Shown piece by piece: positions 1 to 64,000 of a stretch of 64,000 bases of DNA (position 1 is the first letter of the stretch; each line of letters begins with the position of its first letter). The DNA is from an uncultured Ignavibacteria bacterium (GTDB lineage Bacteria > Zixibacteria > MSB-5A5 > CAIYYT01). A program made the position numbers and the translations under genes. The stretch spans positions 78,137 through 142,136 of the forward strand of contig CAZQBX010000003.1 of assembly GCA_964592145.1 (NCBI GenBank), read 5' to 3'. Under the pieces are notes generated by a model. It did no database searches, was not told where the DNA came from, and saw nothing but the letters and a program-made list of their open reading frames with translations.

Positions 1-65
1 CGAACTGAAACGAACGTTTCAATAGTAGTTTCGATTTGACGAAGTGCAATTAGAACGGAGACTTG

Positions 66-100
66 CAGCCTGCTCCCGACAAGGAGCAGGCTGTTGTCAT
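66..100 (+). terminator. Intrinsic terminator-like hairpin (11-bp stem cagcctgctcc/ggagcaggctg, loop cgacaa) followed by ttgtcattt
   Basis: Perfect inverted repeat read directly; T-containing tail; lies upstream of a second terminator. Confidence 0.4.
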
Positions 101-232
101 TTAAACTGTTAACTTGGTTCAAGAGGGCGTTGGATGTTCGGCACGGAAGTTGCAGATGTACGGGTCAAGAGCATCAAAGGGGCGCCAGTGATGATATCGG
201 ATTCTCTGGCTCAAAGGGGAGAAGGTCCGTCC

Positions 233-273
233 GTGTTGAAGCTAAGTTGGGGAGCTTCAACACGGTTTTTTTT
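233..273 (+). terminator. Strong rho-independent terminator (11-bp perfect stem gtgttgaagct/agcttcaacac, 9-nt loop, then TTTTTTTT)
   Basis: Perfect stem plus 8-T run seen in sequence; precedes the trmB promoter. Confidence 0.6.
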
Positions 274-307
274 GCATCTGACCTGTATTTGATTTCCACC
301 TAGTCTA

Positions 308-336
308 TTGACAATGCCGACTTTGACCGCTATTCT
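308..336 (+). promoter_or_regulatory. Sigma70-like promoter candidate for trmB (TTGACA, 17-nt spacer, TATTCT)
   Basis: -35 TTGACA at 308-313, 17-nt spacer, -10-like TATTCT at 331-336, about 40 nt upstream of the trmB ATG. Confidence 0.3.
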
Positions 337-375
337 GGCACTCCCAAGTGCTGGAAATGGAATTAGGATGCGTCT

Positions 376-1017
376 ATGCCAAAGAAGAAACTGATACGCT
401 TCGCCGAGATTGCGACCTTTCCGCATGTCATTCAGATGATGACGGACATGAGGGGACGGTGGCATAGTGAGTTTTTTCACAATGACAACCAGATAACGTT
501 AGAACTCGCGTGCGGCAAAGGCGAGTATACGGTAGCGATGGCACAGATGTATCCTAACCGGAACTTCGTTGGCGTAGATCTCAAGGGGGCAAGGATGTGG
601 ACAGGCGCCAAAGCGGCATTAAACCTGAAGCTCACGAATGTTGGGTTTCTGCGTATGCCGATCGAAAGGATCGCCGACTGCTTCGGAACGGATGAAGTAG
701 CCGAAATTTGGATCACCTTTCCGGACCCCTATTTGAGTCAGTGCCGAGCGAAGAAACGGCTCACATCGCCCGATTTTGTCAGTCTTTACAGGAGAATACT
801 GCGTCCTGGCGGATTGATTCACTTGAAGACTGACGAACCGAATTTGTTTGCCTATACGCAGAAAATGATCATCAACAACGGCGGTCACTTAGTTGACAAA
901 GTGGACGATGTATACGGCAGTTCGACAAACAATGAGCTCCTGAAAATACAGACTGCTTATGAGAAGCGGCATATCGCAGATAACCGCACTATTCGTTATC
1001 TCTCATTCCATCTATAA
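376..1017 (+). CDS. trmB: tRNA (guanine46-N7)-methyltransferase
   Basis: 213 aa; TrmB-like motifs (LELACGKGEYTVAMAQMYPNRNFVGVDLKG, WITFPDPY); start codon follows the promoter. Confidence 0.85.
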   Translation: MPKKKLIRFAEIATFPHVIQMMTDMRGRWHSEFFHNDNQITLELACGKGEYTVAMAQMYPNRNFVGVDLKGARMWTGAKAALNLKLTNVGFLRMPIERIADCFGTDEVAEIWITFPDPYLSQCRAKKRLTSPDFVSLYRRILRPGGLIHLKTDEPNLFAYTQKMIINNGGHLVDKVDDVYGSSTNNELLKIQTAYEKRHIADNRTIRYLSFHL

Positions 1018-1099
1018 GTTATAATAGTACAAGCACGCCAATTGTGGGCTTAACATATCCGAGATTGTGAAAAAAGTAACAAAATCACTCAATTTTCGC

Positions 1100-1134
1100 T
1101 TGACAGTGTCGATTCTGTTAGTTAGCGTTAACTA
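1100..1134 (+). promoter_or_regulatory. Promoter (-35 TTGACA) overlapping a palindromic operator candidate TAGTTA-gcgt-TAACTA in front of the tetR-cytochrome operon
   Basis: Perfect 6-bp inverted repeat with 4-bp spacer at 1119-1134, about 50 nt upstream of the TetR start; typical position for TetR autoregulation. Confidence 0.35.
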
Positions 1135-1181
1135 CAACGTCGCCCACTTAGTCGAATATACACTGGGTTGATGGAGGAGAG

Positions 1182-1793
1182 ATGAAGTTAGCAGCCGAAG
1201 ACAGACGCCACCAAATACTTGAGGAAGCCACGAAGCTCTTCTCGGTTGAAGGTTACGACAAGGTTACAACCAAGCGATTGGCAGCTGCCTGCGGCGTAAC
1301 CGAGCCGGCGCTTTATCGTTACTTTGCGTCAAAGGAACTGATTTACGACGCTGTGCTGGATTCACTCGAGAGCCGTTTGCAATGCGACGATATCTATCCG
1401 GAATTAGCTGTCGAGAACGATATTGAGCTGCTTTTGTCGCGTTTAGCTACGCAGTTGCTTGACTGCTCGCAGAAGCATCAGGAAGTTTACCGACTTCTGC
1501 TTTATTCCGCCCTGGGAGGTCATGTAAAGGCGAGAGCTGTCTATCAGTCGATTCGCGGCCGGCACGCCAAGTTTCTGCAAGCTCAACTCGATCGACTTCA
1601 GCAACAGGGTCTGATTTCGGATTCAAACACGGAAATAACTGCCCGCAGTTTCATGGGTATGATCTTTGACTGCTCGTTGGGATTGACACTTTGGAAGAAC
1701 TCGCAAGGGCGTGTTTACCGGTGCGAGGAGTTGGTCGCCAATAATGTACCGATCTTCGCTGCGGGTCTTTGTCGGGCACTTCCCCAAAAATGA
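1182..1793 (+). CDS. TetR/AcrR-family transcriptional regulator
   Basis: N-terminal TetR HTH signature (ILEEATKLFSVEGYDKVTTKRLAAACGVTEPALYRYFASKE); 203 aa; RBS GGAGGAG upstream. Confidence 0.8.
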   Translation: MKLAAEDRRHQILEEATKLFSVEGYDKVTTKRLAAACGVTEPALYRYFASKELIYDAVLDSLESRLQCDDIYPELAVENDIELLLSRLATQLLDCSQKHQEVYRLLLYSALGGHVKARAVYQSIRGRHAKFLQAQLDRLQQQGLISDSNTEITARSFMGMIFDCSLGLTLWKNSQGRVYRCEELVANNVPIFAAGLCRALPQK

Positions 1794-1810
1794 AATCTAC
1801 TAATGAGGAT

Positions 1811-4441
1811 ATGGCAATGTCAGTGAAACAAATTATCAACGGCCACTTTCGCCTGCTGTTAATTTCCATAGTAGCGGCAATGACTCTCTTATTGAGCGGC
1901 CGCGCGCTGGTTTACGCCCAGGATGAAAGTGCAGTAAAGACGGACAACCAGCTGTGCTTGGATTGCCATTCGGATGAGACTCTCGAATCAGAGTCTGGTA
2001 AGTCGGTGTTTGTCAGCAGCGACAGCTTGCACAGTTCGGTTCACAAGAATATGGCGTGCCTGGATTGCCACAAGCAAGAAGGCGCGAACTTCGAGGATGT
2101 GCCCCACTTCACGCAGTATCAGCCGGTGCAGTGCGAGCCATGCCACAAGGTTGTAAGTGCGACCTGGATGGAGTACTTCTACAAGATGCTCAAGGGCAAG
2201 GGCAAGCAGGATATTCCCGACTGCAAAGAGTGTCATGGGACACACACGGCACAAAAAGAGCTAAGCATGAAGATCGTGTGCGAGCGTTGCCATCCCAAGC
2301 AAGCGACGGAATACAGGCAGAGTTATCACTTCCAGAAATATCAAGAGGATAACCGCAACTATCCGATTTGTACCACTTGTCACGATGCGCACTTCAAGTC
2401 CAAAAAAGAAGTCATGACGGAGACGGAGTACAAGCAGGAGATCGTCGATATTTGTTCCAAATGTCATCAACGCGACATTGAAACTTATGTTCACTCTCGG
2501 CATTTCCATGAAATGGAAGGCGGTAACACCAAGGCGCCGGTTTGCACAAGCTGTCACGAGAAGCACGATATCCGCAAGCCGTCCGATCCGAAATCACGAG
2601 TCGGCACGGCAATGATATCGGATGTGTGCAACAACTGTCACCCGGGGCACAAAGAGAGTCTTCATCGGGCTCCCGGAGTTGATCCCGGAACAATCTCGTG
2701 CGCCTCATGTCACACGGGCCACCAGACAGATATGGCTTCTATCAATGAGGCGATTTTCAAAGAGGGTGGAATTGCTAATCAGTGCAATATCTGCCACTCG
2801 GGCGAGCGACATACGAAGGAGAACCTGGCGCACGGACAGTTGATGATGTTAAACGCCGACGGTTCCGAAGCCAACTGCACAAAGTGTCATACCTACCATT
2901 GGAACTTGCCGGGATTGGACAATGATGACGTCAAGCATCGCCGGACAGAGTGCATCAATTGTCACGCAGAGGAGAATCGGCAGTACAAGCAGTCGATTCA
3001 TGGCCGCGCCCGCGCTCAAGGTATTATGGAAGCACCAACCTGTACCGATTGCCACGGCGAGATTGATATCAAGAAAACGAAGGAGCAGTTCACACCGGAG
3101 GGTGTGGTTGCTCTTTGCTCAAGGTGTCATTCGGACAAGGACAAGATGCTGAAGTTTCAGATCAATCCATATGTCGTCGAAGGCTACAAAGAAACCTATC
3201 ACGGTAAGCTTTTTGAAACCGGCACCGACGAAGTCAAATTCGCAGTCTGCACCAACTGCCATGGTTCACATTCGATCCAGGAACCGGCTGATTCGACCTC
3301 ATCGGTAGCGCGCGGACATATCGTCGAGACGTGCAAGCAGTGTCATCCCCGAGCCAACGATCGGTTTGTATCGTATCTGGTTCACCCCGTAAAACCGAGT
3401 TCGGCGGAATTGCAGGCTGGACTGGCGAGTGCCCGGGAAGACAGCGTTCTGACGTCGCTGGAACGCGATAGTAAAGACGAGGGTCGACAACTGACGGGCG
3501 GCTGGGGCAAATTCAACAACCTCGTCACAGGAATGATGACGGTTCTGTTGATCGCAGTATTGGGTGCATTTGGATTCCATACCATGTTGTGGTTCCAACG
3601 GGGAATCAGAACCCGGGTAGTCAAGAAGGAAGTCTACTATGGAAGAATTGACGGGTTCCACCGCTTCCTTCATATTCTGGTCAACATCAGTTTCCTGACC
3701 CTGGCGTTCACGGGCCTGCCTCAATCATATGCGCATACCGATCTGGCGAAATGGTTGTTTGCCAACGTGATGTCACTGCAGTCGGCACAGACTCTGCATT
3801 ACATCGCCGCAGCCATCACGGGATTCTACTTTCTTGCGCACCTGGTCTTCCTCGTGTTCAAGTTACGCAAATCGAGCATTCGCGAGATGTTGACCGGGCC
3901 GAATACGCTGATGTTCCGCAAGAAAGACTTGACTGACTTCGTGACACATCTGAAGTGGTTCTTCAACAAGGGTGCGCATCCGCAATTCGACCGTTGGACT
4001 TACTGGGAGAAGTTTGATTACTTCGCGGTTTTCTGGGGTGTGTTTGTCATCGGCCTCTCGGGTTTATTGAGATGGAAAGAGGAGTTCTTCGGAAACCTGT
4101 TGGGTGGCGGCGTTATCAGTCTCGCTGACACTGTTCATAAAGAAGAAGCGTTGTTGGCAACAGCCTTCATTTTCATAGTGCACTTCTTCAATACTCATTT
4201 GCGCGCCAGCAAATTCCCGATGGATGTGTCAGTCTACACCGGCCGGATATCGGAGAAGGAAATGATGGAAGAGCGTCCGTTGGAATACGAGCGACTTCGG
4301 GAAGCCGGCGAGTTGGAGCAACATCAGAAGAAGCCGCTCGGGCTGGTGTTGTCGATCATCTCGTATGTTTGGGGAACGATTGCGCTGTTGACAGGATTCT
4401 TCTTGCTGTTCTTGATCATACTGGGTCACCTGACGGCGTAG
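1811..4441 (+). CDS. Multiheme cytochrome c (17 CxxCH) fused to a C-terminal b-type-cytochrome-like membrane domain; CbcL-like quinol-oxidising cytochrome candidate
   Basis: Signal peptide after M1811/M1817. 17 CxxCH motifs counted (CLDCH x2, CEPCH, CKECH, CERCH, CTTCH, CSKCH, CTSCH, CNNCH, CASCH, CNICH, CTKCH, CINCH, CTDCH, CSRCH, CTNCH, CKQCH). C-terminal about 300 aa has several His-rich TM helices like HydC/FdnI cytochrome b. The ORF-track start at 1769 overlaps tetR, so the start was moved to the ATG with an RBS. Confidence 0.8.
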   Translation: MAMSVKQIINGHFRLLLISIVAAMTLLLSGRALVYAQDESAVKTDNQLCLDCHSDETLESESGKSVFVSSDSLHSSVHKNMACLDCHKQEGANFEDVPHFTQYQPVQCEPCHKVVSATWMEYFYKMLKGKGKQDIPDCKECHGTHTAQKELSMKIVCERCHPKQATEYRQSYHFQKYQEDNRNYPICTTCHDAHFKSKKEVMTETEYKQEIVDICSKCHQRDIETYVHSRHFHEMEGGNTKAPVCTSCHEKHDIRKPSDPKSRVGTAMISDVCNNCHPGHKESLHRAPGVDPGTISCASCHTGHQTDMASINEAIFKEGGIANQCNICHSGERHTKENLAHGQLMMLNADGSEANCTKCHTYHWNLPGLDNDDVKHRRTECINCHAEENRQYKQSIHGRARAQGIMEAPTCTDCHGEIDIKKTKEQFTPEGVVALCSRCHSDKDKMLKFQINPYVVEGYKETYHGKLFETGTDEVKFAVCTNCHGSHSIQEPADSTSSVARGHIVETCKQCHPRANDRFVSYLVHPVKPSSAELQAGLASAREDSVLTSLERDSKDEGRQLTGGWGKFNNLVTGMMTVLLIAVLGAFGFHTMLWFQRGIRTRVVKKEVYYGRIDGFHRFLHILVNISFLTLAFTGLPQSYAHTDLAKWLFANVMSLQSAQTLHYIAAAITGFYFLAHLVFLVFKLRKSSIREMLTGPNTLMFRKKDLTDFVTHLKWFFNKGAHPQFDRWTYWEKFDYFAVFWGVFVIGLSGLLRWKEEFFGNLLGGGVISLADTVHKEEALLATAFIFIVHFFNTHLRASKFPMDVSVYTGRISEKEMMEERPLEYERLREAGELEQHQKKPLGLVLSIISYVWGTIALLTGFFLLFLIILGHLTA

Positions 4442-4509
4442 TTCTGGTTTTGGAGTAATCGCACATTAGTTCGAATTTGTTTGGTTTTAGATATAACGGA
4501 GAGATCATC

Positions 4510-6489
4510 GTGAGACATATCAAGCGAGTTTGGGAGATGCCCCGGTTAACGGAGGCTCTGTTGGCCATCGCGCTGTTACTAAGCCTCCCGGCAATGCTGC
4601 CGGCGTCGAACAACGATGCGTGCATGGAGTGCCATTCGGATAATACTTTGACAGGGACAGACCGCGAAGGCAAAGAAGTCAGCATGTATGTGCATCTCGA
4701 TTCACTCGGCGCATCGCTGCACAGCGGACTTGACTGCGTGGATTGCCATGCCGACTTAGCCGGTGTAACCGACTACCCGCACGCAGATGCGCTGAAACCG
4801 GCGCAGTGCATAACCTGCCACGAGGATGTCAACACGGTGTTCATGACTTCGGCACACGGGTTGGCCCTGGACAATCCGAATTCACCAAACTGTCAATCGT
4901 GTCATGGCAGCCATAGTATCTTGCCGCAGTCGAATCCGGCATCATTGACTTCAGCGAAGAACTTGCCGCATACCTGTGCAACCTGCCATCACCGGATTGC
5001 GCTTAAGGCGGACCCGGATATTCGGATTGCGGATTCCTTTGACCGTTACATACGCGGTATTCACGCTGAAGGAATTCAGAAGGGAATTGGCTCAGCGGCC
5101 TCCTGCAATGATTGTCATGGCACACACGACATCAAGAAGGCTTCCGATCGCACTTCGATGGTCAACAAGCAGAATCTCCCCAAGACTTGCGCGAAATGCC
5201 ATAACGACATCAGCATTCAGTATTTTCGCGGGATCCACGGCAAGGCGCTGGAGGCTGGTATTCTCGACGCGCCGAATTGCACGGACTGTCACGGTGAGCA
5301 TGAGATTCGCCGCATCGGGGATCCCGATTCGCCGGTGAATCAGTCGAACTTAGCCGACTATGTGTGCGCCAAGTGCCACAATGATCCGCAGTTGATGGAG
5401 AAATTCGGGTTTACCGAAGGACGATTCACGTCTTATCAGGACTCATATCATGGTCTGGCGATTCGCGGCGGATCGATCAAGGCGGCGAATTGTGTTTCGT
5501 GTCATCGCGCGCACGATGTTCTGCCTTCGACAAATCCGGCGTCATCAGTCAGCAAAGAAAACATTGTCGAAACGTGCCAGACATGCCATCCGAAAGCGAA
5601 TCTGGCGTTTGCTACCAGCTACACTCACAAGACGGCGCAACAGGAGTTTAACCCGATCGATCGTTGGGTGCGGTTTGCTTACATACTCGCGATTGTGCTG
5701 GTCATCGGCGGCATGTTGGCGCATAACGGGATCATTCTCGGAGCCTTTGTTGTCCAGAAGCATCGGCAGAACAAGGCGCAGCCGACGGTGATGCGTTTTA
5801 CGGGCAACATGGTCTTTCAACACTTGGTGCTGACGGTCGCATTTATCACCCTGGTTATAACCGGTTTCGCACTGCGCTTTCCAGATTCCTGGTGGGTGGG
5901 AGTTCTCAACTTCTTCGGGATTTATGAAGATGCTCGTAGCGTGATTCATAGGATAGCTGCGGTGTTCTTGATCTACATCTCGATTCATCACGGCCTGTTC
6001 CTGTTCTTCTCGCAGCGCGGCAAAGAACAACTGCGCGGGCTGATGCCGGTGAAGCAGGACATAACTGACATTTTCCAGAATGTGAAGTTCCATCTGGGAA
6101 TGACGGACAAGCGCCCCGAATATGATATGTATGACTATACCGAGAAAGCCGAGTACTGGGCATTGGTGTGGGGTACGGTCGCGATGGTTCTCACTGGATT
6201 CGTGCTGTGGTTCCCGACGTTCTTCACGGGCTTCCTGCCGGCATGGGTTGTCAAGGTATCGGAGACCATTCATTATTATGAAGCGTGGTTGGCGACGTTG
6301 GCGATCGCGGTATTCCATTTCTTCTTTGTGATTTTCCATCCCGAGCAGTATCCGATGTCATTTGCCTGGATAACAGGCCGGGTGACCGAAGAATCGGTCA
6401 AACACCACCATCCGAAATGGTATCGCCGGATGTTCATGAAAAAGAACGGCGAGGCAAACAGTGTTGACGGTAAGAACGAAGAGAAATAG
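4510..6489 (+). CDS. Multiheme cytochrome c (11 CxxCH) fused to a C-terminal b-type-cytochrome-like membrane domain; paralogue of the upstream gene
   Basis: Signal peptide (MPRLTEALLAIALLLSLPAMLPA). 11 CxxCH motifs (CMECH, CVDCH, CITCH, CQSCH, CATCH, CNDCH, CAKCH x2, CTDCH, CVSCH, CQTCH). C-terminal TM helices with conserved His. GTG start at 4510 with RBS GGAGAG; alternative ATG at 4537. Confidence 0.8.
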   Translation: MRHIKRVWEMPRLTEALLAIALLLSLPAMLPASNNDACMECHSDNTLTGTDREGKEVSMYVHLDSLGASLHSGLDCVDCHADLAGVTDYPHADALKPAQCITCHEDVNTVFMTSAHGLALDNPNSPNCQSCHGSHSILPQSNPASLTSAKNLPHTCATCHHRIALKADPDIRIADSFDRYIRGIHAEGIQKGIGSAASCNDCHGTHDIKKASDRTSMVNKQNLPKTCAKCHNDISIQYFRGIHGKALEAGILDAPNCTDCHGEHEIRRIGDPDSPVNQSNLADYVCAKCHNDPQLMEKFGFTEGRFTSYQDSYHGLAIRGGSIKAANCVSCHRAHDVLPSTNPASSVSKENIVETCQTCHPKANLAFATSYTHKTAQQEFNPIDRWVRFAYILAIVLVIGGMLAHNGIILGAFVVQKHRQNKAQPTVMRFTGNMVFQHLVLTVAFITLVITGFALRFPDSWWVGVLNFFGIYEDARSVIHRIAAVFLIYISIHHGLFLFFSQRGKEQLRGLMPVKQDITDIFQNVKFHLGMTDKRPEYDMYDYTEKAEYWALVWGTVAMVLTGFVLWFPTFFTGFLPAWVVKVSETIHYYEAWLATLAIAVFHFFFVIFHPEQYPMSFAWITGRVTEESVKHHHPKWYRRMFMKKNGEANSVDGKNEEK

Positions 6490-6515
6490 GCTCAATCAAA
6501 TCTGAGGCGGAGACC

Positions 6516-6558
6516 AAAGGCCCTATCGGCATTATGCCGACAGGGCCTTTTCTTTGCC
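6516..6558. terminator. Bidirectional terminator hairpin between convergent genes (17-bp stem with one mismatch, AAAGGCCCTATCGGCAT/ATGCCGACAGGGCCTTT)
   Basis: Inverted repeat with T-run on the plus side and A-run on the other; sits between the cytochrome gene (+) and the M16 peptidase gene (-). Confidence 0.55.
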
Positions 6559-6574
6559 GTGAATACAGGGGTCG

Positions 6575-9500
6575 CTATTTGCTGACCATCCAGAAATCGC
6601 GTGGATACAACCGATAGAGCCTTGCACCCGGCTCAACGCTTTGAAGGTAGCGCTCGTACGACTCGAATTGCTTTTCCGGACCCACGACGAAATTGACCGC
6701 ATTGTACTTGGTCACGGATTCCAATCCGCTTGGACCATAGTCGGGCAATAACAGACCGTAAACTGCTTCCATTCGACCCTGGACGCGGTCGTAAAAGTCA
6801 GGTTGTTTACGAAGTTCGAGAATGCCTTGACGAAATTTGGCAACGCTCTGGGCAGGAATATTATCAGCCAGGTCGCGTGCGATCGCCTCCCCACGCACTT
6901 CGTAAGTCATTGCCGCCCGATTGGCATTGAATGCCTGCGCAATCGTATATTCGCCGAGCGCCGGATCATGCGGGGCTCGCTTTAGTTCGCCGACAACAAA
7001 CTGCATTGTCTGGGCGAGATCGGGACAACGTTCGGCATAGTAGACAATTCTTCCGGTTGATTCGCGGCTGCGCAGGCCGTTGGAATAGGCGAGTCCGGCG
7101 CCCCAGGTCTTCATGAACATGCTGTGCGCACCGCCACCTCCGTAGAGTCGAGCGGCGAGGAAATCGATCAGGCCATCGGGCGTGTGTTCGGCGAAGCGCG
7201 CACAATCAGCGGTGTTGACAAAGACGCCTGATCGGGTGTTTTCGTTAACAAGACCGACATAAACCGGTGTGCCGGTATCGGAGGCGCGCTCACGCAATCG
7301 ATTGGTTACCAGTGGTTCGGTGCTGTACTGCTGACGTACAGAAGGCTTGGGGTCAAGCTTACCAATGATCCCGGCAAGGCGTGGCATCAATGCATCCTTG
7401 GTGGCGGAACTGGAGATCATAAATGCGCGGACATTGTCGGTATGACGAAGCTTCTCAAGTACTCCGCGAATTTGAGCCAGTGCAGTGTTGTCATCCATTG
7501 AGGCATCTCGTGCCGTTTGCCAACAAAGGAACTGCCAGTCGGTCGCAAGAGACGCATCGGGAATGTCGCTCAACACGCGCTGCATATCGCGGGCGACCTC
7601 CTGAATCAGTCCAGCATTGCGCGGATCGGCGATCAGGTGCTTAGCCGTGAGTTCCACGACGATGGCGGATGACCAGGCAAACTTCTGGTCACCCGAGATC
7701 GTCGCCAGAAGCTCGCTGAGTTGTTTGCGATCAAGTCCTGCGCCTTTGGCGGCCAGCGACTCCATAAACTTTACGAAACTGTCGGGTTTATTCGGGTCAC
7801 CGGCATCCTTGAGCATCCATTTAATGCGATAGAGATTGAATGCTTTGGTCATGAAGCAATCAGTCGCCAGTAACAGCGGAACATCCTGACGCCAGTATGC
7901 GTCGGCCGGGCCTTCGACCCAGGACTCTTCGGAGCCGCGCATGGTGCTGCGCAGACCGGAGAGGGTGTAGTCGATAGCGTCGCGAATTCGGGGCAGATTT
8001 TCCGGCTCGAGATATGCATCAAAGAGAACGTCGTCAAGCCAATCAAGTGCCGCGAGTCCCTCGGCTTGCGTGCTTCCCGATGTGCGCACGACCAGTTCAG
8101 CGCGCTGGGTACGGTAATTGACACTGGTATAGGCAGAAAGCCCGGAGATCTCCGACCGCAGGCGACTTTGCATTTGGTCGAAGGTCAGTTTGCCGCTGTC
8201 GGAGATCACGCCGATGTCAGTCAAGACTGTTGGAAGAGCAGAGATATAGATCAATTCGTTTTCCGGAACGACATCGAGGTTGAAAGCCAAGCCGACGGTG
8301 GCATTGGTGATGTTTTCAAACTTGGAGGCCACGACCTGGACTTTGCCGGCAATCGTATCAACAGCATACTTGAGCGGATCATCGAGAGTCATCGGCGGAT
8401 TCTCGACGAAACCAGGCATTTGAATCGTTGCGGCGACCGAGTCGAGTTCAGCGGTTTGTGCATCATACTCGGCTTTGAATTGCTGAATCGCCTCATCTTC
8501 CGATGAAACCGAGTAAATAGTCTTAAGGTTGGCGATGTAGGCATCCAGGCGTGCCTGCCGCTCCGCTTCTTGGCGTCCGATGAGTTCTGGATTGGCGACC
8601 GCGGCAACGGCATAGGGAGGAGTCTCAATCAGTCGCCATGCGGCGATGTAATCGCGCCAGATATTCTTGCTGTTGCCGAGCTGTTGGCGCGCGAAGGCGA
8701 TTTCATCGGCAAACGCCAGTGAACGGCGGAAGCCACCCGTCTTGTGCAGACGCTGGGTGTTGGTCATCCATTGCGCACCGGAACTCCGTTCGCCGAAGCG
8801 CGGTGGCGAGTTAAGGAAGGTGCGCGTTGCGCGCTCGCGCGAGGTCACGCGTTCAAGTGCGCGTCGGTTGAATTCCTGCAGTTCGGAAGAGCCATCCGGC
8901 AGAGCAGCGATCTTGCCGATTTCGTCAAGAATGACCTTCCGAATCGAGTCAATCATCTTGGGAGTACAAGATTCGCGTTTGATTTCATCGAAATAGATAT
9001 GGATCGGGTTGCCCTTCTCATTGCTCACCCAGCTCCCGATGCCGGCGGCGCCGACGTCTATCTGGCGCGTCTGCGAGTCAATGAGCCGATTGTGCAGGCG
9101 CGAAGTCTGGTCGCCGGAGAGGTTTTGCACGAGCAGCTCCAGCAGGTAGCGATCGTTATTACCAAGGTTGAACTGCGCCGGCCAGGAATAGACAAGCAAG
9201 CCCGGATCGCTGGGAAGTTGAGCCGGGAAATCGACCAGTTTGATCGTTCCAGGTTCAGCGGCGGCAGGAGCAGGAACTCTGTCGTTCAATGAAGCCGGGT
9301 CATCAATCATGACAGCATCCGGCTCGATGCGGCTTAGGATCTGCGAAAGTCGTTCAAGGCAAGTGGAGATCGAAATATCATCGGCGATTGAAATAATTGC
9401 ACCCATGTTGTTGAGGTGGTAGGACCCCTCTTGAAAGCGACGGAGGTCGGCGGGAGTCATCGTGCGAATCGCCGGGGGATACCCACCCGATTCGTAGGAA

Positions 9501-10156
9501 AGCGGATGATTTTCGCCGTAGACCATCCTTGCCAGCTGCAGCATCAGGTCACCCCAGGGACTTTCAAAGGAACGGACCATCTCGTTGTAAACGGTGCCCT
9601 TCTCTTCAAGCCCGATGACACCGGAAGCCTGGTCGATAGTCAAACCAACGTGGCAGACTTCACGGCGGATTTCTTCATCAGAATAGTTGGGATGAACCAG
9701 CGCGTCGAGTTTCGTTTCGAATAGTTTGAAGAAATTCTCGGTACCGGAACCGCAGTTGAAATGGTAACAGGTCTGGAGTTGCATTGTGAAAGCCGAGCTC
9801 TCGCCGAGCAGCATGTCTTCCATGGATGCGACATAACGACCCTTGGTGCCCTTCCCCAACAAGAGATGTTCGCAGGTATGCGGTTCACCCTGATCGGACG
9901 GCGGGAGGGTATTGAACCACATAAAGGCCTGTGGGAGGGACTGAATCGTGAAGAGATCGGCGACAAATCCGGAGGGAATATGGCGAAAGCGCGCGCCGAT
10001 TGCGGTTCTCGCCTCGTTTTCGTAGATACATTCTGTGCGGAATTGACCGAATTTTTGATCCGGTTTGAGATCGCTGTAGCCAGCGGCAAATGCAGCACTG
10101 GAGAGCAGCAGTATCGTTGCTGTCAATAAAATGGCGGTTAGTTTCCTGTTGTACAT
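6575..10156 (-). CDS. Secreted M16-family (pitrilysin/insulinase-like) zinc metallopeptidase, very large (1193 aa)
   Basis: Signal peptide (MYNRKLTAILLTATILLLSSAAFA); inverted zinc motif HxxEH (HTCEHLLLG) near the N-terminus. Confidence 0.7.
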   Translation of the reverse strand: MYNRKLTAILLTATILLLSSAAFAAGYSDLKPDQKFGQFRTECIYENEARTAIGARFRHIPSGFVADLFTIQSLPQAFMWFNTLPPSDQGEPHTCEHLLLGKGTKGRYVASMEDMLLGESSAFTMQLQTCYHFNCGSGTENFFKLFETKLDALVHPNYSDEEIRREVCHVGLTIDQASGVIGLEEKGTVYNEMVRSFESPWGDLMLQLARMVYGENHPLSYESGGYPPAIRTMTPADLRRFQEGSYHLNNMGAIISIADDISISTCLERLSQILSRIEPDAVMIDDPASLNDRVPAPAAAEPGTIKLVDFPAQLPSDPGLLVYSWPAQFNLGNNDRYLLELLVQNLSGDQTSRLHNRLIDSQTRQIDVGAAGIGSWVSNEKGNPIHIYFDEIKRESCTPKMIDSIRKVILDEIGKIAALPDGSSELQEFNRRALERVTSRERATRTFLNSPPRFGERSSGAQWMTNTQRLHKTGGFRRSLAFADEIAFARQQLGNSKNIWRDYIAAWRLIETPPYAVAAVANPELIGRQEAERQARLDAYIANLKTIYSVSSEDEAIQQFKAEYDAQTAELDSVAATIQMPGFVENPPMTLDDPLKYAVDTIAGKVQVVASKFENITNATVGLAFNLDVVPENELIYISALPTVLTDIGVISDSGKLTFDQMQSRLRSEISGLSAYTSVNYRTQRAELVVRTSGSTQAEGLAALDWLDDVLFDAYLEPENLPRIRDAIDYTLSGLRSTMRGSEESWVEGPADAYWRQDVPLLLATDCFMTKAFNLYRIKWMLKDAGDPNKPDSFVKFMESLAAKGAGLDRKQLSELLATISGDQKFAWSSAIVVELTAKHLIADPRNAGLIQEVARDMQRVLSDIPDASLATDWQFLCWQTARDASMDDNTALAQIRGVLEKLRHTDNVRAFMISSSATKDALMPRLAGIIGKLDPKPSVRQQYSTEPLVTNRLRERASDTGTPVYVGLVNENTRSGVFVNTADCARFAEHTPDGLIDFLAARLYGGGGAHSMFMKTWGAGLAYSNGLRSRESTGRIVYYAERCPDLAQTMQFVVGELKRAPHDPALGEYTIAQAFNANRAAMTYEVRGEAIARDLADNIPAQSVAKFRQGILELRKQPDFYDRVQGRMEAVYGLLLPDYGPSGLESVTKYNAVNFVVGPEKQFESYERYLQSVEPGARLYRLYPRDFWMVSK

Positions 10157-10359
10157 GAGTATTCCTCTATGAAGCCGCGACCATACTGAATCTGCGGGAT
10201 CGTGATACTAGTTCGTTGTCAATGTTGCGCCAAGATAACAGTCGAAGGATGATTCGACAACGGGATTTGTGCGAGTGCGGGACTTGCGGCAGCCCCGGGA
10301 TAGAGACGCCAAGCTAAGTGTTGACGAGAAGGATTTGTTTCCTCATACTTGCAGAGGCT

Positions 10360-10884
10360 ATGTCAACGATCGCTGAAGGTAAAGTCAGGATTCGTCCGCT
10401 AACGGAAGCGGATTCACTTGAGGAGCTCACTGATTTATTGCATCGGGCTTATCGAGTACTTGCCGACATGGGACTGCGGTTTCTCGCGACACATCAGGAT
10501 GTGGCAACCACTCGAAGTCGAGTCTCCTCAGGGCATTGCTTCGTTGCTGAACTCGACGGCAAGGTAGTCGGAACGATCTGTTATTATGAGCCGAGCCGCA
10601 AGACAGGCTGCGACTACTACAAGAAGAAGGGCGTAGCGCATGTCGGTCAATTGGCGGTTGAGCCGCTGCAGCAACGACTGCGGATTGCAACGAAGTTGAT
10701 GAAGCACGCGGAGGACTTTGCGCGCACGCGCGGAATGCGCGAGCTGGCGTTGGATACTGCGGAACCTGCCCTCCATCTAATCGAATGGTATGCCCGAATC
10801 GGATACCGGATCGTTGGGCACCAGCAGTGGGAAGTTACCAACTATCGCAGCGTGGTCATGAGTAAGGTGTTGCGGGACAGCTAA
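10360..10884 (+). CDS. GNAT-family N-acetyltransferase
   Basis: Acetyl-CoA binding motif region (VGQLAVEPLQQRLRIATKLMKHAEDFARTRG); start moved to ATG 10360 with AGAGG RBS. Confidence 0.7.
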   Translation: MSTIAEGKVRIRPLTEADSLEELTDLLHRAYRVLADMGLRFLATHQDVATTRSRVSSGHCFVAELDGKVVGTICYYEPSRKTGCDYYKKKGVAHVGQLAVEPLQQRLRIATKLMKHAEDFARTRGMRELALDTAEPALHLIEWYARIGYRIVGHQQWEVTNYRSVVMSKVLRDS

Positions 10885-10951
10885 TAAACGAGAACTCTAC
10901 TGCGGCGGCTGGGGACTAATAATATTAGCCTGACAGAGAAATTGCTTGGCT

Positions 10952-10963
10952 ATTTGGCCAAAT
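10952..10963. promoter_or_regulatory. Perfect 12-bp palindrome ATTTGGCCAAAT, operator candidate for the downstream ArsR/SmtB-family regulator
   Basis: Seen directly; shares the ATTTGG half-site with the palindrome at 11329-11352. Confidence 0.35.
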
Positions 10964-10992
10964 CACCGATATTAGGTTTGGAAGGAAAGGCG

Positions 10993-11313
10993 ATGGATAA
11001 GAAATCACAGGCACTATTCGAAGCACGCGCCAGGGTCATCAAAGCGATGGCGCATCCGACGCGATTGTTCATAGTCGACCAATTGTCAAAAGGTGAACGC
11101 TGTGTCTGCGAACTCACGGATATGATCGGGGCGGACACGTCGACGGTATCGAAGCACTTGTCGATTCTCAAGAATGCAGGAATCGTCTCTATGGAAAAGC
11201 GCGGATCGCAGGTGTTTTATCAGTTGCGGGTTCCCTGCATACTCAATTTCTTCGGGTGCGTTGAAGGTGTGTTGAAATCATCCGCGCGCGATCAGTTGCT
11301 GCTGGTGAAGTAG
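10993..11313 (+). CDS. ArsR/SmtB-family metalloregulatory transcriptional repressor
   Basis: HTH signature (HPTRLFIVDQLSKGERCVCELTDMIGADTSTVSKHLSILKNAGIV); ELCVCEL-type metal-site cysteines; start at ATG 10993 with GGAAAGG RBS. Confidence 0.75.
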   Translation: MDKKSQALFEARARVIKAMAHPTRLFIVDQLSKGERCVCELTDMIGADTSTVSKHLSILKNAGIVSMEKRGSQVFYQLRVPCILNFFGCVEGVLKSSARDQLLLVK

Positions 11314-11328
11314 TATTTTTTTGTGAAA

Positions 11329-11352
11329 TCATTTGGCGATTTGACCAAATGA
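11329..11352. promoter_or_regulatory. Inverted repeat TCATTTGG-N8-CCAAATGA, operator candidate between the arsR-family gene and the permease gene
   Basis: Perfect 8-bp arms seen directly; same ATTTGG half-site as the 10952 palindrome. Confidence 0.35.
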
Positions 11353-11383
11353 CGGACAAAGAGGATTCAGTTAGGCGATTATT

Positions 11384-12691
11384 ATGACTGTGACCTGGAA
11401 AGCGGAGTGGAAGGTGCTGGCGCTGATCGCGGCGGTATTCTTGGCGTTCTACTTTCTTCCGGTCGATGCACCGCGAGTGGGAAAATCACTTCAGGAGGCG
11501 CTGGCGCTGACCCAGTGGTATGCGCGGGAGCATGTGCTGCTCTGCCTGATACCGGCTTTCTTCATTGCCGGGGCGATCGGTACATTCGTGCGCCAGGAGT
11601 CGGTCATGAGGTATCTTGGCGCTAAAGCCAACAAGATGCTGGCGTATGGAGTGGCTTCAGTATCCGGAACAATTCTGGCCGTCTGCTCCTGCACGGTTCT
11701 CCCGCTATTCGCAGGAATCTACCGTATGGGTGCGGGGATCGGGCCGGCCTCGGCATTCTTGTATTCCGGGCCGGCGATCAACGTGCTGGCGATTATCCTG
11801 ACCGCGAGAATTCTCGGATTGGAGCTTGGAATTGCCCGGGCAGTCGGTGCGGTGGTGTTCAGCATCCTGATTGGACTGGCAATGCATTTCATTTTCCGCA
11901 AAGATGAAGCAGCCCGCAGTCAGATACAGATGCAATTGTCGGAATCGCAGGCGAGTCGGCCGCTGTGGCAGACGGCGACATTCTTTGCCCTACAGATTCT
12001 GATATTGATATTTGCGACTTGGAGCGCGCCGCAGGAAGGCGTTGGATTCTTTGCAGCGGTCTATTCAGTCAAGTGGAAGTTGACTGGAGTGGCAGCGATT
12101 GGACTCGGAGTTGTATTAGTGCGTTGGATGCAGGTTGCTCTCTGGAAAGTTGTTGCGGGAGGAGCAGTAGTATTGGCGGTATCGTTGATCTTCCGCGAGC
12201 ATCCCTTATTTGCGTTTGTGTCCGGGGTGTTAGTGATCTCGATATTGACAGCGATGGATAAAGGCGAGGGCGGCGAGTGGTTTGCACAGACGTGGGGATT
12301 CGCCAAACAGATTCTGCCACTGTTGTTTTTCGGTGTGCTGGCGGCAGGATTTCTGCTCGGTCGTCCTGGTGAAGAGGCGTTGATCCCGCCGGAATGGATT
12401 AGCTCGGCGGTGGGCGGTAATTCGGTGTGGGCAAACTTGTTTGCGTCGGTGGCAGGCGCATTCATGTACTTCGCAACCTTGACCGAGGTACCGATTTTGC
12501 AGGGACTGATTGGGTCAGGCATGGGTAAGGGGCCGGCGTTATCACTCCTGCTGGCGGGACCGGCTTTGTCATTGCCGAGTATGCTTGTACTTAACGGGAT
12601 CATGGGAGCGAAGAAGACTGTCGTTTATGTGCTGCTCGTCGTAGTGATGTCGACTGTGACGGGATTGTTGTTTGGATTGGTTTATGGATAG
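11384..12691 (+). CDS. Putative permease of the DUF318/ArsP-like family (two-domain, 10-12 TM)
   Basis: Hydrophobic throughout; conserved CSC-x-LP motif (GTILAVCSCTVLPLF) as in ArsP-type organoarsenical permeases; classical ArsR-permease-thioredoxin gene order. Confidence 0.65.
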   Translation: MTVTWKAEWKVLALIAAVFLAFYFLPVDAPRVGKSLQEALALTQWYAREHVLLCLIPAFFIAGAIGTFVRQESVMRYLGAKANKMLAYGVASVSGTILAVCSCTVLPLFAGIYRMGAGIGPASAFLYSGPAINVLAIILTARILGLELGIARAVGAVVFSILIGLAMHFIFRKDEAARSQIQMQLSESQASRPLWQTATFFALQILILIFATWSAPQEGVGFFAAVYSVKWKLTGVAAIGLGVVLVRWMQVALWKVVAGGAVVLAVSLIFREHPLFAFVSGVLVISILTAMDKGEGGEWFAQTWGFAKQILPLLFFGVLAAGFLLGRPGEEALIPPEWISSAVGGNSVWANLFASVAGAFMYFATLTEVPILQGLIGSGMGKGPALSLLLAGPALSLPSMLVLNGIMGAKKTVVYVLLVVVMSTVTGLLFGLVYG

Positions 12692-12700
12692 GAGGAAGAT

Positions 12701-12934
12701 ATGAAGTTAGTTCAAGTGCTCGGAACAGGTTGTCCCAAGTGCAAGAAACTTGAGGAAATGACCAGACAGGCTGCGAAAGAAGCCCATGTCGAGTGCGAGG
12801 TGCTGAAGGTCACTGATATCAACGCTATCGTCAACATGGGCGTGATGGTGACTCCTGCCCTGGCGGTCGATGGTGTGGTCAAGGTTTCTGGGCGCGTTCC
12901 GTCAGTTGACGAAATCAAGGCAATGATTCAGTAG
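12701..12934 (+). CDS. Small thioredoxin-fold protein (redox-active disulfide protein 2 type)
   Basis: 77 aa; CxxC (GTGCPKCKK) near the N-terminus; strong RBS AGGAGGAAG; follows the DUF318 permease as in known operons. Confidence 0.7.
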   Translation: MKLVQVLGTGCPKCKKLEEMTRQAAKEAHVECEVLKVTDINAIVNMGVMVTPALAVDGVVKVSGRVPSVDEIKAMIQ

Positions 12935-12961
12935 CGGAAGTACAAGCGAGGAGATCAGGAG

Positions 12962-13429
12962 ATGAGCATTAAGTCGATCATAACAGTAGCACTGTTGATT
13001 TTTGTCGCGGTGAGTTTGACCGTGGTTGTGATGCGCAGCACCTCGGCACCCGCAGTCGGAACGTCGCAGGGTTCTGAGATTGCCGCTGACGGCGACAAGA
13101 TCGTTGCCTACTATTTCCACCGTACGCAGCGCTGCCCGACCTGCAACCGAATTGAAGCGTTAACGCATGAGATCATCCATCAGAACTTCGCGGAAGAGTT
13201 GTCGTCAGGCAAACTTGAGCTGCGCGTCGTCAACGTGGAAAGTCCCGGCAACGAGCATTTTGAAACTGATTTCAATCTTGTTTCACAATCGATCATTCTT
13301 GTAGACTTCAAGACCGGCAAACAGATGAAGTGGAAGAATCTCGATCAGATTTGGGAGTTGATCGGGACCGAAACAGAATTTCGTATTTATGTTGAGTCGG
13401 AAATTCGCGGTTTTATGGGAGCTTCGTAA
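12962..13429 (+). CDS. Membrane-anchored thioredoxin-fold protein (CPTC motif)
   Basis: N-terminal TM helix; CxxC (RCPTCNRIE); function is inferred only. Confidence 0.4.
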   Translation: MSIKSIITVALLIFVAVSLTVVVMRSTSAPAVGTSQGSEIAADGDKIVAYYFHRTQRCPTCNRIEALTHEIIHQNFAEELSSGKLELRVVNVESPGNEHFETDFNLVSQSIILVDFKTGKQMKWKNLDQIWELIGTETEFRIYVESEIRGFMGAS

Positions 13430-14124
13430 TGGACGGAATCTTTGTGGCCATGTCGACAGCGCTGTGGCTGGGGATTCTGACATCGATTAGCCCTTGCCCG
13501 CTGGCGACCAATATTGCCGCAGTGTCGTTTATTGGAAGGCGATTGGACCGACCTTCGCTGGTGGTGGCTTCGGGTGCGCTTTATACGCTTGGACGGACCA
13601 TTGCCTACGTCAGTCTCGGGGCAATCATCGTCGGTGGCGCCTTATCTGTTCCGGAGCTTTCACGATTTCTGCAGAAGTACATGAATCAGATTCTCGGGCC
13701 CCTGCTGATAATTGCCGGGATGTTTCTACTAAACTTGATCAGCTTCACGAACTCCGGATCAGCGGCGGGAGAACGTCTGCAGCAACGAATCGGCGCGATG
13801 GGAATCTGGGGCGCCGTACCGCTGGGAATGCTTTTTGCCTTGTCATTCTGTCCGATCTCGGCGGCGCTCTTCTTTGGTAGTCTCATTCCTCTATCTATCG
13901 AACGGGAATCTGCGGTGCTGTTGCCGTTGGGCTATGGAATTGGAACGGCGCTTCCGGTGATGGCGCTCGGCGTAGTGCTCGGCGTTAGTGCGCGTTCCAT
14001 CGGCGGATTGTTTAAGCAACTAACGCGGATTGAAAAGTGGGCGCGGCTGATTACAGGAATTACATTCCTGCTTGTGGGGCTTTATTTGAGTCTGGCTTAC
14101 ATTTTCCGAGTTACTTTTTTCTAA
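13429..14124 (+). CDS. CcdA/DsbD-transmembrane-domain-like thiol-disulfide transporter
   Basis: 6 TM; conserved Cys-Pro in TM1 (ISPCPLATN) and Cys in TM4 (FCPISAALFF), typical of the DsbD_2/CcdA family; start overlaps the upstream stop (TAATGG). Confidence 0.6.
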   Translation: MDGIFVAMSTALWLGILTSISPCPLATNIAAVSFIGRRLDRPSLVVASGALYTLGRTIAYVSLGAIIVGGALSVPELSRFLQKYMNQILGPLLIIAGMFLLNLISFTNSGSAAGERLQQRIGAMGIWGAVPLGMLFALSFCPISAALFFGSLIPLSIERESAVLLPLGYGIGTALPVMALGVVLGVSARSIGGLFKQLTRIEKWARLITGITFLLVGLYLSLAYIFRVTFF

Positions 14125-14175
14125 AAACAATTGACAGCATGAAACCCACTGCTATATTTCGCCATATAACGAATT

Positions 14176-14550
14176 ATGAGCGATGAATTTAACAATTTGA
14201 CGGAGATTGCCCAGGCGCTTTCGGATAGCGGCCGGGTACGAGCATTGATGTCGCTGCGCAAGCAAGAGCTTTGCGTGTGCCAGTTAATTGACCTGCTGGA
14301 TTTGGCGCCGTCGACAGTATCGAAGCATATGGCAATACTGAAGCAGGCTGGTTTGGTTGAGACCCGCAAAGAGGGGCGTTGGGTGTATTATCGACTAAGC
14401 GAGCCTGAGAAGGGATCAGCGGCGGCACAGGCACAACAGTGGGTTCAAGAAGCACTGTCACGCTCCCCGCAAATTCGTGAAGACGACCGTCGGTTGCGCG
14501 AAATACTCGCGACCGAGCTTGAGGTGATCTGCTGCAGGATAAGGTCTTGA
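14176..14550 (+). CDS. arsR: ArsR-family arsenic-responsive repressor
   Basis: ELCVCQLIDLLDLAPSTVSKHMAILKQAGLV HTH with CVC metalloid site; first gene of the arsR-arsC-acr3 operon. Confidence 0.8.
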   Translation: MSDEFNNLTEIAQALSDSGRVRALMSLRKQELCVCQLIDLLDLAPSTVSKHMAILKQAGLVETRKEGRWVYYRLSEPEKGSAAAQAQQWVQEALSRSPQIREDDRRLREILATELEVICCRIRS

Positions 14551-14978
14551 AATTGAAAGTCCTGTTTTTGTGTACCGGTAATTCGTGCCGATCTCAAATG
14601 GCTGAAGGCTGGGCGCGGCAGCTTAAGGGCGCCACCATTGAGGCATATTCAGCCGGAACAAAGGCACAGGGTCTGAATCCGCTTGCAGTCAAAGTAATGG
14701 CGGAAGCGGGCGTAGATATTTCCGGACATCGTTCCAAGCACGTGGCGGAACTGATGCATGTCGACTTCGATTATGTGGTTACAGTCTGCGATCACGCTCA
14801 GGAAGCGTGTCCCATATTTCCCGGCAAAGCAAAGGTCATTCATCGCGGTTTCGATGACCCGCCGCGCCTGGCTGAAGGTGCGAAGTCGGAGGAAGAAGCA
14901 TTGAGACACTACCGCCGCGTCCGCGATGAGATTCGCGATTACATCCTCACTGTTCCGGAGGCGCTCCTTGCCCGTTGA
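14547..14978 (+). CDS. arsC: Arsenate reductase, LMW-PTP/thioredoxin-coupled type
   Basis: P-loop [14 protein letters not shown] at the N-terminus plus downstream Cys residues; 143 aa; 4-nt overlap with arsR. Confidence 0.8.
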
Positions 14979-16041
14979 ATGCAATCCGACCAAGCGGCTC
15001 GGTTTTGTCGATCGATATCTGACGCTGTGGATATTCCTGGCGATGGGGGTCGGTGTGGGGATTGGCCACTTCTATCCCGGCGTTGAAGGGTTCATTAATC
15101 AATTCCAGAACGGCACTACGAACATTCCAATCGCGATCGGGCTGATTCTGATGATGTATCCGCCGTTGGCCAAGGTGCGTTACGAAGAACTGGGCAAGGT
15201 ATTTCGCAATTGGCGCATTCTCGGTCTCTCGCTTCTGCAAAATTGGGTCATCGGTCCGATATTGATGTTCGCTTTGGCGATCGTATTTCTGGCCGGATAT
15301 CCCGAGTACATGACCGGTTTGATCATGATCGGTCTGGCTCGCTGTATAGCCATGGTAATCGTTTGGAATGAATTAGCTGACGGCGATACTGATTATGCGG
15401 CAGGATTGGTGGCGTTCAACTCGATTTTCCAGATTCTCTTCTATAGTGTTTATGCATGGATATTCATCACCGTTCTGCCCGGCTGGTTCGGATTACAGGG
15501 CAGTGTCGTGGAAGTTTCGATGGGACAGATTGCCGAGAGTGTCATGATCTATCTCGGAATTCCATTCTTCGCAGGCATGATTACGCGATTTGTATTGGTC
15601 AGAGCCAGAGGCAAGGAATGGTATCACAGAGTTTTCATTCCGAAGATCAGTCCAATCACGCTGGTTGCACTGCTGTTTACAATCCTGGTGATGTTCAGCC
15701 TCAAGGGAAACATGATCGTTCAGATTCCGCTGGACGTGGTGCGAATTGCCATTCCATTGTTGATCTACTTCGTCGTGATGTTCCTGGTCAGTTTCTATAT
15801 GGGCAGGCGCGTCGGAGCCGACTATTCCCGGACGGCGACGTTGTCATTCACGGCAGCCAGCAACAATTTCGAGTTGGCGATTGCCGTGGCGGTGGCGGTG
15901 TTCGGCGTCAATCATGGCGCCGCCTTTGCGGCAGTAATCGGTCCCCTGGTTGAAGTGCCAACTTTGATTGGACTGGTTAGTGTTGCTTTATATTTCCGTC
16001 GCCGCTTTTTTGCAGTGCCGAAGTCTCTGCAGCCGAGTTAG
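14968..16041 (+). CDS. acr3: Arsenite efflux transporter, ACR3 family
   Basis: [27 protein letters not shown]-terminal signature; about 10 TM. The ORF-track start at 14926 overlaps arsC by 53 nt, so the start was moved to TTG 14968 after a GGAGG RBS. Confidence 0.85.
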
Positions 16042-16080
16042 CTCGCTCTCCCCGACTCAAAAGCTCTAGGACAATGAGGT

Positions 16081-17028
16081 TCAATTTTCCGAGTTGTGGC
16101 CACGCAGGCGGCCAAGCTGTTGACGCAATTCGCTAAGATTCTTCACGTGGAATATCCGCAGGCGCATCAATTCACCGGCATAGCTGGCCGATGATTCGCC
16201 GCCGACGATGATATCGATCTTGTCGGTCAGCATCTGTCGGATACGTCTCAACTCCTCGGCAGTGCGCGGGTCGTCAGGTGGGTAGATAATGCTGATACCG
16301 ACGGCGCGGGCCTGACTTTTCTGAACTGCCATAGCAAACTCGCTGGCCGGTGTTTCGACACCGAGATAAACGACCTTCCAGCCTGCAGCGAGTGCGGTTA
16401 CGGTTGCAAGCACACCGCCAAGTTCGTGCACTTGCCCCGGGGGTGTTCCGATTACGATAGCAGGAGCGTTTTGTGCCACACGATAACCGGATGCAAGCGT
16501 GCCAAGGAAGTTTCGGACCATGGCAGACGCAAGGTGCTCATGTGCGACCCGTAGCCGACCTTCTTCCCAGTGATCGCCCACTTGGCGCATGAGAGGGACG
16601 ATCACTTCCTCAAGCAGAACGGGCTGGGTAAAAGCCACTGATGCTTTCCGAAAACAAAGGTCGAGTCTTTCACCGTCAAGCTGCTCAATTGCAGTGAGAC
16701 ATTCTTGAATATGGAAGTTTATCACTGTAGGAGATTCGTTACCGCTCTTGAGGCTCGCTCTTCCAGCCGAGTTGGTATCGGCAGAAATCAACTTCTGGAG
16801 CTCTTCGTCAGGCAGTGTGGCAATTTGTCCAATATTATGGCCGGTTTCAGTCGCGCGTTTGAGCAGAATCAATCTCTCAATGTCAACGTCGCTGTAAAGC
16901 CGACGATTTGTCGCGCTGCGCTGCGGTTCGAGTGCGTTGTAGCGTTTTTCCCAAGCACGAATCACATGAGTGGAAAGCCCGGTCCGCCGGGCAACTGCCT
17001 TGATCGGGTGTTTTCCTGTAGTCTCCAT
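16081..17028 (-). CDS. MerR-family regulator with C-terminal cobalamin (B12)-binding domain (CarH/LitR-like light- or B12-responsive regulator)
   Basis: N-terminal MerR HTH (IKAVARRTGLSTHVIRAWEKRYNALEPQRSATNRRLY). C-terminal Rossmann-like region with GxxHxxG-type motif (PPGQVHELGG) and SII...VGG, as in B12-binding domains. Confidence 0.6.
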   Translation of the reverse strand: METTGKHPIKAVARRTGLSTHVIRAWEKRYNALEPQRSATNRRLYSDVDIERLILLKRATETGHNIGQIATLPDEELQKLISADTNSAGRASLKSGNESPTVINFHIQECLTAIEQLDGERLDLCFRKASVAFTQPVLLEEVIVPLMRQVGDHWEEGRLRVAHEHLASAMVRNFLGTLASGYRVAQNAPAIVIGTPPGQVHELGGVLATVTALAAGWKVVYLGVETPASEFAMAVQKSQARAVGISIIYPPDDPRTAEELRRIRQMLTDKIDIIVGGESSASYAGELMRLRIFHVKNLSELRQQLGRLRGHNSEN

Positions 17029-17081
17029 ATCTACCTAACTACAACCTTGTCTATTAAATGTCAATATTATTTCCATGTTTT

Positions 17082-17112
17082 TTGTCACGACAGAGTCACA
17101 ATTCGCTATGAA
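17082..17112 (+). promoter_or_regulatory. MerR-type promoter candidate: TTGTCA, 19-nt spacer, TATGAA, with imperfect dyad TTGTCAC-N6-GTCACAA over the -35 and spacer
   Basis: The 19-bp spacer is the hallmark of MerR-regulated promoters; lies in the 280-bp AT-rich gap between the MerR-B12 gene (-) and the DUF1772 gene (+). Confidence 0.3.
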
Positions 17113-17307
17113 ATCACTCCACAGCAGGGGGGACGCCTGTCAACGCACGACCATAAACTTATCTTGTTGAATTACATTACATTATGACGCTGGTATGTGC
17201 GTCACGATACTATCACCGAGAGACAAGAAAATCTTAGACAGACAATTGATAGTGATCAACGTCCTGGTTCTAATGTTTAGTATAATGAAGATCGGAAGTG
17301 AGTTCTG

Positions 17308-17760
17308 GTGAACCTGTTAGAGACCATATTAATCGCTAACTTCTTGAGCAGTTTAATGATGACAGGAATAATCTGGTTCGTCCAGATCGTTCACTATCCA
17401 CTCTTTGCAAAGGTCCCTACGAATCTACTTGTCGAGTATGAAAGATCGCATTCGCGTCGAACAGGGGCAGTTGTGGTTCCCCTCATGCTGGTTGAACTTT
17501 TGACAGCAGTTCTGTTATGCCTTCCTATGTTCAACCAAGAGGACTCACCATTGCCTGAGATCGGTGCCGCAATCTTGGCTGTCGTGTGGATGTCTACTTT
17601 TGCGATCCAGCTACCTTTGCACAAAATGCTATCTAAAATTGGTGATTACGTTACTGTGTACAGACTGGTGAATACGAATTGGATTCGCACTCTTGGCTGG
17701 AGTGCCCGCTCGGCGGTTGCTACATTAATGCTGTATTCAAACGGAGGCTTTGTTGGATAG
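17308..17760 (+). CDS. Small integral membrane protein, DUF1772-like (anthrone-oxygenase-like fold)
   Basis: 150 aa, 4 predicted TM; IIWFVQIVHYPLF motif resembles DUF1772; GTG start with GGAAG RBS. Confidence 0.4.
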   Translation: MNLLETILIANFLSSLMMTGIIWFVQIVHYPLFAKVPTNLLVEYERSHSRRTGAVVVPLMLVELLTAVLLCLPMFNQEDSPLPEIGAAILAVVWMSTFAIQLPLHKMLSKIGDYVTVYRLVNTNWIRTLGWSARSAVATLMLYSNGGFVG

Positions 17761-20062
17761 TCGGATGAAACGTGCGTTGCGTGTGATACTGGGTCTACTT
17801 CTCGTCACTACGGGTACGATTGACGTATTGGCGGCGGACAGTTCTTCCAAACCTGCCGGTAGATTGACGGGCCAGGTCATAAACTCGGTTACGCGTGAAG
17901 CGCTAATTGGCGTTTCAATTCAAATCGAAGGTACGAAACGCGGCGCCACAACCGACATCAACGGCGAATTCGTTCTGTCCGATTTGCCGGTCGGCGAGTA
18001 TCGACTTCGGGTGTCGGCAATCGGTTATGAAACGCAAATAGTCACGGATGTGGTAGTTGCGAATGTCAGGCCAGCGAATCGTCTTGTGACATTGGTTCCA
18101 ATTCTCATCGAGACTGAAGGAGTGATTGTCCGGCCTGATTACTTCCCCCAGACATCAGAAGTGCAGATCAGCAGTAATTCCCAGTCAGCAGAGGAAATTC
18201 GCCGGCTTCCGGGAGGATTCGAGGATGTGGTACGAGCCGTTTCGATTTTGCCGGGGGTTGCACAAGCTGAACCGGGCCGCAATGACTTAGTGGTTCGCGG
18301 CGGCGCGCCATCGGAGAATTTGTTTTTGATCGACAATCTCGAAGTACCCAACATCAACCACTTCGGAACGCAGGGTGCCACCGGCGGACCGCTTAGCATC
18401 ATCAACCTGGACTTTGTTTCCGGCACAACTTTCTCAACCGGAGGATTTGGCGCTCGCTACGGTGACAAGTTGTCAAGTGTGCTGGCTTTGGAGTTGCGCG
18501 ACGGTCGAAGTGATCAACTCGGCGGCAAGGCAACGATCTCGGCCTCGCAATTCGGACTGAATCTGGAGGGACCGATTGGTCGGGGCGGATCGTTCATAGC
18601 GTCTGCACGACGGAGCTATCTGGATCTGATATTCAAGGCCGCTGGGTTTTCGTTCGTGCCGGAGTACTGGGATTTTCTGGCCAAAGCGGACTATCGACTG
18701 GATCGCAAGAATCGTGTGAGTCTTCTCGGCATTGGAGCAATCAACAATGTCAGACAGTTCAACGACGATGCCGAGGACCGCTTTGACAATTCGCGCGTGC
18801 TTGCCAATGACCAGAACCAAACTATTGGCGCGCTATCGTGGCAACACTTGTTCAGATCGGGCTATGCGACATTGACAGCTGGCCAGACATATGTCGAGTA
18901 CAATTACCGCCAGAATGACTCCCTGTTGAACCCGGTGTTTCGGAATGATGCCATTGAGCACGAGTCGTCCTTGCGTGGCGACTTGGTAGTACAGTTATCA
19001 CCGCAAACAAAGTTCACCGGTGGACTCCAGGGGAAGTTGATTCGATTCTCTGCAGATGTTGTTGTGCCGCGATTCACTGATAGTTACGGCAGCGAAATTG
19101 AGATCAACAGACAGATTGATACGACGGCACAAAAGGCTTCGGGCTATGTGCAATTGGCACAGACTCTGGGTCGAGTTAATCTTACTGTAGGTGGGCGCGT
19201 GGACTACTTCAGTCTGATTGCGGACAATGTTGCCTTGTCCCCGCGGTTCAGCGGGGCGTTCCGCTTGGCCGAAAGAACAGCTCTGAACGCAAGCGTCGGC
19301 AGATATTACCAGTCACCTTCATACATTTGGTTGGCGGCATACGAAGAAAACCGGCAATTGGAGTTCGTGGGAGTAAACCAGTATATTGTGGGAGTTGAAC
19401 GAATTGCACGTGACGATACCCGTATTACGTTAGAGGCATATCTGAAAAGCTACTTCGACTATCCAGCCAGCAACTCCCGGCCCTATCTTGTTCTTGCCAA
19501 TACCGGCGGTGGATTTGGCGGCAAGGATGAAGGATTTGCGTCGTTCGGGTTTGACCGATTGGTAAGCAAGGCTACAGGGAGAACACGCGGAGTGGAGCTG
19601 TCGGTGCAGAAGAAACTTTCGGAGATTCCGTGCTATGGGACATTGTCTGTAAGCTACAACCAATCGGAATTCACGGCACTCGATGGGATCAGGCGGCCCG
19701 GCAGCTATGATCAAAGATGGATACTGAACATTGGCGGGGGTTACCTATTCAATGAGACGTGGGAATTGGGAACGAAGTTCCGGTTCGCATCAGGCTCACC
19801 ATACACACCCTTCAACAGCGATGGAACGCAGTCTCCGGACTTGTATAATTCGAGTCGTCTGGAAGCTAATCACAGTCTTGACGTCCGACTCGACCGGCGG
19901 TGGTTTTTTAATGGCTGGACGATGATCACGTATATCGATATTCAGAATGTATATAATCACGCATTCCATCAAGTACCAAGGTGGAATGAACGAGAGCGAA
20001 CAACTGATGAAGATGAATCAATCGGGCTGCTACCGACTATTGGTCTAAGTGTGGAGTTCTAG
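17750..20062 (+). CDS. TonB-dependent outer-membrane receptor with N-terminal carboxypeptidase-regulatory-like domain
   Basis: Signal peptide; CarbopepD_reg-like segment (GVSIQIEGTKRGATTDINGEFVLSDLPVGEYRLRVSAIGY); plug region (DLVVRGGAPSENLFLIDNLEV); C-terminal beta-barrel ending in F. Confidence 0.7.
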   Translation: MLDSRMKRALRVILGLLLVTTGTIDVLAADSSSKPAGRLTGQVINSVTREALIGVSIQIEGTKRGATTDINGEFVLSDLPVGEYRLRVSAIGYETQIVTDVVVANVRPANRLVTLVPILIETEGVIVRPDYFPQTSEVQISSNSQSAEEIRRLPGGFEDVVRAVSILPGVAQAEPGRNDLVVRGGAPSENLFLIDNLEVPNINHFGTQGATGGPLSIINLDFVSGTTFSTGGFGARYGDKLSSVLALELRDGRSDQLGGKATISASQFGLNLEGPIGRGGSFIASARRSYLDLIFKAAGFSFVPEYWDFLAKADYRLDRKNRVSLLGIGAINNVRQFNDDAEDRFDNSRVLANDQNQTIGALSWQHLFRSGYATLTAGQTYVEYNYRQNDSLLNPVFRNDAIEHESSLRGDLVVQLSPQTKFTGGLQGKLIRFSADVVVPRFTDSYGSEIEINRQIDTTAQKASGYVQLAQTLGRVNLTVGGRVDYFSLIADNVALSPRFSGAFRLAERTALNASVGRYYQSPSYIWLAAYEENRQLEFVGVNQYIVGVERIARDDTRITLEAYLKSYFDYPASNSRPYLVLANTGGGFGGKDEGFASFGFDRLVSKATGRTRGVELSVQKKLSEIPCYGTLSVSYNQSEFTALDGIRRPGSYDQRWILNIGGGYLFNETWELGTKFRFASGSPYTPFNSDGTQSPDLYNSSRLEANHSLDVRLDRRWFFNGWTMITYIDIQNVYNHAFHQVPRWNERERTTDEDESIGLLPTIGLSVEF

Positions 20063-20070
20063 TTCACGTA

Positions 20071-21513
20071 ATGAAGATCTTAGTTACAGGCGCCACGGGA
20101 TATATCGGCGGACGACTTCTGAAAGCGCTCGAAGCGGGCGGGCATCAAGTGCGATGCCTGGCGCGCAAGCCGGAATACCTGAAATCGAAGGTCGCCCAAA
20201 GAACCGAAATTGTTGAAGGCGACGTCGCCGACAAGGAGTCACTGCAAAAGGCGCTTGTGGGCGTTGATGTCGCATACTACCTCGTGCATTCGATGGCGGC
20301 CGGCGATGAGTTTGCGAGCCGCGATCGACAAGGCGCCGAGAACTTCGCCGTGGTTGCAAAAGAGTGCGGCGTAGGGCGAATCATCTACCTCGGAGGCCTG
20401 GGGAGCGATCGAGAGCTCTCAAAACATCTGTCAAGCCGTCAAGAGGTCGGAGAGTGTTTACGCAGCACCGGCATAACGACAATCGAGTTTCGCGCATCGA
20501 TCATCATCGGTTCGGGAAGTTTGTCTTTCGAGATGATTCGCGCTTTGGTGAGCAAGTTGCCAGTCATGGTTACACCGCGCTGGACAAGAACGCTTTCACA
20601 GCCAATCGCGGTAGAGGACGTAATCGAGTACCTCATCGCCGGACTGGACGTTAAGTGTCGCGAGAGCACCGTCGTTGAATTCGGCGGTGCTGACAAGGTG
20701 TCCTATCTGGATATCATGAAGGAATTCTCCCGCCAGCGAAACCTTAAAAGGATCATCATACCAGTGCCGATTCTCTCGACCTACATTTCGAGTTTATGGC
20801 TGGGCTTTGTTACGCCGGTTTACGCTGGAATCGGCCGGAAGCTGATTGATAGCGTGCGCAATGAGACCGTGGTAACAAACAATCTGGCCGAGAGGATGTT
20901 CACAATCCGTCCACGCGGCATCCGCCAGGCTGTGGAGCGTGCACTGAAGTATGAAGACCAGAGTTTTGCGCAGACGCGCTGGAGTGACGCGCTGTCCTCG
21001 ATACCCGCCCGCCGACCCTGGGGCGGAATCAAGTTTGGCTCACGGCTCGTCGACTCACGCAGCATCACTGTGCATTGTACTCGCGAAGAGGCTTTTGCTC
21101 CAATCCGCCGCATCGGTGGAAAGACCGGCTGGTACTACGGCAACTGGTTACGGAGACTGCGCGGCCTAATGGACATTCTGGTGCGCGGTGCCGGTCTTCG
21201 TCGCGGCCGCCGCAACCCCGAAGAATTGGTTGTCGGCGATACTGTTGATTTCTGGCGCGTGGAAGCATACGAGCCTGGCCATTTGCTGCGGCTTTCTGCT
21301 GAAATGAAGGTTCCTGGGCGGGCATGGCTGCAATTCGAAGTCAGCGGTGATGGAGACAGTTCAGTCATCAGACAGACAGCGTTGTTCGATCCGGCCGGAG
21401 CATTCGGACTACTCTATTGGTACACGCTCTATCCAATTCACGAATTGGTGTTTAAGGGGATGCTCAATCGAATAGCGCGAAGCGCAAGCCAGCAAGGCAC
21501 CCGCTCCTGTTGA
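20071..21513 (+). CDS. NAD(P)H-binding NmrA/SDR-like protein fused to a DUF2867-like C-terminal domain
   Basis: MKILVTGATGYIGGRLL Rossmann motif; 480 aa two-domain architecture. Confidence 0.7.
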   Translation: MKILVTGATGYIGGRLLKALEAGGHQVRCLARKPEYLKSKVAQRTEIVEGDVADKESLQKALVGVDVAYYLVHSMAAGDEFASRDRQGAENFAVVAKECGVGRIIYLGGLGSDRELSKHLSSRQEVGECLRSTGITTIEFRASIIIGSGSLSFEMIRALVSKLPVMVTPRWTRTLSQPIAVEDVIEYLIAGLDVKCRESTVVEFGGADKVSYLDIMKEFSRQRNLKRIIIPVPILSTYISSLWLGFVTPVYAGIGRKLIDSVRNETVVTNNLAERMFTIRPRGIRQAVERALKYEDQSFAQTRWSDALSSIPARRPWGGIKFGSRLVDSRSITVHCTREEAFAPIRRIGGKTGWYYGNWLRRLRGLMDILVRGAGLRRGRRNPEELVVGDTVDFWRVEAYEPGHLLRLSAEMKVPGRAWLQFEVSGDGDSSVIRQTALFDPAGAFGLLYWYTLYPIHELVFKGMLNRIARSASQQGTRSC

Positions 21514-21544
21514 CATCCGGCGCGATTAGCGGTATGATGGAATA

Positions 21545-22459
21545 ATGCAGTTTGAACTACCCGCGGAGTTTCTCCAGCGCTACGAATCTCTTTCCGATGA
21601 ACCCGAGAAATTCTTTGACGCTTTGTTGCGGCCGTTGCCGCGATCGTGCCGCGTCAACACTCTTAAGGCAGAAGTACAACATGTACGGGAGCGCTTTGAA
21701 GGGTACGGAATTCCGCTGCATGCCTGTCCATGGTACGAACACGCTTTCAGTTCGAACGATGTGCGACTTGGAGCGACGCTGGAGCATTTCATCGGTGCGA
21801 TTTACATTCAGGATTTGACCTCGATGCTACCGCCTCTCGTGGTCCGTTCGGAACTTACCGGTGCAAAGTCGGTGCTCGATGCCTGCGCGGCGCCCGGCTC
21901 CAAAACGACTCAACTGGCGGCATTGATGAATAATCGCGGCACCATCGTCGCGAATGATCTGGAATATGATCGCATCCGGGCACTCAAGTTCAATTTGGAG
22001 AAGACCGGTGCGCTGAACACGGTGGTTACGAATTACGATCTCCGCAATTTTCCCGAGACGGAATTCGACATCGTCTTGTTGGATGCACCGTGTACCTCCG
22101 AAGGCACAATGCGAAAAGACCGCAAACTATTCATTTGGTGGTCGCCAAAACGAATTCCGGCAAGCGCGAATCGTCAGAAGCAGCTTATCACGAAGGCGTT
22201 TGATTTGTTGCGCGTCGGCGGTACGATGGTCTATTCGACCTGCACTTTTGCCCCGGAAGAGAACGAAGAGATTATCCAGCACTTGCTGGAAAATCGGCCG
22301 GCGGAATTGGAGCCGATTGAGATCCCGGGATTGACGATGACAAACGGATTGACCTCGTGGCAAGGCAAGGATTTCGATCCGCGATTGGCCAATACAAAGC
22401 GCATATTTCCGCATTTTCATGATACCGGCGGATTCTTCCTGGCAAAGGTGCGCAAGTGA
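21545..22459 (+). CDS. RsmB/RsmF (NOL1/NOP2/Sun)-family RNA cytosine-C5 methyltransferase
   Basis: SAM-binding DACAAPGSKTTQLA, catalytic DAPCTSEGTMRKD and TCT/FAPEENE motifs. Confidence 0.75.
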   Translation: MQFELPAEFLQRYESLSDEPEKFFDALLRPLPRSCRVNTLKAEVQHVRERFEGYGIPLHACPWYEHAFSSNDVRLGATLEHFIGAIYIQDLTSMLPPLVVRSELTGAKSVLDACAAPGSKTTQLAALMNNRGTIVANDLEYDRIRALKFNLEKTGALNTVVTNYDLRNFPETEFDIVLLDAPCTSEGTMRKDRKLFIWWSPKRIPASANRQKQLITKAFDLLRVGGTMVYSTCTFAPEENEEIIQHLLENRPAELEPIEIPGLTMTNGLTSWQGKDFDPRLANTKRIFPHFHDTGGFFLAKVRK

Positions 22460-22914
22460 TCGACTACTGCGAACCGGAAATTCGCGATCAGGTCCTCGAT
22501 TATCTGGAACTGCGATTTGGACTTGTCCGGACGCTGTTCGATGACTTCGGGTTTTACGCCGGCCCCAAAGGACGGGTGATAGTCGGTCCGAAGCAATATG
22601 ATGAAACGATTGTACCGGATACTGCCGGTTTGCTTATCGCTCGCGTCCACAAGAGCGTCAAACCGACGACCAATTTACTGCAAATTTTCGGCGCACTGGC
22701 GACGCGCAACACGATTACACTGTCGCGAGCACAGACCCTGAAGTATCTTCAGGGTTTGGATATCAAGCCGACCGAGGATGATATTGTGGATGCCACGAAT
22801 GGTTATGTGCTGTTGCGCTATGATCGCTATGCGCTCGGGTGCGGACTTTTTCAAGATGGCCAGGTGAAGAACATGTTGCCACGTGCCAAGCGGATTGAGC
22901 TGGAGTATCTGTAG
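22456..22914 (+). CDS. Hypothetical protein, possibly a detached C-terminal accessory domain of the RsmB/F-family methyltransferase
   Basis: 4-nt overlap (ATGA) with the upstream gene; 152 aa; no catalytic motifs recognised. Confidence 0.35.
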   Translation: MIDYCEPEIRDQVLDYLELRFGLVRTLFDDFGFYAGPKGRVIVGPKQYDETIVPDTAGLLIARVHKSVKPTTNLLQIFGALATRNTITLSRAQTLKYLQGLDIKPTEDDIVDATNGYVLLRYDRYALGCGLFQDGQVKNMLPRAKRIELEYL

Positions 22915-23023
22915 CGAAACAATGAGCCTTGACAGATCGCGGCAATCACATTAGTTTTGATAATTAAGTAACTGCTTACCGAATGCCGGTTCGGCGAGTC
23001 TACGTCAGATCAGGAGAACAACC

Positions 23024-24850
23024 ATGTCCAATGTCAGTACTTCGACCAAAGCGAAGGCTTCCTCACCACAATGGGAGCTCGATTCGATATTTCCCGGGGG
23101 GAGCGCCTCGCCGGAGTTCAGAAAATTCTGCGACGCAATCCGCAGCGATCTGGAGAAGCTTGCCGCCGATGTAAAGGCTCTGCCGGCGGTGCTGAACGAT
23201 TCGAGTCGGGCGCAGTGGATTTCTGCCATCCTGGAGTTTCAACGACTTGGTGCGCACATTGAGATGGCGCGGTCGTTTGCGCATTGCCTGACCTCGCAAA
23301 ACGTTAAGGATGATCCTGCGCATGCACTTGAGGGCGAAGTCGACAACTATATCGCTTCATGGCTGAATCTGCGTACCGGATTCGAAGCCAGTTTTGCCGG
23401 TCACACTGATGTCGAATGGGAGAGATTGACTGCGGACGGACAGGTAGCCGAGATCAAGTTCCCGCTGGACGAAATGCGGCGCATGGCGAAGCACAAAATG
23501 GCGCCGCAGCTCGAGGCGCTGGCGCAGGAATTGGCGGTCAACGGTTATCACGGCTGGTCGCGGCTGTATGACAAGATTTCCGGGGAGATCGCTGTCGAGT
23601 TTGCCGAGAGCGATACAGTGGAAACGATGTCGGTCGGACAGCTCTCGAACAAATTCCAGCATCCTGACCGCGATGTCAGACGCCGCGCATTCGCGACCTT
23701 TGAGAAGGTCTGGGCGAATGAAGCAAGTGTCTGCGCATCGGTCCTGAATGCCCAGGCGGGATTCCGGCTGGCATTGTATCGCAATCGCGGCTGGAAGAGC
23801 GCCCTGGTCGAACCGTTGATGCTTAACCGCAGCCAGCAGGAAACGTTGGATGCAATGTGGAGCGCGGTAAAGTCGGTTATTCCTGATCTGAAACGTTACA
23901 CAGATGCAAAAAAGAAATTGATGGGGACGGACAAATTCTGCTGGTACGATCAATTTGCTCCGGTAGGACATCTCGACCTGGAATTCACTTATGATCAGGC
24001 GGCCGATTTCATTGTCAAGCATTTGGGTTCGTTCTCGGAAGAGATGGCGAAGTTCTCGCGGATGGCGATTGACAAACGCTGGATTGAAGCCGAGGATCGA
24101 GCCGGCAAAGCCGACGGCGCCTATTGCACTGGGTTGAACCTGAAGGGTGAATCGCGGGTGTTCATGACGTATTCCAATGATTACAGCAGCATGTCGACAC
24201 TCGCGCACGAATTGGGCCATGCTTACCATCAGTGGGTCCTGAAGGACACGCCGCAATTGGCCACCGAGTACCCGATGGGATTGGCGGAAACCGCTTCAAT
24301 TTTCAATGAACTTCGCGTTGGCAGCGCCGCTTTGCAGGAGGTCAGCGATCGACAGGGCAAGTTGTTGCTGATTGACCAGGAACTGCAGGGCACGTTGATC
24401 CTCTTCTGCAACATCTATGCGCGTTATCTATTTGATAGGCGCTTCTATGAAGAGCGGGCCAGCGGAATTGTCGGCAAGAATCGTCTCGACGAAATGATGC
24501 TCGCCGCACAGAAAGACGCCTTTGGTGATATCCTTGATCCAAAGGAAGGGTATCATCCCCTATTCTGGGCATCGAAACTTCATTTCTTCATTACCGATGT
24601 GCCGTTTTACAATTTCCCGTATACGATGGGATTCTTGTTTGCGGGCGGTGTCTATGAGCGCGCAGAGCAGGAAGGCAAAGGTTTCGCAAAGAAGTACCGC
24701 AGTTTGCTTGAGGATACCGGCAAGATGACGACGGAGCAGGTGGCTAAGAAGCATCTGGGTGTCGATTTGACCAAGGATGAATTCTGGCAATCGGCAGTTC
24801 AACGAGCGACAGCCCGGATTGACGAGTTTGTCCAGCTTGTCAATAAATAG
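23024..24850 (+). CDS. pepF: Oligoendopeptidase F (M3B family)
   Basis: HELGHAYHQ zinc motif, about 600 aa, typical PepF length. Confidence 0.8.
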   Translation: MSNVSTSTKAKASSPQWELDSIFPGGSASPEFRKFCDAIRSDLEKLAADVKALPAVLNDSSRAQWISAILEFQRLGAHIEMARSFAHCLTSQNVKDDPAHALEGEVDNYIASWLNLRTGFEASFAGHTDVEWERLTADGQVAEIKFPLDEMRRMAKHKMAPQLEALAQELAVNGYHGWSRLYDKISGEIAVEFAESDTVETMSVGQLSNKFQHPDRDVRRRAFATFEKVWANEASVCASVLNAQAGFRLALYRNRGWKSALVEPLMLNRSQQETLDAMWSAVKSVIPDLKRYTDAKKKLMGTDKFCWYDQFAPVGHLDLEFTYDQAADFIVKHLGSFSEEMAKFSRMAIDKRWIEAEDRAGKADGAYCTGLNLKGESRVFMTYSNDYSSMSTLAHELGHAYHQWVLKDTPQLATEYPMGLAETASIFNELRVGSAALQEVSDRQGKLLLIDQELQGTLILFCNIYARYLFDRRFYEERASGIVGKNRLDEMMLAAQKDAFGDILDPKEGYHPLFWASKLHFFITDVPFYNFPYTMGFLFAGGVYERAEQEGKGFAKKYRSLLEDTGKMTTEQVAKKHLGVDLTKDEFWQSAVQRATARIDEFVQLVNK

Positions 24851-24883
24851 CCTAAGAGATCTTCTTGTCATAAACTAACTCCA

Positions 24884-24910
24884 AGCGCCCGATTGTTGTC
24901 GGGCGCTTTT
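24884..24910 (+). terminator. Rho-independent terminator after pepF (stem agcgcccga/tcgggcgct, loop ttgttg, then TTTT)
   Basis: Seen directly, 34 nt after the stop. Confidence 0.55.
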
Positions 24911-25017
24911 CCGTCGCGTTACCATGCCATTAATGAAGAAGCCATCAATAGACTTGACTTCGATGCGATCCAAAGGTTGATTGGGTGATTATTAGGTCAT
25001 TCTTTCGGGAGGATTAA

Positions 25018-27612
25018 ATGTCGTTTCGTCGCTTTATCGCAGTACTGCTTTTCGTTACACTTTCCACCGCCGCTTATGCGGGCTTGCCGTCCACCAAGGT
25101 TACGCTTGAAAACGGACTTGAGGCAATCTTTGTCGAGAATCACTCGTCGCCGATGATTACATCGATTGTCTTTGTCAATGCCGGTGCACGATACGAGAAC
25201 CAGTTCAATAACGGCGCCACGCATTTCCTCGAACATCTGCTGTTTGACGGTACGAAGACCAAATCACAGTCTGAACTGGACGACCTGATCGAGCGACACG
25301 GAGGATACATTAACGCGTTTACGCGCAAGGACCTGACTGCTTACCTCGTTCTGATGCCAACCGACTACATCGATTACGGTCTTGACGTGCAGTCCGACCA
25401 GCTATTCAATTCAATTCTCCCCGAAGACCAATTTCCGAAAGAACGTAAGGTCGTAATCGAAGAGATTCGGCAGAGCCATGATCGCATTGACGACCTTGTC
25501 GATGACTTGCATCAGTCCGTTGTCTTTGCGGGCACTCCCTATGCGCGGCCGGTGTTGGGCTATGAGAATCTCATCAACACCGTGACGCGGCAAGAAATTC
25601 TGGACTACTATCAGACATACTATGCGCCAAACAACATGGTGGCGCTGGTGATCGGTGATTTCAACACAGCCGACATGGTCAAAAAGTATAAGCAGTACTT
25701 TGGCTCTGCACCGGCGAAAGCGATTCCAGCGGTGCCGCAGTTTGCCGTGAATCTTCCGAATGAGAAGAAAATCGTGAAGCAGGAAATGGAAAGCAAGAGC
25801 TGCTACCTGAACTTCACTTCCCGCGCACCGCTGTGGTCAGATCCCGATTACTTCGCCTTCTACATCCTCAATGATCTGCTCAATACACAGGGTGTTTCGC
25901 CGCTGCTGAAGGCGATATCGGGTCCGGATGGCAGCTTGACACAATCGGTGTCGGCTTCAGTCAATACACAGAAGGACTTCAGCACTTATGACATTTCGAT
26001 CAAGACTGACTCCATCCAGAACGTGCAGAAGGTGATTGACCTGTTGAATCAGGCAATGGAACAGACAGTCGCGACGTGGGAGCCGAGCGAGGCCGATATC
26101 AGATCGGTCATTACTTCGGCGAAGACGAGCGATATCTACCTTAAGGAAAAATTGCATTACTACGGATTCCAGGTAGCTCCGCTGATGGTCGCGACCGGGT
26201 ACGACTTCATCGACAACATGACGGCCAATATGGAGAAGGTGAAACCGGCGGATGTCAAGCGGGTGGCGGCGAAGTACTTCAAGCAATACAATTATATTGC
26301 GACCGTCGTTACGCCGTTTGCTGAGACAAAAACCTCGGCGGCGGCACAGATCAAGAGCAAGTACCTGCACGAAACGCTGCCAAATGGACTGGAAGTGATC
26401 ATCAAGTCGAATCCATACTCGCAGGTCCAGGCCTTCATGGTGCTGGGCAAAAACCGGGCGGCGATGGAACCACAGGGCAAGGAAGGCATCACTGATTTTG
26501 TCAACCGCATGCTCACTCACGGGACGAAGAATTACAGTACCGAGGCGATGTCGCGGGCGCTGGCAGCGATTGGCGCAAATTTAACGACGAATGACAATCC
26601 ATACATCCCCTATGATGATCGCTACACATCGCGGCAGTTCTCCTTCCTGAAACTGGAGACAATCTCGGACTTTACCGACAAGGGGATTGAGTTGCTCGCG
26701 GAGATGGTAAAAAACGCCACATTCCCGGAGAGTGAAGTTGAACAGGTGCGCGGCGAAGTCATGGGTATCCTCGGGATGCAATCGGGATCGACATCTGATC
26801 TGGCGAAGAACATATATTATGACTTGCTCTTCAAAGACACGCGCTTCACCAGCCCCGAGACCGGAACCATGCGATCCGTAGGCGGTTTCACGGCGGAGGA
26901 TTTAAGAGCACACTATTCTAAGTTCTACGCAGCGAATAATGTGATTCTGTCGGTCTGCACCGACCTGGAACCAGAGCAGATGCTCTCGAAGATCAGGAGC
27001 GCGTTCGGAGATCTGCCGAAGGTGGATCTCGGGACTGTCCCGGCTGTTGCGCCAAGACTGATCACAGGAGAACTCAAAGAGAACAAGCCGATGGAAAAAA
27101 AGCAGGCGTACATGTACATCGGCAACGCAGTATGCGGCGCTTCGAGCCCTGATGCGGTTGTGATGCGGGTCGCGGTTGACATACTCTCAACACGTCTCGG
27201 AAAGGTCTTGCGCGAGCAGCAAGGATTGGCTTATCGCGTAGGCGCTGGTGTCGGATTTGACCGCGACTTCGGCTGGTTTTCGGCGGCAATGGGTACCGGA
27301 GTTGAGAACTATGCGGTCGCAAAAGCCGGGATCTTACATCTGATTGATTCAATGCGAACTGTGGAAGTTTCTGCCGAGGAACTTGAACGTTCGGTCAATT
27401 CACTCTGGGGATCGCAGTTGACGGCGCGCCTCTCGCGGATCAACCAGGCTTACTATATGGCGGTGAATCAATTTCTCGTTGGGAAATATGATGTTGAGGA
27501 TGATTTGATCACCGCAATGAAAGCGGTTACAGCCGCTGATGTCAAGCGCGTGGCGGAGAAGTATTTTGACACAAAGAACTATGTGGTCGCTACCGTCGGA
27601 GCGCCGGAGTAA
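25018..27612 (+). CDS. Secreted M16-family zinc peptidase (tandem active/inactive domain pairs)
   Basis: Signal peptide (MSFRRFIAVLLFVTLSTAAYA); HxxEH motif (HFLEHLLFDGT); 864 aa. Confidence 0.8.
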   Translation: MSFRRFIAVLLFVTLSTAAYAGLPSTKVTLENGLEAIFVENHSSPMITSIVFVNAGARYENQFNNGATHFLEHLLFDGTKTKSQSELDDLIERHGGYINAFTRKDLTAYLVLMPTDYIDYGLDVQSDQLFNSILPEDQFPKERKVVIEEIRQSHDRIDDLVDDLHQSVVFAGTPYARPVLGYENLINTVTRQEILDYYQTYYAPNNMVALVIGDFNTADMVKKYKQYFGSAPAKAIPAVPQFAVNLPNEKKIVKQEMESKSCYLNFTSRAPLWSDPDYFAFYILNDLLNTQGVSPLLKAISGPDGSLTQSVSASVNTQKDFSTYDISIKTDSIQNVQKVIDLLNQAMEQTVATWEPSEADIRSVITSAKTSDIYLKEKLHYYGFQVAPLMVATGYDFIDNMTANMEKVKPADVKRVAAKYFKQYNYIATVVTPFAETKTSAAAQIKSKYLHETLPNGLEVIIKSNPYSQVQAFMVLGKNRAAMEPQGKEGITDFVNRMLTHGTKNYSTEAMSRALAAIGANLTTNDNPYIPYDDRYTSRQFSFLKLETISDFTDKGIELLAEMVKNATFPESEVEQVRGEVMGILGMQSGSTSDLAKNIYYDLLFKDTRFTSPETGTMRSVGGFTAEDLRAHYSKFYAANNVILSVCTDLEPEQMLSKIRSAFGDLPKVDLGTVPAVAPRLITGELKENKPMEKKQAYMYIGNAVCGASSPDAVVMRVAVDILSTRLGKVLREQQGLAYRVGAGVGFDRDFGWFSAAMGTGVENYAVAKAGILHLIDSMRTVEVSAEELERSVNSLWGSQLTARLSRINQAYYMAVNQFLVGKYDVEDDLITAMKAVTAADVKRVAEKYFDTKNYVVATVGAPE

Positions 27613-27617
27613 ACTCA

Positions 27618-28163
27618 CTAACGGCCGACTGCGCGCAGTGCTTCGAGATGTTCGGGCCAATAACGAGCGATGTCGGATTCAGTAACGAGTCGTCCGGACA
27701 ACGACAGCAACACGAAGGAATCGCCGGTATCGTGATACCAACCGGCAGTTAGTGCGCCAAGAAATGAAATCGGGCCAACGCTGATGAGTCTCGGTTCCGG
27801 GTCGATCACGCCTTGCTCATCCATCTCGAAGCGGGCGCCCTCGGTGGAAAAAAGATTGAGCTTGAGCGTTTTGACGTTGGATTTCGAACAGATTTCCGTG
27901 ACTGAATTGCGCTTCGGGTCATCGCGATAAACGGAGACGAGAACACCGTTTCGAATCACAGGGACAATCAAAAAATCCTTAAACTTCTCTCCATAGCCAG
28001 CCACTCGCAAAGCAGCGCCGACTGAATCACCGGCAGCGCCAGCTGTTTTCAGTTCCGCCGAGACCATTCGACGCATTTGATCCGGTGTGATTTCATCAGC
28101 CGGTGCGACAGCGAACAAACTGAACACAATTGCAGCAACGGCAGTCAACTTAATCAGGTTCAT
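27618..28163 (-). CDS. Hypothetical exported protein
   Basis: N-terminal signal peptide (MNLIKLTAVAAIVFSLFAVAPA); no motif recognised. Confidence 0.4.
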   Translation of the reverse strand: MNLIKLTAVAAIVFSLFAVAPADEITPDQMRRMVSAELKTAGAAGDSVGAALRVAGYGEKFKDFLIVPVIRNGVLVSVYRDDPKRNSVTEICSKSNVKTLKLNLFSTEGARFEMDEQGVIDPEPRLISVGPISFLGALTAGWYHDTGDSFVLLSLSGRLVTESDIARYWPEHLEALRAVGR

Positions 28164-28695
28164 TAAACGATCCTTTGGGCTGGCGTTTGATGGTCGTGTG
28201 CTCGAGTCGTTGATCAGTCTCGAGCCCGAATCCGGAAATCATATCGCCGCCGCGATAGATTTCGACATAGCCTTCGGTCTCGATGCGCTCGGTCTTGGCG
28301 TTCCAGCGGAGCGAATCGGCAACGAGGCGACGGTTATCTTCTGTCCAAGCCTTGACGTGGCCAAAGACCGACATGGTGCTGGCGCGCTGACTGACTCTGG
28401 AGGAGTCAGCAGTGAGGGTCGACGTGTGGTTGCCGGAACTGTCGAAGAATAATACTTCCACCTTGTAGAGTAGAGTCGTATCGATTCGCGCATAGGTCAT
28501 CAGCGTGTCGGATTTGATCGTCGCTTTGCGCTTGCCGCCGCTGGTAAGGTAGATCTCGGAATTGGTCATCACCTGATCCGGCGCGTCGCTGACGGTGGTT
28601 TTGGCAGGTGGAGTCTCAGTTGTGTCGGCGCCGCAGGAAATGATCGTTGCGGCGACGCAGGCGTAAATCAGACACAAGCGGCAGATTTGTTTCAT
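28150..28695 (-). CDS. Hypothetical lipoprotein, possibly LptC/OstA-N-like
   Basis: Lipobox (ATIISCG); beta-rich; weak resemblance to the LptC fold; 14-nt overlap with the downstream gene. Confidence 0.3.
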   Translation of the reverse strand: MKQICRLCLIYACVAATIISCGADTTETPPAKTTVSDAPDQVMTNSEIYLTSGGKRKATIKSDTLMTYARIDTTLLYKVEVLFFDSSGNHTSTLTADSSRVSQRASTMSVFGHVKAWTEDNRRLVADSLRWNAKTERIETEGYVEIYRGGDMISGFGLETDQRLEHTTIKRQPKGSFNEPD

Positions 28696-28784
28696 CGCAT
28701 TATTATACGATATTGCAACAAACTAAGCAGTTGATTTTGGAATTTTCGCAAACCGTTCCAGACGCTCTCGCTAGCTACTGTCTC

Positions 28785-29264
28785 CTAGCTATTTACGTAG
28801 TCCTGTCGATAGCTGCGTTTGACATCATTACTACGGAGATCGATTCCATGCTCGAGATAGCTCTTTAGATTTGTCAGGAAGAACGTCCAACCCTGTATAC
28901 AACCCCGGTGCATTGACCATTTGGATTCCGGATCGGTTTTCATGTTATATTGCTTGAGTTCGCAAAGGGTGCCCTTACCATCCTTCTTGAAGACAACCGA
29001 AACCTCGGTGCCGTCTTTGCCAAATGGAAATACAAACTTCTTGTTTTTGACAATCTGCTTGACCTTGTCATCGAGTTTATCGCCGGCGAGCCATTCGAAG
29101 TAGAGGCGGCCGCCCTTGCGGGGTTCAATCACCGTCTTCTGCGTAAACCATTTAGAGACGACTCTGTCATCAGTCCACGCTTGAAAGACCTTCTCCGGTT
29201 TGGTGTTGATGTAAACCCGTAAGACAAACTGCGACCAATCGTGTTTCTTACTTTTTGCTGCCAT
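28785..29264 (-). CDS. SRPBCC-superfamily protein (AHSA1/Aha1-like)
   Basis: VYINTKPEKVFQAWTDDRVVSKWF N-terminal signature. Confidence 0.55.
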   Translation of the reverse strand: MAAKSKKHDWSQFVLRVYINTKPEKVFQAWTDDRVVSKWFTQKTVIEPRKGGRLYFEWLAGDKLDDKVKQIVKNKKFVFPFGKDGTEVSVVFKKDGKGTLCELKQYNMKTDPESKWSMHRGCIQGWTFFLTNLKSYLEHGIDLRSNDVKRSYRQDYVNS

Positions 29265-29412
29265 CTCGTTCCTCCAGTGAATGGTTGTCGCTGCAAAAGT
29301 AGCCTATTTCTCGCGATTTTGTCAATCACCGATTAGTTAGACCGCTGCCACAACTATCGTGCTTACGAGCGTATAATCGGGTGGGTTGAATTGGAAACGA
29401 AGGAATCACAAG

Positions 29413-30036
29413 ATGAAGATCACAGCAGTAGGCTTATCGGCAGCCCTGATTGTCAGTATTGCATTGGCAGGGACACCGGCTCCCGATGCAAAGAAAGAAT
29501 CGAAGACGGAGAGCACCATGACGGAACAAACAGCAATCGAGTACCGGGCGATACCTTTCAAGACAATTGATGGCGAAGCGATCAGCCTCAAGGCCTTCGA
29601 AGGCAAGGTGGTGCTGATCGTCAATGTCGCGAGTCATTGCGGCTACACCAAGCAGTACACGGGTCTTGAAGCGCTGTACGACAAGTACAAGAATCAGGGT
29701 GTTGTGGTTGTCGGGTTCCCAGCGAATAATTTCGGCGGGCAGGAACCGGGAACAGATGAAGAAATCAAGGAATTCTGCACCACCAAGTTTGATGTATCAT
29801 TTCCGATGATGTCAAAGGTTAGTGTCAAGGGGGACGACATCCACCCGTTGTTCAAGTACCTGACACAGACTTCAAATATTCCCGGGGAAATCGCCTGGAA
29901 CTTCAGCAAATTCTTGATCGACCAGAAGGGCAATCTCGTGGCGCGCTGGCCATCTAAAGCTGAACCGATGGGTGAAGAGATTACCGGCAAGATTGAAGAA
30001 CTATTGAAGGCGTCCAAGAGGGAAAACAAGTCTTAA
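29413..30036 (+). CDS. Glutathione peroxidase (Cys-type, exported)
   Basis: VVLIVNVASHCGYTKQY active-site motif with Cys (TGC), so no selenocysteine; FPANNFGGQEPG and WNFSKFLID motifs; signal peptide from M29413. Confidence 0.85.
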   Translation: MKITAVGLSAALIVSIALAGTPAPDAKKESKTESTMTEQTAIEYRAIPFKTIDGEAISLKAFEGKVVLIVNVASHCGYTKQYTGLEALYDKYKNQGVVVVGFPANNFGGQEPGTDEEIKEFCTTKFDVSFPMMSKVSVKGDDIHPLFKYLTQTSNIPGEIAWNFSKFLIDQKGNLVARWPSKAEPMGEEITGKIEELLKASKRENKS

Positions 30037-30054
30037 CGTAAAGGCTCCAAAAAT

Positions 30055-30092
30055 GAAAAAGTGCGGCCGTCGATTTCGATAGCCGCACTTCT
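30055..30092. terminator. Hairpin (gtgcggc/gccgcac, 14-nt loop) flanked by an A-run; terminator for the convergent minus-strand operon
   Basis: On the minus strand the hairpin is followed by CTTTTTCATTTTTGG. Confidence 0.45.
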
Positions 30093-30111
30093 GATTCCCA
30101 CTCCCTCGCTA

Positions 30112-33100
30112 TTACTTTTCTCCGAAAACCTGCGACAATTTGGCATCGGTGCGTTCATCAAGAACGAGCACATTGGGGTACTTCACTTCGGTGGCCTTGA
30201 CTAATGTTGGATACACTTCGAAGTTAGCCCTGCCGCCAGGAGCAGGAAACGTCTGGCCGAATTTCGCCGCATTGTCGACTTTCTGATCCCGTTCGGGCAG
30301 CAGCTTGTGCATCTCCTTGGCAAGGAACTCGTGCGAATATGATGCGCCGTGAACACCACCATCGGCAGACTGCATAATCCGTGCGATAATATCAATGTTG
30401 CTGTGGCCGGTAAGTGATTTGCCCAGAGGTTTCAATGACTGCCGCAAGCCCTCCCAATTCGTCATAGTACCTTCATCTTCGACATAGCTGTTGAGCGGAA
30501 GGACAACGTCAGCGAGTTTAGCGGTTTCGGTCATGAACAAATCGGCAACGACCAGAAACTCGAGTTTCTCCACGCGTTTATACCAATCGGGATCGATAGC
30601 GGGATTTTCACCGAGGATGACTGCACCTTTGAGTTTGCCATTCTCAAAATCAGTGCGGAAGTCACCGCCCTCACCGTTCTTCAAGCAGTCAAGATCGTGA
30701 TTCCACAACGTCGATAGCTTCGCAAAACTCTCGGGGGTGATCAGTGCGCCGCCCGGTAACAGCCGTTGATCGAAGCCGGCGATTTGCATGCCACGGGTAT
30801 TCGCTTGGCTTGACAACAGAATCATTCCGCTTCCGTCGGTGCCGATTCGTCCGGTCATAAGCATCAACGAGGCCAGTGCTTTGAGGTCGTTCGGTGAGCG
30901 GTCGCGACGGCTGTCCAGGTTGTAAATGGCGACGACTTTGCGATCTTTGGCGGAAAGCAATCGGGCGCATTCTTCAATTTTAGCGGCCCGGACGCCGGTT
31001 ACCGATGAGACCTCGTCGGTATCGATGACTTCAATGTATCGACGGAAGCGTTCGTAGTTCTTGGTGCGCGAGTCGAGGTAGGACCGATTCTCTTCGCCCT
31101 GTCGAATGACCTCGGCCATCAATCCATTAAGCAGCAAGGTTGCTGTTCCGCGGCGCGGATCAAGCCACTGCGTGGCATAACGGTTGATTCCAATGTCTGC
31201 GGAATTGACAACGATGGCTTGCTTTCCCTTCTTGAGCATGCGTTTGAGCCGCCAGCCCAGGACGGGATTCTCGGTAAAGGGATCGCAATTGACGAGCAAG
31301 ATCAGATCTGCCGATTCCAACTCGGTTGTTCCGCAGGTAGACACTGTTGCGCCCAACAAACCGTCGAGCGCGTGATAGTCGGCCTCGGTCGCCAAGTGCT
31401 GGAAACTGCCAATGGCATTGGTTTCAAGGGTGACGCGGGCGAGCTTACCTGCAAGGTAGAGTTCCTCATCGGTGAGTTTCGGCGACGCCGACACCATCAT
31501 TGCCTTACGCCCGTACTCGAGGCGGAGATCTTTTGCGCCTTGCTCGATTCGCTCCCAGGCTTCTTCCCAAGTTGCCGGTACCAGATCGCCGCCCTTGCGG
31601 ACGTATGGCTTGCGCAGGCGTTCGTTGCCGAGAAGCTGCTGATAACCGTATCTGCCTCGAACGCACAACTCACCGAAGTTTGGTTCGCCCTCGAAAGAGC
31701 CGGAGACATAGAACAGGTCGGCGGTCTTGGCGTTGATCTCAACGTTACAGCCGATAGAACAGAAATTGCAGACGTTCTTGATGCGGTGCATCAGCCACGG
31801 ACCAGAACGACCGAACGGCAGTTTGTTGACGATTGCTCCAGTTGGACAAACGTCGACGCAGTTGCCGCACGAGACGCAGTTGGTTTCGGCGAGGGCTTTT
31901 TCGAGGGCCGGCTTGACCATGGTGCGGAAACCGCGATTAACGAAGCCGAGCGCAGAGACATCGAGGATGTCGGCACAGGTTCGCACGCAGCGGCCGCAGT
32001 TGATGCATTTGTTTGCGTCGAGTGTGATGTAGGGATGGCGCGTATCGATCTTGTAGCGGTTGAATTCACCGACAAAACGCGTCTGGTCGGCGCCATACTC
32101 ACCACAGTAGTCTTGCAGCTTGCATTCAAGTGCAACCTGACAGCCGCACTCCATACAGCGGCAGGCTTCGAATTTTGCCTGTTCTTCTGTAAGCCCAAGT
32201 TCAACTTCTTTAAAAGAGCGGATTCTCTCGGCGACCGGCAATTCCGCGATGTGAGTTCGTTCGCTGGTCTTCGGATCGCAGAAGTCTTCGGTGGTAAAGT
32301 CCTTAAGATTGTCTTTGCGGCTGGCGAAGAGCGGCTTGAGGCGTTCGTAGTGGCCGGTTTCAATAAAACGTTGAATCGCATAGGCCGCTAGACGACCGGC
32401 TGCTACGGCATCGATAGCGTCAGCAGGACCAGTGACGACGTCGCCACCGGCGAAAACACCAGGCCGATTTGTCTTGAAAGTACCTTCGGCCGCGATGATT
32501 GTATGCCACTTGCTAAGTTCAATTTCGTTCTCATCCGAATCGCCATTTTGGACGCCGGCAAGGTCGGCCTCCTGACCAATGGCAGAAATCACAAAGTTGC
32601 AGTCCAGCGTGTAGTTAGAGCCCTTCTTTTCGACCGGACGGCGACGACCCGATGCATCTGGTTCGCCGAGTTCCATTTCGATGCATTCCATTGATTGAAG
32701 CACGCCGTCTTTGGAATTGATCTTGGTCGGAGCCGCCAGATACTTGAAAACGATGCCCTCTTCCTCTGCGGCGACGATTTCCATTTCGTTTGCCGGCATT
32801 TCTTTGCGTGTGCGGCGGTAGAGCAGGATGACTTCGTCGGCACCGAGGCGAAGCGAAGTTCGGGCGGCGTCAATAGCCGTGTTTCCGCCGCCGACCACAA
32901 CCACGCGGCCCTTGATCGCCGGTGCGTTGTTCATCGTCACGTCGCGCAAGAAGTCAACACCGCCGAGCACGTTCGTTACCTGCTCATTGGCAATACCCAT
33001 GCTCTTGGCGAGTTGAGCGCCGAGGCCAACAAACACGGACTTGTAGCCTTGTTCAAAGAGCCCGTCAATAGTGATGTCGCGCCCGAGTCTCGTGTTGGTG

Positions 33101-33873
33101 TGGACATCGACACCTAAGTCAGTGATCCATTTGATTTCTTTATCGAGAATCGCCTTCGGCAGACGGTATTCCGGTATACCGTAACGCAGCATGCCGCCGA
33201 GTTCGGGCAGCGCTTCGAACACCGTCGGCTCGTAGCCTTCGAGTGTCAGGTAGTAGGCGCAAGTCAATCCGGCCGGACCGCCGCCGATGATTGCGACTTT
33301 CTTGCCATTACGAGGCTTCGGAACTGGAGTCCACATGTCGTCGAGGTCTTTGTCTGCGGAGAATCGTTTCAAGTAGTCGATTCCAACTGCATCATCGATC
33401 AATTTTCGGCGGCATGACAGCTCGCATTTGCGAGTGCAGACCCGGCCGCAAACCGACGGGAATGGGTTCTTTTCCTTAATAAGTTGGACGGCTTCGTGGT
33501 ATTTGCCCAGATATGTCAATGAAAGGTAGCCCTGAATATCAACGTCCGCAGGACAGTTCAGGCGACAAGCGCCGAAACAATCGGCATAGTGGTTGGAAAC
33601 CAGCAACTCCAGGCACGTCTTCCGCGCATCGACAACTTTCGGCGAGCGCGTTTGCAGCACCATGCCGTTCCACGGCTTGGTGGCGCAGGACGGTACGAGC
33701 TTGCTCATGCCTTCGACTTCGACGACACACAAGAAGCATGAACCGAACGGTTCGAGCTTTCGGTCGTAGCACAAGGTTGGGATCGAGTCGAGTTTTTGAT
33801 CGTGAACGATTTCGAGAATGGTTTTACCGGGATCAGCGGTGACTTGTTTGCCGTTTATGGTAATCGTAATCAT
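30112..33873 (-). CDS. Fused iron-sulfur flavoprotein: [2Fe-2S] ferredoxin, GltD-like NAD(P)H FAD oxidoreductase, 2x[4Fe-4S], and a molybdopterin-oxidoreductase-like domain lacking the Mo-ligand Cys/Sec (SfrA/SfrB-like fusion rather than a true formate dehydrogenase)
   Basis: N-terminal NuoG/FdhA-like 2Fe-2S (CYDRKLEPFGSCFLCVVEV). GltD signature (NPFPSVCGRVCTRKCELSC; KKVAIIGGGPAGLTCAYYL...GGMLRYGIPEYRLPK). Two CxxCxxCxxxCP ferredoxin motifs. MopB 4Fe-4S (CNFCSIGCNV). In the region aligning to FdhF ARVUHGPSV the sequence is AIGSFQHLATE with no Cys. No in-frame TGA. Confidence 0.7.
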   Translation of the reverse strand: MITITINGKQVTADPGKTILEIVHDQKLDSIPTLCYDRKLEPFGSCFLCVVEVEGMSKLVPSCATKPWNGMVLQTRSPKVVDARKTCLELLVSNHYADCFGACRLNCPADVDIQGYLSLTYLGKYHEAVQLIKEKNPFPSVCGRVCTRKCELSCRRKLIDDAVGIDYLKRFSADKDLDDMWTPVPKPRNGKKVAIIGGGPAGLTCAYYLTLEGYEPTVFEALPELGGMLRYGIPEYRLPKAILDKEIKWITDLGVDVHTNTRLGRDITIDGLFEQGYKSVFVGLGAQLAKSMGIANEQVTNVLGGVDFLRDVTMNNAPAIKGRVVVVGGGNTAIDAARTSLRLGADEVILLYRRTRKEMPANEMEIVAAEEEGIVFKYLAAPTKINSKDGVLQSMECIEMELGEPDASGRRRPVEKKGSNYTLDCNFVISAIGQEADLAGVQNGDSDENEIELSKWHTIIAAEGTFKTNRPGVFAGGDVVTGPADAIDAVAAGRLAAYAIQRFIETGHYERLKPLFASRKDNLKDFTTEDFCDPKTSERTHIAELPVAERIRSFKEVELGLTEEQAKFEACRCMECGCQVALECKLQDYCGEYGADQTRFVGEFNRYKIDTRHPYITLDANKCINCGRCVRTCADILDVSALGFVNRGFRTMVKPALEKALAETNCVSCGNCVDVCPTGAIVNKLPFGRSGPWLMHRIKNVCNFCSIGCNVEINAKTADLFYVSGSFEGEPNFGELCVRGRYGYQQLLGNERLRKPYVRKGGDLVPATWEEAWERIEQGAKDLRLEYGRKAMMVSASPKLTDEELYLAGKLARVTLETNAIGSFQHLATEADYHALDGLLGATVSTCGTTELESADLILLVNCDPFTENPVLGWRLKRMLKKGKQAIVVNSADIGINRYATQWLDPRRGTATLLLNGLMAEVIRQGEENRSYLDSRTKNYERFRRYIEVIDTDEVSSVTGVRAAKIEECARLLSAKDRKVVAIYNLDSRRDRSPNDLKALASLMLMTGRIGTDGSGMILLSSQANTRGMQIAGFDQRLLPGGALITPESFAKLSTLWNHDLDCLKNGEGGDFRTDFENGKLKGAVILGENPAIDPDWYKRVEKLEFLVVADLFMTETAKLADVVLPLNSYVEDEGTMTNWEGLRQSLKPLGKSLTGHSNIDIIARIMQSADGGVHGASYSHEFLAKEMHKLLPERDQKVDNAAKFGQTFPAPGGRANFEVYPTLVKATEVKYPNVLVLDERTDAKLSQVFGEK

Positions 33874-33881
33874 TATTCACC

Positions 33882-35645
33882 TTAGTCCTTGATAACCGCG
33901 TCCTGATTGCAGACAGTAAAACACTTCCCGCACTGGATACACAGATCCTGCAGAATCTTGTGCGGCATCTTCTTTTCGCCGATGATGGCATCGGTCGGAC
34001 AGGAGCGCGGACAGAGCATGCAGCCGTTGCACTTTTCCTGGTCAATCGTGTAAGTCAACAACGGACTGCAAACATGCGCCGGGCACTTCTTCTGACGAAT
34101 GTGCGCTTCGTATTCATCGCGGAAGTAGCGCAGAGTAGACAAGACCGGATTCGGCGCCGTCTGGCCGAGCCCACATAGTGATGCGATTTTTATCTGCTCG
34201 CCGAGTTGGTCGAGTGTGACGAGATCTTCTTCCTTGCCCTTGCCTTCGGTGATACGCTCAAGAATCTCCAGCATGCGCTTGGTGCCGATACGGCAGAAGG
34301 TACACTTGCCGCAGGATTCCGCTTGTGTAAATGCGAGGAAAAATTTGGCAACATCGACCATACAGGTGGTTTCGTCCATCACGACCATACCACCCGAACC
34401 CATAATTGCGCCGGTCTTATTGATCTGCTGATAATCTATCAGCGTCTCGCCGAGCGAGGCCGGTATACAACCACCGGATGGTCCGCCCATTTGGACGGCT
34501 TTGAACTTCTTATCGTTGATGATGCCGCCGCAGATCTTGAAGATGATATCGTTGATACTCATCCCCATCGGGACTTCGACCAAGCCAGTGCGCTTGACTT
34601 TGCCTGCCATGGCAAAGACCTTTGTGCCCTTGCTGTCTTCAGTGCCATAGGCGGCATAGGCAGCGCCGCCATTGAGAATAATCCACGGAATATTGGCAAA
34701 GGTTTCGACGTTGTTGATGTTGGTCGGTTTTCCCCACAAACCTTGCTGGGCCGGAAATGGCGGGCGGAACCGCGGCATGCCGCGACGACCTTCGATTGAG
34801 GCTATCAGCGCGGTTTCTTCGCCGCAGACGAAAGCGCCTGCGCCTTCTTTGACTTTGATACTAAAGTTGAAGTTGCTGCCGAAGATATTGTCGCCCAGAA
34901 GTCCCTGTTTTTTTGCCTGCGAGATAGCGAGGCGCAGACGGGCAACAGCTTTGGGATATTCTGCACGGCAATAGATGTATGCTTCATCGGCGCCGATCGC
35001 AAAACCAGCGATCATCATCCCTTCAAGGACGGAGTGTGGATCGCCCTCGAGAACTGAACGATCCATAAATGCGCCGGGGTCACCCTCGTCGGCATTGCAG
35101 ATGATGTATTTCTTGTCCGAAACGCTAGCACGAGTCAGTTCCCATTTCTTTCCTGTCGGGAATCCACCACCACCGCGCCCGCGTAATCCGGAAATCTGGA
35201 CTTCCTTGATGACTTGCTCGGGTGTCATCTCTTTGATGACTTTCTCGACGGCTTTGTAACCACCGCTCTGCAGATATTCCTGAAGCGAACTCGGATCGAT
35301 CACACCGCAGTTGCGGAGCACAATCCGCACTTGCTTGTCGAAAAAACCGACTTCTCGGTCGGCGCCGGAAACCAACCACTCGTCAATCGGCTTGTCGTTC
35401 TGAATATGGTCAGCGACGATTCGCTTTACGCGATCCGGGGTGACTTCGCCGTATAAGTAAGATTCCTGGTTGCCATTGGAAATCGAGACGAGCACCTCCC
35501 GGTAGCACATTCCAACGCAGCCGGTCTCACGGAGGACAAAGTCGGCGCCGTTCTGAAGCTCTTTCTGGAATGCCTCATAGACTTTTTCGCCGCCGGCAGA
35601 GATGCCGCAAGTAGCCAATCCGACCATTACAGTTTTTATAGCCAT
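33882..35645 (-). CDS. NuoF/HoxF/HydB-like NAD(P)H-binding FMN iron-sulfur subunit with an N-terminal thioredoxin-like 2Fe-2S domain and a C-terminal 2x[4Fe-4S] ferredoxin
   Basis: GGAGAFVCGEETALIASIEGRRGMPRFRPPFPAQQGLWGKPTNINNVETFANIPWI (51-kDa subunit signature); C-terminal CxxCxxCxxxCP x2. Confidence 0.85.
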   Translation of the reverse strand: MAIKTVMVGLATCGISAGGEKVYEAFQKELQNGADFVLRETGCVGMCYREVLVSISNGNQESYLYGEVTPDRVKRIVADHIQNDKPIDEWLVSGADREVGFFDKQVRIVLRNCGVIDPSSLQEYLQSGGYKAVEKVIKEMTPEQVIKEVQISGLRGRGGGGFPTGKKWELTRASVSDKKYIICNADEGDPGAFMDRSVLEGDPHSVLEGMMIAGFAIGADEAYIYCRAEYPKAVARLRLAISQAKKQGLLGDNIFGSNFNFSIKVKEGAGAFVCGEETALIASIEGRRGMPRFRPPFPAQQGLWGKPTNINNVETFANIPWIILNGGAAYAAYGTEDSKGTKVFAMAGKVKRTGLVEVPMGMSINDIIFKICGGIINDKKFKAVQMGGPSGGCIPASLGETLIDYQQINKTGAIMGSGGMVVMDETTCMVDVAKFFLAFTQAESCGKCTFCRIGTKRMLEILERITEGKGKEEDLVTLDQLGEQIKIASLCGLGQTAPNPVLSTLRYFRDEYEAHIRQKKCPAHVCSPLLTYTIDQEKCNGCMLCPRSCPTDAIIGEKKMPHKILQDLCIQCGKCFTVCNQDAVIKD

Positions 35646-35661
35646 TGTCCCAATACCTTCC

Positions 35662-36141
35662 CTATTTCCGCTTCAAGTCGCGCACGAGCTTGCGTGTTTT
35701 CTGAGGGGTCAAGCGGCCAAAGGTTTCGTTGCTGACCATAACGACCGGAGCTAACGAGCAACAACCCAGACACGCAACGGAGACCATGCTGAATTTCCCG
35801 TCTTCGGTCGTTTCTTCGTAGTTGATGCCAAGTTCGTCTGTCAAGGTATTGGCGATTTCCTTGACGCCATTGACATGGCAAGCAGTACCGTTGCATACCT
35901 TGATAACTTTTTCACCAAGGGGCTTGGTCCGAAATTGCGCGTAGAAGGTAACGACACCATAGATTTCTGCCGGAGGAACTCCGGTTACGTGACTGATGTA
36001 GTCAATGGCGCGTTCGGATACATAACCGTATGTATCTTGCGCTGATTGCAGCAGCGGTATAAGAGCTCCGGCGTGGCCGTCATACTTCCAAATATCTACA
36101 TTAAAGGGTTTGAATTCTTTATCATTCGTCTCCATGGTCAT
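35662..36141 (-). CDS. NuoE/HoxE/HydC-like thioredoxin-like [2Fe-2S] ferredoxin subunit
   Basis: VCNGTACHVNG...SVACLGCCSLAPVVMV 24-kDa subunit motif. Confidence 0.8.
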   Translation of the reverse strand: MTMETNDKEFKPFNVDIWKYDGHAGALIPLLQSAQDTYGYVSERAIDYISHVTGVPPAEIYGVVTFYAQFRTKPLGEKVIKVCNGTACHVNGVKEIANTLTDELGINYEETTEDGKFSMVSVACLGCCSLAPVVMVSNETFGRLTPQKTRKLVRDLKRK

Positions 36142-36324
36142 GTCTCCTGATGTAGAGCGGCGAGACGATCACACCACAAACTTGTTCGGTGTCGGTCGAC
36201 AGGCTTTTCCATTGCCAAACCTATGTCTTTGTGAAAAAAATCGCAAGCAAAATCGTCCTGTTTCTGCATTTTTTCCATTTCAATCACTAATTTATGAGAT
36301 AATTTATCCTGTATTAGTGTCGGC

Positions 36325-36876
36325 TTAGAAGCCCGCGAGCTTAATAATGCGATTTTCCTTTGCTCGCAGCACGCCGGGGAGGGGACGAATCCTATCATTA
36401 ATCAGCTTGTCCAAGGAGTCAAAACTGGTGGCCTCTATACGCAGGACGAGTGAGAATTGGCCGCTGGCGACTTCGCAGGAAGTCACAGAGCCTAAGACAC
36501 TTAGGGTGCTGAAGATGTCCTCAAAATGACGACGGTCGGTCTCGAGAAACAGGTAGCACTCGGCGCTGGGCTTGGTAGATTTAGTTGACTGCTCGTTGCC
36601 GTCATTGGCACCCTCGACGGCCAATTCGACGTGGCAGATATCAACTTCCTTCACACCCTTCAGAATTCGGATCGTGTTACTGACGAATTGATCGATATTG
36701 GCGCCCGGCAGATCTCGAATGAGAAGAATGATATCGTAGTCGCCGTCAACAGCGTCGGAAGCGAGAACCTGATCAAAACCAGCCAGGGCTTGCATGACTT
36801 CCAAACGATCTTGACGGTTGTGTACCTTGAGGAGTGCGTAACTGCCGGTGGGTCTTTCATTAGTGTCGAAGTCCAT
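36325..36876 (-). CDS. Hypothetical protein with two tandem Lrp/AsnC-type C-terminal (RAM) domains and no HTH
   Basis: Two about 75-aa halves with beta-alpha-beta-beta-alpha-beta-like pattern (YALLKVHNRQDRLEVMQALAGFDQV... and CYLFLETDRRHFEDIFSTLSVLGSV...); first gene of the nuoE/F-like operon. Confidence 0.35.
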   Translation of the reverse strand: MDFDTNERPTGSYALLKVHNRQDRLEVMQALAGFDQVLASDAVDGDYDIILLIRDLPGANIDQFVSNTIRILKGVKEVDICHVELAVEGANDGNEQSTKSTKPSAECYLFLETDRRHFEDIFSTLSVLGSVTSCEVASGQFSLVLRIEATSFDSLDKLINDRIRPLPGVLRAKENRIIKLAGF

Positions 36877-37062
36877 TTGTGCTCCTGTGCTCAGGCGGGT
36901 CGAAAGAGATTGTAAGTGGACGAAGTTAACGCCTGTTCACTTGAAATATATTAGTGGAACGGCCAATATTAAAGATATTTCTTGGCGAAGTTAGATAAAT
37001 TTGTTCACTTTTTTGCTCCCGCAAGCAGCTTGTTCAACGCTCAATTCTGACTTAGATTACCC

Positions 37063-40000
37063 TTGATGAAAGCAAGCACATCCGGAAAATGCCTTGGAAT
37101 CCCCTGGCTAATTGTATTGGCGATCATGACTTTAGTTGGATTAGTCGCCAATCCAGGATTCTCCGCGGATACGGGAGAAGAGCAGACCAAAGTTGACTCC
37201 CTTGAATTTGACAGTCGATTTGCGCTGTATCGATACCTGCAGCGCGGATTCGAAGAGTACTTCGACAAAGGTGATGTGAGCCGTTTAGCGGATTTGGAGC
37301 TTGCTGCCCGATATGTAAGTGAAACGTTTGGCGATGATTTCTATCTTCGGCAATGCGACAAGTTCAAGAACTGGCGGGAAAACTACCTCACAAAGCGTAG
37401 GCAACTGAAGGTCGAATATTCGCTGAATCAGCAAGGGCTGAATCAAGTAGACGTTCCTGCAGACACCTATTGCGATCAGATGATGAAATTGGCCGATGCG
37501 TTCCTTGAACTTGGAGACTCGGCCTCGGCAGTTAACTGTCTGCAAGTAGCCGGCGCAATGGGAGCGGGAAGAACCAGTTCGGATAACATAAGGGGATTGT
37601 TATCGAAATCGCTGGCCATCAGCCGAGCGATTGGCGACCTCGATGGGCTGTCGCGAAGTTATAATCTTACCGGAAGATTCCACGAGCAACGTGCCGAGTT
37701 CATAAAGGCGGGCGCCTATTTCGATTCGGCGCGCGTCATCAAATTCGAGCTTGGCGATCTCGCCGGTAGTGCCGACGCCCTGAACAACATCGCCTCGGTC
37801 TACCTCTCAATTGGCGACAAGGCAAATTCGTTGCGGTTTGCCGAAGAAGCACTGCAACAGAGGCGCGAACTTGGCGATTCAACGCAAGTTCTGCAATCGC
37901 TGTTGATGATAATCCCGGCCTTTGCCCGCGATGTTCCGGATTCGACTGCCCAACAATGGCTCAATGAGGCAGATCGACTTTCGCGCCTGCAATCGGAACC
38001 ACAACCGATGGAGCGACTTGCCTACAGCCGAGGAGTAATAGCCGAGTTGGGCGGCGAACTTGATTCGGCACTTAGTCAGTATTCGCAAGCCCTCGCCATT
38101 GCCACCGGTTCGAAAAATCACCGTCTAGCGCTCGCCATACTTCAGAACCTTGCCGCTCTCGAGTCGTCGATGGGACGTTTTTCGGAGTCTGTAGCTCATT
38201 ACGTTGCGGCACAGGAGCTTGCGACAAACTCCCGCAATAGTGCGGCGCTGGCGACTATCTACCACAATCTTGGCTCTTTGCACCAACGACTGGGTGATCT
38301 CGAGTTGGCGAGCGACTACTACCGCCGTGCTTTGGAAATCCGTCGCCAATTGGATATGAGAATTCAATCTGCAGAGACTTTAGGCAATTTGGCAGAGCTG
38401 TATTTGACGACCGGTGACCCTGCAACAGCGGAGGTGTATATCCGTCAGGCGATACAAGTCGCGCAACTTGCCGGCGATCGACGACGTCTCGCCTCAGCGC
38501 TCACACGATTGGCGCACCTCAGGCAATTAAATAAGGACTACGTCGGAGCAATGGCAGAGCTTGACAGTGCAGAGGCGGTTGAATCGGAATCACAAACTCC
38601 ACAGCGCCGGATCGATTATCTTTGCCTGCGGGCAGAGTTTTCACGCCAGGCACAAGAACTGGCACAGGCTGACAGATATCTCTCGGACGCTTACCGAGTC
38701 CTCGACTCATGTGCAACCTATACCAATCGCCAAAGGGTTGATATCATCAGAGCCGAATTGGCTGCCGACCGTAAGCGCTGGCGGGAGGCATACACCAGTT
38801 TGGCAACGGTCATTGCTCGCTCCGAACAGTTGCGCGGAAGTATTCCCAATCCGCAGCTGCGGACGAGTTTTCAGGGACGGTCGCGTTTTGTTTATGAGCA
38901 CATGGTCAAGACGCTGTTCAATCTTCGAAAGTCCGGCGAGTTTTCCGGAGGGGACGACTCTTTGCTGGCATATACTGAAAAGGCCAAATCGCGAGGTCTG
39001 CTGGACGCCGTGTATGGAATGGACGGACCGAACGATTCGCGGCAATGGGCGCATATGCGGTCGGAAGAGTCAAATCTGCTTCGAGAAGTTGAACGTGTTG
39101 AGCAATCGCTCGCAGACGACGGCGATGCCCAGTCGATCAAGCGCAAGATATCGTTGCTGGCGAATCTCGAAACGCGGTTGACCGACTTGCGGCTCAAGCA
39201 AGGCGCGGCGATTTCAACATCAGCCCGAATCTACAGTCCCCAACCGATTTCGATCCGGAAGATTCAGTCATCTCTACCAGACGAACGCACCGCGTTGATT
39301 TCATTTCTGCTTACACCTGAATCAAGTTACGTCATTCTCCTGGATCGTCGGCGGTTTACCGTTGAAGAGATTCCGGGTCGCAGCGAGATATCCGCCCGAG
39401 TTGCTGAATTTGCACGATTGATCCAGGTCTCGATCAAGGATGAGTCGCTTCTGGACAGCCTGGATGCAATTGCCGAATTGCTGGGCAAACAACTCCTCCC
39501 ACGGGAGTTGTTCGCGCAAGGCAACTACAATCATCTGCTGATTTGTGCAGATGGCATACTAAGCGTTCTTCCATTTGAAGCACTGCGTTTCAACGACAGA
39601 TACTTGATTGAAAGTTCGGCGATCGCTTCTGTGCCCTCGCTGTATCTGTACGGTTCAGGCAGCAGCAATTCGCAGCCACCTAAGGCGACGCGTCTACTTG
39701 CGCTCGCCGATCCACGCAACAACTCACAGTTGAGACAATTGCCGTTCAGCGCCAGAGAGGTTGACTGGATCAGCGAAGCCTTCGGCAAATCAAATTGCAC
39801 GATCCTGACTGCAACACGAGCCACCAAATCCGAATTGTTACGGCTGAATTTGTCTGATTACGGTATTGTCCATGTCGCGACGCATTCGACAATTAACTAC
39901 ACCGATCCACGACGATCCAAGATCTGGCTTTCGGCTGATTCTTCTCTGATTGATGGCGAAAGCATCCTCTCGTTGGCGGAAATCGGTGAACTCGAACTTT

Positions 40001-40302
40001 CGGCAGATCTGGTTGTCTTGTCATCCTGTGAATCCGGAGGCGGAAGTCTTGACATCGGTGAGGGCCTCGACGGCTTTGCCAAAGCATTCTTACAGGCCGG
40101 AGCGGGCAACTTGGTCGTTTCACTCTGGGAAGTCGAGGACTTCACCACAGCGGCATTCATGAAGACTTTTTATAATAACCTCAAGTCCGGATATGCTGAT
40201 GCTCTACGGACGGCAAAGTTGGAAATGATAACTTCGCCACGACTGCGGCACAGGCATCCCTACTACTGGTCACCATTCAAGCTGATTGTCGGTCGCAATT
40301 AG
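37063..40302 (+). CDS. Exported TPR-repeat protein with C-terminal CHAT (caspase-like) protease domain
   Basis: Signal peptide or TM (IPWLIVLAIMTLVGLVA). About 700 aa of TPR-like repeats (NLAALESSMGRFSESVAHYVAAQELA...). CHAT catalytic dyad context (IVHVATHS ... ADLVVLSSCESGGG) and CHAT C-terminal signature PYYWSPFKLIVG. Confidence 0.8.
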   Translation: MMKASTSGKCLGIPWLIVLAIMTLVGLVANPGFSADTGEEQTKVDSLEFDSRFALYRYLQRGFEEYFDKGDVSRLADLELAARYVSETFGDDFYLRQCDKFKNWRENYLTKRRQLKVEYSLNQQGLNQVDVPADTYCDQMMKLADAFLELGDSASAVNCLQVAGAMGAGRTSSDNIRGLLSKSLAISRAIGDLDGLSRSYNLTGRFHEQRAEFIKAGAYFDSARVIKFELGDLAGSADALNNIASVYLSIGDKANSLRFAEEALQQRRELGDSTQVLQSLLMIIPAFARDVPDSTAQQWLNEADRLSRLQSEPQPMERLAYSRGVIAELGGELDSALSQYSQALAIATGSKNHRLALAILQNLAALESSMGRFSESVAHYVAAQELATNSRNSAALATIYHNLGSLHQRLGDLELASDYYRRALEIRRQLDMRIQSAETLGNLAELYLTTGDPATAEVYIRQAIQVAQLAGDRRRLASALTRLAHLRQLNKDYVGAMAELDSAEAVESESQTPQRRIDYLCLRAEFSRQAQELAQADRYLSDAYRVLDSCATYTNRQRVDIIRAELAADRKRWREAYTSLATVIARSEQLRGSIPNPQLRTSFQGRSRFVYEHMVKTLFNLRKSGEFSGGDDSLLAYTEKAKSRGLLDAVYGMDGPNDSRQWAHMRSEESNLLREVERVEQSLADDGDAQSIKRKISLLANLETRLTDLRLKQGAAISTSARIYSPQPISIRKIQSSLPDERTALISFLLTPESSYVILLDRRRFTVEEIPGRSEISARVAEFARLIQVSIKDESLLDSLDAIAELLGKQLLPRELFAQGNYNHLLICADGILSVLPFEALRFNDRYLIESSAIASVPSLYLYGSGSSNSQPPKATRLLALADPRNNSQLRQLPFSAREVDWISEAFGKSNCTILTATRATKSELLRLNLSDYGIVHVATHSTINYTDPRRSKIWLSADSSLIDGESILSLAEIGELELSADLVVLSSCESGGGSLDIGEGLDGFAKAFLQAGAGNLVVSLWEVEDFTTAAFMKTFYNNLKSGYADALRTAKLEMITSPRLRHRHPYYWSPFKLIVGRN

Positions 40303-40365
40303 TGATAATGGGTTGAATCAAGACTTGCTGAACAAGTGATAGAAAGACGAAGCTTCCGGGAACGG

Positions 40366-41247
40366 CTATTCTTTCACCGAGACGTTGAAGTAAAACTCAT
40401 ACTCGGCCGGTACGATGCTGACGCCTTCGGGAAATTCTTCCTTGATCGATAGCGAGAAGCTTCCGCCTTCTTTAAGAGTATTGAGGGCATTCTGGTCGGT
40501 GACTTTGAGCTCACATTGATTGATGAATTCGGTCGGAAGGCACTCGAGTTGCTGGCCTTCGAGTTTAAGTGATTCGCCGCCACGGCGGATGAGATCGATA
40601 TTGTAATGATAATCGGGGAGTTCGACTCGATCGGTCGGGAATGCAAAAATCAGTTCGCGAGTGTTCTTCTGCAATGCGACCTGCATTTCCCGAACTTGTC
40701 CTTCATCCGCAATCGAGCGTTTTTCATTTTGCATTGAAAGTGAGACACGCACAATCAGCGAATCTTCGCCGGGTCGATTGAGCATAACCACGGCGCTGAG
40801 AACCAGAATCAAGGCAAGTGCAACGGGCGCGACAAATCTGGAGATTGCGGTGGAGCCGACCAGTTGCGAGAGCCAGCCTGGTTTCGCCACCGGCGCGACT
40901 GAAGCTGATTCTTCGGGGATATGCTTAACTGCGAGGCGGAGAAGTTCGACGTCCGCAGCACAAGATTGGCACTGCTGCAGATGACCGGCGATTTCCGAAT
41001 ATTCCGAGGAGAGTTTATTGATTCGTTCAAGTGCGAACCTGTCGAGAGTTTCAACGGCGGGATGCCCCGAAAAGTCGAATTTCGGCATCGAGCGGCGGAT
41101 CGAGTAGATTCCCTGCCAGAACGCGAATTCGGCCTGCAAACTTTCGGAGCTGGCAATTTCGGCTTCAATGCGATCTGCTTCTTCCCTACTCAATTTGCCC
41201 TGCACAAGCAGCGGGATCATTTCGATTATCTCGTTGTTGACACTCAT
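40366..41247 (-). CDS. Membrane-spanning anti-sigma factor candidate (ZAS-like HxxxCxxC) with periplasmic C-terminal domain
   Basis: HLQQCQSCAADVELL motif; single TM (VAPVALALILVLSAVVML); immediately downstream of and co-oriented with an ECF sigma gene. Confidence 0.55.
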   Translation of the reverse strand: MSVNNEIIEMIPLLVQGKLSREEADRIEAEIASSESLQAEFAFWQGIYSIRRSMPKFDFSGHPAVETLDRFALERINKLSSEYSEIAGHLQQCQSCAADVELLRLAVKHIPEESASVAPVAKPGWLSQLVGSTAISRFVAPVALALILVLSAVVMLNRPGEDSLIVRVSLSMQNEKRSIADEGQVREMQVALQKNTRELIFAFPTDRVELPDYHYNIDLIRRGGESLKLEGQQLECLPTEFINQCELKVTDQNALNTLKEGGSFSLSIKEEFPEGVSIVPAEYEFYFNVSVKE

Positions 41248-41301
41248 CGCCGAGGTCTCCTTTCACAGAGAACTGTCGACAGGCTCTTCGCGTGGTTCAT
41301 T

Positions 41302-41880
41302 CTAAATCAGCTTTTCTTTCATTTCCATAGCCGTTTTCTTGCACTCGTGGACTTTGCGCTTGACGGTGCCTTCCGGAAGGCCTAACTTTCCGCCTATCTC
41401 CTTGTAATTCAACGACTCCGAAAAGACCATCCGCCACAGTTTTTGACATTCCGGATCAATAGAACGGAATATCTTCTGGAAGATTTGATATTCTACCGAA
41501 CGTTCGTGAATGATATCGGGGGCTTCAGAACCGCTCGGTGCCGGCAGATCCTCCGGATCGGCATCGCGTTGAACGCGTTGACTTCGGACCTGATCGATAC
41601 AGGTATACCGGGCGACCCGTTGGACGTATGTGCGAAAAGTCGATTCACCGCGGAACTTGGCGGCTTTCAGAGAAGAGAACAATTTGAGATGCACGATGGA
41701 ATTGGTGTCTTCCGTCTCTTCGACAAAATGCCAAATTGACAGGCGCGTGACCTGATTGATCCAATTGTCGACTTGACGGTACACGTCTCGCTGGCCGGCG
41801 ACGTAACGCTTGGCGAGTTCAATTTCCTGTTCGGGTGTGGACTGCTTGAACTTGTCGATGATTGCCAGCATGACCGGCAA
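41302..41880 (-). CDS. ECF-subfamily RNA polymerase sigma-70 factor
   Basis: Region 2 (FRTYVQRVARYTCIDQVR) and region 4 HTH (ESLNYKEIGGKLGLPEGTVKRKVHECKK). Confidence 0.75.
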   Translation of the reverse strand: MPVMLAIIDKFKQSTPEQEIELAKRYVAGQRDVYRQVDNWINQVTRLSIWHFVEETEDTNSIVHLKLFSSLKAAKFRGESTFRTYVQRVARYTCIDQVRSQRVQRDADPEDLPAPSGSEAPDIIHERSVEYQIFQKIFRSIDPECQKLWRMVFSESLNYKEIGGKLGLPEGTVKRKVHECKKTAMEMKEKLI

Positions 41881-41995
41881 TTTATTTGACTATTGAAGTT
41901 TCGACAACTACAAACTATGTAGAGATTAATGACCGGAGGGATCATCTGGAGTTGCAGTGGAAATCTTAGAGAGAAAACGGTAGTTACCTGATCAT

Positions 41996-43300
41996 ATGAA
42001 GTTAGCAATCATCTCGGACACCCATTTCGGCGATCCAGATTGCCTGCTGGCAGCTTATCGAGATCAGTCGTCGCGAAGCGATCCAACAATTGGTTCGCGA
42101 TATGAGCAGTTTCGTGAAGCTGCGGGAGCCGACAATGACTTCTTAATCGTGCTTGGCGATATTCTGGATTTCTCGGTCTGCAGCTATCGCGAGACCTTCG
42201 AAGTTGCCCGGACGTTCTTTCGACAAGTGCAGGCAGATCGGATCGCGGAGAGTATCATATACGTCCCCGGCAATCATGATGCCGATGTATGGCATCTTTA
42301 CGAGTACGAAGTCAATATTATTCGGCGCATAGCGGCAGGAAAGAAAGCAAGCGACTTCCGCTACTCGATTCCCGGGATTATCGATGGACGCCGCGAGACC
42401 ACCGGACCACGGTTTCGATTGCACGGAGTAAAATCGTCGCCAAGGTACCGGTACGGTTATGGTGGAACATTCCTGGACAACCTGACTCTGGACTCATTGA
42501 AAGATGGATCGCGTTCCCAGGATTCGCTGACTTTCGCGCTGGCGTATCCCAATCTCTATTTGTTGACGGATCAGGAATCGATTCTGCTGACGCACGGACA
42601 CTATCTTGAGGAATATTGGTCGATGTTGGGTGAGTGGGCGATAGAGATTGCAGGAAGTGACATGGGCATTACCGGCACGCCAACAATCCGGGAGCTGGTT
42701 CAGATCAATTTTCCGTTGAATCAACTGGCGTGCAGCGGCGCCGGACAGGCTGGATTGTTGACTGAAAAAGTGATTCTGCCGCTGCAGCGTGAAACGCGCA
42801 ACCGCAACAGCCGCCGGGCCGAACGCTATCTTGACGGTATTCTTGAGCGGCTCGATAGGTTGATTCCCGGAAGGTACCTGATTGACGAACTCGTCAGTGA
42901 CGCATTATTGCAGAAACTGCGTTCACGAATTGTTGAAGCCATCCGCAGCGCGGAGCCGACGCGATATAACGACAAGTTCGTTCACGAGTCGCATGTGCAA
43001 GAGCGGTTTGCAAGGTACTTCCGATCATGTTGTACCGAGTTGACGGAGATTAGGCAGCCGGTACTGCCGGAACCAAAGAGCTTCGTGTTTGGCCACACGC
43101 ATCGTCCGATTCCCTGGCAAGACCGGTTTGGCACCGGAACGCCGGCTTTTGCAGCTGAAAACGGGAAACTCGTAAGATACTGCAATCTGGGAGGCTGGTT
43201 GAAGCGTCCGCAAGAAGACGTAACTCAAGAGTTTTGCGGCGCAGAAGTGTTAACTTTTGACTCAACAACTCAACGGATGGTGTCGCACCACGTATCGTGA
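41996..43300 (+). CDS. Calcineurin-like metallophosphoesterase
   Basis: LAIISDTHFG, GDILD, VPGNHDADV, LLTHGH metal-binding motifs; 434 aa. Confidence 0.75.
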   Translation: MKLAIISDTHFGDPDCLLAAYRDQSSRSDPTIGSRYEQFREAAGADNDFLIVLGDILDFSVCSYRETFEVARTFFRQVQADRIAESIIYVPGNHDADVWHLYEYEVNIIRRIAAGKKASDFRYSIPGIIDGRRETTGPRFRLHGVKSSPRYRYGYGGTFLDNLTLDSLKDGSRSQDSLTFALAYPNLYLLTDQESILLTHGHYLEEYWSMLGEWAIEIAGSDMGITGTPTIRELVQINFPLNQLACSGAGQAGLLTEKVILPLQRETRNRNSRRAERYLDGILERLDRLIPGRYLIDELVSDALLQKLRSRIVEAIRSAEPTRYNDKFVHESHVQERFARYFRSCCTELTEIRQPVLPEPKSFVFGHTHRPIPWQDRFGTGTPAFAAENGKLVRYCNLGGWLKRPQEDVTQEFCGAEVLTFDSTTQRMVSHHVS

Positions 43301-43337
43301 TACGCCAGGAGTGAACCTCTTCTGACTAACTGGTTCC

Positions 43338-45398
43338 TCAGTGACGCTGAGATCGCAAGAAACTTGAAAGATTGGCTGACGTTCCTCCGATCTTCAGTTT
43401 CTTGCGAATCTTTTGGCGGAATTTTCCGACTGTCTGCGGAGAGATATTGAGAATATCGGCAATCTCTTTCGATCGCAGGCCGTTCTTGATGTGGTTGCAG
43501 ATTTCCATTTCTCGCGGCGTCAGATTTACGAACTGCTTTCCGATTTCGGTGATGAATGGCGAGGTGACTTCATCAAGCGCTGATTCCAGTGCGTCCAACT
43601 GGATGCGACCTCGCTCACCAAAGGCAGCGCGAAGCTTCAACAGAGTGGGCTTGACGATTCGTTCGATGTTTTGGGCGATTTGTTGTTTTGTTGTGTCGCT
43701 TTCATCCTGATGTTGCTTGAGCACGATGCGCAATGCAATGTTCCTTTCTTCGAGCTGCTGTTGTTCCAGCTTGAGCTTCTCGTTCGCTGCAATCAACGCC
43801 AATTCCATTTGCTTAATCTCGGTTATGTCTTGAAACGTCCCGATTAGTCTGACTACCCGGCCGTCTTCATGGATAGGTTTGCAGATGGCACGGGTAAAAA
43901 GACTCCGCCCAGTGGCGGTTGAAAAACGCAGTTCCAGATCAAACGCAGTTCCGTGATTGATAGCGTTTTCCAGCGCCTGCTCAAGAATCGGCCGATCTTC
44001 AGGGTGGTAGAAATTGATCGCATCTTTGAGGGTAGGCTTCTGGTCGAAAGGCACTTCATGAATTCGATACGTTTCTGCGGTCCATGTGAGTGCTTTGGTC
44101 CTGGTGTCCAATTCCCAGCCCCCGACCCTTGCCATGCGTCCTGCGGCATCGAGAAGTGCTTCGCTTTCCTTAAGCGACTGCTCAGCCAAACGGCGTTCGG
44201 TCATGTCAGTGTGCGTCCCGACAATTCGGACTGGTTGACCGTCGGCATCGCGTGCTACGACCCTCCCTCTTGCCAAAATCCATTTGTAGGAGCCGTCCTT
44301 GCAACGAATTCGATGTTCGCAATGGTAGAGAGGCGCTTTGCCCTTGAAATGACGTTCGAGTTCGAGATAACACTTTGGTAAATCATCCGGGTGGACGCGA
44401 CTTGCCCACTCGCTGCCCAGAGGTTTGATCTCATGATCCTCGTAGCCCAGCATCGCCTCCCACCGCCGGGAGAAGAACGCCTCATCCGTTTTCGGATTCC
44501 AGTCCCAAAGACCGTCGCCGGCGTTTTCAAGCGCGAATTGCCACCGCTCCTTGCTGATGCGAAGTTCTTCCTGAATTCGTTGACGCTCGGTGATGTCGAG
44601 CAGTACACCCGACATCTTAACCGCGTTGCCGCCGGAGTCATATTCAACTTCGAAGCGGGCATGAACCGCTACGGGCGTACCGTCCGATCTTAGCAAGCGG
44701 AATTCCGCCTGAAAGTCTTGAACAATTACATTCGGATCGGCTGTGAGTACTCCCAGGTGCACCTTTCCAATTCTCTCCCGATCATCCGGGTGAATTATTT
44801 GTGTGAATGAATTCTGGTTGAGGGTCAGACTTTGCGGCTCCAAGCCTACCATGCGATAAAGATTATCGGACCAGTAGCCCCGATCCTCTTTTACGATCCA
44901 ATTCCAGCTGGCAAGGCCGCCGAGCTTCTCCGCTTTCTGCAATAACTCATCACGCCGCCGAAGTTCGTCTTCGCGGTTCTTATGTTCCGTAATGTCTTGG
45001 ACGTTAACAAAAAAGTAAAGTGGAACGTTGTTGGAAATTGGAACAACCCGAGCATGTAACCAGCGGTTTCCTGGGCCATTGCGAGTCGCGAACTCCATCG
45101 TTTGCGCCTTCTTCGCAGCATAGGCGCGCGTGAAGTCTTCCCAAGTTTCTTTGTTTAGCGGATCGAGTGCCTGCAGGACATTATGTCCGACTTCGATACC
45201 CGGCACGAGTTTCTTAAAGGGCTGATTGCAGTAGTGAATTATTGAATTAGCGTCGACGACAGCAACCGGTTCATCGGAGCTGTCAATCGTGCGTTTCCAG
45301 TGATCCCAGTCTTGAGATATTATTCGTTTGTCGGAATGTTCACTTGTCACGAAATCTGCCCTCCCAAACTGCCAGTGCGTTATGCCTAATTCGAACAC
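43338..45398 (-). CDS. Multi-PAS/PAC sensor with C-terminal LuxR-type HTH (one-component regulator; no receiver or kinase domain seen)
   Basis: Four PAS-like repeats plus a coiled coil (MELALIAANEKLKLEQQQLEERN); C-terminal LTPREMEICNHIKNGLRSKEIADILNISPQTVGKFRQKI. Confidence 0.7.
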   Translation of the reverse strand: MFELGITHWQFGRADFVTSEHSDKRIISQDWDHWKRTIDSSDEPVAVVDANSIIHYCNQPFKKLVPGIEVGHNVLQALDPLNKETWEDFTRAYAAKKAQTMEFATRNGPGNRWLHARVVPISNNVPLYFFVNVQDITEHKNREDELRRRDELLQKAEKLGGLASWNWIVKEDRGYWSDNLYRMVGLEPQSLTLNQNSFTQIIHPDDRERIGKVHLGVLTADPNVIVQDFQAEFRLLRSDGTPVAVHARFEVEYDSGGNAVKMSGVLLDITERQRIQEELRISKERWQFALENAGDGLWDWNPKTDEAFFSRRWEAMLGYEDHEIKPLGSEWASRVHPDDLPKCYLELERHFKGKAPLYHCEHRIRCKDGSYKWILARGRVVARDADGQPVRIVGTHTDMTERRLAEQSLKESEALLDAAGRMARVGGWELDTRTKALTWTAETYRIHEVPFDQKPTLKDAINFYHPEDRPILEQALENAINHGTAFDLELRFSTATGRSLFTRAICKPIHEDGRVVRLIGTFQDITEIKQMELALIAANEKLKLEQQQLEERNIALRIVLKQHQDESDTTKQQIAQNIERIVKPTLLKLRAAFGERGRIQLDALESALDEVTSPFITEIGKQFVNLTPREMEICNHIKNGLRSKEIADILNISPQTVGKFRQKIRKKLKIGGTSANLSSFLRSQRH

Positions 45399-45590
45399 AT
45401 CCGGTTACGCCAGACCCGTCCAAGAACTGAAAATAGCAGTGAAGTCTCGTGTTACCCACCCATTTAACTACAGGTAAGATAGGGCTAATGTTGAAGACTG
45501 TCAAGTATTTGACACCGGATTTCCGTAAGAAACTCAATCTTTGTTAGGAGTGCCAGATGATTGTCGAGTTAGTGGGTCCCGGATTAGCGG

Positions 45591-46763
45591 TCAAACGAAG
45601 TCTGGCAGAAGCGACGAGGCAATGAGATCGGAGCGAAACATTCCTTGCGTAGTCAATCGGAGCCGACTGCAATCTTGCGTGATGTCGCCTTCATCCTGCA
45701 GTCGATTTATGAGTTCACGACGGACGACGGAAATATTGTAGCCGTATTCCGAAAGCAAGCGTTGCATATCGAGACCATCCGAAAGGCGCAGCGCCAGCAT
45801 AATGGTTTCGATCAAACGCTTCGAGGCCGTAACCTGCTCGCGATCGGCAACCGGTAGCTTTCCATGAGCGAGATTCTTGACATAGCGATAAATGTCTGGT
45901 TCGTTCTTGTAGCGCTGATCGCCAATTGTACCAACGGCGGCGGGACCGAAGGCGATGTAGTCCTGTTGGCGCCAATAGGCGAGGTTATGACGGCAGAGCT
46001 GATTGTTGCGCGCGTAATTGGAAATCTCGTAGTGTTCGAAGCCGCTCTCTGAAAGGAAGTAAACCGCCCGTTGATAACGGTCTGCAACCAGGTCATCAGG
46101 AGGCAGCGGCACCTCGCGCCGTTCGACTTGATAGCGCAACGGGACACTCCCTTCCAGCATTAATGAGTAGAAGGAGATGTGCTGGGGAGTCAAACCGACA
46201 ACTGATCGCAGGTCGATATCGAGGGAAGCGTCGGTTTCATCAGGAAGGCCATACATCAAGTCGATCGAGATGTTATTGAATCCGGCGTTTCGCGCGGTAG
46301 CTACCGCAATCCCAATTTGTTCGGCGTTGTGCAGACGCCCGAGCCGCTCGAGATTGGCCGAACTGAACGACTGGGCGCCGAAGGAAATGCGATTTGCGCC
46401 CAGAGAGCTGAGCAGCGAGAGCTTCTCGGCGGTTGCGGATTCCGGGTTGGCTTCGGTAGTGAATTCAATCTCGGGTGATAATCTAGTATGCGACTTCAAG
46501 TGATTAACGAGTTTTGACCACGAGTCAGCGGATAGTACTGTGGGGGTCCCGCCGCCGAGATATACTGTATCCAACTCGATCTCCCCGGCGTGGCCGCCAG
46601 AACTCGTATTACACCGCAGTTGCTCAAAGCGAATGTCCATTTCGTTGCAGATGGCGTCCACATAACGAGTTTCCCATACGGGGTCATGCACGATGCGATA
46701 GAAATCGCAGTAGGTGCAGATTCGAGCGCAGAACGGTACGTGAATGTAACAAGAGAGTTTCAC
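45591..46763 (-). CDS. hemW: Radical SAM HemW/HemN-like protein (heme chaperone / oxygen-independent coproporphyrinogen oxidase family)
   Basis: CxxxCxxC (VPFCARICTYCDF) at the N-terminus; 390 aa, consistent with HemW rather than HemN. Confidence 0.75.
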   Translation of the reverse strand: MKLSCYIHVPFCARICTYCDFYRIVHDPVWETRYVDAICNEMDIRFEQLRCNTSSGGHAGEIELDTVYLGGGTPTVLSADSWSKLVNHLKSHTRLSPEIEFTTEANPESATAEKLSLLSSLGANRISFGAQSFSSANLERLGRLHNAEQIGIAVATARNAGFNNISIDLMYGLPDETDASLDIDLRSVVGLTPQHISFYSLMLEGSVPLRYQVERREVPLPPDDLVADRYQRAVYFLSESGFEHYEISNYARNNQLCRHNLAYWRQQDYIAFGPAAVGTIGDQRYKNEPDIYRYVKNLAHGKLPVADREQVTASKRLIETIMLALRLSDGLDMQRLLSEYGYNISVVRRELINRLQDEGDITQDCSRLRLTTQGMFRSDLIASSLLPDFV

Positions 46764-46847
46764 GGCATTAAGATAATGCCTGTGAACGACGGTTGAAAGG
46801 ACAAACGATGCGCCGGGCGTTCGACCAGGCGCTGCAATTCAACTTGA

Positions 46848-49049
46848 TTGGGATGCGCTGATTCGATATTATTGATGCCGATGGCAAAGCGAAGTCAGGA
46901 TCTGGCAATTACAACTAAAGACCGCGTAGTCGCGTCGGCTATCGTCTTTGTAGTTGCTCTGGCGCTGCGGCTAATCTATCTCAATGCAGCCGAGAGCATA
47001 CCGACTTTTGGTTATCTCACTTTTGATTTGCTGCACTTCCACAACTTAGCAGTAGCGATGATTAAAGACGGATTGATCGGCCACGAGGCGGTATTCAAGG
47101 CTCCCCTTTATTCCCTGGCATTGGCGCAGATCTACAGTATTTCCAGTAATCCTATTTTCCAGACTCTGGTTCTCCAGTGCATCCTGGGCTCGATGTCGGC
47201 TGTTCTGATTTATTTGATCTCAAGCCACTATTACTCGCAACGTTTGTCGTTGACAGCCGGGATGATTGCCGCGTTTTACGGTACTCTCATTTATTATGAC
47301 ACTGAATTGCTTCCGGTCAGCCTGACCGTTTTTCTGATACTGGCGGCAATCTACTTGTTGTTAAGGTACGAACAGGTCCACAGGATAATATTCATCGCGG
47401 GCGCCGGGGTTGCATTGGCGTTGGCCGGAGCCGCCACTCCAGAGACACTGATTCTCTTGCCCGTGGCGGGATGGTGGATCTATCGCGATGGTGCGGAGAA
47501 GAAGAAGTTCCGCGGACGTCATTGCCTGATTCTCGCGTTGACGGTGGCGTTAGCGACCGTACCGTTCATCATTCGGAATAATGCGCTGGGCGGTGAGACT
47601 GTTCCTTATGTGACGGACATTGGCGTACGCACGGCGATCGCCAATCAAGCCGGAGCTGATGGACGAGCCTTTGCGTTGCCAAATGGGATTCGTGAGTCGG
47701 GACAGAGCTATGTGAATGCGCACGAAGCCACACATCGCACTCGCGGCAACGAGGCGGCAACATCCGAGATGGGTGGATTCTGGCTAAGACACGCTCTCGG
47801 ATATGTATTGAGTAATCCGATTGATTGGGTCACGCTTGAGTTGCGGAAACTTGCATGCTTTATCAGCGGCTACGAGATTTCAACTGATCGGCCCATCTAC
47901 TTCATGGCAGGTGAGCGAATGCCGCTGCGGGTGTTGCTCTTTGACAAATTCATCTCTATCCCGTTCGGCTTGATTCTACCATTTGCCTTGCTGGCGCCGT
48001 TGGTGGCAGGTGATCCGAAGCGCCGGCAGAGACTGCTGATCTGGTCAATGGTTGCGCTGTTGGGGGTGTCGATGCTATTCAACGCGTTTGCTTATCAACG
48101 AATTTTACTTGTGCCATTTGTGATCATCTGGGCGGCGGCCGGATTCTGGGGGTTGGTGACACTTTATCGGAAGCAGGAATTTCGCCGGTTCTACACGTGG
48201 TTAAGCGTACTGGTTACTGCGATAGTAGTGGTGAACGGTATCGCCAAAATTCCGGGACTCGTGCCCACGATTAACTCGGAGTTTGAGGGCAAGATGTATA
48301 CGGCAAACGCTCTGTTGACAGCTAACCGTCTTGATGAAGCCAAGGACAATTATGAAGCGGCGTTACGCATTGATCCGCGTTCTCCGCGTCCCTACAACAG
48401 CCTGGCAAATATCTACAGCCAGAAGGGCAATGATTCGCTGGCGACAGTGTTTTACAATCGCGCAATCGGCGTCGACCCGGCCGATGACCGACCCCTTCGG
48501 AGTTTGGCAAATCTCTTGAAACGACGCCAGAAGTTGGGTGAATTGAATCATCTACTTGTTGGTGTGATGCGGCAGTTTCCGAAAGCGAACTGGGCATACC
48601 ATGAATATGCTCAACTGCATATCAAATTGAAAGAGTTCACGCAAGCGGCGGACATTTACGAGCGCTCATTTGCGGCCGATTCAACGGACTTCGAGTCAAT
48701 CTTTCTGAAAGGTGAGACGTACTTGATGGCTGATATGCGCCAGGAAGCGGAAGCGGAATTCCTGCGTTACCTGCAATATGCCCCAAACTCTGTGCCGGCC
48801 CGGGCTAATCTCGGCCAGGTTTATGCTCGCCAACAGCGAATCGACGAGGCGCGCCGCGAGTTTGAGTTTGTTCGCGAACAACAACCGGGTAATCCGGCAA
48901 CTTACTTCAATCTGGCTTCGCTCTTCTATCAGACTAACGAACTGGCACGCGCGGCAAGTTATCTGGACACTGCAGCCGCGATGGACCGCAGTTTCCCGGG
49001 GCTTGAGGAAATGCGCAGGATGATTGACTCCGCGCGAGTCAGTCAATAA
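46848..49049 (+). CDS. Integral membrane glycosyltransferase-family-39/ArnT-like N-terminal domain fused to C-terminal TPR repeats
   Basis: About 12 TM in the first 450 aa; C-terminal TPR motifs (ANLGQVYARQQRIDEARREFEFV, NLASLFYQTNELARAASYL). Confidence 0.5.
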   Translation: MGCADSILLMPMAKRSQDLAITTKDRVVASAIVFVVALALRLIYLNAAESIPTFGYLTFDLLHFHNLAVAMIKDGLIGHEAVFKAPLYSLALAQIYSISSNPIFQTLVLQCILGSMSAVLIYLISSHYYSQRLSLTAGMIAAFYGTLIYYDTELLPVSLTVFLILAAIYLLLRYEQVHRIIFIAGAGVALALAGAATPETLILLPVAGWWIYRDGAEKKKFRGRHCLILALTVALATVPFIIRNNALGGETVPYVTDIGVRTAIANQAGADGRAFALPNGIRESGQSYVNAHEATHRTRGNEAATSEMGGFWLRHALGYVLSNPIDWVTLELRKLACFISGYEISTDRPIYFMAGERMPLRVLLFDKFISIPFGLILPFALLAPLVAGDPKRRQRLLIWSMVALLGVSMLFNAFAYQRILLVPFVIIWAAAGFWGLVTLYRKQEFRRFYTWLSVLVTAIVVVNGIAKIPGLVPTINSEFEGKMYTANALLTANRLDEAKDNYEAALRIDPRSPRPYNSLANIYSQKGNDSLATVFYNRAIGVDPADDRPLRSLANLLKRRQKLGELNHLLVGVMRQFPKANWAYHEYAQLHIKLKEFTQAADIYERSFAADSTDFESIFLKGETYLMADMRQEAEAEFLRYLQYAPNSVPARANLGQVYARQQRIDEARREFEFVREQQPGNPATYFNLASLFYQTNELARAASYLDTAAAMDRSFPGLEEMRRMIDSARVSQ

Positions 49050-49076
49050 TAAGCGTTGCCAGTCGACGAACCAGCG

Positions 49077-50183
49077 TTAGTCGGCTTTCCAGCCGATTCC
49101 CCAGGAGTCCAGCCCAACCTCAATTGAGTCGATGACTTTAAGCGTCGCAATATCAATTTCGTACATGTACCCGTGTTTGGGCGGTTGTCCGGAGGCGGCG
49201 ACGTAGATGCGTTTGTCATCGCCAGACAAAGCCACGCCAAAAGGATGGCCGGCGCCAATCGGAATTTCGGCGGCTACACGGCGCTGAACGAGATCGACAA
49301 TCACAACCGTGTTACCCCATTTGGTCGTCAAGAACAGGTAGTTGCCGTTGTGCGAATGGTGGATCATCGCCGGACCGGAAGTTGAGATTCCGGGCGTCAC
49401 TGGTATATCAATCGAATCGATGATCTGCCGCGAGTAGATGTCGAGAATGCGGACCTGGTGGGCGTAAAGGCAGGAGATGTATGCCTTCTGCAAATGATGG
49501 TCGACAGCGACGCAATAGGGTCCATAGCGTGGATTTGCCGGGTCTGATTGCTGGCCGGGATCGATCGGCACGAACGTGACGGAGTCCTCGTCGGTGTAGA
49601 TTAGGGTGATGTCATCAGAACGCAGATTGCAGGCGACGATTACCTTGCCATCGGTTGTGCTTAGTATCTCATGCGTCTGTGCGCCGGATTGGATCTTCTT
49701 CTCAACTGCCATCGTGGCGAGATTTACTTTATAGATATGTCCGCGCTCGGTACCGGCAGTGTAGTCACACATGTAGCCGTATTGACCATCGGTGGTGATG
49801 CACATTCCGGCCGGAATGACGCTGCGCTGATTGGCAAAGACGGCCTTGGCTGCGGAAGTCAGATCGAAGTCAGAGATGAACTCATCGGTGGCAGCATCGA
49901 ATTTCGCAATCTTGCCGGAGAGGTCGACAGTCATGATGTAGTAATATTGTCTGTCGGGCGTGAAGGAAATGTAGTGCGGCTTGGCGATGTGGGAATCGAC
50001 AGTTTTGATTTTGGTCATAGTCTTGGTGTCGAATACGTAGATAGTGGCGTCCGCCTGGTTCAGGACATAGAGTTTGCCGGCAGGGCCAAGTACCGGGTCC
50101 GGGCTGTCGCTCCCCTTGTCGCCACATCCGATGATTGCCGTCAAGGTTAACAAAAAGGTGAAGATCGAAAGTGAATAGCGCAT
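49077..50183 (-). CDS. Lipoprotein with YVTN-type beta-propeller repeats
   Basis: Lipobox (LTAIIGCG); repeated GKLYVLNQADATIYVFD / KRIYVAASG-type blades. Confidence 0.45.
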   Translation of the reverse strand: MRYSLSIFTFLLTLTAIIGCGDKGSDSPDPVLGPAGKLYVLNQADATIYVFDTKTMTKIKTVDSHIAKPHYISFTPDRQYYYIMTVDLSGKIAKFDAATDEFISDFDLTSAAKAVFANQRSVIPAGMCITTDGQYGYMCDYTAGTERGHIYKVNLATMAVEKKIQSGAQTHEILSTTDGKVIVACNLRSDDITLIYTDEDSVTFVPIDPGQQSDPANPRYGPYCVAVDHHLQKAYISCLYAHQVRILDIYSRQIIDSIDIPVTPGISTSGPAMIHHSHNGNYLFLTTKWGNTVVIVDLVQRRVAAEIPIGAGHPFGVALSGDDKRIYVAASGQPPKHGYMYEIDIATLKVIDSIEVGLDSWGIGWKAD

Positions 50184-50246
50184 CAGTAACTGACTCCAAA
50201 TTGAGGATTGTTGCACTCTATGTTATACGCCGCAGCTGGGGATTTG

Positions 50247-52280
50247 TCAAGTCCCGGCGCAAGTCGCGCAAGGCGCCGGTCCGCCGGCAAAAATATAATT
50301 GATGAGAAAGACAGCATCAGAAATGTTGACCGATCCAGTGCAATTCGCGTCGCCGCTCAATATCGGCGCCGGCGCGGTTCCGCCGCCAAAGATGTAATTG
50401 ATAATGCGAACAGCATCGGAAATGGTGATCAAGTTTGTGGCATCGGCGTCCCCGGCGAGGTACTGAACTCCGCCATCCTTGCGGAAGAAATTGACACCGC
50501 CGTCTTCTTCGCCAAGGATTAGATCCAGATCACCATCGGAGTCGAGGTCGCCGCGTGACATGGCGGTTCGCCAACCGACATCGCTTCCGGGTATCAGGTC
50601 GGGTTGTATCAGCAGAGTAAGCGAGTCGGGGAAGGTGTTTCCCATCGCAATATTCCGGTACCACGTGAGCCCGAGGAGGCGGTTGCCAACGATTAGGTCG
50701 ATCTTGCCATCCTGGTCCCAGTCGGCGGCACTGGGTATGGTAAAATCACGAGCCGACTTCTTTATCAGAAATTTCGTGACCAAGGTCAGAGCGGGGTTTC
50801 CCACCGAGCCGGTGTTTTCGTACAGCTGGATGTTGGCGGAACCATTGAAGTCCCATTCACCGACGACTAAATCCTTCAGCCCATCATTGTCAAGATCGAC
50901 CGGTACCGGCACAGCAAGCTGGTCGGTCTTAATTCCAGCGAGCTGACTGGTAACGACAACAAAGGCCGGGGTGCATTCATCGCCATCGTTGCGCCAATGT
51001 TGAATGAATCCATTTTCGTTTCCGATCAGTAAATCCAGGTCACCATCGGAGTCCCAGTCGACAAATGCCGGCATCGCCGAAAGTCCGACGTCGATGCCGC
51101 CGAAATTGGCAGTCACGCGAGTCAGCACGGGTTGCTGGCGGCTGCCGGTGTTTTCAAAAAACGCGATCATACCATCGCCACCACCCACAAACAGGTCCAA
51201 ATCGCCATCGCCGTTGATATCCGCCAGTGCGGGAAAGGCACTTCGACCGACGTCGATATTGTCAATCAGGTTCTGTTGTTCCAATACGAAGTTGGCGCTG
51301 GCGGCAGAGCCGGTATTCCGAAGAAATTTCAAATTGTCGATGAACTCGCCATTTGCCGGCGCCAAAATCATATCGAGGTCGCCATCGTTGTCGACATCGG
51401 CCAGCGGAGCATGATTAAACCCGATCGTTGAATAGACCGGAGAGAGATAGCTGTCGGTTTGATAAGTGAAATCCGAGAGCGCCGGGGTGCCGAGGTTCTC
51501 GAACAAGTAGAGGTTCGTATTGAACAGGTCGCCCCAGATTAAGTCATGATCGTTATCGTTATCAATATCGGCGAAGTTGATTGCGCTGAACCCGTGTTGC
51601 GGTTGCGTCGGTTTGTTGAGACCACCGCCTCCTCCTGGGAAGGCAAGGATGCTGTCATAGAACGTCGACTGAAGAGAAAACTGCGGTACAGCTGCGGAAC
51701 CGATATTACGGTAGAAGACCAGCTGCCCGCCGGGGTCGCCGACAAAGAAATCGAGGTCGTTGTCATTATCAATGTCAACCAGCGCAGGGGTGTTATTGAC
51801 ACCGGTGGTAATGCTATCCAGATCTGAATCGACTGCAACAAAGTCAAGATTGCTGCCGACGCTTTGATTGCGATACAGAACCACACCATTGCTGTTGTTG
51901 TCGCACAGCAGATCAAGGTCACCGTCGTCGTCGATGTCGGCCAATCGATGCCAAGTGCCAATATTGATGCCGGCAAAGCGATCGGTCACTGGTGTCCAGC
52001 TTGGAACTGTCGGAGAACCGGTATTGCGTAAGTAACAGAGTTTTCCGCTGGCTTCGCCAATGAACAAGTCGATGAGGAGGTCTTGATCGAAGTCTACCAA
52101 TGATGGTTTAGGATTATTGATGCCGCCCCAGAAGGGGTACAGAAGAGTGTCGCCACCAAGGATGACGGGAAAAGGATTAGTCTCTTGGGAGTATTGGGCG
52201 GAGAGATTTCCAAAAGTCACCAGCAACCAGGTGATAGTCAGAAGACTGCAATACTGGAGTCGGGTAATAGTCGTCCTCAT
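50247..52280 (-). CDS. Secreted FG-GAP/VCBS (integrin-alpha-like) repeat protein with C-terminal dockerin-like double Ca-binding module
   Basis: At least 7 DxDxDGxxDxxxG loops (DIDNDNDLDFFVGD, DVDNDGDLDMILA, DINGDGDLDLFVGG, DWDSDGDLDLLIGN...). C-terminal GDADATNLITISDAVRIINYIFGG + GDANCTGSVNISDAVFLINYIFAGG resembles dockerin type I. Start set at MRTTI, which gives a signal peptide. Confidence 0.7.
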   Translation of the reverse strand: MRTTITRLQYCSLLTITWLLVTFGNLSAQYSQETNPFPVILGGDTLLYPFWGGINNPKPSLVDFDQDLLIDLFIGEASGKLCYLRNTGSPTVPSWTPVTDRFAGINIGTWHRLADIDDDGDLDLLCDNNSNGVVLYRNQSVGSNLDFVAVDSDLDSITTGVNNTPALVDIDNDNDLDFFVGDPGGQLVFYRNIGSAAVPQFSLQSTFYDSILAFPGGGGGLNKPTQPQHGFSAINFADIDNDNDHDLIWGDLFNTNLYLFENLGTPALSDFTYQTDSYLSPVYSTIGFNHAPLADVDNDGDLDMILAPANGEFIDNLKFLRNTGSAASANFVLEQQNLIDNIDVGRSAFPALADINGDGDLDLFVGGGDGMIAFFENTGSRQQPVLTRVTANFGGIDVGLSAMPAFVDWDSDGDLDLLIGNENGFIQHWRNDGDECTPAFVVVTSQLAGIKTDQLAVPVPVDLDNDGLKDLVVGEWDFNGSANIQLYENTGSVGNPALTLVTKFLIKKSARDFTIPSAADWDQDGKIDLIVGNRLLGLTWYRNIAMGNTFPDSLTLLIQPDLIPGSDVGWRTAMSRGDLDSDGDLDLILGEEDGGVNFFRKDGGVQYLAGDADATNLITISDAVRIINYIFGGGTAPAPILSGDANCTGSVNISDAVFLINYIFAGGPAPCATCAGT

Positions 52281-52397
52281 TCTGGTTAGTGTTTCGGCAC
52301 AAGCGGTCGAGTAAGCAAGTAAGTTATACCAATATAGTCGATCTTGGTGATTTGTCAATCGGGGGAGTTGCACGTCAAGCGAACTCCCCCAGGACTA

Positions 52398-53178
52398 TTA
52401 GAATATTTCCGCGAAGAAGTCTTTCATCGCCTGCCAGGAGCGCTTGTCAGCTTTCTCATTGTAGGCGGCGCCTTTGGAATTGTCGTTTCCTGCTTCGTTT
52501 TGTGTGAACGCGTGAACGGCACCGCTGTAGGCAATAAACTGATAGTCGGCACCGGCTGCTCGCATCTCGTCCAGAAAACCTTCGACGTCTTTCATAGGAA
52601 CAAACGGATCGTCGGCACCATGACAAACAAGGATCTTTGCGGGGATTCTGCCGGCCGTCGCGGGCAAAGTGGTGGTGAGGCTGCCATGGAAGGAAACGAC
52701 GCCGGCAATGTTCGCGCCACTGCGTGCAAGTTCCAGGGCTGCGCCGCCTCCGAAGCAGTAGCCGATCGCAGCCACGCGTTTCGGATCGACGTTTGGATTT
52801 TTGAGCAGGATTTGTAGCCCGGCATTAATTCGTTCACGAAAGAGCGGCAGGTCCTTGCGATACTTACCAGCTTCGGCACCGGCTGCGCTGCTTTCTTTGG
52901 GTCTGATACCCTTGCCGTAAATATCAACGGCGAAAGCGACATAACCTAATTCCGCCAGCATGTTGGCGCGCATCTTCTCATTATCGGTCAAGCCCAGCCA
53001 TTGGTGGATCACGAGAACACCGGGGCGCTGTCCCTTGATCGCGTCGTCATAGACGAGGTAACCTTCCAGAACGGTCTCGCCCTGCTTGTATTCCACAAAT
53101 TCGCTCTTAATCGCTGCTGCAGTAGGAATTGACAGAATTGCCGCCAGTCCCAGGGCTAACATCATGATTTTCATCATT
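52398..53178 (-). CDS. Secreted dienelactone-hydrolase-family alpha/beta hydrolase
   Basis: Signal peptide MMKIMMLALGLAAILSIPTAAA after a GGAGGA RBS; nucleophile elbow IGYCFGGGAALELA; VLVIHQWLGL; catalytic His near the C-terminus (HAFTQ). Confidence 0.7.
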
Positions 53179-53278
53179 CCTCCAAAAAAATACTCTTCCA
53201 TGTAACCAATTTCCCGTAATTTCGTCATAGCTTGTACGATAGAAGTTGAGGAGTTGTAGCATATACATGGAGCAACAA

Positions 53279-53770
53279 ATGCGACTTTTAGGTTATTGCA
53301 TATTCGCCCTGCTAATTGCATCTTCGACAGCAGTGGCCGCTGAGAAGACGGCACTGGCGAAGCCGTCGCAGACGGCCTTGCTGAACTTGTCGTGGCTGAT
53401 CGGAAGTTGGAAGTCGACGATGGGAAGTAATTCTGTGTACGAGTCGTGGCAAGCGGACTCGGCCGGGAGATATCGAGGAATGGGATTCAGCTTGAATGGC
53501 AAGGATACGGTGATATCGGAACGTCTGGCGATTGCAGCGACAGATTCAGGACTGTACTACATTTCCGATGTCGCGCACAATCCGGCGCCGGTCTATTTTA
53601 AGATGACCCGCCAGGATTCCGCGACAACGGTGTTTGAGAACCCAAAGCATGATTTTCCGACGCGTATTATCTATCACCAGATTACGGCAGATTCGTTGCA
53701 CGCCAGAATCGAGGGCTTGCGCAAGGGGAAAGAAGCCGGCGTTGATTTTGTATTTGGGCGCGTGAAGTAA
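53279..53770 (+). CDS. Hypothetical exported protein
   Basis: Signal peptide MRLLGYCIFALLIASSTAVAA; GGAG RBS 6 nt upstream; no family recognised. Confidence 0.4.
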   Translation: MRLLGYCIFALLIASSTAVAAEKTALAKPSQTALLNLSWLIGSWKSTMGSNSVYESWQADSAGRYRGMGFSLNGKDTVISERLAIAATDSGLYYISDVAHNPAPVYFKMTRQDSATTVFENPKHDFPTRIIYHQITADSLHARIEGLRKGKEAGVDFVFGRVK

Positions 53771-53816
53771 CGTAGACAAAACGCTCCCGTGCGACTATCT
53801 TGTAGCCGGCCCGCTG

Positions 53817-54461
53817 GTGGGCAAGATGTTACAGGCTTCAACTACTCTGGCTCGGAAGGCAATTTTGGCAGGACAGAAACGAACAAACAAGAAGGCAAAA
53901 TCGGCACCAACGCGCACTCAGCGACCAGGGCTGAAGCGCTACCTGATTCTTGGTGCGATCGGGATTGTCGGCGCGGTCGCGGTGGTTTTCCTCACGCGCG
54001 ATAATGGCAAGTCCGGAATTTCGACTAGTACAGGCAGACAGGAAACGGGAATTCAGGCTCCGATGCGAACGGAGTTTCTCAAAGAAGGGATACTCTCATT
54101 CTATACTGCAGAGGGAGAGTACATCGCGACCATTGATATAGAGCTGGCAGAGGCATTTGAAGAACGGCGCTTGGGGATGATGTTTCGAACCACAATGGAA
54201 GAGAATCAAGGCATGTTTTTTATCTGGCCAACCGATGTCCAACAATCCTTCTGGATGAAGAACACGATTCTGCCACTCGATATGATTTTCATTAATTCAA
54301 ACAATGAAATTGTCACGATTCATAAGAATACAACGCCTTATGCAGAGACGCAGTATCCCTCAACACGTCCGGCGCAATTTGTTCTTGAAGTGAACGCGGG
54401 GTATTGTGACAGAGTCGGCATCAGTGAAGGTGGCAAAATCGGTTGGATGCGCACCAATTAA
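53817..54461 (+). CDS. DUF192-family protein (membrane-anchored)
   Basis: MFFIWPTDVQQSFWMKNTILPLDMIFINSNNEIV...QFVLEVNAG core typical of DUF192/COG1430. Confidence 0.65.
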   Translation: MGKMLQASTTLARKAILAGQKRTNKKAKSAPTRTQRPGLKRYLILGAIGIVGAVAVVFLTRDNGKSGISTSTGRQETGIQAPMRTEFLKEGILSFYTAEGEYIATIDIELAEAFEERRLGMMFRTTMEENQGMFFIWPTDVQQSFWMKNTILPLDMIFINSNNEIVTIHKNTTPYAETQYPSTRPAQFVLEVNAGYCDRVGISEGGKIGWMRTN

Positions 54462-54475
54462 AGCGAGGTGGTATT

Positions 54476-55099
54476 TTGGCAAAAACAGACCCAAGAGTTG
54501 ACGCATATATCTCCAAGTCGGCGGATTTCGCCAAGCCGATTCTGAAGCATCTGCGCCGGCTGGTTCATCAAGCATGCCCGGATGTCCAAGAAACGATGAA
54601 GTGGAGCTTTCCGCATTTCGAGCACAAGGGGGTACTTTGCTTCATGTCAGCATTCAAGCAACATTGTGCTTTCGGGTTCTGGAGATCCAGTGTGTTGTCG
54701 GAAACGGCTGCGAAGGTCAATTCAAGTAATACCAAAGCCATGGGGCAGTTCGGCCGGATCACAAGTTTGGAGGATCTACCGAGTGACCGGCAAATGCTGT
54801 CACTAATCAAGCAGGCAGTCAAGTTCAATGAATCGGGTTTAAAGGCGAACCGGCGTGTCGTCAAGTCGGCATCCAAGCCGGTCAAAGTGCCTGACTATTT
54901 TGTCGCGGCATTACGGCGAGACAAGAAGGCATTGACGGTGTTTCAAAATTTCAGTCCAAGTCACAAGCGGGAATACATTGAGTGGGTGACCGGGGCAAAA
55001 AGCGACGAGACGAGGGAACGGCGTTTAGCTCAGGCAATTGAGTGGATGGCGGAAGGCAAGTCGCGAAACTGGAAATACACTCGACGCAAAGCGACTTGA
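54476..55099 (+). CDS. DUF1801 (YdhG-like) plus YdeI/OmpD-associated C-terminal domain protein
   Basis: DPRVDAYISKSADFAKPILKHLRRLVHQACPDVQETMKWSFPHF (DUF1801); C-terminal PDYFVAALRRDKKALTVFQNFSPSHKREYIEWV. Start moved to TTG 54476 after an AGGTGG RBS, because the 54443 TTG lies inside the upstream gene. Confidence 0.55.
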   Translation: MAKTDPRVDAYISKSADFAKPILKHLRRLVHQACPDVQETMKWSFPHFEHKGVLCFMSAFKQHCAFGFWRSSVLSETAAKVNSSNTKAMGQFGRITSLEDLPSDRQMLSLIKQAVKFNESGLKANRRVVKSASKPVKVPDYFVAALRRDKKALTVFQNFSPSHKREYIEWVTGAKSDETRERRLAQAIEWMAEGKSRNWKYTRRKAT

Positions 55100-55118
55100 G
55101 GACCAATAAGTCCGTAGC

Positions 55119-56321
55119 CTAAACCAGATGCTTGCCGCCGTCGAAGTAACCCTTGACGGCGCTGCGATTGGCCTGCAACCACGCGGGATCCCACTTTACA
55201 ATACCGAACGCTTCCGACATGAACTCTTCGCGCGCCCCGCGGATCTTATCATCATCTTTAGCGGCTTCAGCCTTGGTCCTTTCATCCCGCGAATATGGAG
55301 TGACGGTAGCCTGACCTTTTGATGCTGTCTTGAATTCCTTCATCATCTTCGTTTCCTTGATGTCGGTGAAAGCCTTGTTCGTCTTCTGCGCAGCATCCAT
55401 TTTCGATTCGAGATCCTTGACGTCAGCTTTGAATTTCGTCTTATCCGTTGCCGAGAGGCCGGCTTCGGTCGTGGTGAAGCTGAATGAACCGTCGGCATTT
55501 GTGGTCTCCGAATAATTGTTCGGGAACGTACTGCGCAGATGCGCGCGCTGGGCATCGATATCACGCTGCGCCTGTTGATCTTTCTGTTCAAGTTGCCGCA
55601 CTTCGAGAAAGGCGAGTACGTGGGCGGCCTCGTGAAAGATGACGTGGCTGCAGTTCGGCAGCAGTTTTGCAGGATCGGGACCGAGACACAAAAGTGCGCC
55701 ATTGACCATGCCCTCGTTGAAAACCTCGACGGTATGGGCCGACTGATCGTAATGCCCGCCGACATCATTGCCGGTTCCAGTGGTGCCGCGGGACACTTTC
55801 AGGTCTTTCATCCGCTCGAGTTCTTTATCAGTCAGAACATTAAGAGACATTTTGACGGCGGACGCCTCGTCTCCGCTGAAGCCGTTGACAGAGATGTTGA
55901 AGCCGTTGAGGCGCTTGTCGATTGCCGTGATGGCGGCACTGTCGGGAAGGCTGTTCGTCGGTGCGCCGACCTTGATCAGGTCGATTTCATTATTCGCCTT
56001 GAGAACGCCGGTACAGATGAAGGTGGTCAGAGTAGGACTGCCTTTACCACCTGTAGCGGGAGTCTCGATGATAATGTGGAAGGTTCGGCGCAGGTTGACC
56101 GGTTTGTCAGTCGGTTTCGAGAAGCAGAATTTTGCCAGAAGCTTCTCTTTGTCAGTGAAGCTTGTTCCGATGAAGTTGACTTTGGCGCCGAAGGTCACAT
56201 CGCTGGGTAAGGAACTTTCCTCTACCTTGCCGGAACTGATCACCGAGGTAGCGACCATCGGAGGATCGACCGTGACTTTTGTGTTTGATCCTGATTTGCC
56301 TTGTCCGTCTTCGCCAGCCAT
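55119..56321 (-). CDS. Hypothetical protein with HExxH zinc-metallopeptidase motif (HEAAH); possibly a DUF4157-like toxin-associated peptidase domain
   Basis: NCSHVIFHEAAHVLAF preceded by HTVEVFNEGMVNG; Lys/Glu-rich C-terminal half; last gene of the PAAR-led co-directional cluster. Confidence 0.4.
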   Translation of the reverse strand: MAGEDGQGKSGSNTKVTVDPPMVATSVISSGKVEESSLPSDVTFGAKVNFIGTSFTDKEKLLAKFCFSKPTDKPVNLRRTFHIIIETPATGGKGSPTLTTFICTGVLKANNEIDLIKVGAPTNSLPDSAAITAIDKRLNGFNISVNGFSGDEASAVKMSLNVLTDKELERMKDLKVSRGTTGTGNDVGGHYDQSAHTVEVFNEGMVNGALLCLGPDPAKLLPNCSHVIFHEAAHVLAFLEVRQLEQKDQQAQRDIDAQRAHLRSTFPNNYSETTNADGSFSFTTTEAGLSATDKTKFKADVKDLESKMDAAQKTNKAFTDIKETKMMKEFKTASKGQATVTPYSRDERTKAEAAKDDDKIRGAREEFMSEAFGIVKWDPAWLQANRSAVKGYFDGGKHLV

Positions 56322-56347
56322 CTATCTTCCTTGAGATTGGTGAGTCG

Positions 56348-57220
56348 TCATTCTTCCAGAATCGTTAGCTTGTATGGCCCGGGCGGCATGTCGTCGAAGT
56401 GCGCACGCCCTTCATCGTCAAGTGTTCCGTTTTCGCTGGCGCCATTGGGAAGATCGATCTTGAATCTGCGGTTGCTTAGCGGTGTTCCGTCGTTAAAAGT
56501 CACGAGCAGGTCAATATGATCTTTGAATTTGAGGAGCCCTGACTCTTGTTTTTTGCCGATTTCTGTTTCGCCGATCTTTACCGTGAAGAAGTATTCTGGG
56601 AAACGATAAGCACCGCCGAACTTGGACATATCTTCATCGGTCGCAATATCGTCGGTGTCTTCGCTGTATTGGTATTCCCAGAGGATGTCGATCTTTTCGG
56701 ATTTGACGCGGACCGGAATCTCGACGATTCTGTCGTGAGCGCCATCGGCATCAAATTCGTAGATCGTGATCAGGGCGTCGGTATCATCGATAGCATTGCG
56801 AATATCTGCTTTGATGTTCACGAAGTCGCCGCGACGGGCCACGTCGCTGCCCCACTGCAAACCGGAGACTTTGATTTCCGGCATTACCATGATCTTGAAT
56901 GAGTCGCCTTTGAGTCCGTGCTTCGGCAAGCTTGCTTCGAAGTAGATCATCTCGTCGGTTTTGGCAGAAGCCGGAATGTTCACTGTCCCGCGGAACTTAT
57001 TTCTAATGATCAGTCCTTCTGACTTGCCGAGCGTTTTGCCCTGGTCTGACTTGGCGGTAATCTTCACAGGCGCGCCGTCGCCGACGCAAAGCGTGCCGAC
57101 CTCAAGACCAGCCTGCATACCGGCATAAGCGATCTGCTGTGTCCATTCGGCATATATAAATGCTGACTCGAGCTTGATCTGGTGTTTTTGATCCGATGAC
57201 TTTGAGAATTTCAAATCCAT
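56348..57220 (-). CDS. Hypothetical protein (beta-rich, acidic)
   Basis: No motif recognised; co-transcribed position inside the PAAR cluster. Confidence 0.4.
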   Translation of the reverse strand: MDLKFSKSSDQKHQIKLESAFIYAEWTQQIAYAGMQAGLEVGTLCVGDGAPVKITAKSDQGKTLGKSEGLIIRNKFRGTVNIPASAKTDEMIYFEASLPKHGLKGDSFKIMVMPEIKVSGLQWGSDVARRGDFVNIKADIRNAIDDTDALITIYEFDADGAHDRIVEIPVRVKSEKIDILWEYQYSEDTDDIATDEDMSKFGGAYRFPEYFFTVKIGETEIGKKQESGLLKFKDHIDLLVTFNDGTPLSNRRFKIDLPNGASENGTLDDEGRAHFDDMPPGPYKLTILEE

Positions 57221-57233
57221 ATTTCGTGCCCGG

Positions 57234-57662
57234 CTACTTGCCGATCAACAGCGATTCCAGCGCCTGATTGAATGCCGCCTGACTTATCGCTCGTGAGGCG
57301 TGGTCGGAACGGCACTGTAAAGTGTAACCAACGCCATTTTCGATGAAATACGCCAGCCGGCCGTAATTGGCGGCGGCACCGGAGCCACTACGATAAGCAA
57401 ACTCGTAGACTTCACGGCCCGAGCTTAGCTTGCGTGCCTGCTCGAGGAGGACTTCAGAGTCGGTTGAAGAATCGATGATTTGCGCCGATCGCAGTCTCGC
57501 GTATTCCTCGAGCGAAGCAGCATTAGCGGCGGACGGATCAATCGACACTGTAATAATGCTTCTCCGGCCGGCGCGCTCTGGACCGAGGAAACTGAAGATG
57601 GTGCCGTCCTCCCATCCTTCGGGGAGAAGTATCGTCAGCTGATGATTCTTAGTTCTTGCCAT
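57234..57662 (-). CDS. DUF1795-like (Eag-type T6SS effector chaperone-like) protein
   Basis: 142 aa, no signal peptide; N-terminal LTILLPEGWEDGTIFSF...RRSIITVSID pattern resembles the EagT6/DUF1795 signature (LxxPxGWxDxS...SxxIxRD). Confidence 0.4.
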   Translation of the reverse strand: MARTKNHQLTILLPEGWEDGTIFSFLGPERAGRRSIITVSIDPSAANAASLEEYARLRSAQIIDSSTDSEVLLEQARKLSSGREVYEFAYRSGSGAAANYGRLAYFIENGVGYTLQCRSDHASRAISQAAFNQALESLLIGK

Positions 57663-57674
57663 ATTTCTCTATCG

Positions 57675-58901
57675 TTACTCAATGCAGTAAAGAGTGTGTT
57701 TACCGGAGACCAGAATTTTGCCGTTACCAGAGACTGCAGTCGGTGTCGCATAGACATCGCCCTCTTGCGGGCACTTGAATTGCCTGAGAATCTTGCCCGA
57801 GGAAGCAAAGGTTGTGATTGCCGCAGAGTCAGTGACAATTATCTCGCCGGCAGTAGTCGTGTTGAGCCAGCTTCTGCCGCTATATACATGAGGAACGCGC
57901 CACGATTCTGTACCATCAACAAGGCAAGACAGAAAGCCGGAATCCAGGAAGTAGATTTCACCCTTTGCACCACAGGCAGGTTGGTGATGGGTCATCGCTT
58001 GCAGCAAGTTGAATTCCCAATTCACCTGCCCTTCCGGCGAATAAGCTCTTATGAGCGGTCGAGTAACCTCGCCGTCAAGTTTATCGCCGAATAGTACGAG
58101 CTCGTTGTTGGTATTGATCATCGCAGCTCGAACGGTACTCAATTCTGTCGGGAAGTTGCCCGAGTCCTTTCCGTCAGTAATATCATAGACTTGCACGCTA
58201 TCCTGCCCGACCAAGAACAGCTTCTTGTCATCGCTCGTAACCAGTGCCTGAGTAACGACCCCGACACGTTGGTCGATCCAATCCCAAGCGGACTTGCCAA
58301 ACGACATCCGATAGACGGAGGATCCTGCAGGAGTGTTTCTTACGGGCAATCCGCTGAAGTGCTGAATCACTGCCAAGAATTCGTTTCCCAGCGGATAGAG
58401 TAGCCGCAGACGACTGCGATCGTCGAGCAAGGGCACGGCGTGGCCGTCGATGATTAATTTTCCGTCGTATTTTCTGCACGACAATTGCCGGTTTGGCGTG
58501 ATCCAACAATACGAATCGATGCCGAACGCGGCTAGTTCGCCATCGGCGAGCAGCTCCTGCCTGATGAACGTGCCATCGATGTCATAGAGCAGCAGGTCCT
58601 CCTGCAAGACTACTCCGACGAGGTTACCGTCCAAAAGCACTCTTTGCGGTGCCGGCTGCAACAGGGAGTCGACCTTCGAGTAGTGGCGCGCCCAAGCCAA
58701 TTTGCCGCGTGTCGTAGGCGACATAGGAATCAGCCCGTTTGCCTGCAGATTGCCGGACATGATCGTCTGAACAGTTCCACGACTGTCAATGAGTCTTGTC
58801 TCAAGATCAGTTGTCATGCTCGCCTTGGAACAGCCGTTGATGACTAGCCAAAGGAGACAGACTGCAATTCCGGGAAGTCTGTGCATTCTCATAAATCTCA
58901 C
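57675..58901 (-). CDS. Lipoprotein with probable beta-propeller repeats (immunity or accessory candidate)
   Basis: Lipobox LWLVINGCS; repeated GxxxYxxD / KLFLVGQDSVQVYD-like blades. Confidence 0.4.
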   Translation of the reverse strand: MRFMRMHRLPGIAVCLLWLVINGCSKASMTTDLETRLIDSRGTVQTIMSGNLQANGLIPMSPTTRGKLAWARHYSKVDSLLQPAPQRVLLDGNLVGVVLQEDLLLYDIDGTFIRQELLADGELAAFGIDSYCWITPNRQLSCRKYDGKLIIDGHAVPLLDDRSRLRLLYPLGNEFLAVIQHFSGLPVRNTPAGSSVYRMSFGKSAWDWIDQRVGVVTQALVTSDDKKLFLVGQDSVQVYDITDGKDSGNFPTELSTVRAAMINTNNELVLFGDKLDGEVTRPLIRAYSPEGQVNWEFNLLQAMTHHQPACGAKGEIYFLDSGFLSCLVDGTESWRVPHVYSGRSWLNTTTAGEIIVTDSAAITTFASSGKILRQFKCPQEGDVYATPTAVSGNGKILVSGKHTLYCIE

Positions 58902-58919
58902 AATTCTTCATCATGCCTC

Positions 58920-61900
58920 TCAAAAGCTATCTTTGAAATCGAAATTTGTGTTGCCGAGTTCTGATCTCATGAAATCGCGCAGAAATGTCAGATCAGTAAT
59001 CTTGAGACGTTTATCGGCCGGCATCAGGGCGATGGTGGCTTCTGTGGCGCCATCATCCTTGCCAAGGACATAGTTTGCGACCCAGACTTTGGACGTGTCG
59101 TTGCCGACTTCCAAAGACTTACCCGAGCGCTTGGATATTTTGGCATCATCGCGCAGCACGACCCGGATGTCGTAGTGCGTGACGGAAGATGCGATATTTA
59201 TGCGACCGAGCGCGATGATCGAAAACAACGTTCGCTGGAATGCCCGATCACTCTTGCCGGCATCCCCAGTGCGAAGCTTGTCATCCGGTAACAACATAAA
59301 CCCTGTACCGTTCAGGCCGCCAATCTCTTTTACCAAATCGGTAACCCAGGCCTCCCGAAGCGCCTTCGTCCATTTCTTGGACTTGTTGGTCGGATGGTCG
59401 ACGAATTCAAAGCCAAGTTTGAAGTATGCCGAGAGAATTCCGTCAAATGGTTTCGAGGTTCGCACTCCCTTGACCCTGATGAGATGGGCCGTTTCGTCAT
59501 GACCGATCTTATACAAGTTCAGATCGACAGCTCCGGTTGCAAGCGTAAATGGTTCCTTTGTCTTGAACGCGCGATAGATGTCACGGAAATCATCAATGAT
59601 GTGATAGGACAACTCCTTAACTTTCGAGATTCCCGCGTCGGTGAATTTAAAGAAGAACCGAACACGAAACTGCCGTCCGTTCAACACCGGCTTGAGTTTG
59701 TTGTCGTCCTTGGCAGCATCGTTAAGCCAGTTGACGAAATTCCACCAATAGCGCATTCGCGGAAGCGACATTGAATCGTTCATCATTGCGCGGCGCTCTC
59801 CACCGAGAGGCGCTCCGGGAATCGGTTGGCGAAACGCCGTCTGCGGCGACTTGAAATCTTCGCGGCGTTCGATGTATTCGTCGGGTTTACCGCAAGCGTG
59901 TCCGATTTCGTGTCCGACTACCAGATTGCTGGCTTCGACTGAATCGAGCGGATCGGTTTCTTTGCCGCCGCTGTCGGCGCGGGTCGCAAAGTCGCTGCGG
60001 TGCATTTGTGAATCGGTGAAGCCCATGAATGCAACATCGGGATTATTACTGACACTGACAATGCACTTATGTTGTCCGCCGCGGTTAGTCAATTTCGGTT
60101 CGAAGTAAAATACGGGCGAGACTTCCAGTGCCGGAGGATTGTCGGCGTCGAGCGGCTCTATCGTGTAGTCTTTGCGTTCCCAGTGAGTTTTGGCATTGCG
60201 AAATCCCTCCAAGGCGAACTTGCGAATTTCCGCCGCTGTCACCGCTGCTTTGTCGGTCAACTTGGGATCGGGATCAAAATGGGCTTTGAACCGGGCGCTC
60301 CAATAGATTAACAGAAAATGTCGCTCGAGATCGCCGAGCATCGTCCCGCGACGAATGTAGTGCGCTTCAAAATTCCCGGTGTTGAAATCCGCATACGGGA
60401 GCGATTTGGGATCACCCTTCTTGTTTGGTTGGAGAATGATTTCGGAAAAACGGACGTCGCGGTCGTTTAATACCGCGGCTCGTGCACCGATCACATCTTT
60501 TGCGCCCTGATTGCCGCCGGCCGGCAGTTTTGTGCGCTTGTCCCAGATGTCGAAGAAACCTGTGGAAACCTTGCGCGATGGCGCGCCCGGCGAGCTAACT
60601 GTCGCTTCGCCGGTCGCGAAAATCAACAGCCGCGGCTCTTGCGGTGTTTTCATAATCAGGTTTTCCGTGAGTGCTGTTGCCGTGTGATGCAAGAGTTGTG
60701 AATCCGGATCGAAGAGCAGAAGACGATTGTCGACGATGTGGAACAGTGCATAGCGTGAATCCTTGGACAGGGCGATGTCTTTATTACCGGTATCGCGATC
60801 ACCGATGTTCTGCCCGCCATTGGCATCAACCAGGACAATATCGTCAAGAGAGAATGTCAGTGGAAACTGCGAATCGGTAACAGTCGGCCCGAATGGTTTG
60901 ATCTTCTTGCGCTCCTTCATGACGGTTTCATATCGGTCGCCACTGTCCATGCTGCCGTCAAAACGCGTCCAGTAGTTCTTCGATGACCAGCGTTCAGGCA
61001 AGTCATAGAATTGCAAGCGTTCCTTGAGCGGGAGTTTTTCGATCTCGACGCGAGTCATGAAGATGATAGTCCCGCCGGATTTGTTCATTTTGATCCACGA
61101 ATCAGAAGTCTCGAATTCAAAGTGGATTTTCTTGCGCCGGTCGTCGTCGCGAACCTTGACGACATAGTTGCCACCGCTAAAAGATGTGCGAGCCTCGATG
61201 CTCTTGCCACTTTCGTCGAAGGCTTTGATGGTAAGGCCTTCCGGTACCGGGGTGATTGCCTGGGCAATCCGATTGAAGAAGACAAATTTCAGATGATAGC
61301 TGATAGCGAATAGATCAAAGGCATCGACATAGATGCGGTCAAAAAATGTCGTGGCAAAAATCGGAACGACTTCACTGTTCAGTTTCTTGGTGAAGCCGGT
61401 AGTAATGTTGATGTCGGGCAAATCACCGCCGTTGAAGAACAGGATCTCGACGCGACGATTCATTTGCGATTTGAAGTTGTCCTTCTGGCTGGCCTGAATC
61501 GGAAATGACTCGCCACAAGGAAGGATCTTTCGTTCGGTATTCGCGAAGCGCAGCTTGTCGCGTTTGTTGATTTTCGGCGTTCTCTGCGGATTGGGACTCG
61601 AGCAGGTTAAGCGCTTTTCGGGTCCTTTGGGGCCGCTCGACGAGCCGCGTGACAGAAATTCATCGATCTCCTTGTCATATAGATCAAACACCGCAATCCA
61701 GGCGACGATCGGCCATTTGTGTTGTGAGTCATTCTTGACTTTCGCCGCTTGCGAGTCGTCAATGCCGTTCGCCTTGAAGAAGTTGACAGTAGCTTCATGA
61801 GTCTTTGCGGTGTAACTATTGTTGATTTCGCCCGGATCGCAGTTGAACTCGGGACGCTTCTTGTTGTAGTGCGCCATGATCTGCTGATAGTCCTCGATGC

Positions 61901-62354
61901 GGTGCCGCTTGTGAGACAAGTCCGCCCACTCTTCCCGTCGTTGCTCCAGCAGGAACAGGACATTATTGCAGCGTTGCTCCGAGAGAATGAAGTTCATCTC
62001 CAGACCGCCGGAGGTATCGGTGTGGCCGGTAATCAGAACTCCGAGCGTGTGATGCTCTTCGAGGACAATGTGCGTGACGGCAATCGTCTGAAGGCCGCTG
62101 AGTTGGTTCTGCAGTTCCTGGCGATCCTTTTCTTCTTGCGTCATGTCGGGATCGGCAGCGGCATCCTGTGAAGAAGCACCCTTGGGCCCGGAGGGCATCA
62201 CCACGCAGCTGTCGAGATGGAAAAGAACATCTTCCATCTCGACAACCTTGACGAGAGGTCGGCGCAACATTAAATCGGCAGGACTCCCGGTGAATATTTG
62301 GCGGCGCTGCTTAAGTTCGCCGAAGCTCAATTGCTGTGGTTCGTTGATTGCCAT
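58920..62354 (-). CDS. Large (1144 aa) protein with N-terminal OmpA/MotB-like peptidoglycan-binding motif and a HExxH zinc-metallopeptidase motif; putative effector/toxin
   Basis: VLITGHTDTSGGLEMNFILSEQRCNNVLFLL matches the OmpA_C signature (GHTD...N..LSE.R...V); LVVGHEIGHACGKPDEY at about residue 830; no signal peptide; starts 12 nt after the PAAR gene stop. Confidence 0.5.
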   Translation of the reverse strand: MAINEPQQLSFGELKQRRQIFTGSPADLMLRRPLVKVVEMEDVLFHLDSCVVMPSGPKGASSQDAAADPDMTQEEKDRQELQNQLSGLQTIAVTHIVLEEHHTLGVLITGHTDTSGGLEMNFILSEQRCNNVLFLLEQRREEWADLSHKRHRIEDYQQIMAHYNKKRPEFNCDPGEINNSYTAKTHEATVNFFKANGIDDSQAAKVKNDSQHKWPIVAWIAVFDLYDKEIDEFLSRGSSSGPKGPEKRLTCSSPNPQRTPKINKRDKLRFANTERKILPCGESFPIQASQKDNFKSQMNRRVEILFFNGGDLPDINITTGFTKKLNSEVVPIFATTFFDRIYVDAFDLFAISYHLKFVFFNRIAQAITPVPEGLTIKAFDESGKSIEARTSFSGGNYVVKVRDDDRRKKIHFEFETSDSWIKMNKSGGTIIFMTRVEIEKLPLKERLQFYDLPERWSSKNYWTRFDGSMDSGDRYETVMKERKKIKPFGPTVTDSQFPLTFSLDDIVLVDANGGQNIGDRDTGNKDIALSKDSRYALFHIVDNRLLLFDPDSQLLHHTATALTENLIMKTPQEPRLLIFATGEATVSSPGAPSRKVSTGFFDIWDKRTKLPAGGNQGAKDVIGARAAVLNDRDVRFSEIILQPNKKGDPKSLPYADFNTGNFEAHYIRRGTMLGDLERHFLLIYWSARFKAHFDPDPKLTDKAAVTAAEIRKFALEGFRNAKTHWERKDYTIEPLDADNPPALEVSPVFYFEPKLTNRGGQHKCIVSVSNNPDVAFMGFTDSQMHRSDFATRADSGGKETDPLDSVEASNLVVGHEIGHACGKPDEYIERREDFKSPQTAFRQPIPGAPLGGERRAMMNDSMSLPRMRYWWNFVNWLNDAAKDDNKLKPVLNGRQFRVRFFFKFTDAGISKVKELSYHIIDDFRDIYRAFKTKEPFTLATGAVDLNLYKIGHDETAHLIRVKGVRTSKPFDGILSAYFKLGFEFVDHPTNKSKKWTKALREAWVTDLVKEIGGLNGTGFMLLPDDKLRTGDAGKSDRAFQRTLFSIIALGRINIASSVTHYDIRVVLRDDAKISKRSGKSLEVGNDTSKVWVANYVLGKDDGATEATIALMPADKRLKITDLTFLRDFMRSELGNTNFDFKDSF

Positions 62355-62365
62355 GATTGCAGCTC

Positions 62366-63490
62366 TTACTTACCCTGCTCGGGGTCTTCGATCTTGATAA
62401 ACACCACTTCGTGACGCCCGGCGATGATATCGAGAACTTCGGCACACCCATCATCGCCCAACTTGCCTTGGCGAATTTCGCCGTTGCAGAGATGCAGGCG
62501 GAACTCGGAATTCGCAAGCGAGATAGCCTCTTCGGTAGTGAGCTTGATTCGAACGTCATCGGTCACAACGAGAGGACCGGAACGGGCGGTATATTCGTGA
62601 ATATCAATTGTGAAAAAGTAGTACGGGCAGGTGAACCCGCCCTTCTTGGCAACTTCGCGCTGTTCTTCGATGGCGTGGTCGTTGCATTCGGCAATCCAGG
62701 ATTCTGCAACCTCGTTGTTATCGATCGTTATCTCCCAGCGTCGAATCAGGTGCGGTGCGAAACTGCGATCGCGAACAAGTAATTCCATTGTCGCTTTGGT
62801 CCCCGGAGCAAGTCCGGCAGTTTGAACCTGCATTTGTACCTCTTCGCCGATCTTCACTCTCGGTGACGACCAACCTATCTTCGTAATACCAAAGAGCTCA
62901 ATCTCTGTCGTCCCGGCGCTTTCAAGAGAAGCGTGGACTGCACTGCTTGTCTTCCCAGTGATTGTCTGATTGTCCGGAGTGACGGCCTTGTATCCGAGTT
63001 CGCTAATCGGATATCCGGCTTTATCGACGAATGCGGCATGGACGAAGTGGCCTTCAAATTCACTGGTTTGTGGCGATTGCGACCCCGGCTCGTGTTCACC
63101 GACCTCGGTCTCCTCCGCTGAACTGTCGGCACCTTCGGCTTGCGCGCTGCCGGTCGATCCAGACCCACCACCCGCACCGGCGCCGCCGGCACCAATCAAA
63201 ACGGTGGGACATCCGGGCGGGGCTATCGTGTCGGGGGGGCCGGCACAAGTGAGCATATCACCGACACAAGCAGCCGGCTGACCGCCGATGAGCACTGTCG
63301 GCACGCCCGGCGGCATGATTGGCCCGCCGACGTGCGGCGGGGGAGGAGTCCCGGGATTGACCATCGGGCAGACGTGCATATCACCGACTCGGGCGGCCGG
63401 CATACTGCCAATGAGAACCATTGGAAATCCGGCGACGATGCTGCCGCCGTGAACGGTCAAGTCTCCCAATCGAGCTGCCGGTTTTCCCAT
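62366..63490 (-). CDS. PAAR-domain protein with glycine-rich linker and about 240-aa C-terminal extension of unknown function
   Basis: Three PAAR repeats (PAARLGDLTVHGG, PAARVGDMHVCP, PAACVGDMLTCAGP), each followed by VLIGG/VLIGA; GAGGAGAGGGSGSTGS linker; C-terminal domain without recognisable motif. Confidence 0.8.
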   Translation of the reverse strand: MGKPAARLGDLTVHGGSIVAGFPMVLIGSMPAARVGDMHVCPMVNPGTPPPPHVGGPIMPPGVPTVLIGGQPAACVGDMLTCAGPPDTIAPPGCPTVLIGAGGAGAGGGSGSTGSAQAEGADSSAEETEVGEHEPGSQSPQTSEFEGHFVHAAFVDKAGYPISELGYKAVTPDNQTITGKTSSAVHASLESAGTTEIELFGITKIGWSSPRVKIGEEVQMQVQTAGLAPGTKATMELLVRDRSFAPHLIRRWEITIDNNEVAESWIAECNDHAIEEQREVAKKGGFTCPYYFFTIDIHEYTARSGPLVVTDDVRIKLTTEEAISLANSEFRLHLCNGEIRQGKLGDDGCAEVLDIIAGRHEVVFIKIEDPEQGK

Positions 63491-63719
63491 CGATCTCCAG
63501 TACTTTCGACGAATTGCAAAAATGGACTGTTTCAGTATACGCTATTCAAACCCTGGTGTCAACCAAATGGGTTCCACTGCAATAGAACACTGGTCGAGTC
63601 AGCAAGTGCTGGGTTCAAAACGCTTGCTCAGGCGAGCCCTGCGGTGAAGACTCAAAGGCAGCGCGGAACACCAAGTTGGTTGTAATGCAGTTGATAGAAG
63701 CCCTGAACCGACAGATTTG

Positions 63720-63754
63720 GCCAATAGTCCGGAAATCAACTCCGGACTATTGGC
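63720..63754. repeat. Perfect 14-bp inverted repeat GCCAATAGTCCGGA-aatcaac-TCCGGACTATTGGC (hairpin or protein-binding palindrome)
   Basis: Seen directly; lies 18 nt downstream of the stop of the truncated minus-strand gene and 230 nt upstream of the PAAR gene. Confidence 0.5.
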
Positions 63755-63772
63755 TTGTGAGATGGTGATTTG

Positions 63773-64000
63773 TTAGCGGCCGGAGTATCGGTAGGGATAA
63801 TAACGCGGTATCCACATGGCGCCGCGAATCAGTTCAGCAAGTTTTTCGTCAGAAGCCGCCATACCGAGTCCATCTTCACGTGCTTGCTTGGCCACCGCGA
63901 AGGCGACAGTGAATGACTCGTTACGTATGTCGGTCAATGGGGGCAGAAGGCATCCTTTGGATCGCAGGTCTGCGCCTACCATATCGGAAATTGCGCAGGT
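63773..64000 (-). CDS. 3' end of a minus-strand gene whose N-terminus lies beyond the window; function unknown
   Basis: The reading frame stays open to the window edge upstream of M63982; C-terminal sequence ...WIPRYYPYRYSGR; no family recognised. Confidence 0.35.
   Translation of the reverse strand, partial: TCAISDMVGADLRSKGCLLPPLTDIRNESFTVAFAVAKQAREDGLGMAASDEKLAELIRGAMWIPRYYPYRYSGR

Follow-up and report, generated by a model that had tools for sequence, protein, structure and literature searches.

A PAAR-led six-gene operon of an uncultured Ignavibacteria bacterium as a probable auxiliary T6SS spike-cargo cassette

Six co-directional minus-strand ORFs of an uncultured Ignavibacteria bacterium (positions 55119-63490) form one operon, running from g1 to g6. 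This operon is probably an auxiliary ("orphan") T6SS spike-cargo effector cassette and, judged from its sequence, it corresponds to a cargo module which many related bacteria carry within their T6SS clusters, here standing by itself.

T6SS biology is based almost wholly on Proteobacteria and gut Bacteroidota. The cassette defines a five-gene cargo module (g1-g5) that travels with T6SSiii-type clusters in about 10 phyla, most of them uncultivated. Several of its protein families are uncharacterised, and their roles are predictions: a metzincin-like protein of ~1,100 aa that would be tethered to peptidoglycan and is paired with a β-propeller protein, a carrier of three β-sandwiches, and a rare lethal-factor-like protease.

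Layout and surroundings of the operon

The window, that is, the whole 64-kb stretch of DNA that was analysed, was annotated initially as holding six tightly packed minus-strand genes, all of which were recovered in an ORF check (Table 1). Their tight spacing is borne out by measured gaps of 11, 18, 12, 13 and 26 nt, while the exact range of 9-27 nt given at first is not. Each of the six ORFs is intact and subject to purifying selection, with dN/dS of 0.03-0.15 at dS of ~0.6-1.2. Upstream, the operon is bordered by the 3'-terminal part of a malic-enzyme gene. The promoter-like site is located past the hairpin trailing this gene and 44 nt ahead of the g1 start codon; it is no more than a match to the consensus, and such sites are no commoner in the region than in shuffles.

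Table 1. Positions of the six genes and of the upstream promoter-like site, counted from the first nucleotide of the window
Feature	Position	Strand	Description
g1	62366..63490	-	374 aa, PAAR spike-tip protein; Pfam PAAR_motif match
g2	58920..62354	-	1144 aa, candidate effector; OmpA/PG_binding_1-like and metzincin-like
g3	57675..58901	-	408 aa, exported PQQ/BamB-like β-propeller, probably lipoprotein
g4	57234..57662	-	142 aa, candidate cytoplasmic chaperone/adaptor; DcrB/DUF1795 (Eag-like)
g5	56348..57220	-	290 aa, all-β, three sandwich-like units; candidate spike-binding carrier/adaptor
g6	55119..56321	-	400 aa, ATLF/M34-like gluzincin; occupies variable cargo slot
promoter-like site	63534..63562	-	sigma-70-type TTGACA, 17-nt spacer, TATACT; 11/12 consensus matches (consensus match only)

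The cassette is surrounded by housekeeping genes (malic enzyme, DUF1801, DUF192, dienelactone hydrolase). No homologs of T6SS core genes, PpkA-type kinases or FHA proteins were found in any frame of the whole 64-kb window, in agreement with the earlier remark that no secretion core is in view. In a collinear relative, the 8 kb past the window edge also lack a secretion core. In the closest lineages, the 8-10 kb around every window-type or "class C" copy of the cassette likewise contain no T6SS core gene, and the best 120 matches of a TssC search include no cluster with the contig fingerprint of this species.

Housekeeping neighbours with no apparatus in view are in line with a stranded remnant, or with ordinary cell-envelope housekeeping genes that have no role in secretion, yet this reading is hardly credible in view of six intact ORFs held under strong purifying selection at dS of ~0.6-1.2. 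The PAAR domain and the T6SS linkage elsewhere point to a secretion role, and g2, although predicted to bind peptidoglycan, lacks an export signal; without such a signal, a peptidoglycan-binding enzyme would be of no use for housekeeping in the wall.

Predicted proteins of the cassette

The assignment of g1 as a PAAR protein is secured by a match to PF05488 (PAAR_motif) well above the Pfam threshold (77.8 bits, cut-off 27; E 7.5e-22; three stretches). With 27.2 bits, g1 stays below the cut-off of 124 set for the NCBIfam equivalog T6SS_PAAR_dom, as expected for an extended, divergent PAAR. The PAAR domain (residues ~1-100) is followed by a Gly/Ser/Ala-rich linker and a C-terminal region (~200-366), described at first as an unknown domain. 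This region is not polymorphic but a conserved β-sandwich, paralogous to residues 118-289 of g5, and it is included in the full-length identity of 38-42% between g1 and the PAAR proteins of distant, T6SS-embedded modules. The gene was found in 34 of the 35 fully flanked loci, and its dN/dS is 0.04.

The large g2 protein has neither a predicted signal peptide nor a TM segment. At its N-terminus, an OmpA-like peptidoglycan-binding domain (~35-310) carries a PG_binding_1-like helical insert; profile match, fold and the conserved peptidoglycan-contacting Asp and Arg agree with PF00691, while the OmpA segment of this particular g2 scores below the Pfam threshold. A β-rich middle part leads to a metzincin-like C-terminal region with an invariant HExxHxxGxxDxY (815-827) and an invariant Met858. 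Metzincins are marked by an HExxHxxGxxH/D zinc-binding consensus, a Met-turn further along and a characteristic fold. Throughout the family the peptidoglycan-binding residues and those of HExxHxxGxxD are invariant, and a hydrophobic N-terminus is seen in none of 74 members. The N-terminal region occurs elsewhere fused to other C-termini, including a Zn-dependent phospholipase C, and the overall architecture (OmpA plus PG_binding_1, ~1,100 aa) has no solved relative outside those two modules. These features hint at g2 being a candidate effector that would act in the periplasm.

Directly downstream of g2 in all 35 loci lies g3, whose family profile matches PQQ-type propellers (3hxj, 3e-38) and BamB lipoproteins (~5e-9). 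Its hydrophobic N-terminus is followed by a Cys (LVINGC), so that the predicted lipoprotein of the initial annotation is retained; of 68 family members, 54 begin with a hydrophobic stretch. Translation probably starts at an internal Met, M4 or M6 (58892 or 58886), as a stop codon interrupts the region upstream of it in the close relative L004. With a dN/dS of 0.14-0.15, g3 evolves at about five times the rate of g2, and g3 and g4 are 3-5 times faster than g2. The proposal that the lipoprotein confers immunity is compatible with its constant adjacency to g2 and its export signal, and g3 may be regarded as a candidate periplasmic immunity protein for g2. An effector with no Sec signal beside an exported immunity partner is thus what g2 and g3 resemble on sequence prediction only.

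The Eag/DUF1795-like character suggested for g4 finds support in a sub-threshold match to Pfam DcrB (PF08786; 21.4 bits, cut-off 27.2, E 2.8e-4) and in matches of the family profile to EagT6 (6xrf, E 4.7e-4), PA0094 (E ~5e-4) and SciW (0.02). The homolog in L030 reaches the DcrB threshold with 27.4 bits, and precomputed DcrB matches exist in L002 and L003. The gene is present in 34 of 35 loci. Eag proteins are defined by a (pre)PAAR effector client with shielded N-terminal TM helices, and this cassette offers none: g1, g2, g5 and g6 contain no TM-like segments, leaving no obvious TM-bearing client for g4 here. The slot protein of L002 (782 aa) has four TM-like segments, and an Eag client may exist there.

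The acidity ascribed to g5 is real (50 D+E versus 36 K+R). Its fold resembles the BtaeB-NTD of a VgrG cargo complex, amid many generic Ig-like matches. The gene is absent from 10 of 35 loci, one homolog forms a fusion with an AHH nuclease, and in L084 g5 stands by itself as a mini-island.

What follows g5 is highly variable: 97 ORFs at this position fall into 70 clusters, and in 3 loci it is empty. Only this sixth position is polymorphic, with g5 heading a variable cargo slot. The term "polymorphic-toxin island" is accordingly apt for the slot behind g5 and for the fusions, and it fails for g1-g5 themselves, a conserved module of fixed order.

In the present cassette the slot is occupied by g6, a member of a rare family (29 representatives among 1.84 billion proteins) with a dN/dS of 0.03 and no adjoining immunity gene. 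The protein carries HEAAH at 230-234 and a third-ligand motif, EEFMSEAF, at 365-372. Invariant in the family are Y191, H196, H230, E231, Y343, E366 and E370, and H234 is conserved along with H230, E231, E366 and E370. When the family profile was compared with the PDB, an EEFFAExFA segment aligned to anthrax lethal factor (E 5e-4) and Zmp1/PPEP-1 (E 3e-3), and ATLF (PF07737) matches 11 of 25 family members (best E 2.3e-7), g6 itself being unmatched. On these profiles, g6 is probably a rare lethal-factor/Zmp1-like (ATLF, M34) gluzincin and a candidate cargo effector.

The HEAAH motif had been noted correctly, at residue 230, but its tentative placement in DUF4157 was rejected, as the motif belongs to the ATLF-like domain. 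DUF4157 (PF13699) is now called eCIS_core. It gave no match in g6 at E <= 1 or in a profile search at E <= 0.1, and was found only at the N-termini of four longer g6 relatives (E down to 5e-30). Because these four are C-terminal domains of PF13699-led proteins, the g6 domain appears to serve elsewhere as exchangeable toxin cargo.

Linkage of the module to T6SS clusters

The g1-g5 module was detected in ~80 species-representative genomes labelled as ~10 phyla (Zixibacteria, Ignavibacteria, Fibrobacterota and others), with sequences conserved across phyla at 30-47% identity and in fixed order. A T6SS core (TssB/C, Hcp, TssE/F/G or VgrG) lies within 10 kb in 21 of 35 fully flanked loci, and PpkA-type kinases are found near 7 more. 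In many genomes, g1-g2-g3-(g4)-g5 directly follows TssE-F-G-ClpV-VgrG; in another arrangement, the module directly precedes ClpV-TssB-TssC(PF17541)-TssD(PF17642)-VgrG-TssE-F-G-K. The linked order is either VgrG-g1-g2... or g5-(slot)-ClpV-TssB-TssC, and the TssC and TssD families used by the surrounding clusters are of T6SSiii type. The residence of homologous modules in T6SS core clusters upholds the initial annotation of a PAAR-led T6SS-type island.

That annotation had also left room for an eCIS. Delivery by an eCIS or another non-T6SS route is very unlikely, since every apparatus beside the homologous modules is a T6SS with ClpV, TssB/C, TssK, Hcp and VgrG, and no eCIS sheath, tube or baseplate gene occurs across ~85 loci. 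The N-terminal PF13699 ("eCIS core") of distant g6 relatives would favour such a route, but g6 itself is devoid of it; the lack of a T6SS near any copy in this lineage also speaks for such a route.

Several copies can occur in one genome, as in the MAG pairs L004 and L030, L006 and L032, and L005 and L044, and the whole six-gene cassette recurs in different, unrelated chromosomal contexts. Multiple copies, varied contexts and its own promoter-like site count for an auxiliary cassette. Counted against it are the missing T6SS core nearby, g6 with no adjacent immunity gene and g4 with no TM-bearing client.

Also against the auxiliary effector cassette, the conservation of g1-g5 is that of core genes and is seldom seen in effectors. 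The near-universal presence of the module in these clusters, its fixed order and its identity of 30-47% across phyla would agree with g1-g5 being, in the main, structural or accessory components within this T6SS clade and not toxins. They would then form an obligatory spike and cell-wall-transit complex, in which g2 anchors to or locally opens peptidoglycan, g3 is an outer-membrane lipoprotein partner and only g6 is a true toxin. The linked clusters contain no Pfam-recognisable TssJLM or TssN-R, which favours this reading, as does the finding that the T6SS function of B. fragilis is abolished by loss of the effectors Bfe5/Bfe7 or Bte3 (PMC13402684).

We nevertheless consider the structural alternative rather unlikely. 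No signal peptide or TM segment is present in any of >55 homologs each of g2, g4 and g5, so these proteins cannot form a trans-envelope complex via Sec; the T6SSiii membrane complex described so far is built from TM proteins and a lipoprotein (PMC10781749). The complete Zixibacteria cluster encodes other TM-bearing unknown proteins from which the envelope complex could be made. Moreover, g5 is missing in 10 of the 35 loci, and multiple or orphan copies per genome together with relocation of the cassette represent the behaviour of effector modules. A softer version is compatible with the auxiliary-cassette reading: besides being an effector, g2 would be needed to build the spike, as has been reported for certain effectors of Bacteroides.

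A related proposal seems to us similarly doubtful. In it, g1-g5 constitute an obligatory, quasi-core complex of the spike in a T6SSiii-like lineage that is widespread outside Bacteroidota and has no recognisable TssJLM or TssN-R, with the PAAR-borne g2 needed for firing or wall passage and g5 as a universal toxin dock. If it were true, the orphan copies of the present lineage would refit the spike of a core machine whose genes lie elsewhere, and a module needed for firing would extend to other phyla the recent idea that effectors are structural spike parts. In either case, a practical rule for new T6SS toxins in environmental genomes is to pick the gene after the g5 homolog.

Proposed mechanism and known systems

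For an auxiliary spike-cargo cassette, which would depend on a T6SS of this genome, the following course of events can be envisaged on the model of T6SS cargo systems already characterised. The PAAR domain of g1 would cap the VgrG spike and present its β-sandwich C-terminal domain, through which g2, made in the cytoplasm, presumably rides the spike. Upon firing, g2 would reach the periplasm of a neighbouring cell, where its OmpA/PG_binding_1-like module may tether it to peptidoglycan and its metzincin-like domain may cleave a cell-wall-associated substrate, possibly a peptidoglycan-linked protein or a peptide stem. In the periplasm of the producing cell and its kin, the exported β-propeller lipoprotein g3 would be protective, and g4 would act as an Eag/DUF1795-type cytoplasmic chaperone of one cargo protein. 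The last two β-sandwich domains of g5 are shared with the C-terminus of g1; g5 could be another carrier or adaptor on the spike, dedicated to the slot product, here the putative lethal-factor/Zmp1-like zinc protease g6.

Eag (DUF1795)-dependent PAAR effectors are exemplified by Tse6/EagT6 of Pseudomonas aeruginosa (EagT6 structure 6xrf). Similar to the orphan PAAR/VgrG clusters of this type, the cassette is PAAR-led, includes a DUF1795-family protein, lies away from a core cluster and encodes cargo with no Sec signal followed by an exported partner. In contrast, PAAR and the large enzyme are separate genes here, there is no TM segment for an Eag protein to shield, the C-terminus of the PAAR protein is a conserved β-sandwich rather than a toxin, and g1-g5 keep their conservation from phylum to phylum instead of varying between strains.

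Periplasmic T6SS effectors directed at the cell wall, with periplasmic immunity proteins, are known from the Tse1/Tsi1, Tae/Tai and Tge/Tgi families. As in these, an enzyme with cell-wall-targeting features but no export signal is encoded next to an exported protein; the enzyme here, however, is a metzincin-like zinc peptidase of ~1,100 aa rather than an NlpC/P60 amidase or a muramidase.

Spike cargo of the Bacteroidota T6SSiii includes BtpeA-BtaeB-BtapC on VgrG (PDB 9jg8) and Bte3-Ate3-Pte3 (PMC13402684 and works cited there). The clusters linked to the present module share the T6SSiii-type TssC and TssD, and the module shares the general plan of multi-protein cargo, with an effector predicted here to act in the periplasm, dedicated adaptors and a PAAR-type tip. 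In Bacteroidota T6SSiii, effectors can be needed for T6SS function, and a similar need would explain the core-like conservation of the module. There is, however, zero sequence homology to those proteins. The adaptor is Eag-like here and an open β-barrel (Ate3/BtapC) there, the tip is a canonical PAAR instead of DUF4280, the candidate effector is OmpA- and metzincin-like instead of a C39-like amidase, and the hosts are Zixibacteria, Ignavibacteria and others instead of Bacteroidota.

The T6SSiii membrane complex TssN/O/P/Q/R comprises four inner-membrane TM proteins and one lipoprotein (PMC10781749). An equation of the module with this complex was rejected: g1, g2, g4 and g5 have no TM segments, g3 alone is lipoprotein-like, and the neighbours have no Pfam matches to TssN/O/R.

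In comparison with anthrax lethal factor and Clostridioides difficile Zmp1 (PPEP-1; M34), the alignment to solved structures covers ~35-65 residues, residues 1-190 of g6 are unrelated, and g6 has no Pfam match. The context differs as well, with probable T6SS cargo here and a Sec-secreted toxin there. The g6 family shares with these proteases HExxH and a downstream E-E-F-F-A-E-x-F aligned to the third-zinc-ligand helix. From the DUF4157/PF13699-led polymorphic toxins g6 differs in lacking PF13699, while four of its distant relatives form the C-terminal domains of such toxins.

The six-gene operon and its products

Six co-directional minus-strand ORFs, numbered g1 to g6 in order of transcription, occupy positions 55119-63490 of the window with gaps of 11, 18, 12, 13 and 26 nt, confirming the gene island described in the initial annotation. 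A near-consensus, promoter-like sigma-70 site (TTGACA, 17 nt, TATACT) is located 44 nt upstream of g1, 3' of the end of the malic-enzyme gene and a hairpin. At the other end, a convergent DUF1801-family gene begins 19 nt past the g6 stop. The G+C content is unremarkable. The whole 64-kb window was screened in every frame, by Pfam searches of all large ORFs and by iterated T6SS profiles run on every stop-to-stop segment of at least 50 aa. No T6SS core gene, PpkA-type kinase or FHA protein was detected, in agreement with the lack of a secretion core noted from the sequence earlier.

Genes of the cassette and their dN/dS values against the related loci L004 and L006
Gene	Window position	Strand	Product	dN/dS
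g1	62366-63490	minus	374 aa	0.04-0.05
g2	58920-62354	minus	1144 aa	0.03
g3	57675-58901	minus	408 aa; annotated GTG start	0.14-0.15
g4	57234-57662	minus	142 aa	0.11-0.15
g5	56348-57220	minus	290 aa	0.04-0.05
g6	55119-56321	minus	400 aa	0.03
Flanking control genes				0.02-0.10

The Pfam profile search upholds the earlier PAAR call, identifying g1 as a bona fide PAAR protein (PF05488, 77.8 bits). Its PAAR domain is followed by a low-complexity linker and a C-terminal region other than a variable toxin. Over its full length, g1 shares 38-42% identity with the PAAR proteins of distant loci. It also shows homology to g5, covering residues 202-366 of g1 and 118-289 of g5.

Neither g2 nor any of 74 homologs displays a signal peptide or TM segment. 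In a 38-sequence alignment, the OmpA-type peptidoglycan-binding residues G87, H111, D113, G116, N121, R128 and R300-R301-V302 are invariant, as are the HExxHxxGxxDxY motif (815-827) and Met858. The latter two form a metzincin-type signature. The AlphaFold2 model of g2 is confident (pLDDT 84.3, pTM 0.72), and its Foldseek comparison with the PDB agrees with this domain reading, yet gave no match at E <= 0.001. A g2 profile searched against PDB sequences matched the OmpA segment only, and the β-rich region between the two modules has no informative PDB match. PADLOC returned only a generic MotB/OmpA segment, and anti-phage defence was rejected.

The initial annotation was largely right in proposing g3 as a lipoprotein immunity candidate and g4 as a DUF1795/Eag-like chaperone candidate. 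The N-terminus of g3 is lipoprotein-like (LVINGC), an exported partner always follows g2, and the g3 family profile strongly matches β-propellers of the PQQ/BamB type. The GTG annotated as the g3 start probably lies too far upstream (58886-58901); in L004, codon 3 of this N-terminal extension is an in-frame stop, so translation most likely begins at Met4 or Met6 (MRMHRLPG...). The match of g4 itself to DcrB/DUF1795 is below threshold, and its family profile reaches the T6SS chaperones EagT6, PA0094 and SciW.

A recurring module and its link to T6SS clusters

At least 233 homologs of g2 were found (29-95% identity), nearly all of them unnamed proteins. A scan of one genome per species yielded 79 loci, labelled in their record titles (MAG labels, as deposited) as Zixibacteria, Ignavibacteria, Fibrobacterota/Chitinispirillaceae, Krumholzibacteriota, Aminicenantes, Gemmatimonadota, Caldithrix, Desulfobacterales, Eisenbacteria and GN15. 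Iterated profile annotation shows g1-g2-g3 with g4 and g5 as a recurring module in three settings: immediately following TssE-TssF-TssG-ClpV-VgrG (Ignavibacteria type), immediately preceding ClpV-TssB-TssC-TssD-VgrG-TssE-F-G-K (Zixibacteria type), or as an orphan. The Zixibacteria type has TssC and TssD of the T6SSiii Pfam families PF17541 and PF17642. In 35 loci, 8 kb or more is available on each side; their flanks contain T6SS core genes in 21, only PpkA-like kinases in 7 more and neither in 7. The T6SS link suggested by the initial annotation is largely right.

The evidence best supports an auxiliary T6SS spike-cargo cassette, its T6SS link being drawn from other genomes. The strongest points in favour are the physical linkage of homologous modules to T6SS clusters, the constant lack of an export signal in a peptidoglycan-binding enzyme that is always followed by an exported partner, the several relocating copies per genome, and the way in which the g2 N-terminus and g5 recur in combination with other toxin domains. 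In such a cassette, g1 would be the PAAR tip, g2 a wall-tethered metzincin effector acting in the periplasm, g3 a periplasmic β-propeller immunity lipoprotein, g4 an Eag-like chaperone, g5 a β-sandwich carrier and g6 an effector in an exchangeable position. The eCIS reading was rejected on the gene content of the linked clusters; together with the defence-system and remnant readings, it is poorly supported.

In the same 35 loci, g1 is present in 34, g3 in 35, g4 in 34 and g5 in 25. Effectors are not usually conserved in the core-like manner of g1-g5, which keeps alive a structural or quasi-core role of the module, as does the requirement of some Bacteroides effectors for T6SS function (PMC13402684).

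The complete Zixibacteria T6SS cluster (L002:1-8829, L083:16708-21422) contains no Pfam-recognisable TssJ/L/M or TssN-R. It is flanked by TM-bearing or exported proteins without an assigned family (341, 224, 312, 307 and 734 aa) and by a TM-anchored PpkA-like kinase; these flankers may belong to an envelope complex not described before. That g1-g5 themselves provide the membrane complex is unlikely, as four of the five proteins carry no membrane or export signal, the known T6SSiii complex is made of TM proteins (PMC10781749), and other TM-bearing proteins flank the complete cluster. On topology, g2 and g3 were also rejected as counterparts of TssN-R, the T6SSiii membrane complex of Bacteroidota.

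ClpV appears as two adjacent ORFs (~484 and ~367 aa) in Zixibacteria-type clusters of many independent MAGs, as in L002:18551-21100, a stretch left uncalled by the gene caller, and at the same position in L025, L027, L028, L031, L040, L046, L050, L052, L055, L057, L062 and L070. In Ignavibacteria-type clusters, ClpV is a single protein of ~872 aa.

Relocation, selection and the position after g5

The same six genes as in the window cassette are found in two close relatives, L004 and L006, which are 83-84% identical to it in nucleotide sequence and 94-95% identical in protein sequence for g1, g2 and g6; by identity, L004 falls within the genus of the window. L006 is collinear with the window up to position 64000. 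The genes that it has past this edge, for a malic enzyme, a DcaP-like OMP, a periplasmic binding protein and an MCP, include none of a T6SS. Among the best 120 matches of a TssC search, no cluster carried the contig fingerprint of the window's species. Upstream, the cassette is bounded by a synteny break among the three (63617-64000). The malic-enzyme gene is directly upstream of g1 in the window and L006; L004 lacks it, its next gene being a divergent DcaP-like one.

The MAGs of L004 and L006 also harbor a second, divergent orphan copy, consisting of a kinase, three small ORFs and g1-g2-g3-g4. The six-gene cassette, g6 included, was found in two other settings, with a cytochrome gene on one side and an RND efflux operon on the other (76% g2 identity) and back to back with another PAAR-led operon (50% g2 identity), indicating that it relocates as a unit. 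The dN/dS values are low across g1-g6, showing that selection maintains the cassette, with the immunity-like g3 and the chaperone-like g4 evolving fastest. In L090:250-8398, the second, divergent PAAR-led operon that stands back to back with a window-type cassette encodes in order PAAR (367 aa), PG_binding_1 (542 aa) and HEAT (259 aa) proteins, two small ORFs and a LysM/metallophosphatase protein of 1062 aa.

Three loci have nothing at the position after g5; in the others it holds 97 ORFs that form 70 clusters, 52 of them singletons. The polymorphic island of the initial annotation holds for this position but not for g1-g5, which recur as a conserved module. Among the products encoded there are HExxH proteins, signal-peptide-less proteins with LysM or OmpA+PG_binding_1, a Zn-dependent phospholipase C joined to a g2-type OmpA region, and a protein with four TM-like segments. 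An AHH nuclease is fused to a g5 homolog. In L084:10001-13223, two ORFs without an assigned family (446 and 293 aa) come after a lone g5 homolog (299 aa), an arrangement that looks like a minimal carrier-plus-cargo island; its MAG (GCA_049663865.1) also has a window-type cassette, L086.

Among 1.84 billion proteins, the rare g6 family counts 29 representatives. The window g6 has no immunity gene, which would point to a non-self target, possibly a eukaryotic or surface-located one. Y191, H196, HExxH (230-234), Y343 and an EEFFAExFA-type segment (E366, E370) are kept across the family. Alignment places this segment on the third-zinc-ligand helix of both anthrax lethal factor and C. difficile Zmp1/PPEP-1, and 11 of 25 members match Pfam ATLF. 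The proposed likeness to DUF4157 did not hold: PF13699 (formerly DUF4157, now "eCIS core domain") is absent from g6 and occurs only at the N-terminus of four longer relatives. In one relative, whose g2 is 49% identical, the g6 homolog follows g5 in opposite orientation (L007:12932-14164, minus strand), and g4 was not detected.

Novelty and surroundings of the cassette

Orphan T6SS effector cassettes are a well-known kind of system. The novel elements are a five-gene module that is conserved and linked to T6SSiii-type clusters outside Bacteroidota, the architecture of g2, the putative g5 carrier with its polymorphic slot, and the rare ATLF-like g6. Open-access papers and bioRxiv yielded no description of these elements, and nothing relevant on T6SS in Zixibacteria or Ignavibacteria. 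For the study of T6SS in uncultivated phyla, the cassette offers a solid, testable lead, but it does not amount to a new category of system.

Elsewhere in the window, adjoining plus-strand genes (1769-4441 and 4477-6489) encode large proteins with multihaem cytochrome c (c7, c3, paired CXXCH, MtrC-like) and a cytochrome b561-type membrane domain; a 651-aa protein resembling them lies just upstream of the cassette in another genome. The 1193-aa ORF at 6575-10156 (minus strand) has no Pfam match at E <= 0.001. At 37063-41247, a TPR and CHAT-domain protein (1079 aa) has a convergent neighbour of 293 aa that weakly matches zf-HC2 (anti-sigma). A 708-aa protein with eight FG-GAP repeats and a C-terminal dockerin-type domain (50247-52373, minus strand) is syntenic in locus L001.

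Follow-up and report, generated by a model that had tools for sequence, protein, structure and literature searches.

The question raised by this locus is what becomes of a large protein that is encoded immediately behind a PAAR gene and carries no export signal: is it cargo of a T6SS spike and, if so, what might it act upon? The earlier note on this DNA had proposed a candidate cell-wall-targeting metallopeptidase effector, encoded directly after PAAR and devoid of a signal peptide. Indeed, in the window (the whole 64-kb stretch of DNA that was analysed) we found that the ATG of the 1144-aa ORF lies 11 nt past the stop of the 374-aa PAAR gene. A hydropathy scan revealed no signal peptide, transmembrane helix or N-terminal hydrophobic segment in its product, the top 19-residue window being 1.17.

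The operon in the window

The gene belongs to an operon of six genes in strict order, with 11 to 26 nt between them (Table 1). A sigma-70-like site, TTGACA-17-TATACT, probably marks its start; it is the sole near-consensus site in 54900-64000, and is suggestive only, the total number of sites being no higher than in shuffles. We predict that the PAAR protein is both spike tip and cargo-docking protein. Its residues 202-366 are matched by the 290-aa product (BLASTP 1e-10), which also gave a match to CarboxypepD_reg (E=0.0038); this paralog of the extension is a candidate adaptor, and counterparts of it occupied +2 to +4 in about 50 loci. The 142-aa Eag-like protein, whose homologs give a full PF08786 match, is a candidate cytoplasmic chaperone or adaptor; it was present in 51 of 78 loci, with a signal in none of the 51, and a copy of its gene also follows P0296, a variant with a phosphoesterase (see below). 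The last gene occupies a slot that at other loci holds unrelated proteins of 200-1070 aa, one of them with a weak Peptidase_M91 match, and its HEAAH product is possibly a second effector. T6SS core genes were found neither in the 64-kb window nor beside the other copy of the module that this genome carries; the operon is an orphan 'spike module'.

Table 1. Operon features and domains of the 1144-aa protein, in window coordinates
Feature	Position	Strand	Basis or remark
Sigma-70-like promoter TTGACA-17-TATACT	63534..63562	-	~45 bp upstream of PAAR start; 11/12 matches
PAAR protein, 374 aa	62366..63490	-	PF05488 E=7.5e-22; ~270-aa C-terminal extension
1144-aa protein	58920..62354	-	OmpA-like plus metzincin-like, leaderless; candidate T6SS effector
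OmpA-like domain, part 1 (residues 34-139)	61938..62255	-	VLFHLDS...MP strand, helix, GHTD strand, LSxxR helix
Conserved helical insertion inside OmpA-like domain (140-236)	61647..61937	-	Helices 140-235 with pLDDT >90
Low-confidence, poorly conserved linker (237-275)	61530..61646	-	pLDDT <50 for 237-260
OmpA-like domain, part 2 (276-310)	61425..61529	-	CGESFP...NRRVEILFF
Beta-rich middle region (339-700)	60255..61340	-	DSSP on model
Metzincin-like zinc metallopeptidase domain (701-895)	59670..60254	-	Model, Foldseek and profile matches
Active-site motif HEIGHACGKPDEY (815-827), HExxHxxGxxDxY	59874..59912	-	Conservation among homologs
Met858, candidate Met-turn	59781..59783	-	Invariant
C-terminal alpha/beta domain (896-1144)	58923..59669	-	pLDDT >90 in domain model
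Exported lipoprotein, 408 aa	57675..58901	-	Lipobox LVINGC; beta-propeller-like
DcrB/DUF1795 (Eag-like) protein, 142 aa	57234..57662	-	PF08786 E=2.8e-4; no signal
PAAR-less paralog of PAAR C-terminal extension, 290 aa	56348..57220	-	Prealbumin-like C-terminus
HEAAH-motif protein, 400 aa	55119..56321	-	Variable slot of module

Architecture of the 1144-aa protein

An OmpA_C-like signature had been noticed near the N-terminus in ITGHTDTSGGLEMNFILSEQRCNNV (residues 108-132; window 61959-62033). At the level of the family this is a real OmpA-like domain, which an insertion of ~135 residues (140-275) splits in two. Because of this split, the Pfam score of the single protein stays under threshold (PF00691, E=0.0047, 17.7 bits versus a cut-off of 27.2, residues 95-136 only); NCBIfam YiaD gave 3.1e-7. 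The earlier note had asked for HMM significance, which Pfam did not give for this protein alone; support came from the family: PF00691 was precomputed for 39 of 120 homologs, among the matches listed, and the family profile found 44 OmpA-like chains in the PDB (best 7.4e-5). The profile placed residues 281-304 (GESFPI...NRRVEI) on the last strand of the OmpA fold, and in the Klebsiella OmpA domain 7rjj the stretch aligned with part 2 is GESRPI...NRRVEI.

In the AF2 model (mean pLDDT 88.2, pTM 0.77) the order of secondary structure fits the beta-alpha-beta-alpha-beta-beta OmpA fold, with the insertion at 140-275. Foldseek with the full-length query returned OprF, AbOmpA, YiaD and Pal at probabilities of 0.85-0.97, with E-values of only 0.09-0.35. 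The helical part of the insertion has a median identity of 41% to distant homologs, and gaps make up 44% of the alignment columns in the linker. H111, D113, G116, R128, R300 and V302 were invariant in 97 sequences; the Asp and Arg of GHTD...LSxxR (D113 and R128) are thus kept, as is the NRRVEI strand, and we take these two residues to match the diaminopimelate-contacting ones of OmpA-like domains. The domain, complete but split, is solid at the family level and can be called putatively peptidoglycan-binding.

The HExxH motif, reported earlier at about residue 830, is real and invariant in 97 homologs; its position, however, is 815. Across these homologs, mostly 28-37% identical, H815, E816, H819, D825, Y827, M858 and R866 did not vary, and G822 was at least 90% conserved, so that HEIGHACGKPD (815-825) reads as the extended motif HExxHxxGxx(H/D). 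We estimate from typical residue frequencies that chance would supply ~0.03 HExxH motifs in 1144 residues; judged by sequence, the motif is not a chance occurrence. The domain around it is modelled with a helix (707-725), five strands, the active-site helix (812-820) and a C-terminal helix (867-880), an order that fits the metzincin catalytic domain (helix A, five-stranded sheet, active-site and C-terminal helix).

Whether the fold is that of a metzincin or a gluzincin had been left to be checked, and among proteases the fold and profile searches returned metzincins only, always weakly. Foldseek matched the domain to adamalysins, TACE, fragilysin and astacin (best E=0.017, TM 0.35), 34 of 35 matches in the PDB profile search were metzincins (best only 0.013), and the weak Pfam matches were to Reprolysin_2-5, M6, M64, M66 and M10, with Reprolysin_5 in 4 of 21 members (best 2.6e-4, in one member). 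None of these lines is individually significant; they agree, and support the placement of the HExxH in a zincin/metzincin-like catalytic domain. The protein is thus a candidate, if divergent, zinc protease.

The description of about 1000 aa as unassigned now holds only in part, domains having been assigned to portions of the protein. Residues 339-700 probably form beta-sandwich domains in the model; residues 411-490 match 3h3l weakly, and the middle region gives Ig-like or filamin-like Foldseek matches. The C-terminal domain is the least conserved of the folded parts (median identity 22%), and Foldseek found no fold match for it.

Peptidoglycan binding next to a zinc enzyme could mean an effector that hydrolyses the peptide stems or cross-links of peptidoglycan. 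Up to four unrelated kinds of peptidoglycan-binding module in the family would suit such an enzyme (OmpA-like, PG_binding_1 and PG_binding_3 domains added in relatives, and a LysM-like N-terminal motif of relatives recognised by eye only, without Pfam support), as would the invariance of D113 and R128. We nevertheless find this activity improbable. Pfam, PDB profile and Foldseek searches returned no similarity of the 1144-aa protein to any peptidoglycan hydrolase, and the peptidoglycan metallopeptidases known to us are of the LAS/M23/M15 type, not HExxH zincins. The latter normally cut ordinary peptide bonds. VgrG2b, the characterised T6SS metallopeptidase toxin with HExxH, showed no peptidoglycan hydrolase activity (PMC6899460). 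For these last two reasons, 'cell-wall-targeting' stands as a statement of localisation and not of substrate.

A module linked to T6SS-iii-like loci

The family of the 1144-aa protein (885 representatives at E<=1e-30) is widespread and undescribed in the literature searched, in agreement with the earlier remark that the combination was not recognised as described. It accompanies T6SS spike genes in Zixibacteria and related uncultivated bacteria. A signal or transmembrane helix was found in 0 of 78 members. Its genes lie in a conserved module of an extended PAAR, the 1144-aa protein, a ~400-aa exported beta-propeller lipoprotein, an Eag/DUF1795-like protein and the PAAR-extension paralog, which sits within T6SS-iii-like loci (TssBC, Hcp, VgrG, TssEFGK, ClpV) or, as in this window, stands as an orphan copy. 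The suggestion of PAAR-adjacent cargo was borne out: at least 65 of 78 loci had a PAAR homolog at -1, 17 had VgrG at -2, and T6SS core genes flank the module in many of the loci, some homologs coming after TssE-F-G-ClpV-VgrG-PAAR and others preceding ClpV-TssB-TssC-Hcp-VgrG-TssE-F-G-K. The TssC of these T6SS loci belongs to PF17541 and the Hcp to PF17642. At least six genomes had two loci each (79 loci fetched); the two copies diverge (~34% identity), and each sits in an orphan locus together with a PAAR and a partner of its own. We count several divergent copies per genome as typical of effector modules.

Members of the core family align colinearly from end to end, C-terminus included, and are uniform in length, with no swappable toxin end. 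We therefore rejected the polymorphic toxin (Rhs-like) class, whose pattern of a conserved carrier with a variable C-terminal toxin is absent. Only in distant relatives is the C-terminal half exchanged, for a metallophosphoesterase; these variants keep the same leaderless N-terminal module in unrelated neighbourhoods with no adjoining PAAR, and the N-terminal module is thus not strictly T6SS-bound. This, together with the lack of a T6SS core within reach of the window's module or its sister, would be expected of a cytoplasmic or otherwise T6SS-independent enzyme, with PAAR adjacency reflecting co-regulation and the OmpA-like domain binding a ligand other than mature peptidoglycan. Such an enzyme is very improbable, given the strict order and short gaps of the six genes, the regular PAAR at -1, the embedding of the module in T6SS clusters and the export of the partner; moreover, the genes of T6SS cargo effectors often lie at a distance from those of the machine.

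In at least 66 of 78 loci the gene at +1 encodes the partner, a member of the lipoprotein family, and profile matches add more; 58 of 70 such partners have a hydrophobic N-terminus or signal; homologs of the 408-aa protein show faint PQQ_2 matches. Variants that join other peptidoglycan-binding domains to the metzincin half keep it (profile E=3.9e-21), and it is absent where the phosphoesterase replaces that half, indicating that it tracks the peptidase half and not the N-terminal module. It is also the fastest-diverging component of the module (median identity 24%). On both counts the lipoprotein is a candidate immunity protein or inhibitor, and its export, taken with its link to the peptidase half, is consistent with a periplasmic site of action.

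We favour, with a probability of about 0.6, the reading that the 1144-aa protein is a spike-loaded cargo effector of a Bacteroidota-type (T6SS-iii-like) T6SS, a periplasm-acting metallopeptidase with cognate immunity; secretion, toxicity and immunity are all parts of it that we infer. The PAAR extension would dock the protein on the VgrG-PAAR tip, perhaps assisted by the Eag-like protein and the 290-aa paralog, and firing would deliver it into the periplasm of a neighbouring diderm cell. There the OmpA-like domain would keep it on peptidoglycan, a role in keeping with the further peptidoglycan-binding modules of relatives. The zinc peptidase (predicted ligands H815, H819 and D825; base E816) would cut a target on or close to the sacculus; an envelope protein that is lipid-anchored or associated with peptidoglycan is the most likely one, peptidoglycan stem peptides being less likely. 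In the producer's own periplasm the lipoprotein would block the peptidase, so that sister cells would be protected.

A beta-propeller of ~400 aa is large for an immunity protein, which counts against an effector. So do the absence of a T6SS core from the window and from the surroundings of the sister module, the lack of an individually significant metzincin match, and the phosphoesterase variants away from PAAR. Zixibacteria main T6SS loci, reached independently via TssC, contained the module in 3 of 3 cases, a result that also supports the T6SS linkage, and it is fixed in position at about 40 T6SS-linked loci; such fixity, with full-length colinearity, is not usual in a toxin and would suit an accessory of the machine as well. 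The protein might, then, belong to the T6SS-iii-like machine itself as a conserved accessory or structural component, with the lipoprotein as its envelope partner: either a spike-mounted 'cell-wall opener or anchor' similar to phage tail lysins, or a factor acting on the peptidoglycan of the producer, which it would remodel or grip for assembly of the apparatus. T6SS membrane complexes need OmpA-type peptidoglycan anchoring via TagL or evolved TssL (PMC13584744), and we recognised no TssJLM in the visible parts of module-bearing T6SS loci. We regard this role as unlikely, however. With no signal or transmembrane helix in any of the 78 members, the Sec or Tat route to the producer's periplasm is closed, and the known peptidoglycan-binding accessory factors are all membrane-anchored (PMC13584744). 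A structural subunit would not be expected to occur as two divergent copies per genome at orphan loci, and the behaviour of the partner is inhibitor-like.

A bolder and rather unlikely proposal is that protein and lipoprotein are not an ordinary toxin-antidote pair but a part of the spike that is nearly obligatory throughout the lineage, in an uncharacterised branch of T6SS-iii-like systems (Zixibacteria, Ignavibacteria-like, Fibrobacterota, Krumholzibacteriota and some Desulfobacterota MAGs), a device that grips peptidoglycan and opens the envelope proteolytically, as phage tail lysins do. If so, it could compensate for a membrane complex without recognisable TssJLM, and the N-terminal OmpA module, also fused to phosphoesterase, would be a new T6SS loading and peptidoglycan-anchoring domain.

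Comparison with known systems

The favoured effector reading has its closest functional parallel in the periplasmic metallopeptidase effectors VgrG2b C-ter/PA0261 of P. aeruginosa and Tpe1/Tpi1 of A. baylyi, whose immunity proteins are periplasm-exposed and in some cases lipoproteins (PMC6899460). As in Tpe-Tpi, we predict a spike-associated HExxH zinc metallopeptidase acting in the target periplasm. Unlike VgrG2b, however, the 1144-aa protein is a separate cargo and not a VgrG extension, and it differs from Tpe-Tpi in the added OmpA-like domain, the motif HExxHxxGxxD plus Met, the ~400-aa beta-propeller lipoprotein partner and the T6SS-iii-like host system in FCB-group and other uncultivated phyla. 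Sequence, profile and Foldseek (PDB) searches gave no match to VgrG2b, the C-terminal structure of which is presumably deposited in the PDB. By these comparisons it appears functionally like Tpe (VgrG2b), is not detectably homologous to it and is not a Tpe family member.

A PF00691-type OmpA/MotB domain is also present in TagL, TagN, TagP and evolved TssL, whose genes likewise belong to T6SS loci, but these proteins are anchored in the membrane, lack a catalytic domain and work in the producer cell (PMC13584744), whereas the 1144-aa protein has no signal or transmembrane helix and carries a peptidase domain. Snapalysin (M7), an Asp-type zincin/metzincin, shares HExxHxxGxxD and a downstream conserved Met (PMC3890501), and its chains 4hx3 and 1c7k were among the PDB profile matches. 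It is, however, a secreted protease of ~130 aa with the Met ~10 residues past the Asp; in the present protein this distance is 33 residues, in a domain of ~200 aa inside a larger protein and closest to adamalysins by Foldseek. A Listeria phage-derived metzincin also lies beside a lipoprotein inhibitor candidate, which is TIMP-like, and the pair is reported to be linked to cell-envelope integrity, as we propose for the present one; there the host is Gram-positive, the protease Sec-secreted and the inhibitor fold unrelated to our partner (PMC8235301).

The leaderless PF08786/DUF1795 protein beside PAAR recalls the Eag chaperones of prePAAR effectors, which shield N-terminal transmembrane helices (PMC7773334). 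Neither PAAR nor the 1144-aa protein has such helices here. In V. cholerae VgrG-3/TsiV3 the T6SS spike bears a hydrolase together with a peptidoglycan-binding module, as it appears to do with the 1144-aa protein; VgrG-3 is likewise encoded in the main cluster and conserved from strain to strain, and a periplasmic immunity protein neutralises it, the last being our prediction for the present pair. The VgrG-3 enzyme, however, is a glycoside hydrolase that is fused to VgrG, and its module is of the PG_binding_1 type, whereas the 1144-aa protein is a candidate zinc peptidase cargo with an OmpA-like one.

Domains of the 1144-aa protein

The earlier note had quoted an OmpA-type motif and an HExxH motif in the 1144-aa protein, and we found both. 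The former, the string ITGHTD...NNV, occupies residues 108-132. On the protein alone, Pfam OmpA (PF00691) scored 17.7 bits against a cut-off of 27.2 (residues 95-136), and NCBIfam gave a partial match to YiaD (3.1e-7). The assignment, sub-threshold on the single protein, is nevertheless borne out at the family level. PF00691 is carried by 39 of the 120 listed homologs, and a 97-homolog profile matches 44 OmpA-like PDB chains (best 7.4e-5) and also covers a further segment, CGESFPI...NRRVEI (residues 280-304), which it matches to the final strand of the OmpA fold. Foldseek probabilities were 0.85-0.97 against OprF, A. baumannii OmpA, YiaD and Pal. The invariant residues of the domain are H111, D113, G116, R128, R300 and V302, whose Asp and Arg we take to be the pair that binds diaminopimelate in OmpA-like domains. 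The weak single-sequence score arises because residues 140-275, a helical subdomain that is conserved plus a linker that is disordered, break the domain in two. The family-level evidence decides for a genuine, if split, OmpA-like domain.

About 90% of the family has cysteines at positions 317 and 330 (CP...ECP), alongside conserved C172 and C280. The protein of the window has Ile and Val at 317 and 330; the candidate disulfide or metal site of most relatives is, therefore, absent here.

The active-site motif, HEIGHACGKPDEY, lies at residues 815-827, and not at about residue 830 as originally placed. It is of the type HExxHxxGxxD, the Asp-ligand form of the metzincin signature, which snapalysin combines with a conserved downstream Met (PMC3890501). 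H815, E816, H819, D825, Y827, M858 and R866 are shared by all 97 sequences compared, which are mostly 28-37% identical. AF2 models of the full-length protein (pLDDT 88.2, pTM 0.77) and of residues 690-1144 (pLDDT 94.3, pTM 0.92) show the elements in the expected order: helix 707-725, five strands, the active-site helix 812-820 and a C-terminal helix 867-880. Structure prediction, which had been proposed as a check on the fold around HExxH, thus returned metzincin-like elements, but neither model had a Foldseek match in the PDB at E<=0.001. The Foldseek protease matches were adamalysins, ADAM10, TACE, fragilysin and astacin, and the proteases recovered in all searches were, without exception, metzincins or MA-clan members. 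Metzincins made up 34 of 35 PDB matches of the domain profile, including serralysins, snapalysin, MMPs and two Bacteroides peptidases; a Pfam scan with a 21-member domain alignment gave weak matches to Reprolysin_2-5, M6, M64, M66 and M10. With the single protein, Pfam and NCBIfam recognized no peptidase family (sole match M6, 19 residues, E=0.14), and a search of the viral library gave nothing useful. The models and profiles together place the HExxH in a predicted divergent metzincin-like domain. Residues 339-700 form beta-rich domains, and the C-terminal alpha/beta domain (residues 896-1144) has no fold match.

Operon and T6SS context

The gene is the second of six in a tight operon (intergenic gaps of 11 to 26 nt), with a near-consensus promoter, TTGACA-17-TATACT, ~45 bp upstream of the PAAR start. 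Besides this module (the PAAR protein, the 1144-aa protein, its lipoprotein partner, and the DcrB/Eag-like and 290-aa proteins), no secretion-machine genes were seen within the 64-kb window, the remainder of which codes for cytochromes, oxidoreductases, regulators and housekeeping-type peptidases.

Coordinates of features in the window and in related loci (L labels)
Feature	Position	Strand	Details
PAAR protein, 374 aa	62366-63490	-	PF05488, E=7.5e-22
1144-aa protein	58920-62354	-	second operon gene
408-aa partner	57675-58901	-	lipoprotein signal (...LLWLVINGC)
142-aa protein	57234-57662	-	DcrB/DUF1795-like
290-aa protein	56348-57220	-	
400-aa protein	55119-56321	-	HEAAH motif
Two large multihaem cytochromes c, 890 and 670 aa	1769-6489	+	both with C-terminal cytochrome b561-like (Ni_hydr_CYTB) membrane domain match; one also with MtrC/MtrF-like domain
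1193-aa ORF	6575-10156	-	no Pfam match at E<=1e-5
1079-aa TPR-CHAT protein	37063-40302	+	CHAT E=2e-62
Phosphoesterase-variant locus L086	10001-14272 and 14196-14771		
Split ClpV, Zixibacteria T6SS loci	L090 6951-9514; L091 6953-9516; L003 about 18500-21100		two adjoining ORFs
FHA-SLT fusion, ~495 aa	L002 20768-22255		equivalents in 12 loci
~307-aa and ~480-737-aa proteins	L085 18176-21315; L090 18272-20666; L091 18323-21428		conserved after TssK in Zixibacteria clusters

Elsewhere in the window, the multihaem cytochromes may take part in extracellular electron transfer, and the TPR-CHAT gene is followed by an opposite-strand protein with a weak, below-cut-off match to zf-HC2, a putative zinc finger.

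The 290-aa protein is a PAAR-less paralog of the C-terminal extension of the PAAR protein, aligning to PAAR residues 202-366 (BLASTP 1e-10, window pair), and its C-terminal end is prealbumin/CarboxypepD_reg-like. Across 78 loci the ~290-aa proteins fall in one cluster with the PAAR proteins, and the pair recurs in about 50. The paralog may act as an adaptor to the variable effector encoded downstream. The 400-aa protein, which ends the operon and has its HEAAH at residue 230, matches nothing in Pfam or NCBIfam, and no immunity candidate gene follows it. It occupies a variable slot after the 290-aa gene, filled at other loci by unrelated large proteins (200-1070 aa; a weak M91 match in one case). 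We regard it as a possible second zincin-type effector, and the variable-slot proteins are probably additional polymorphic effectors.

The 1144-aa family is large: an indexed search gave 233 hits, and an exhaustive search 885 representatives at E<=1e-30. The 190 relatives in the GTDB species set are MAGs without exception. They span Zixibacteria, bins that carry the label Ignavibacteria or Bacteroidetes, Fibrobacterota and Chitinispirillaceae, Krumholzibacteriota, Aminicenantes, GN15 and some Desulfobacterota. We called and clustered ORFs in 78 loci. The PAAR protein is at -1 in at least 65 of them (four more are masked by antisense ORF artefacts), the ~405-aa partner at +1 in 66 (more with a profile), the DcrB-like protein is present in 51, the ~290-aa protein at +2 to +4 in about 50, and VgrG at -2 in 17.

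Type A loci read Hcp-TssE-TssF-TssG-ClpV-VgrG-[module]-variable proteins-DcrB-FHA/SLT-PP2C, and type B loci [module]-variable large protein-ClpV (split)-TssB-TssC-Hcp-VgrG-TssE-F-G-K; orphan modules, as in this window, have no T6SS genes within 10 kb. Since the linked loci carry ClpV, TssBC, Hcp and TssEFGK, we rejected an eCIS or phage-tail origin. TssC (PF17541) and Hcp (PF17642) of these loci are Bacteroidota-type families, and every T6SS core hit falls below the NCBIfam cut-offs, indicating, therefore, a divergent T6SS-iii-like lineage. A 2026 review lists T6SS-iii for Bacteroidota only (PMC13584744).

In the Zixibacteria T6SS loci, ClpV is consistently split: Clp_N and the first AAA domain lie in one ORF (~487 aa), whereas the other (~365 aa) has the second AAA domain together with the ClpB D2-small domain. 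Towards the end of type A loci lie fusions of FHA to an SLT lytic transglycosylase domain, with a PP2C phosphatase and then a Ser/Thr kinase encoded next. No TssJ, TssL or TssM was recognizable in the visible stretch of the Zixibacteria clusters L085, L090 and L091; the two conserved proteins after TssK, which match no family except for weak or faint DO-GTPase2, are candidates for an undescribed membrane complex.

The module was present in all three Zixibacteria T6SS loci reached via TssC, that is, independently of the 1144-aa protein. Being fixed in the main loci of the lineage, and with a family that is colinear and uniform in length, the protein could be a quasi-core T6SS accessory, either a device on the spike that opens the wall or a factor acting on the wall of the producer itself. 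We consider this unlikely, given that the protein has no export signal, that orphan copies each come with a PAAR and a partner of their own, and that the partner behaves as an inhibitor would. V. cholerae VgrG-3 is a precedent for a conserved peptidoglycan-directed effector in a main cluster. On the grounds of colinearity we also rejected an Rhs-like carrier with a variable toxin end, and a TagL/TagN-type anchor was rejected as the main reading because we looked for a signal peptide and a TM helix in the 1144-aa protein and found neither.

The lipoprotein partner, natural variants and proposed mechanism

We found an export signal in 58 of 70 partners and in none of 78 members of the effector family. 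The partner is the fastest-diverging component (median identity 24%; effector, 30%; remaining components, 35-43%). Three leaderless relatives of ~1400-1530 aa (P0296, P0309 and P0313) keep the N-terminal OmpA module (profile positions 3-493) and have a calcineurin-like phosphoesterase where the peptidase half would be. They lie outside T6SS contexts, and neither PAAR nor the ~405-aa partner was found in their loci. An uncalled DcrB/Eag-like ORF (E=2.7e-13) comes after P0296, and the Eag-like protein may belong with the N-terminal module. Conversely, P0308 and P0332 have the beta-plus-metzincin half, combine it with different peptidoglycan-binding modules (PG_binding_1/3; in P0308 also a LysM-like motif, recognized by eye), and retain a ~370-408-aa partner directly downstream. 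The profile of the ~405-aa partner family recognizes the P0332 partner at 3.9e-21; a profile was needed, as BLASTP of the window's 408-aa partner against that of a distant variant was not significant. Kept with metzincin variants and gone from phosphoesterase variants, the partner, therefore, goes with the peptidase. In a further relative, P0343 (2025 aa), the beta-plus-metzincin half occurs together with CarboxypepD_reg, TIG and CBM5/12 domains, which suggests a second use of the catalytic module in another, possibly extracellular, context.

Two divergent copies occur in at least six genomes, including the nearest relatives of the window's genome (L006 with L032, L008 with L034). By analogy, the module resembles periplasm-acting T6SS effector-immunity pairs in its leaderless enzyme, the spike-tip gene immediately upstream, several divergent copies per genome, and a partner that is exported, diverges rapidly and follows the catalytic half. 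The 1144-aa protein and its partner form a widespread and well-supported candidate effector-immunity family, in a T6SS lineage so far unstudied. The extended PAAR protein would dock the effector onto the spike tip, and T6SS firing would carry it into the neighbour's periplasm. There the OmpA-like domain would keep it on the sacculus while the predicted zinc site (H815, H819, D825, E816) cuts a substrate in the envelope; in kin cells the lipoprotein would block it.

That unrelated peptidoglycan-binding modules have been recruited repeatedly speaks for a substrate at the wall. The foremost candidates would be Lpp, Pal, OmpA-type tethers and lipoprotein linkers. Peptidoglycan itself is less likely, since the bonds cut by HExxH zincins are normal peptide bonds. 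VgrG2b, which lacks peptidoglycan hydrolase activity (PMC6899460), points the same way.

Significance and comparison with known systems

If the reading is true, this is a large candidate T6SS effector-immunity family in several uncultivated phyla with unstudied secretion systems. Its predicted design is a leaderless enzyme tethered to the target cell wall by an OmpA-type anchor, with peptidase and partner separable from the anchor module. The module's fixed place could serve as an annotation marker for T6SS-iii-like systems outside Bacteroidota. T6SS metallopeptidase toxins are without a defined substrate, and a second, unrelated family with a peptidoglycan anchor would narrow the search area. 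If inhibition is true, the beta-propeller lipoprotein would add a new class to the metzincin inhibitors.

The literature search agrees with the earlier note that the combination is undescribed: we found no description of the family, of T6SS in Zixibacteria or Ignavibacteria, or of a metzincin-type T6SS effector. The family is, however, not a new kind of system. Characterized periplasm-acting pairs are VgrG2b C-ter with PA0261, and Tpe1 with Tpi1 (PMC6899460). The 1144-aa protein is predicted to work like the Tpe effectors, but the test for homology to the Tpe family failed. From the described peptidoglycan-binding T6SS proteins it differs in being leaderless and predicted to be catalytic.
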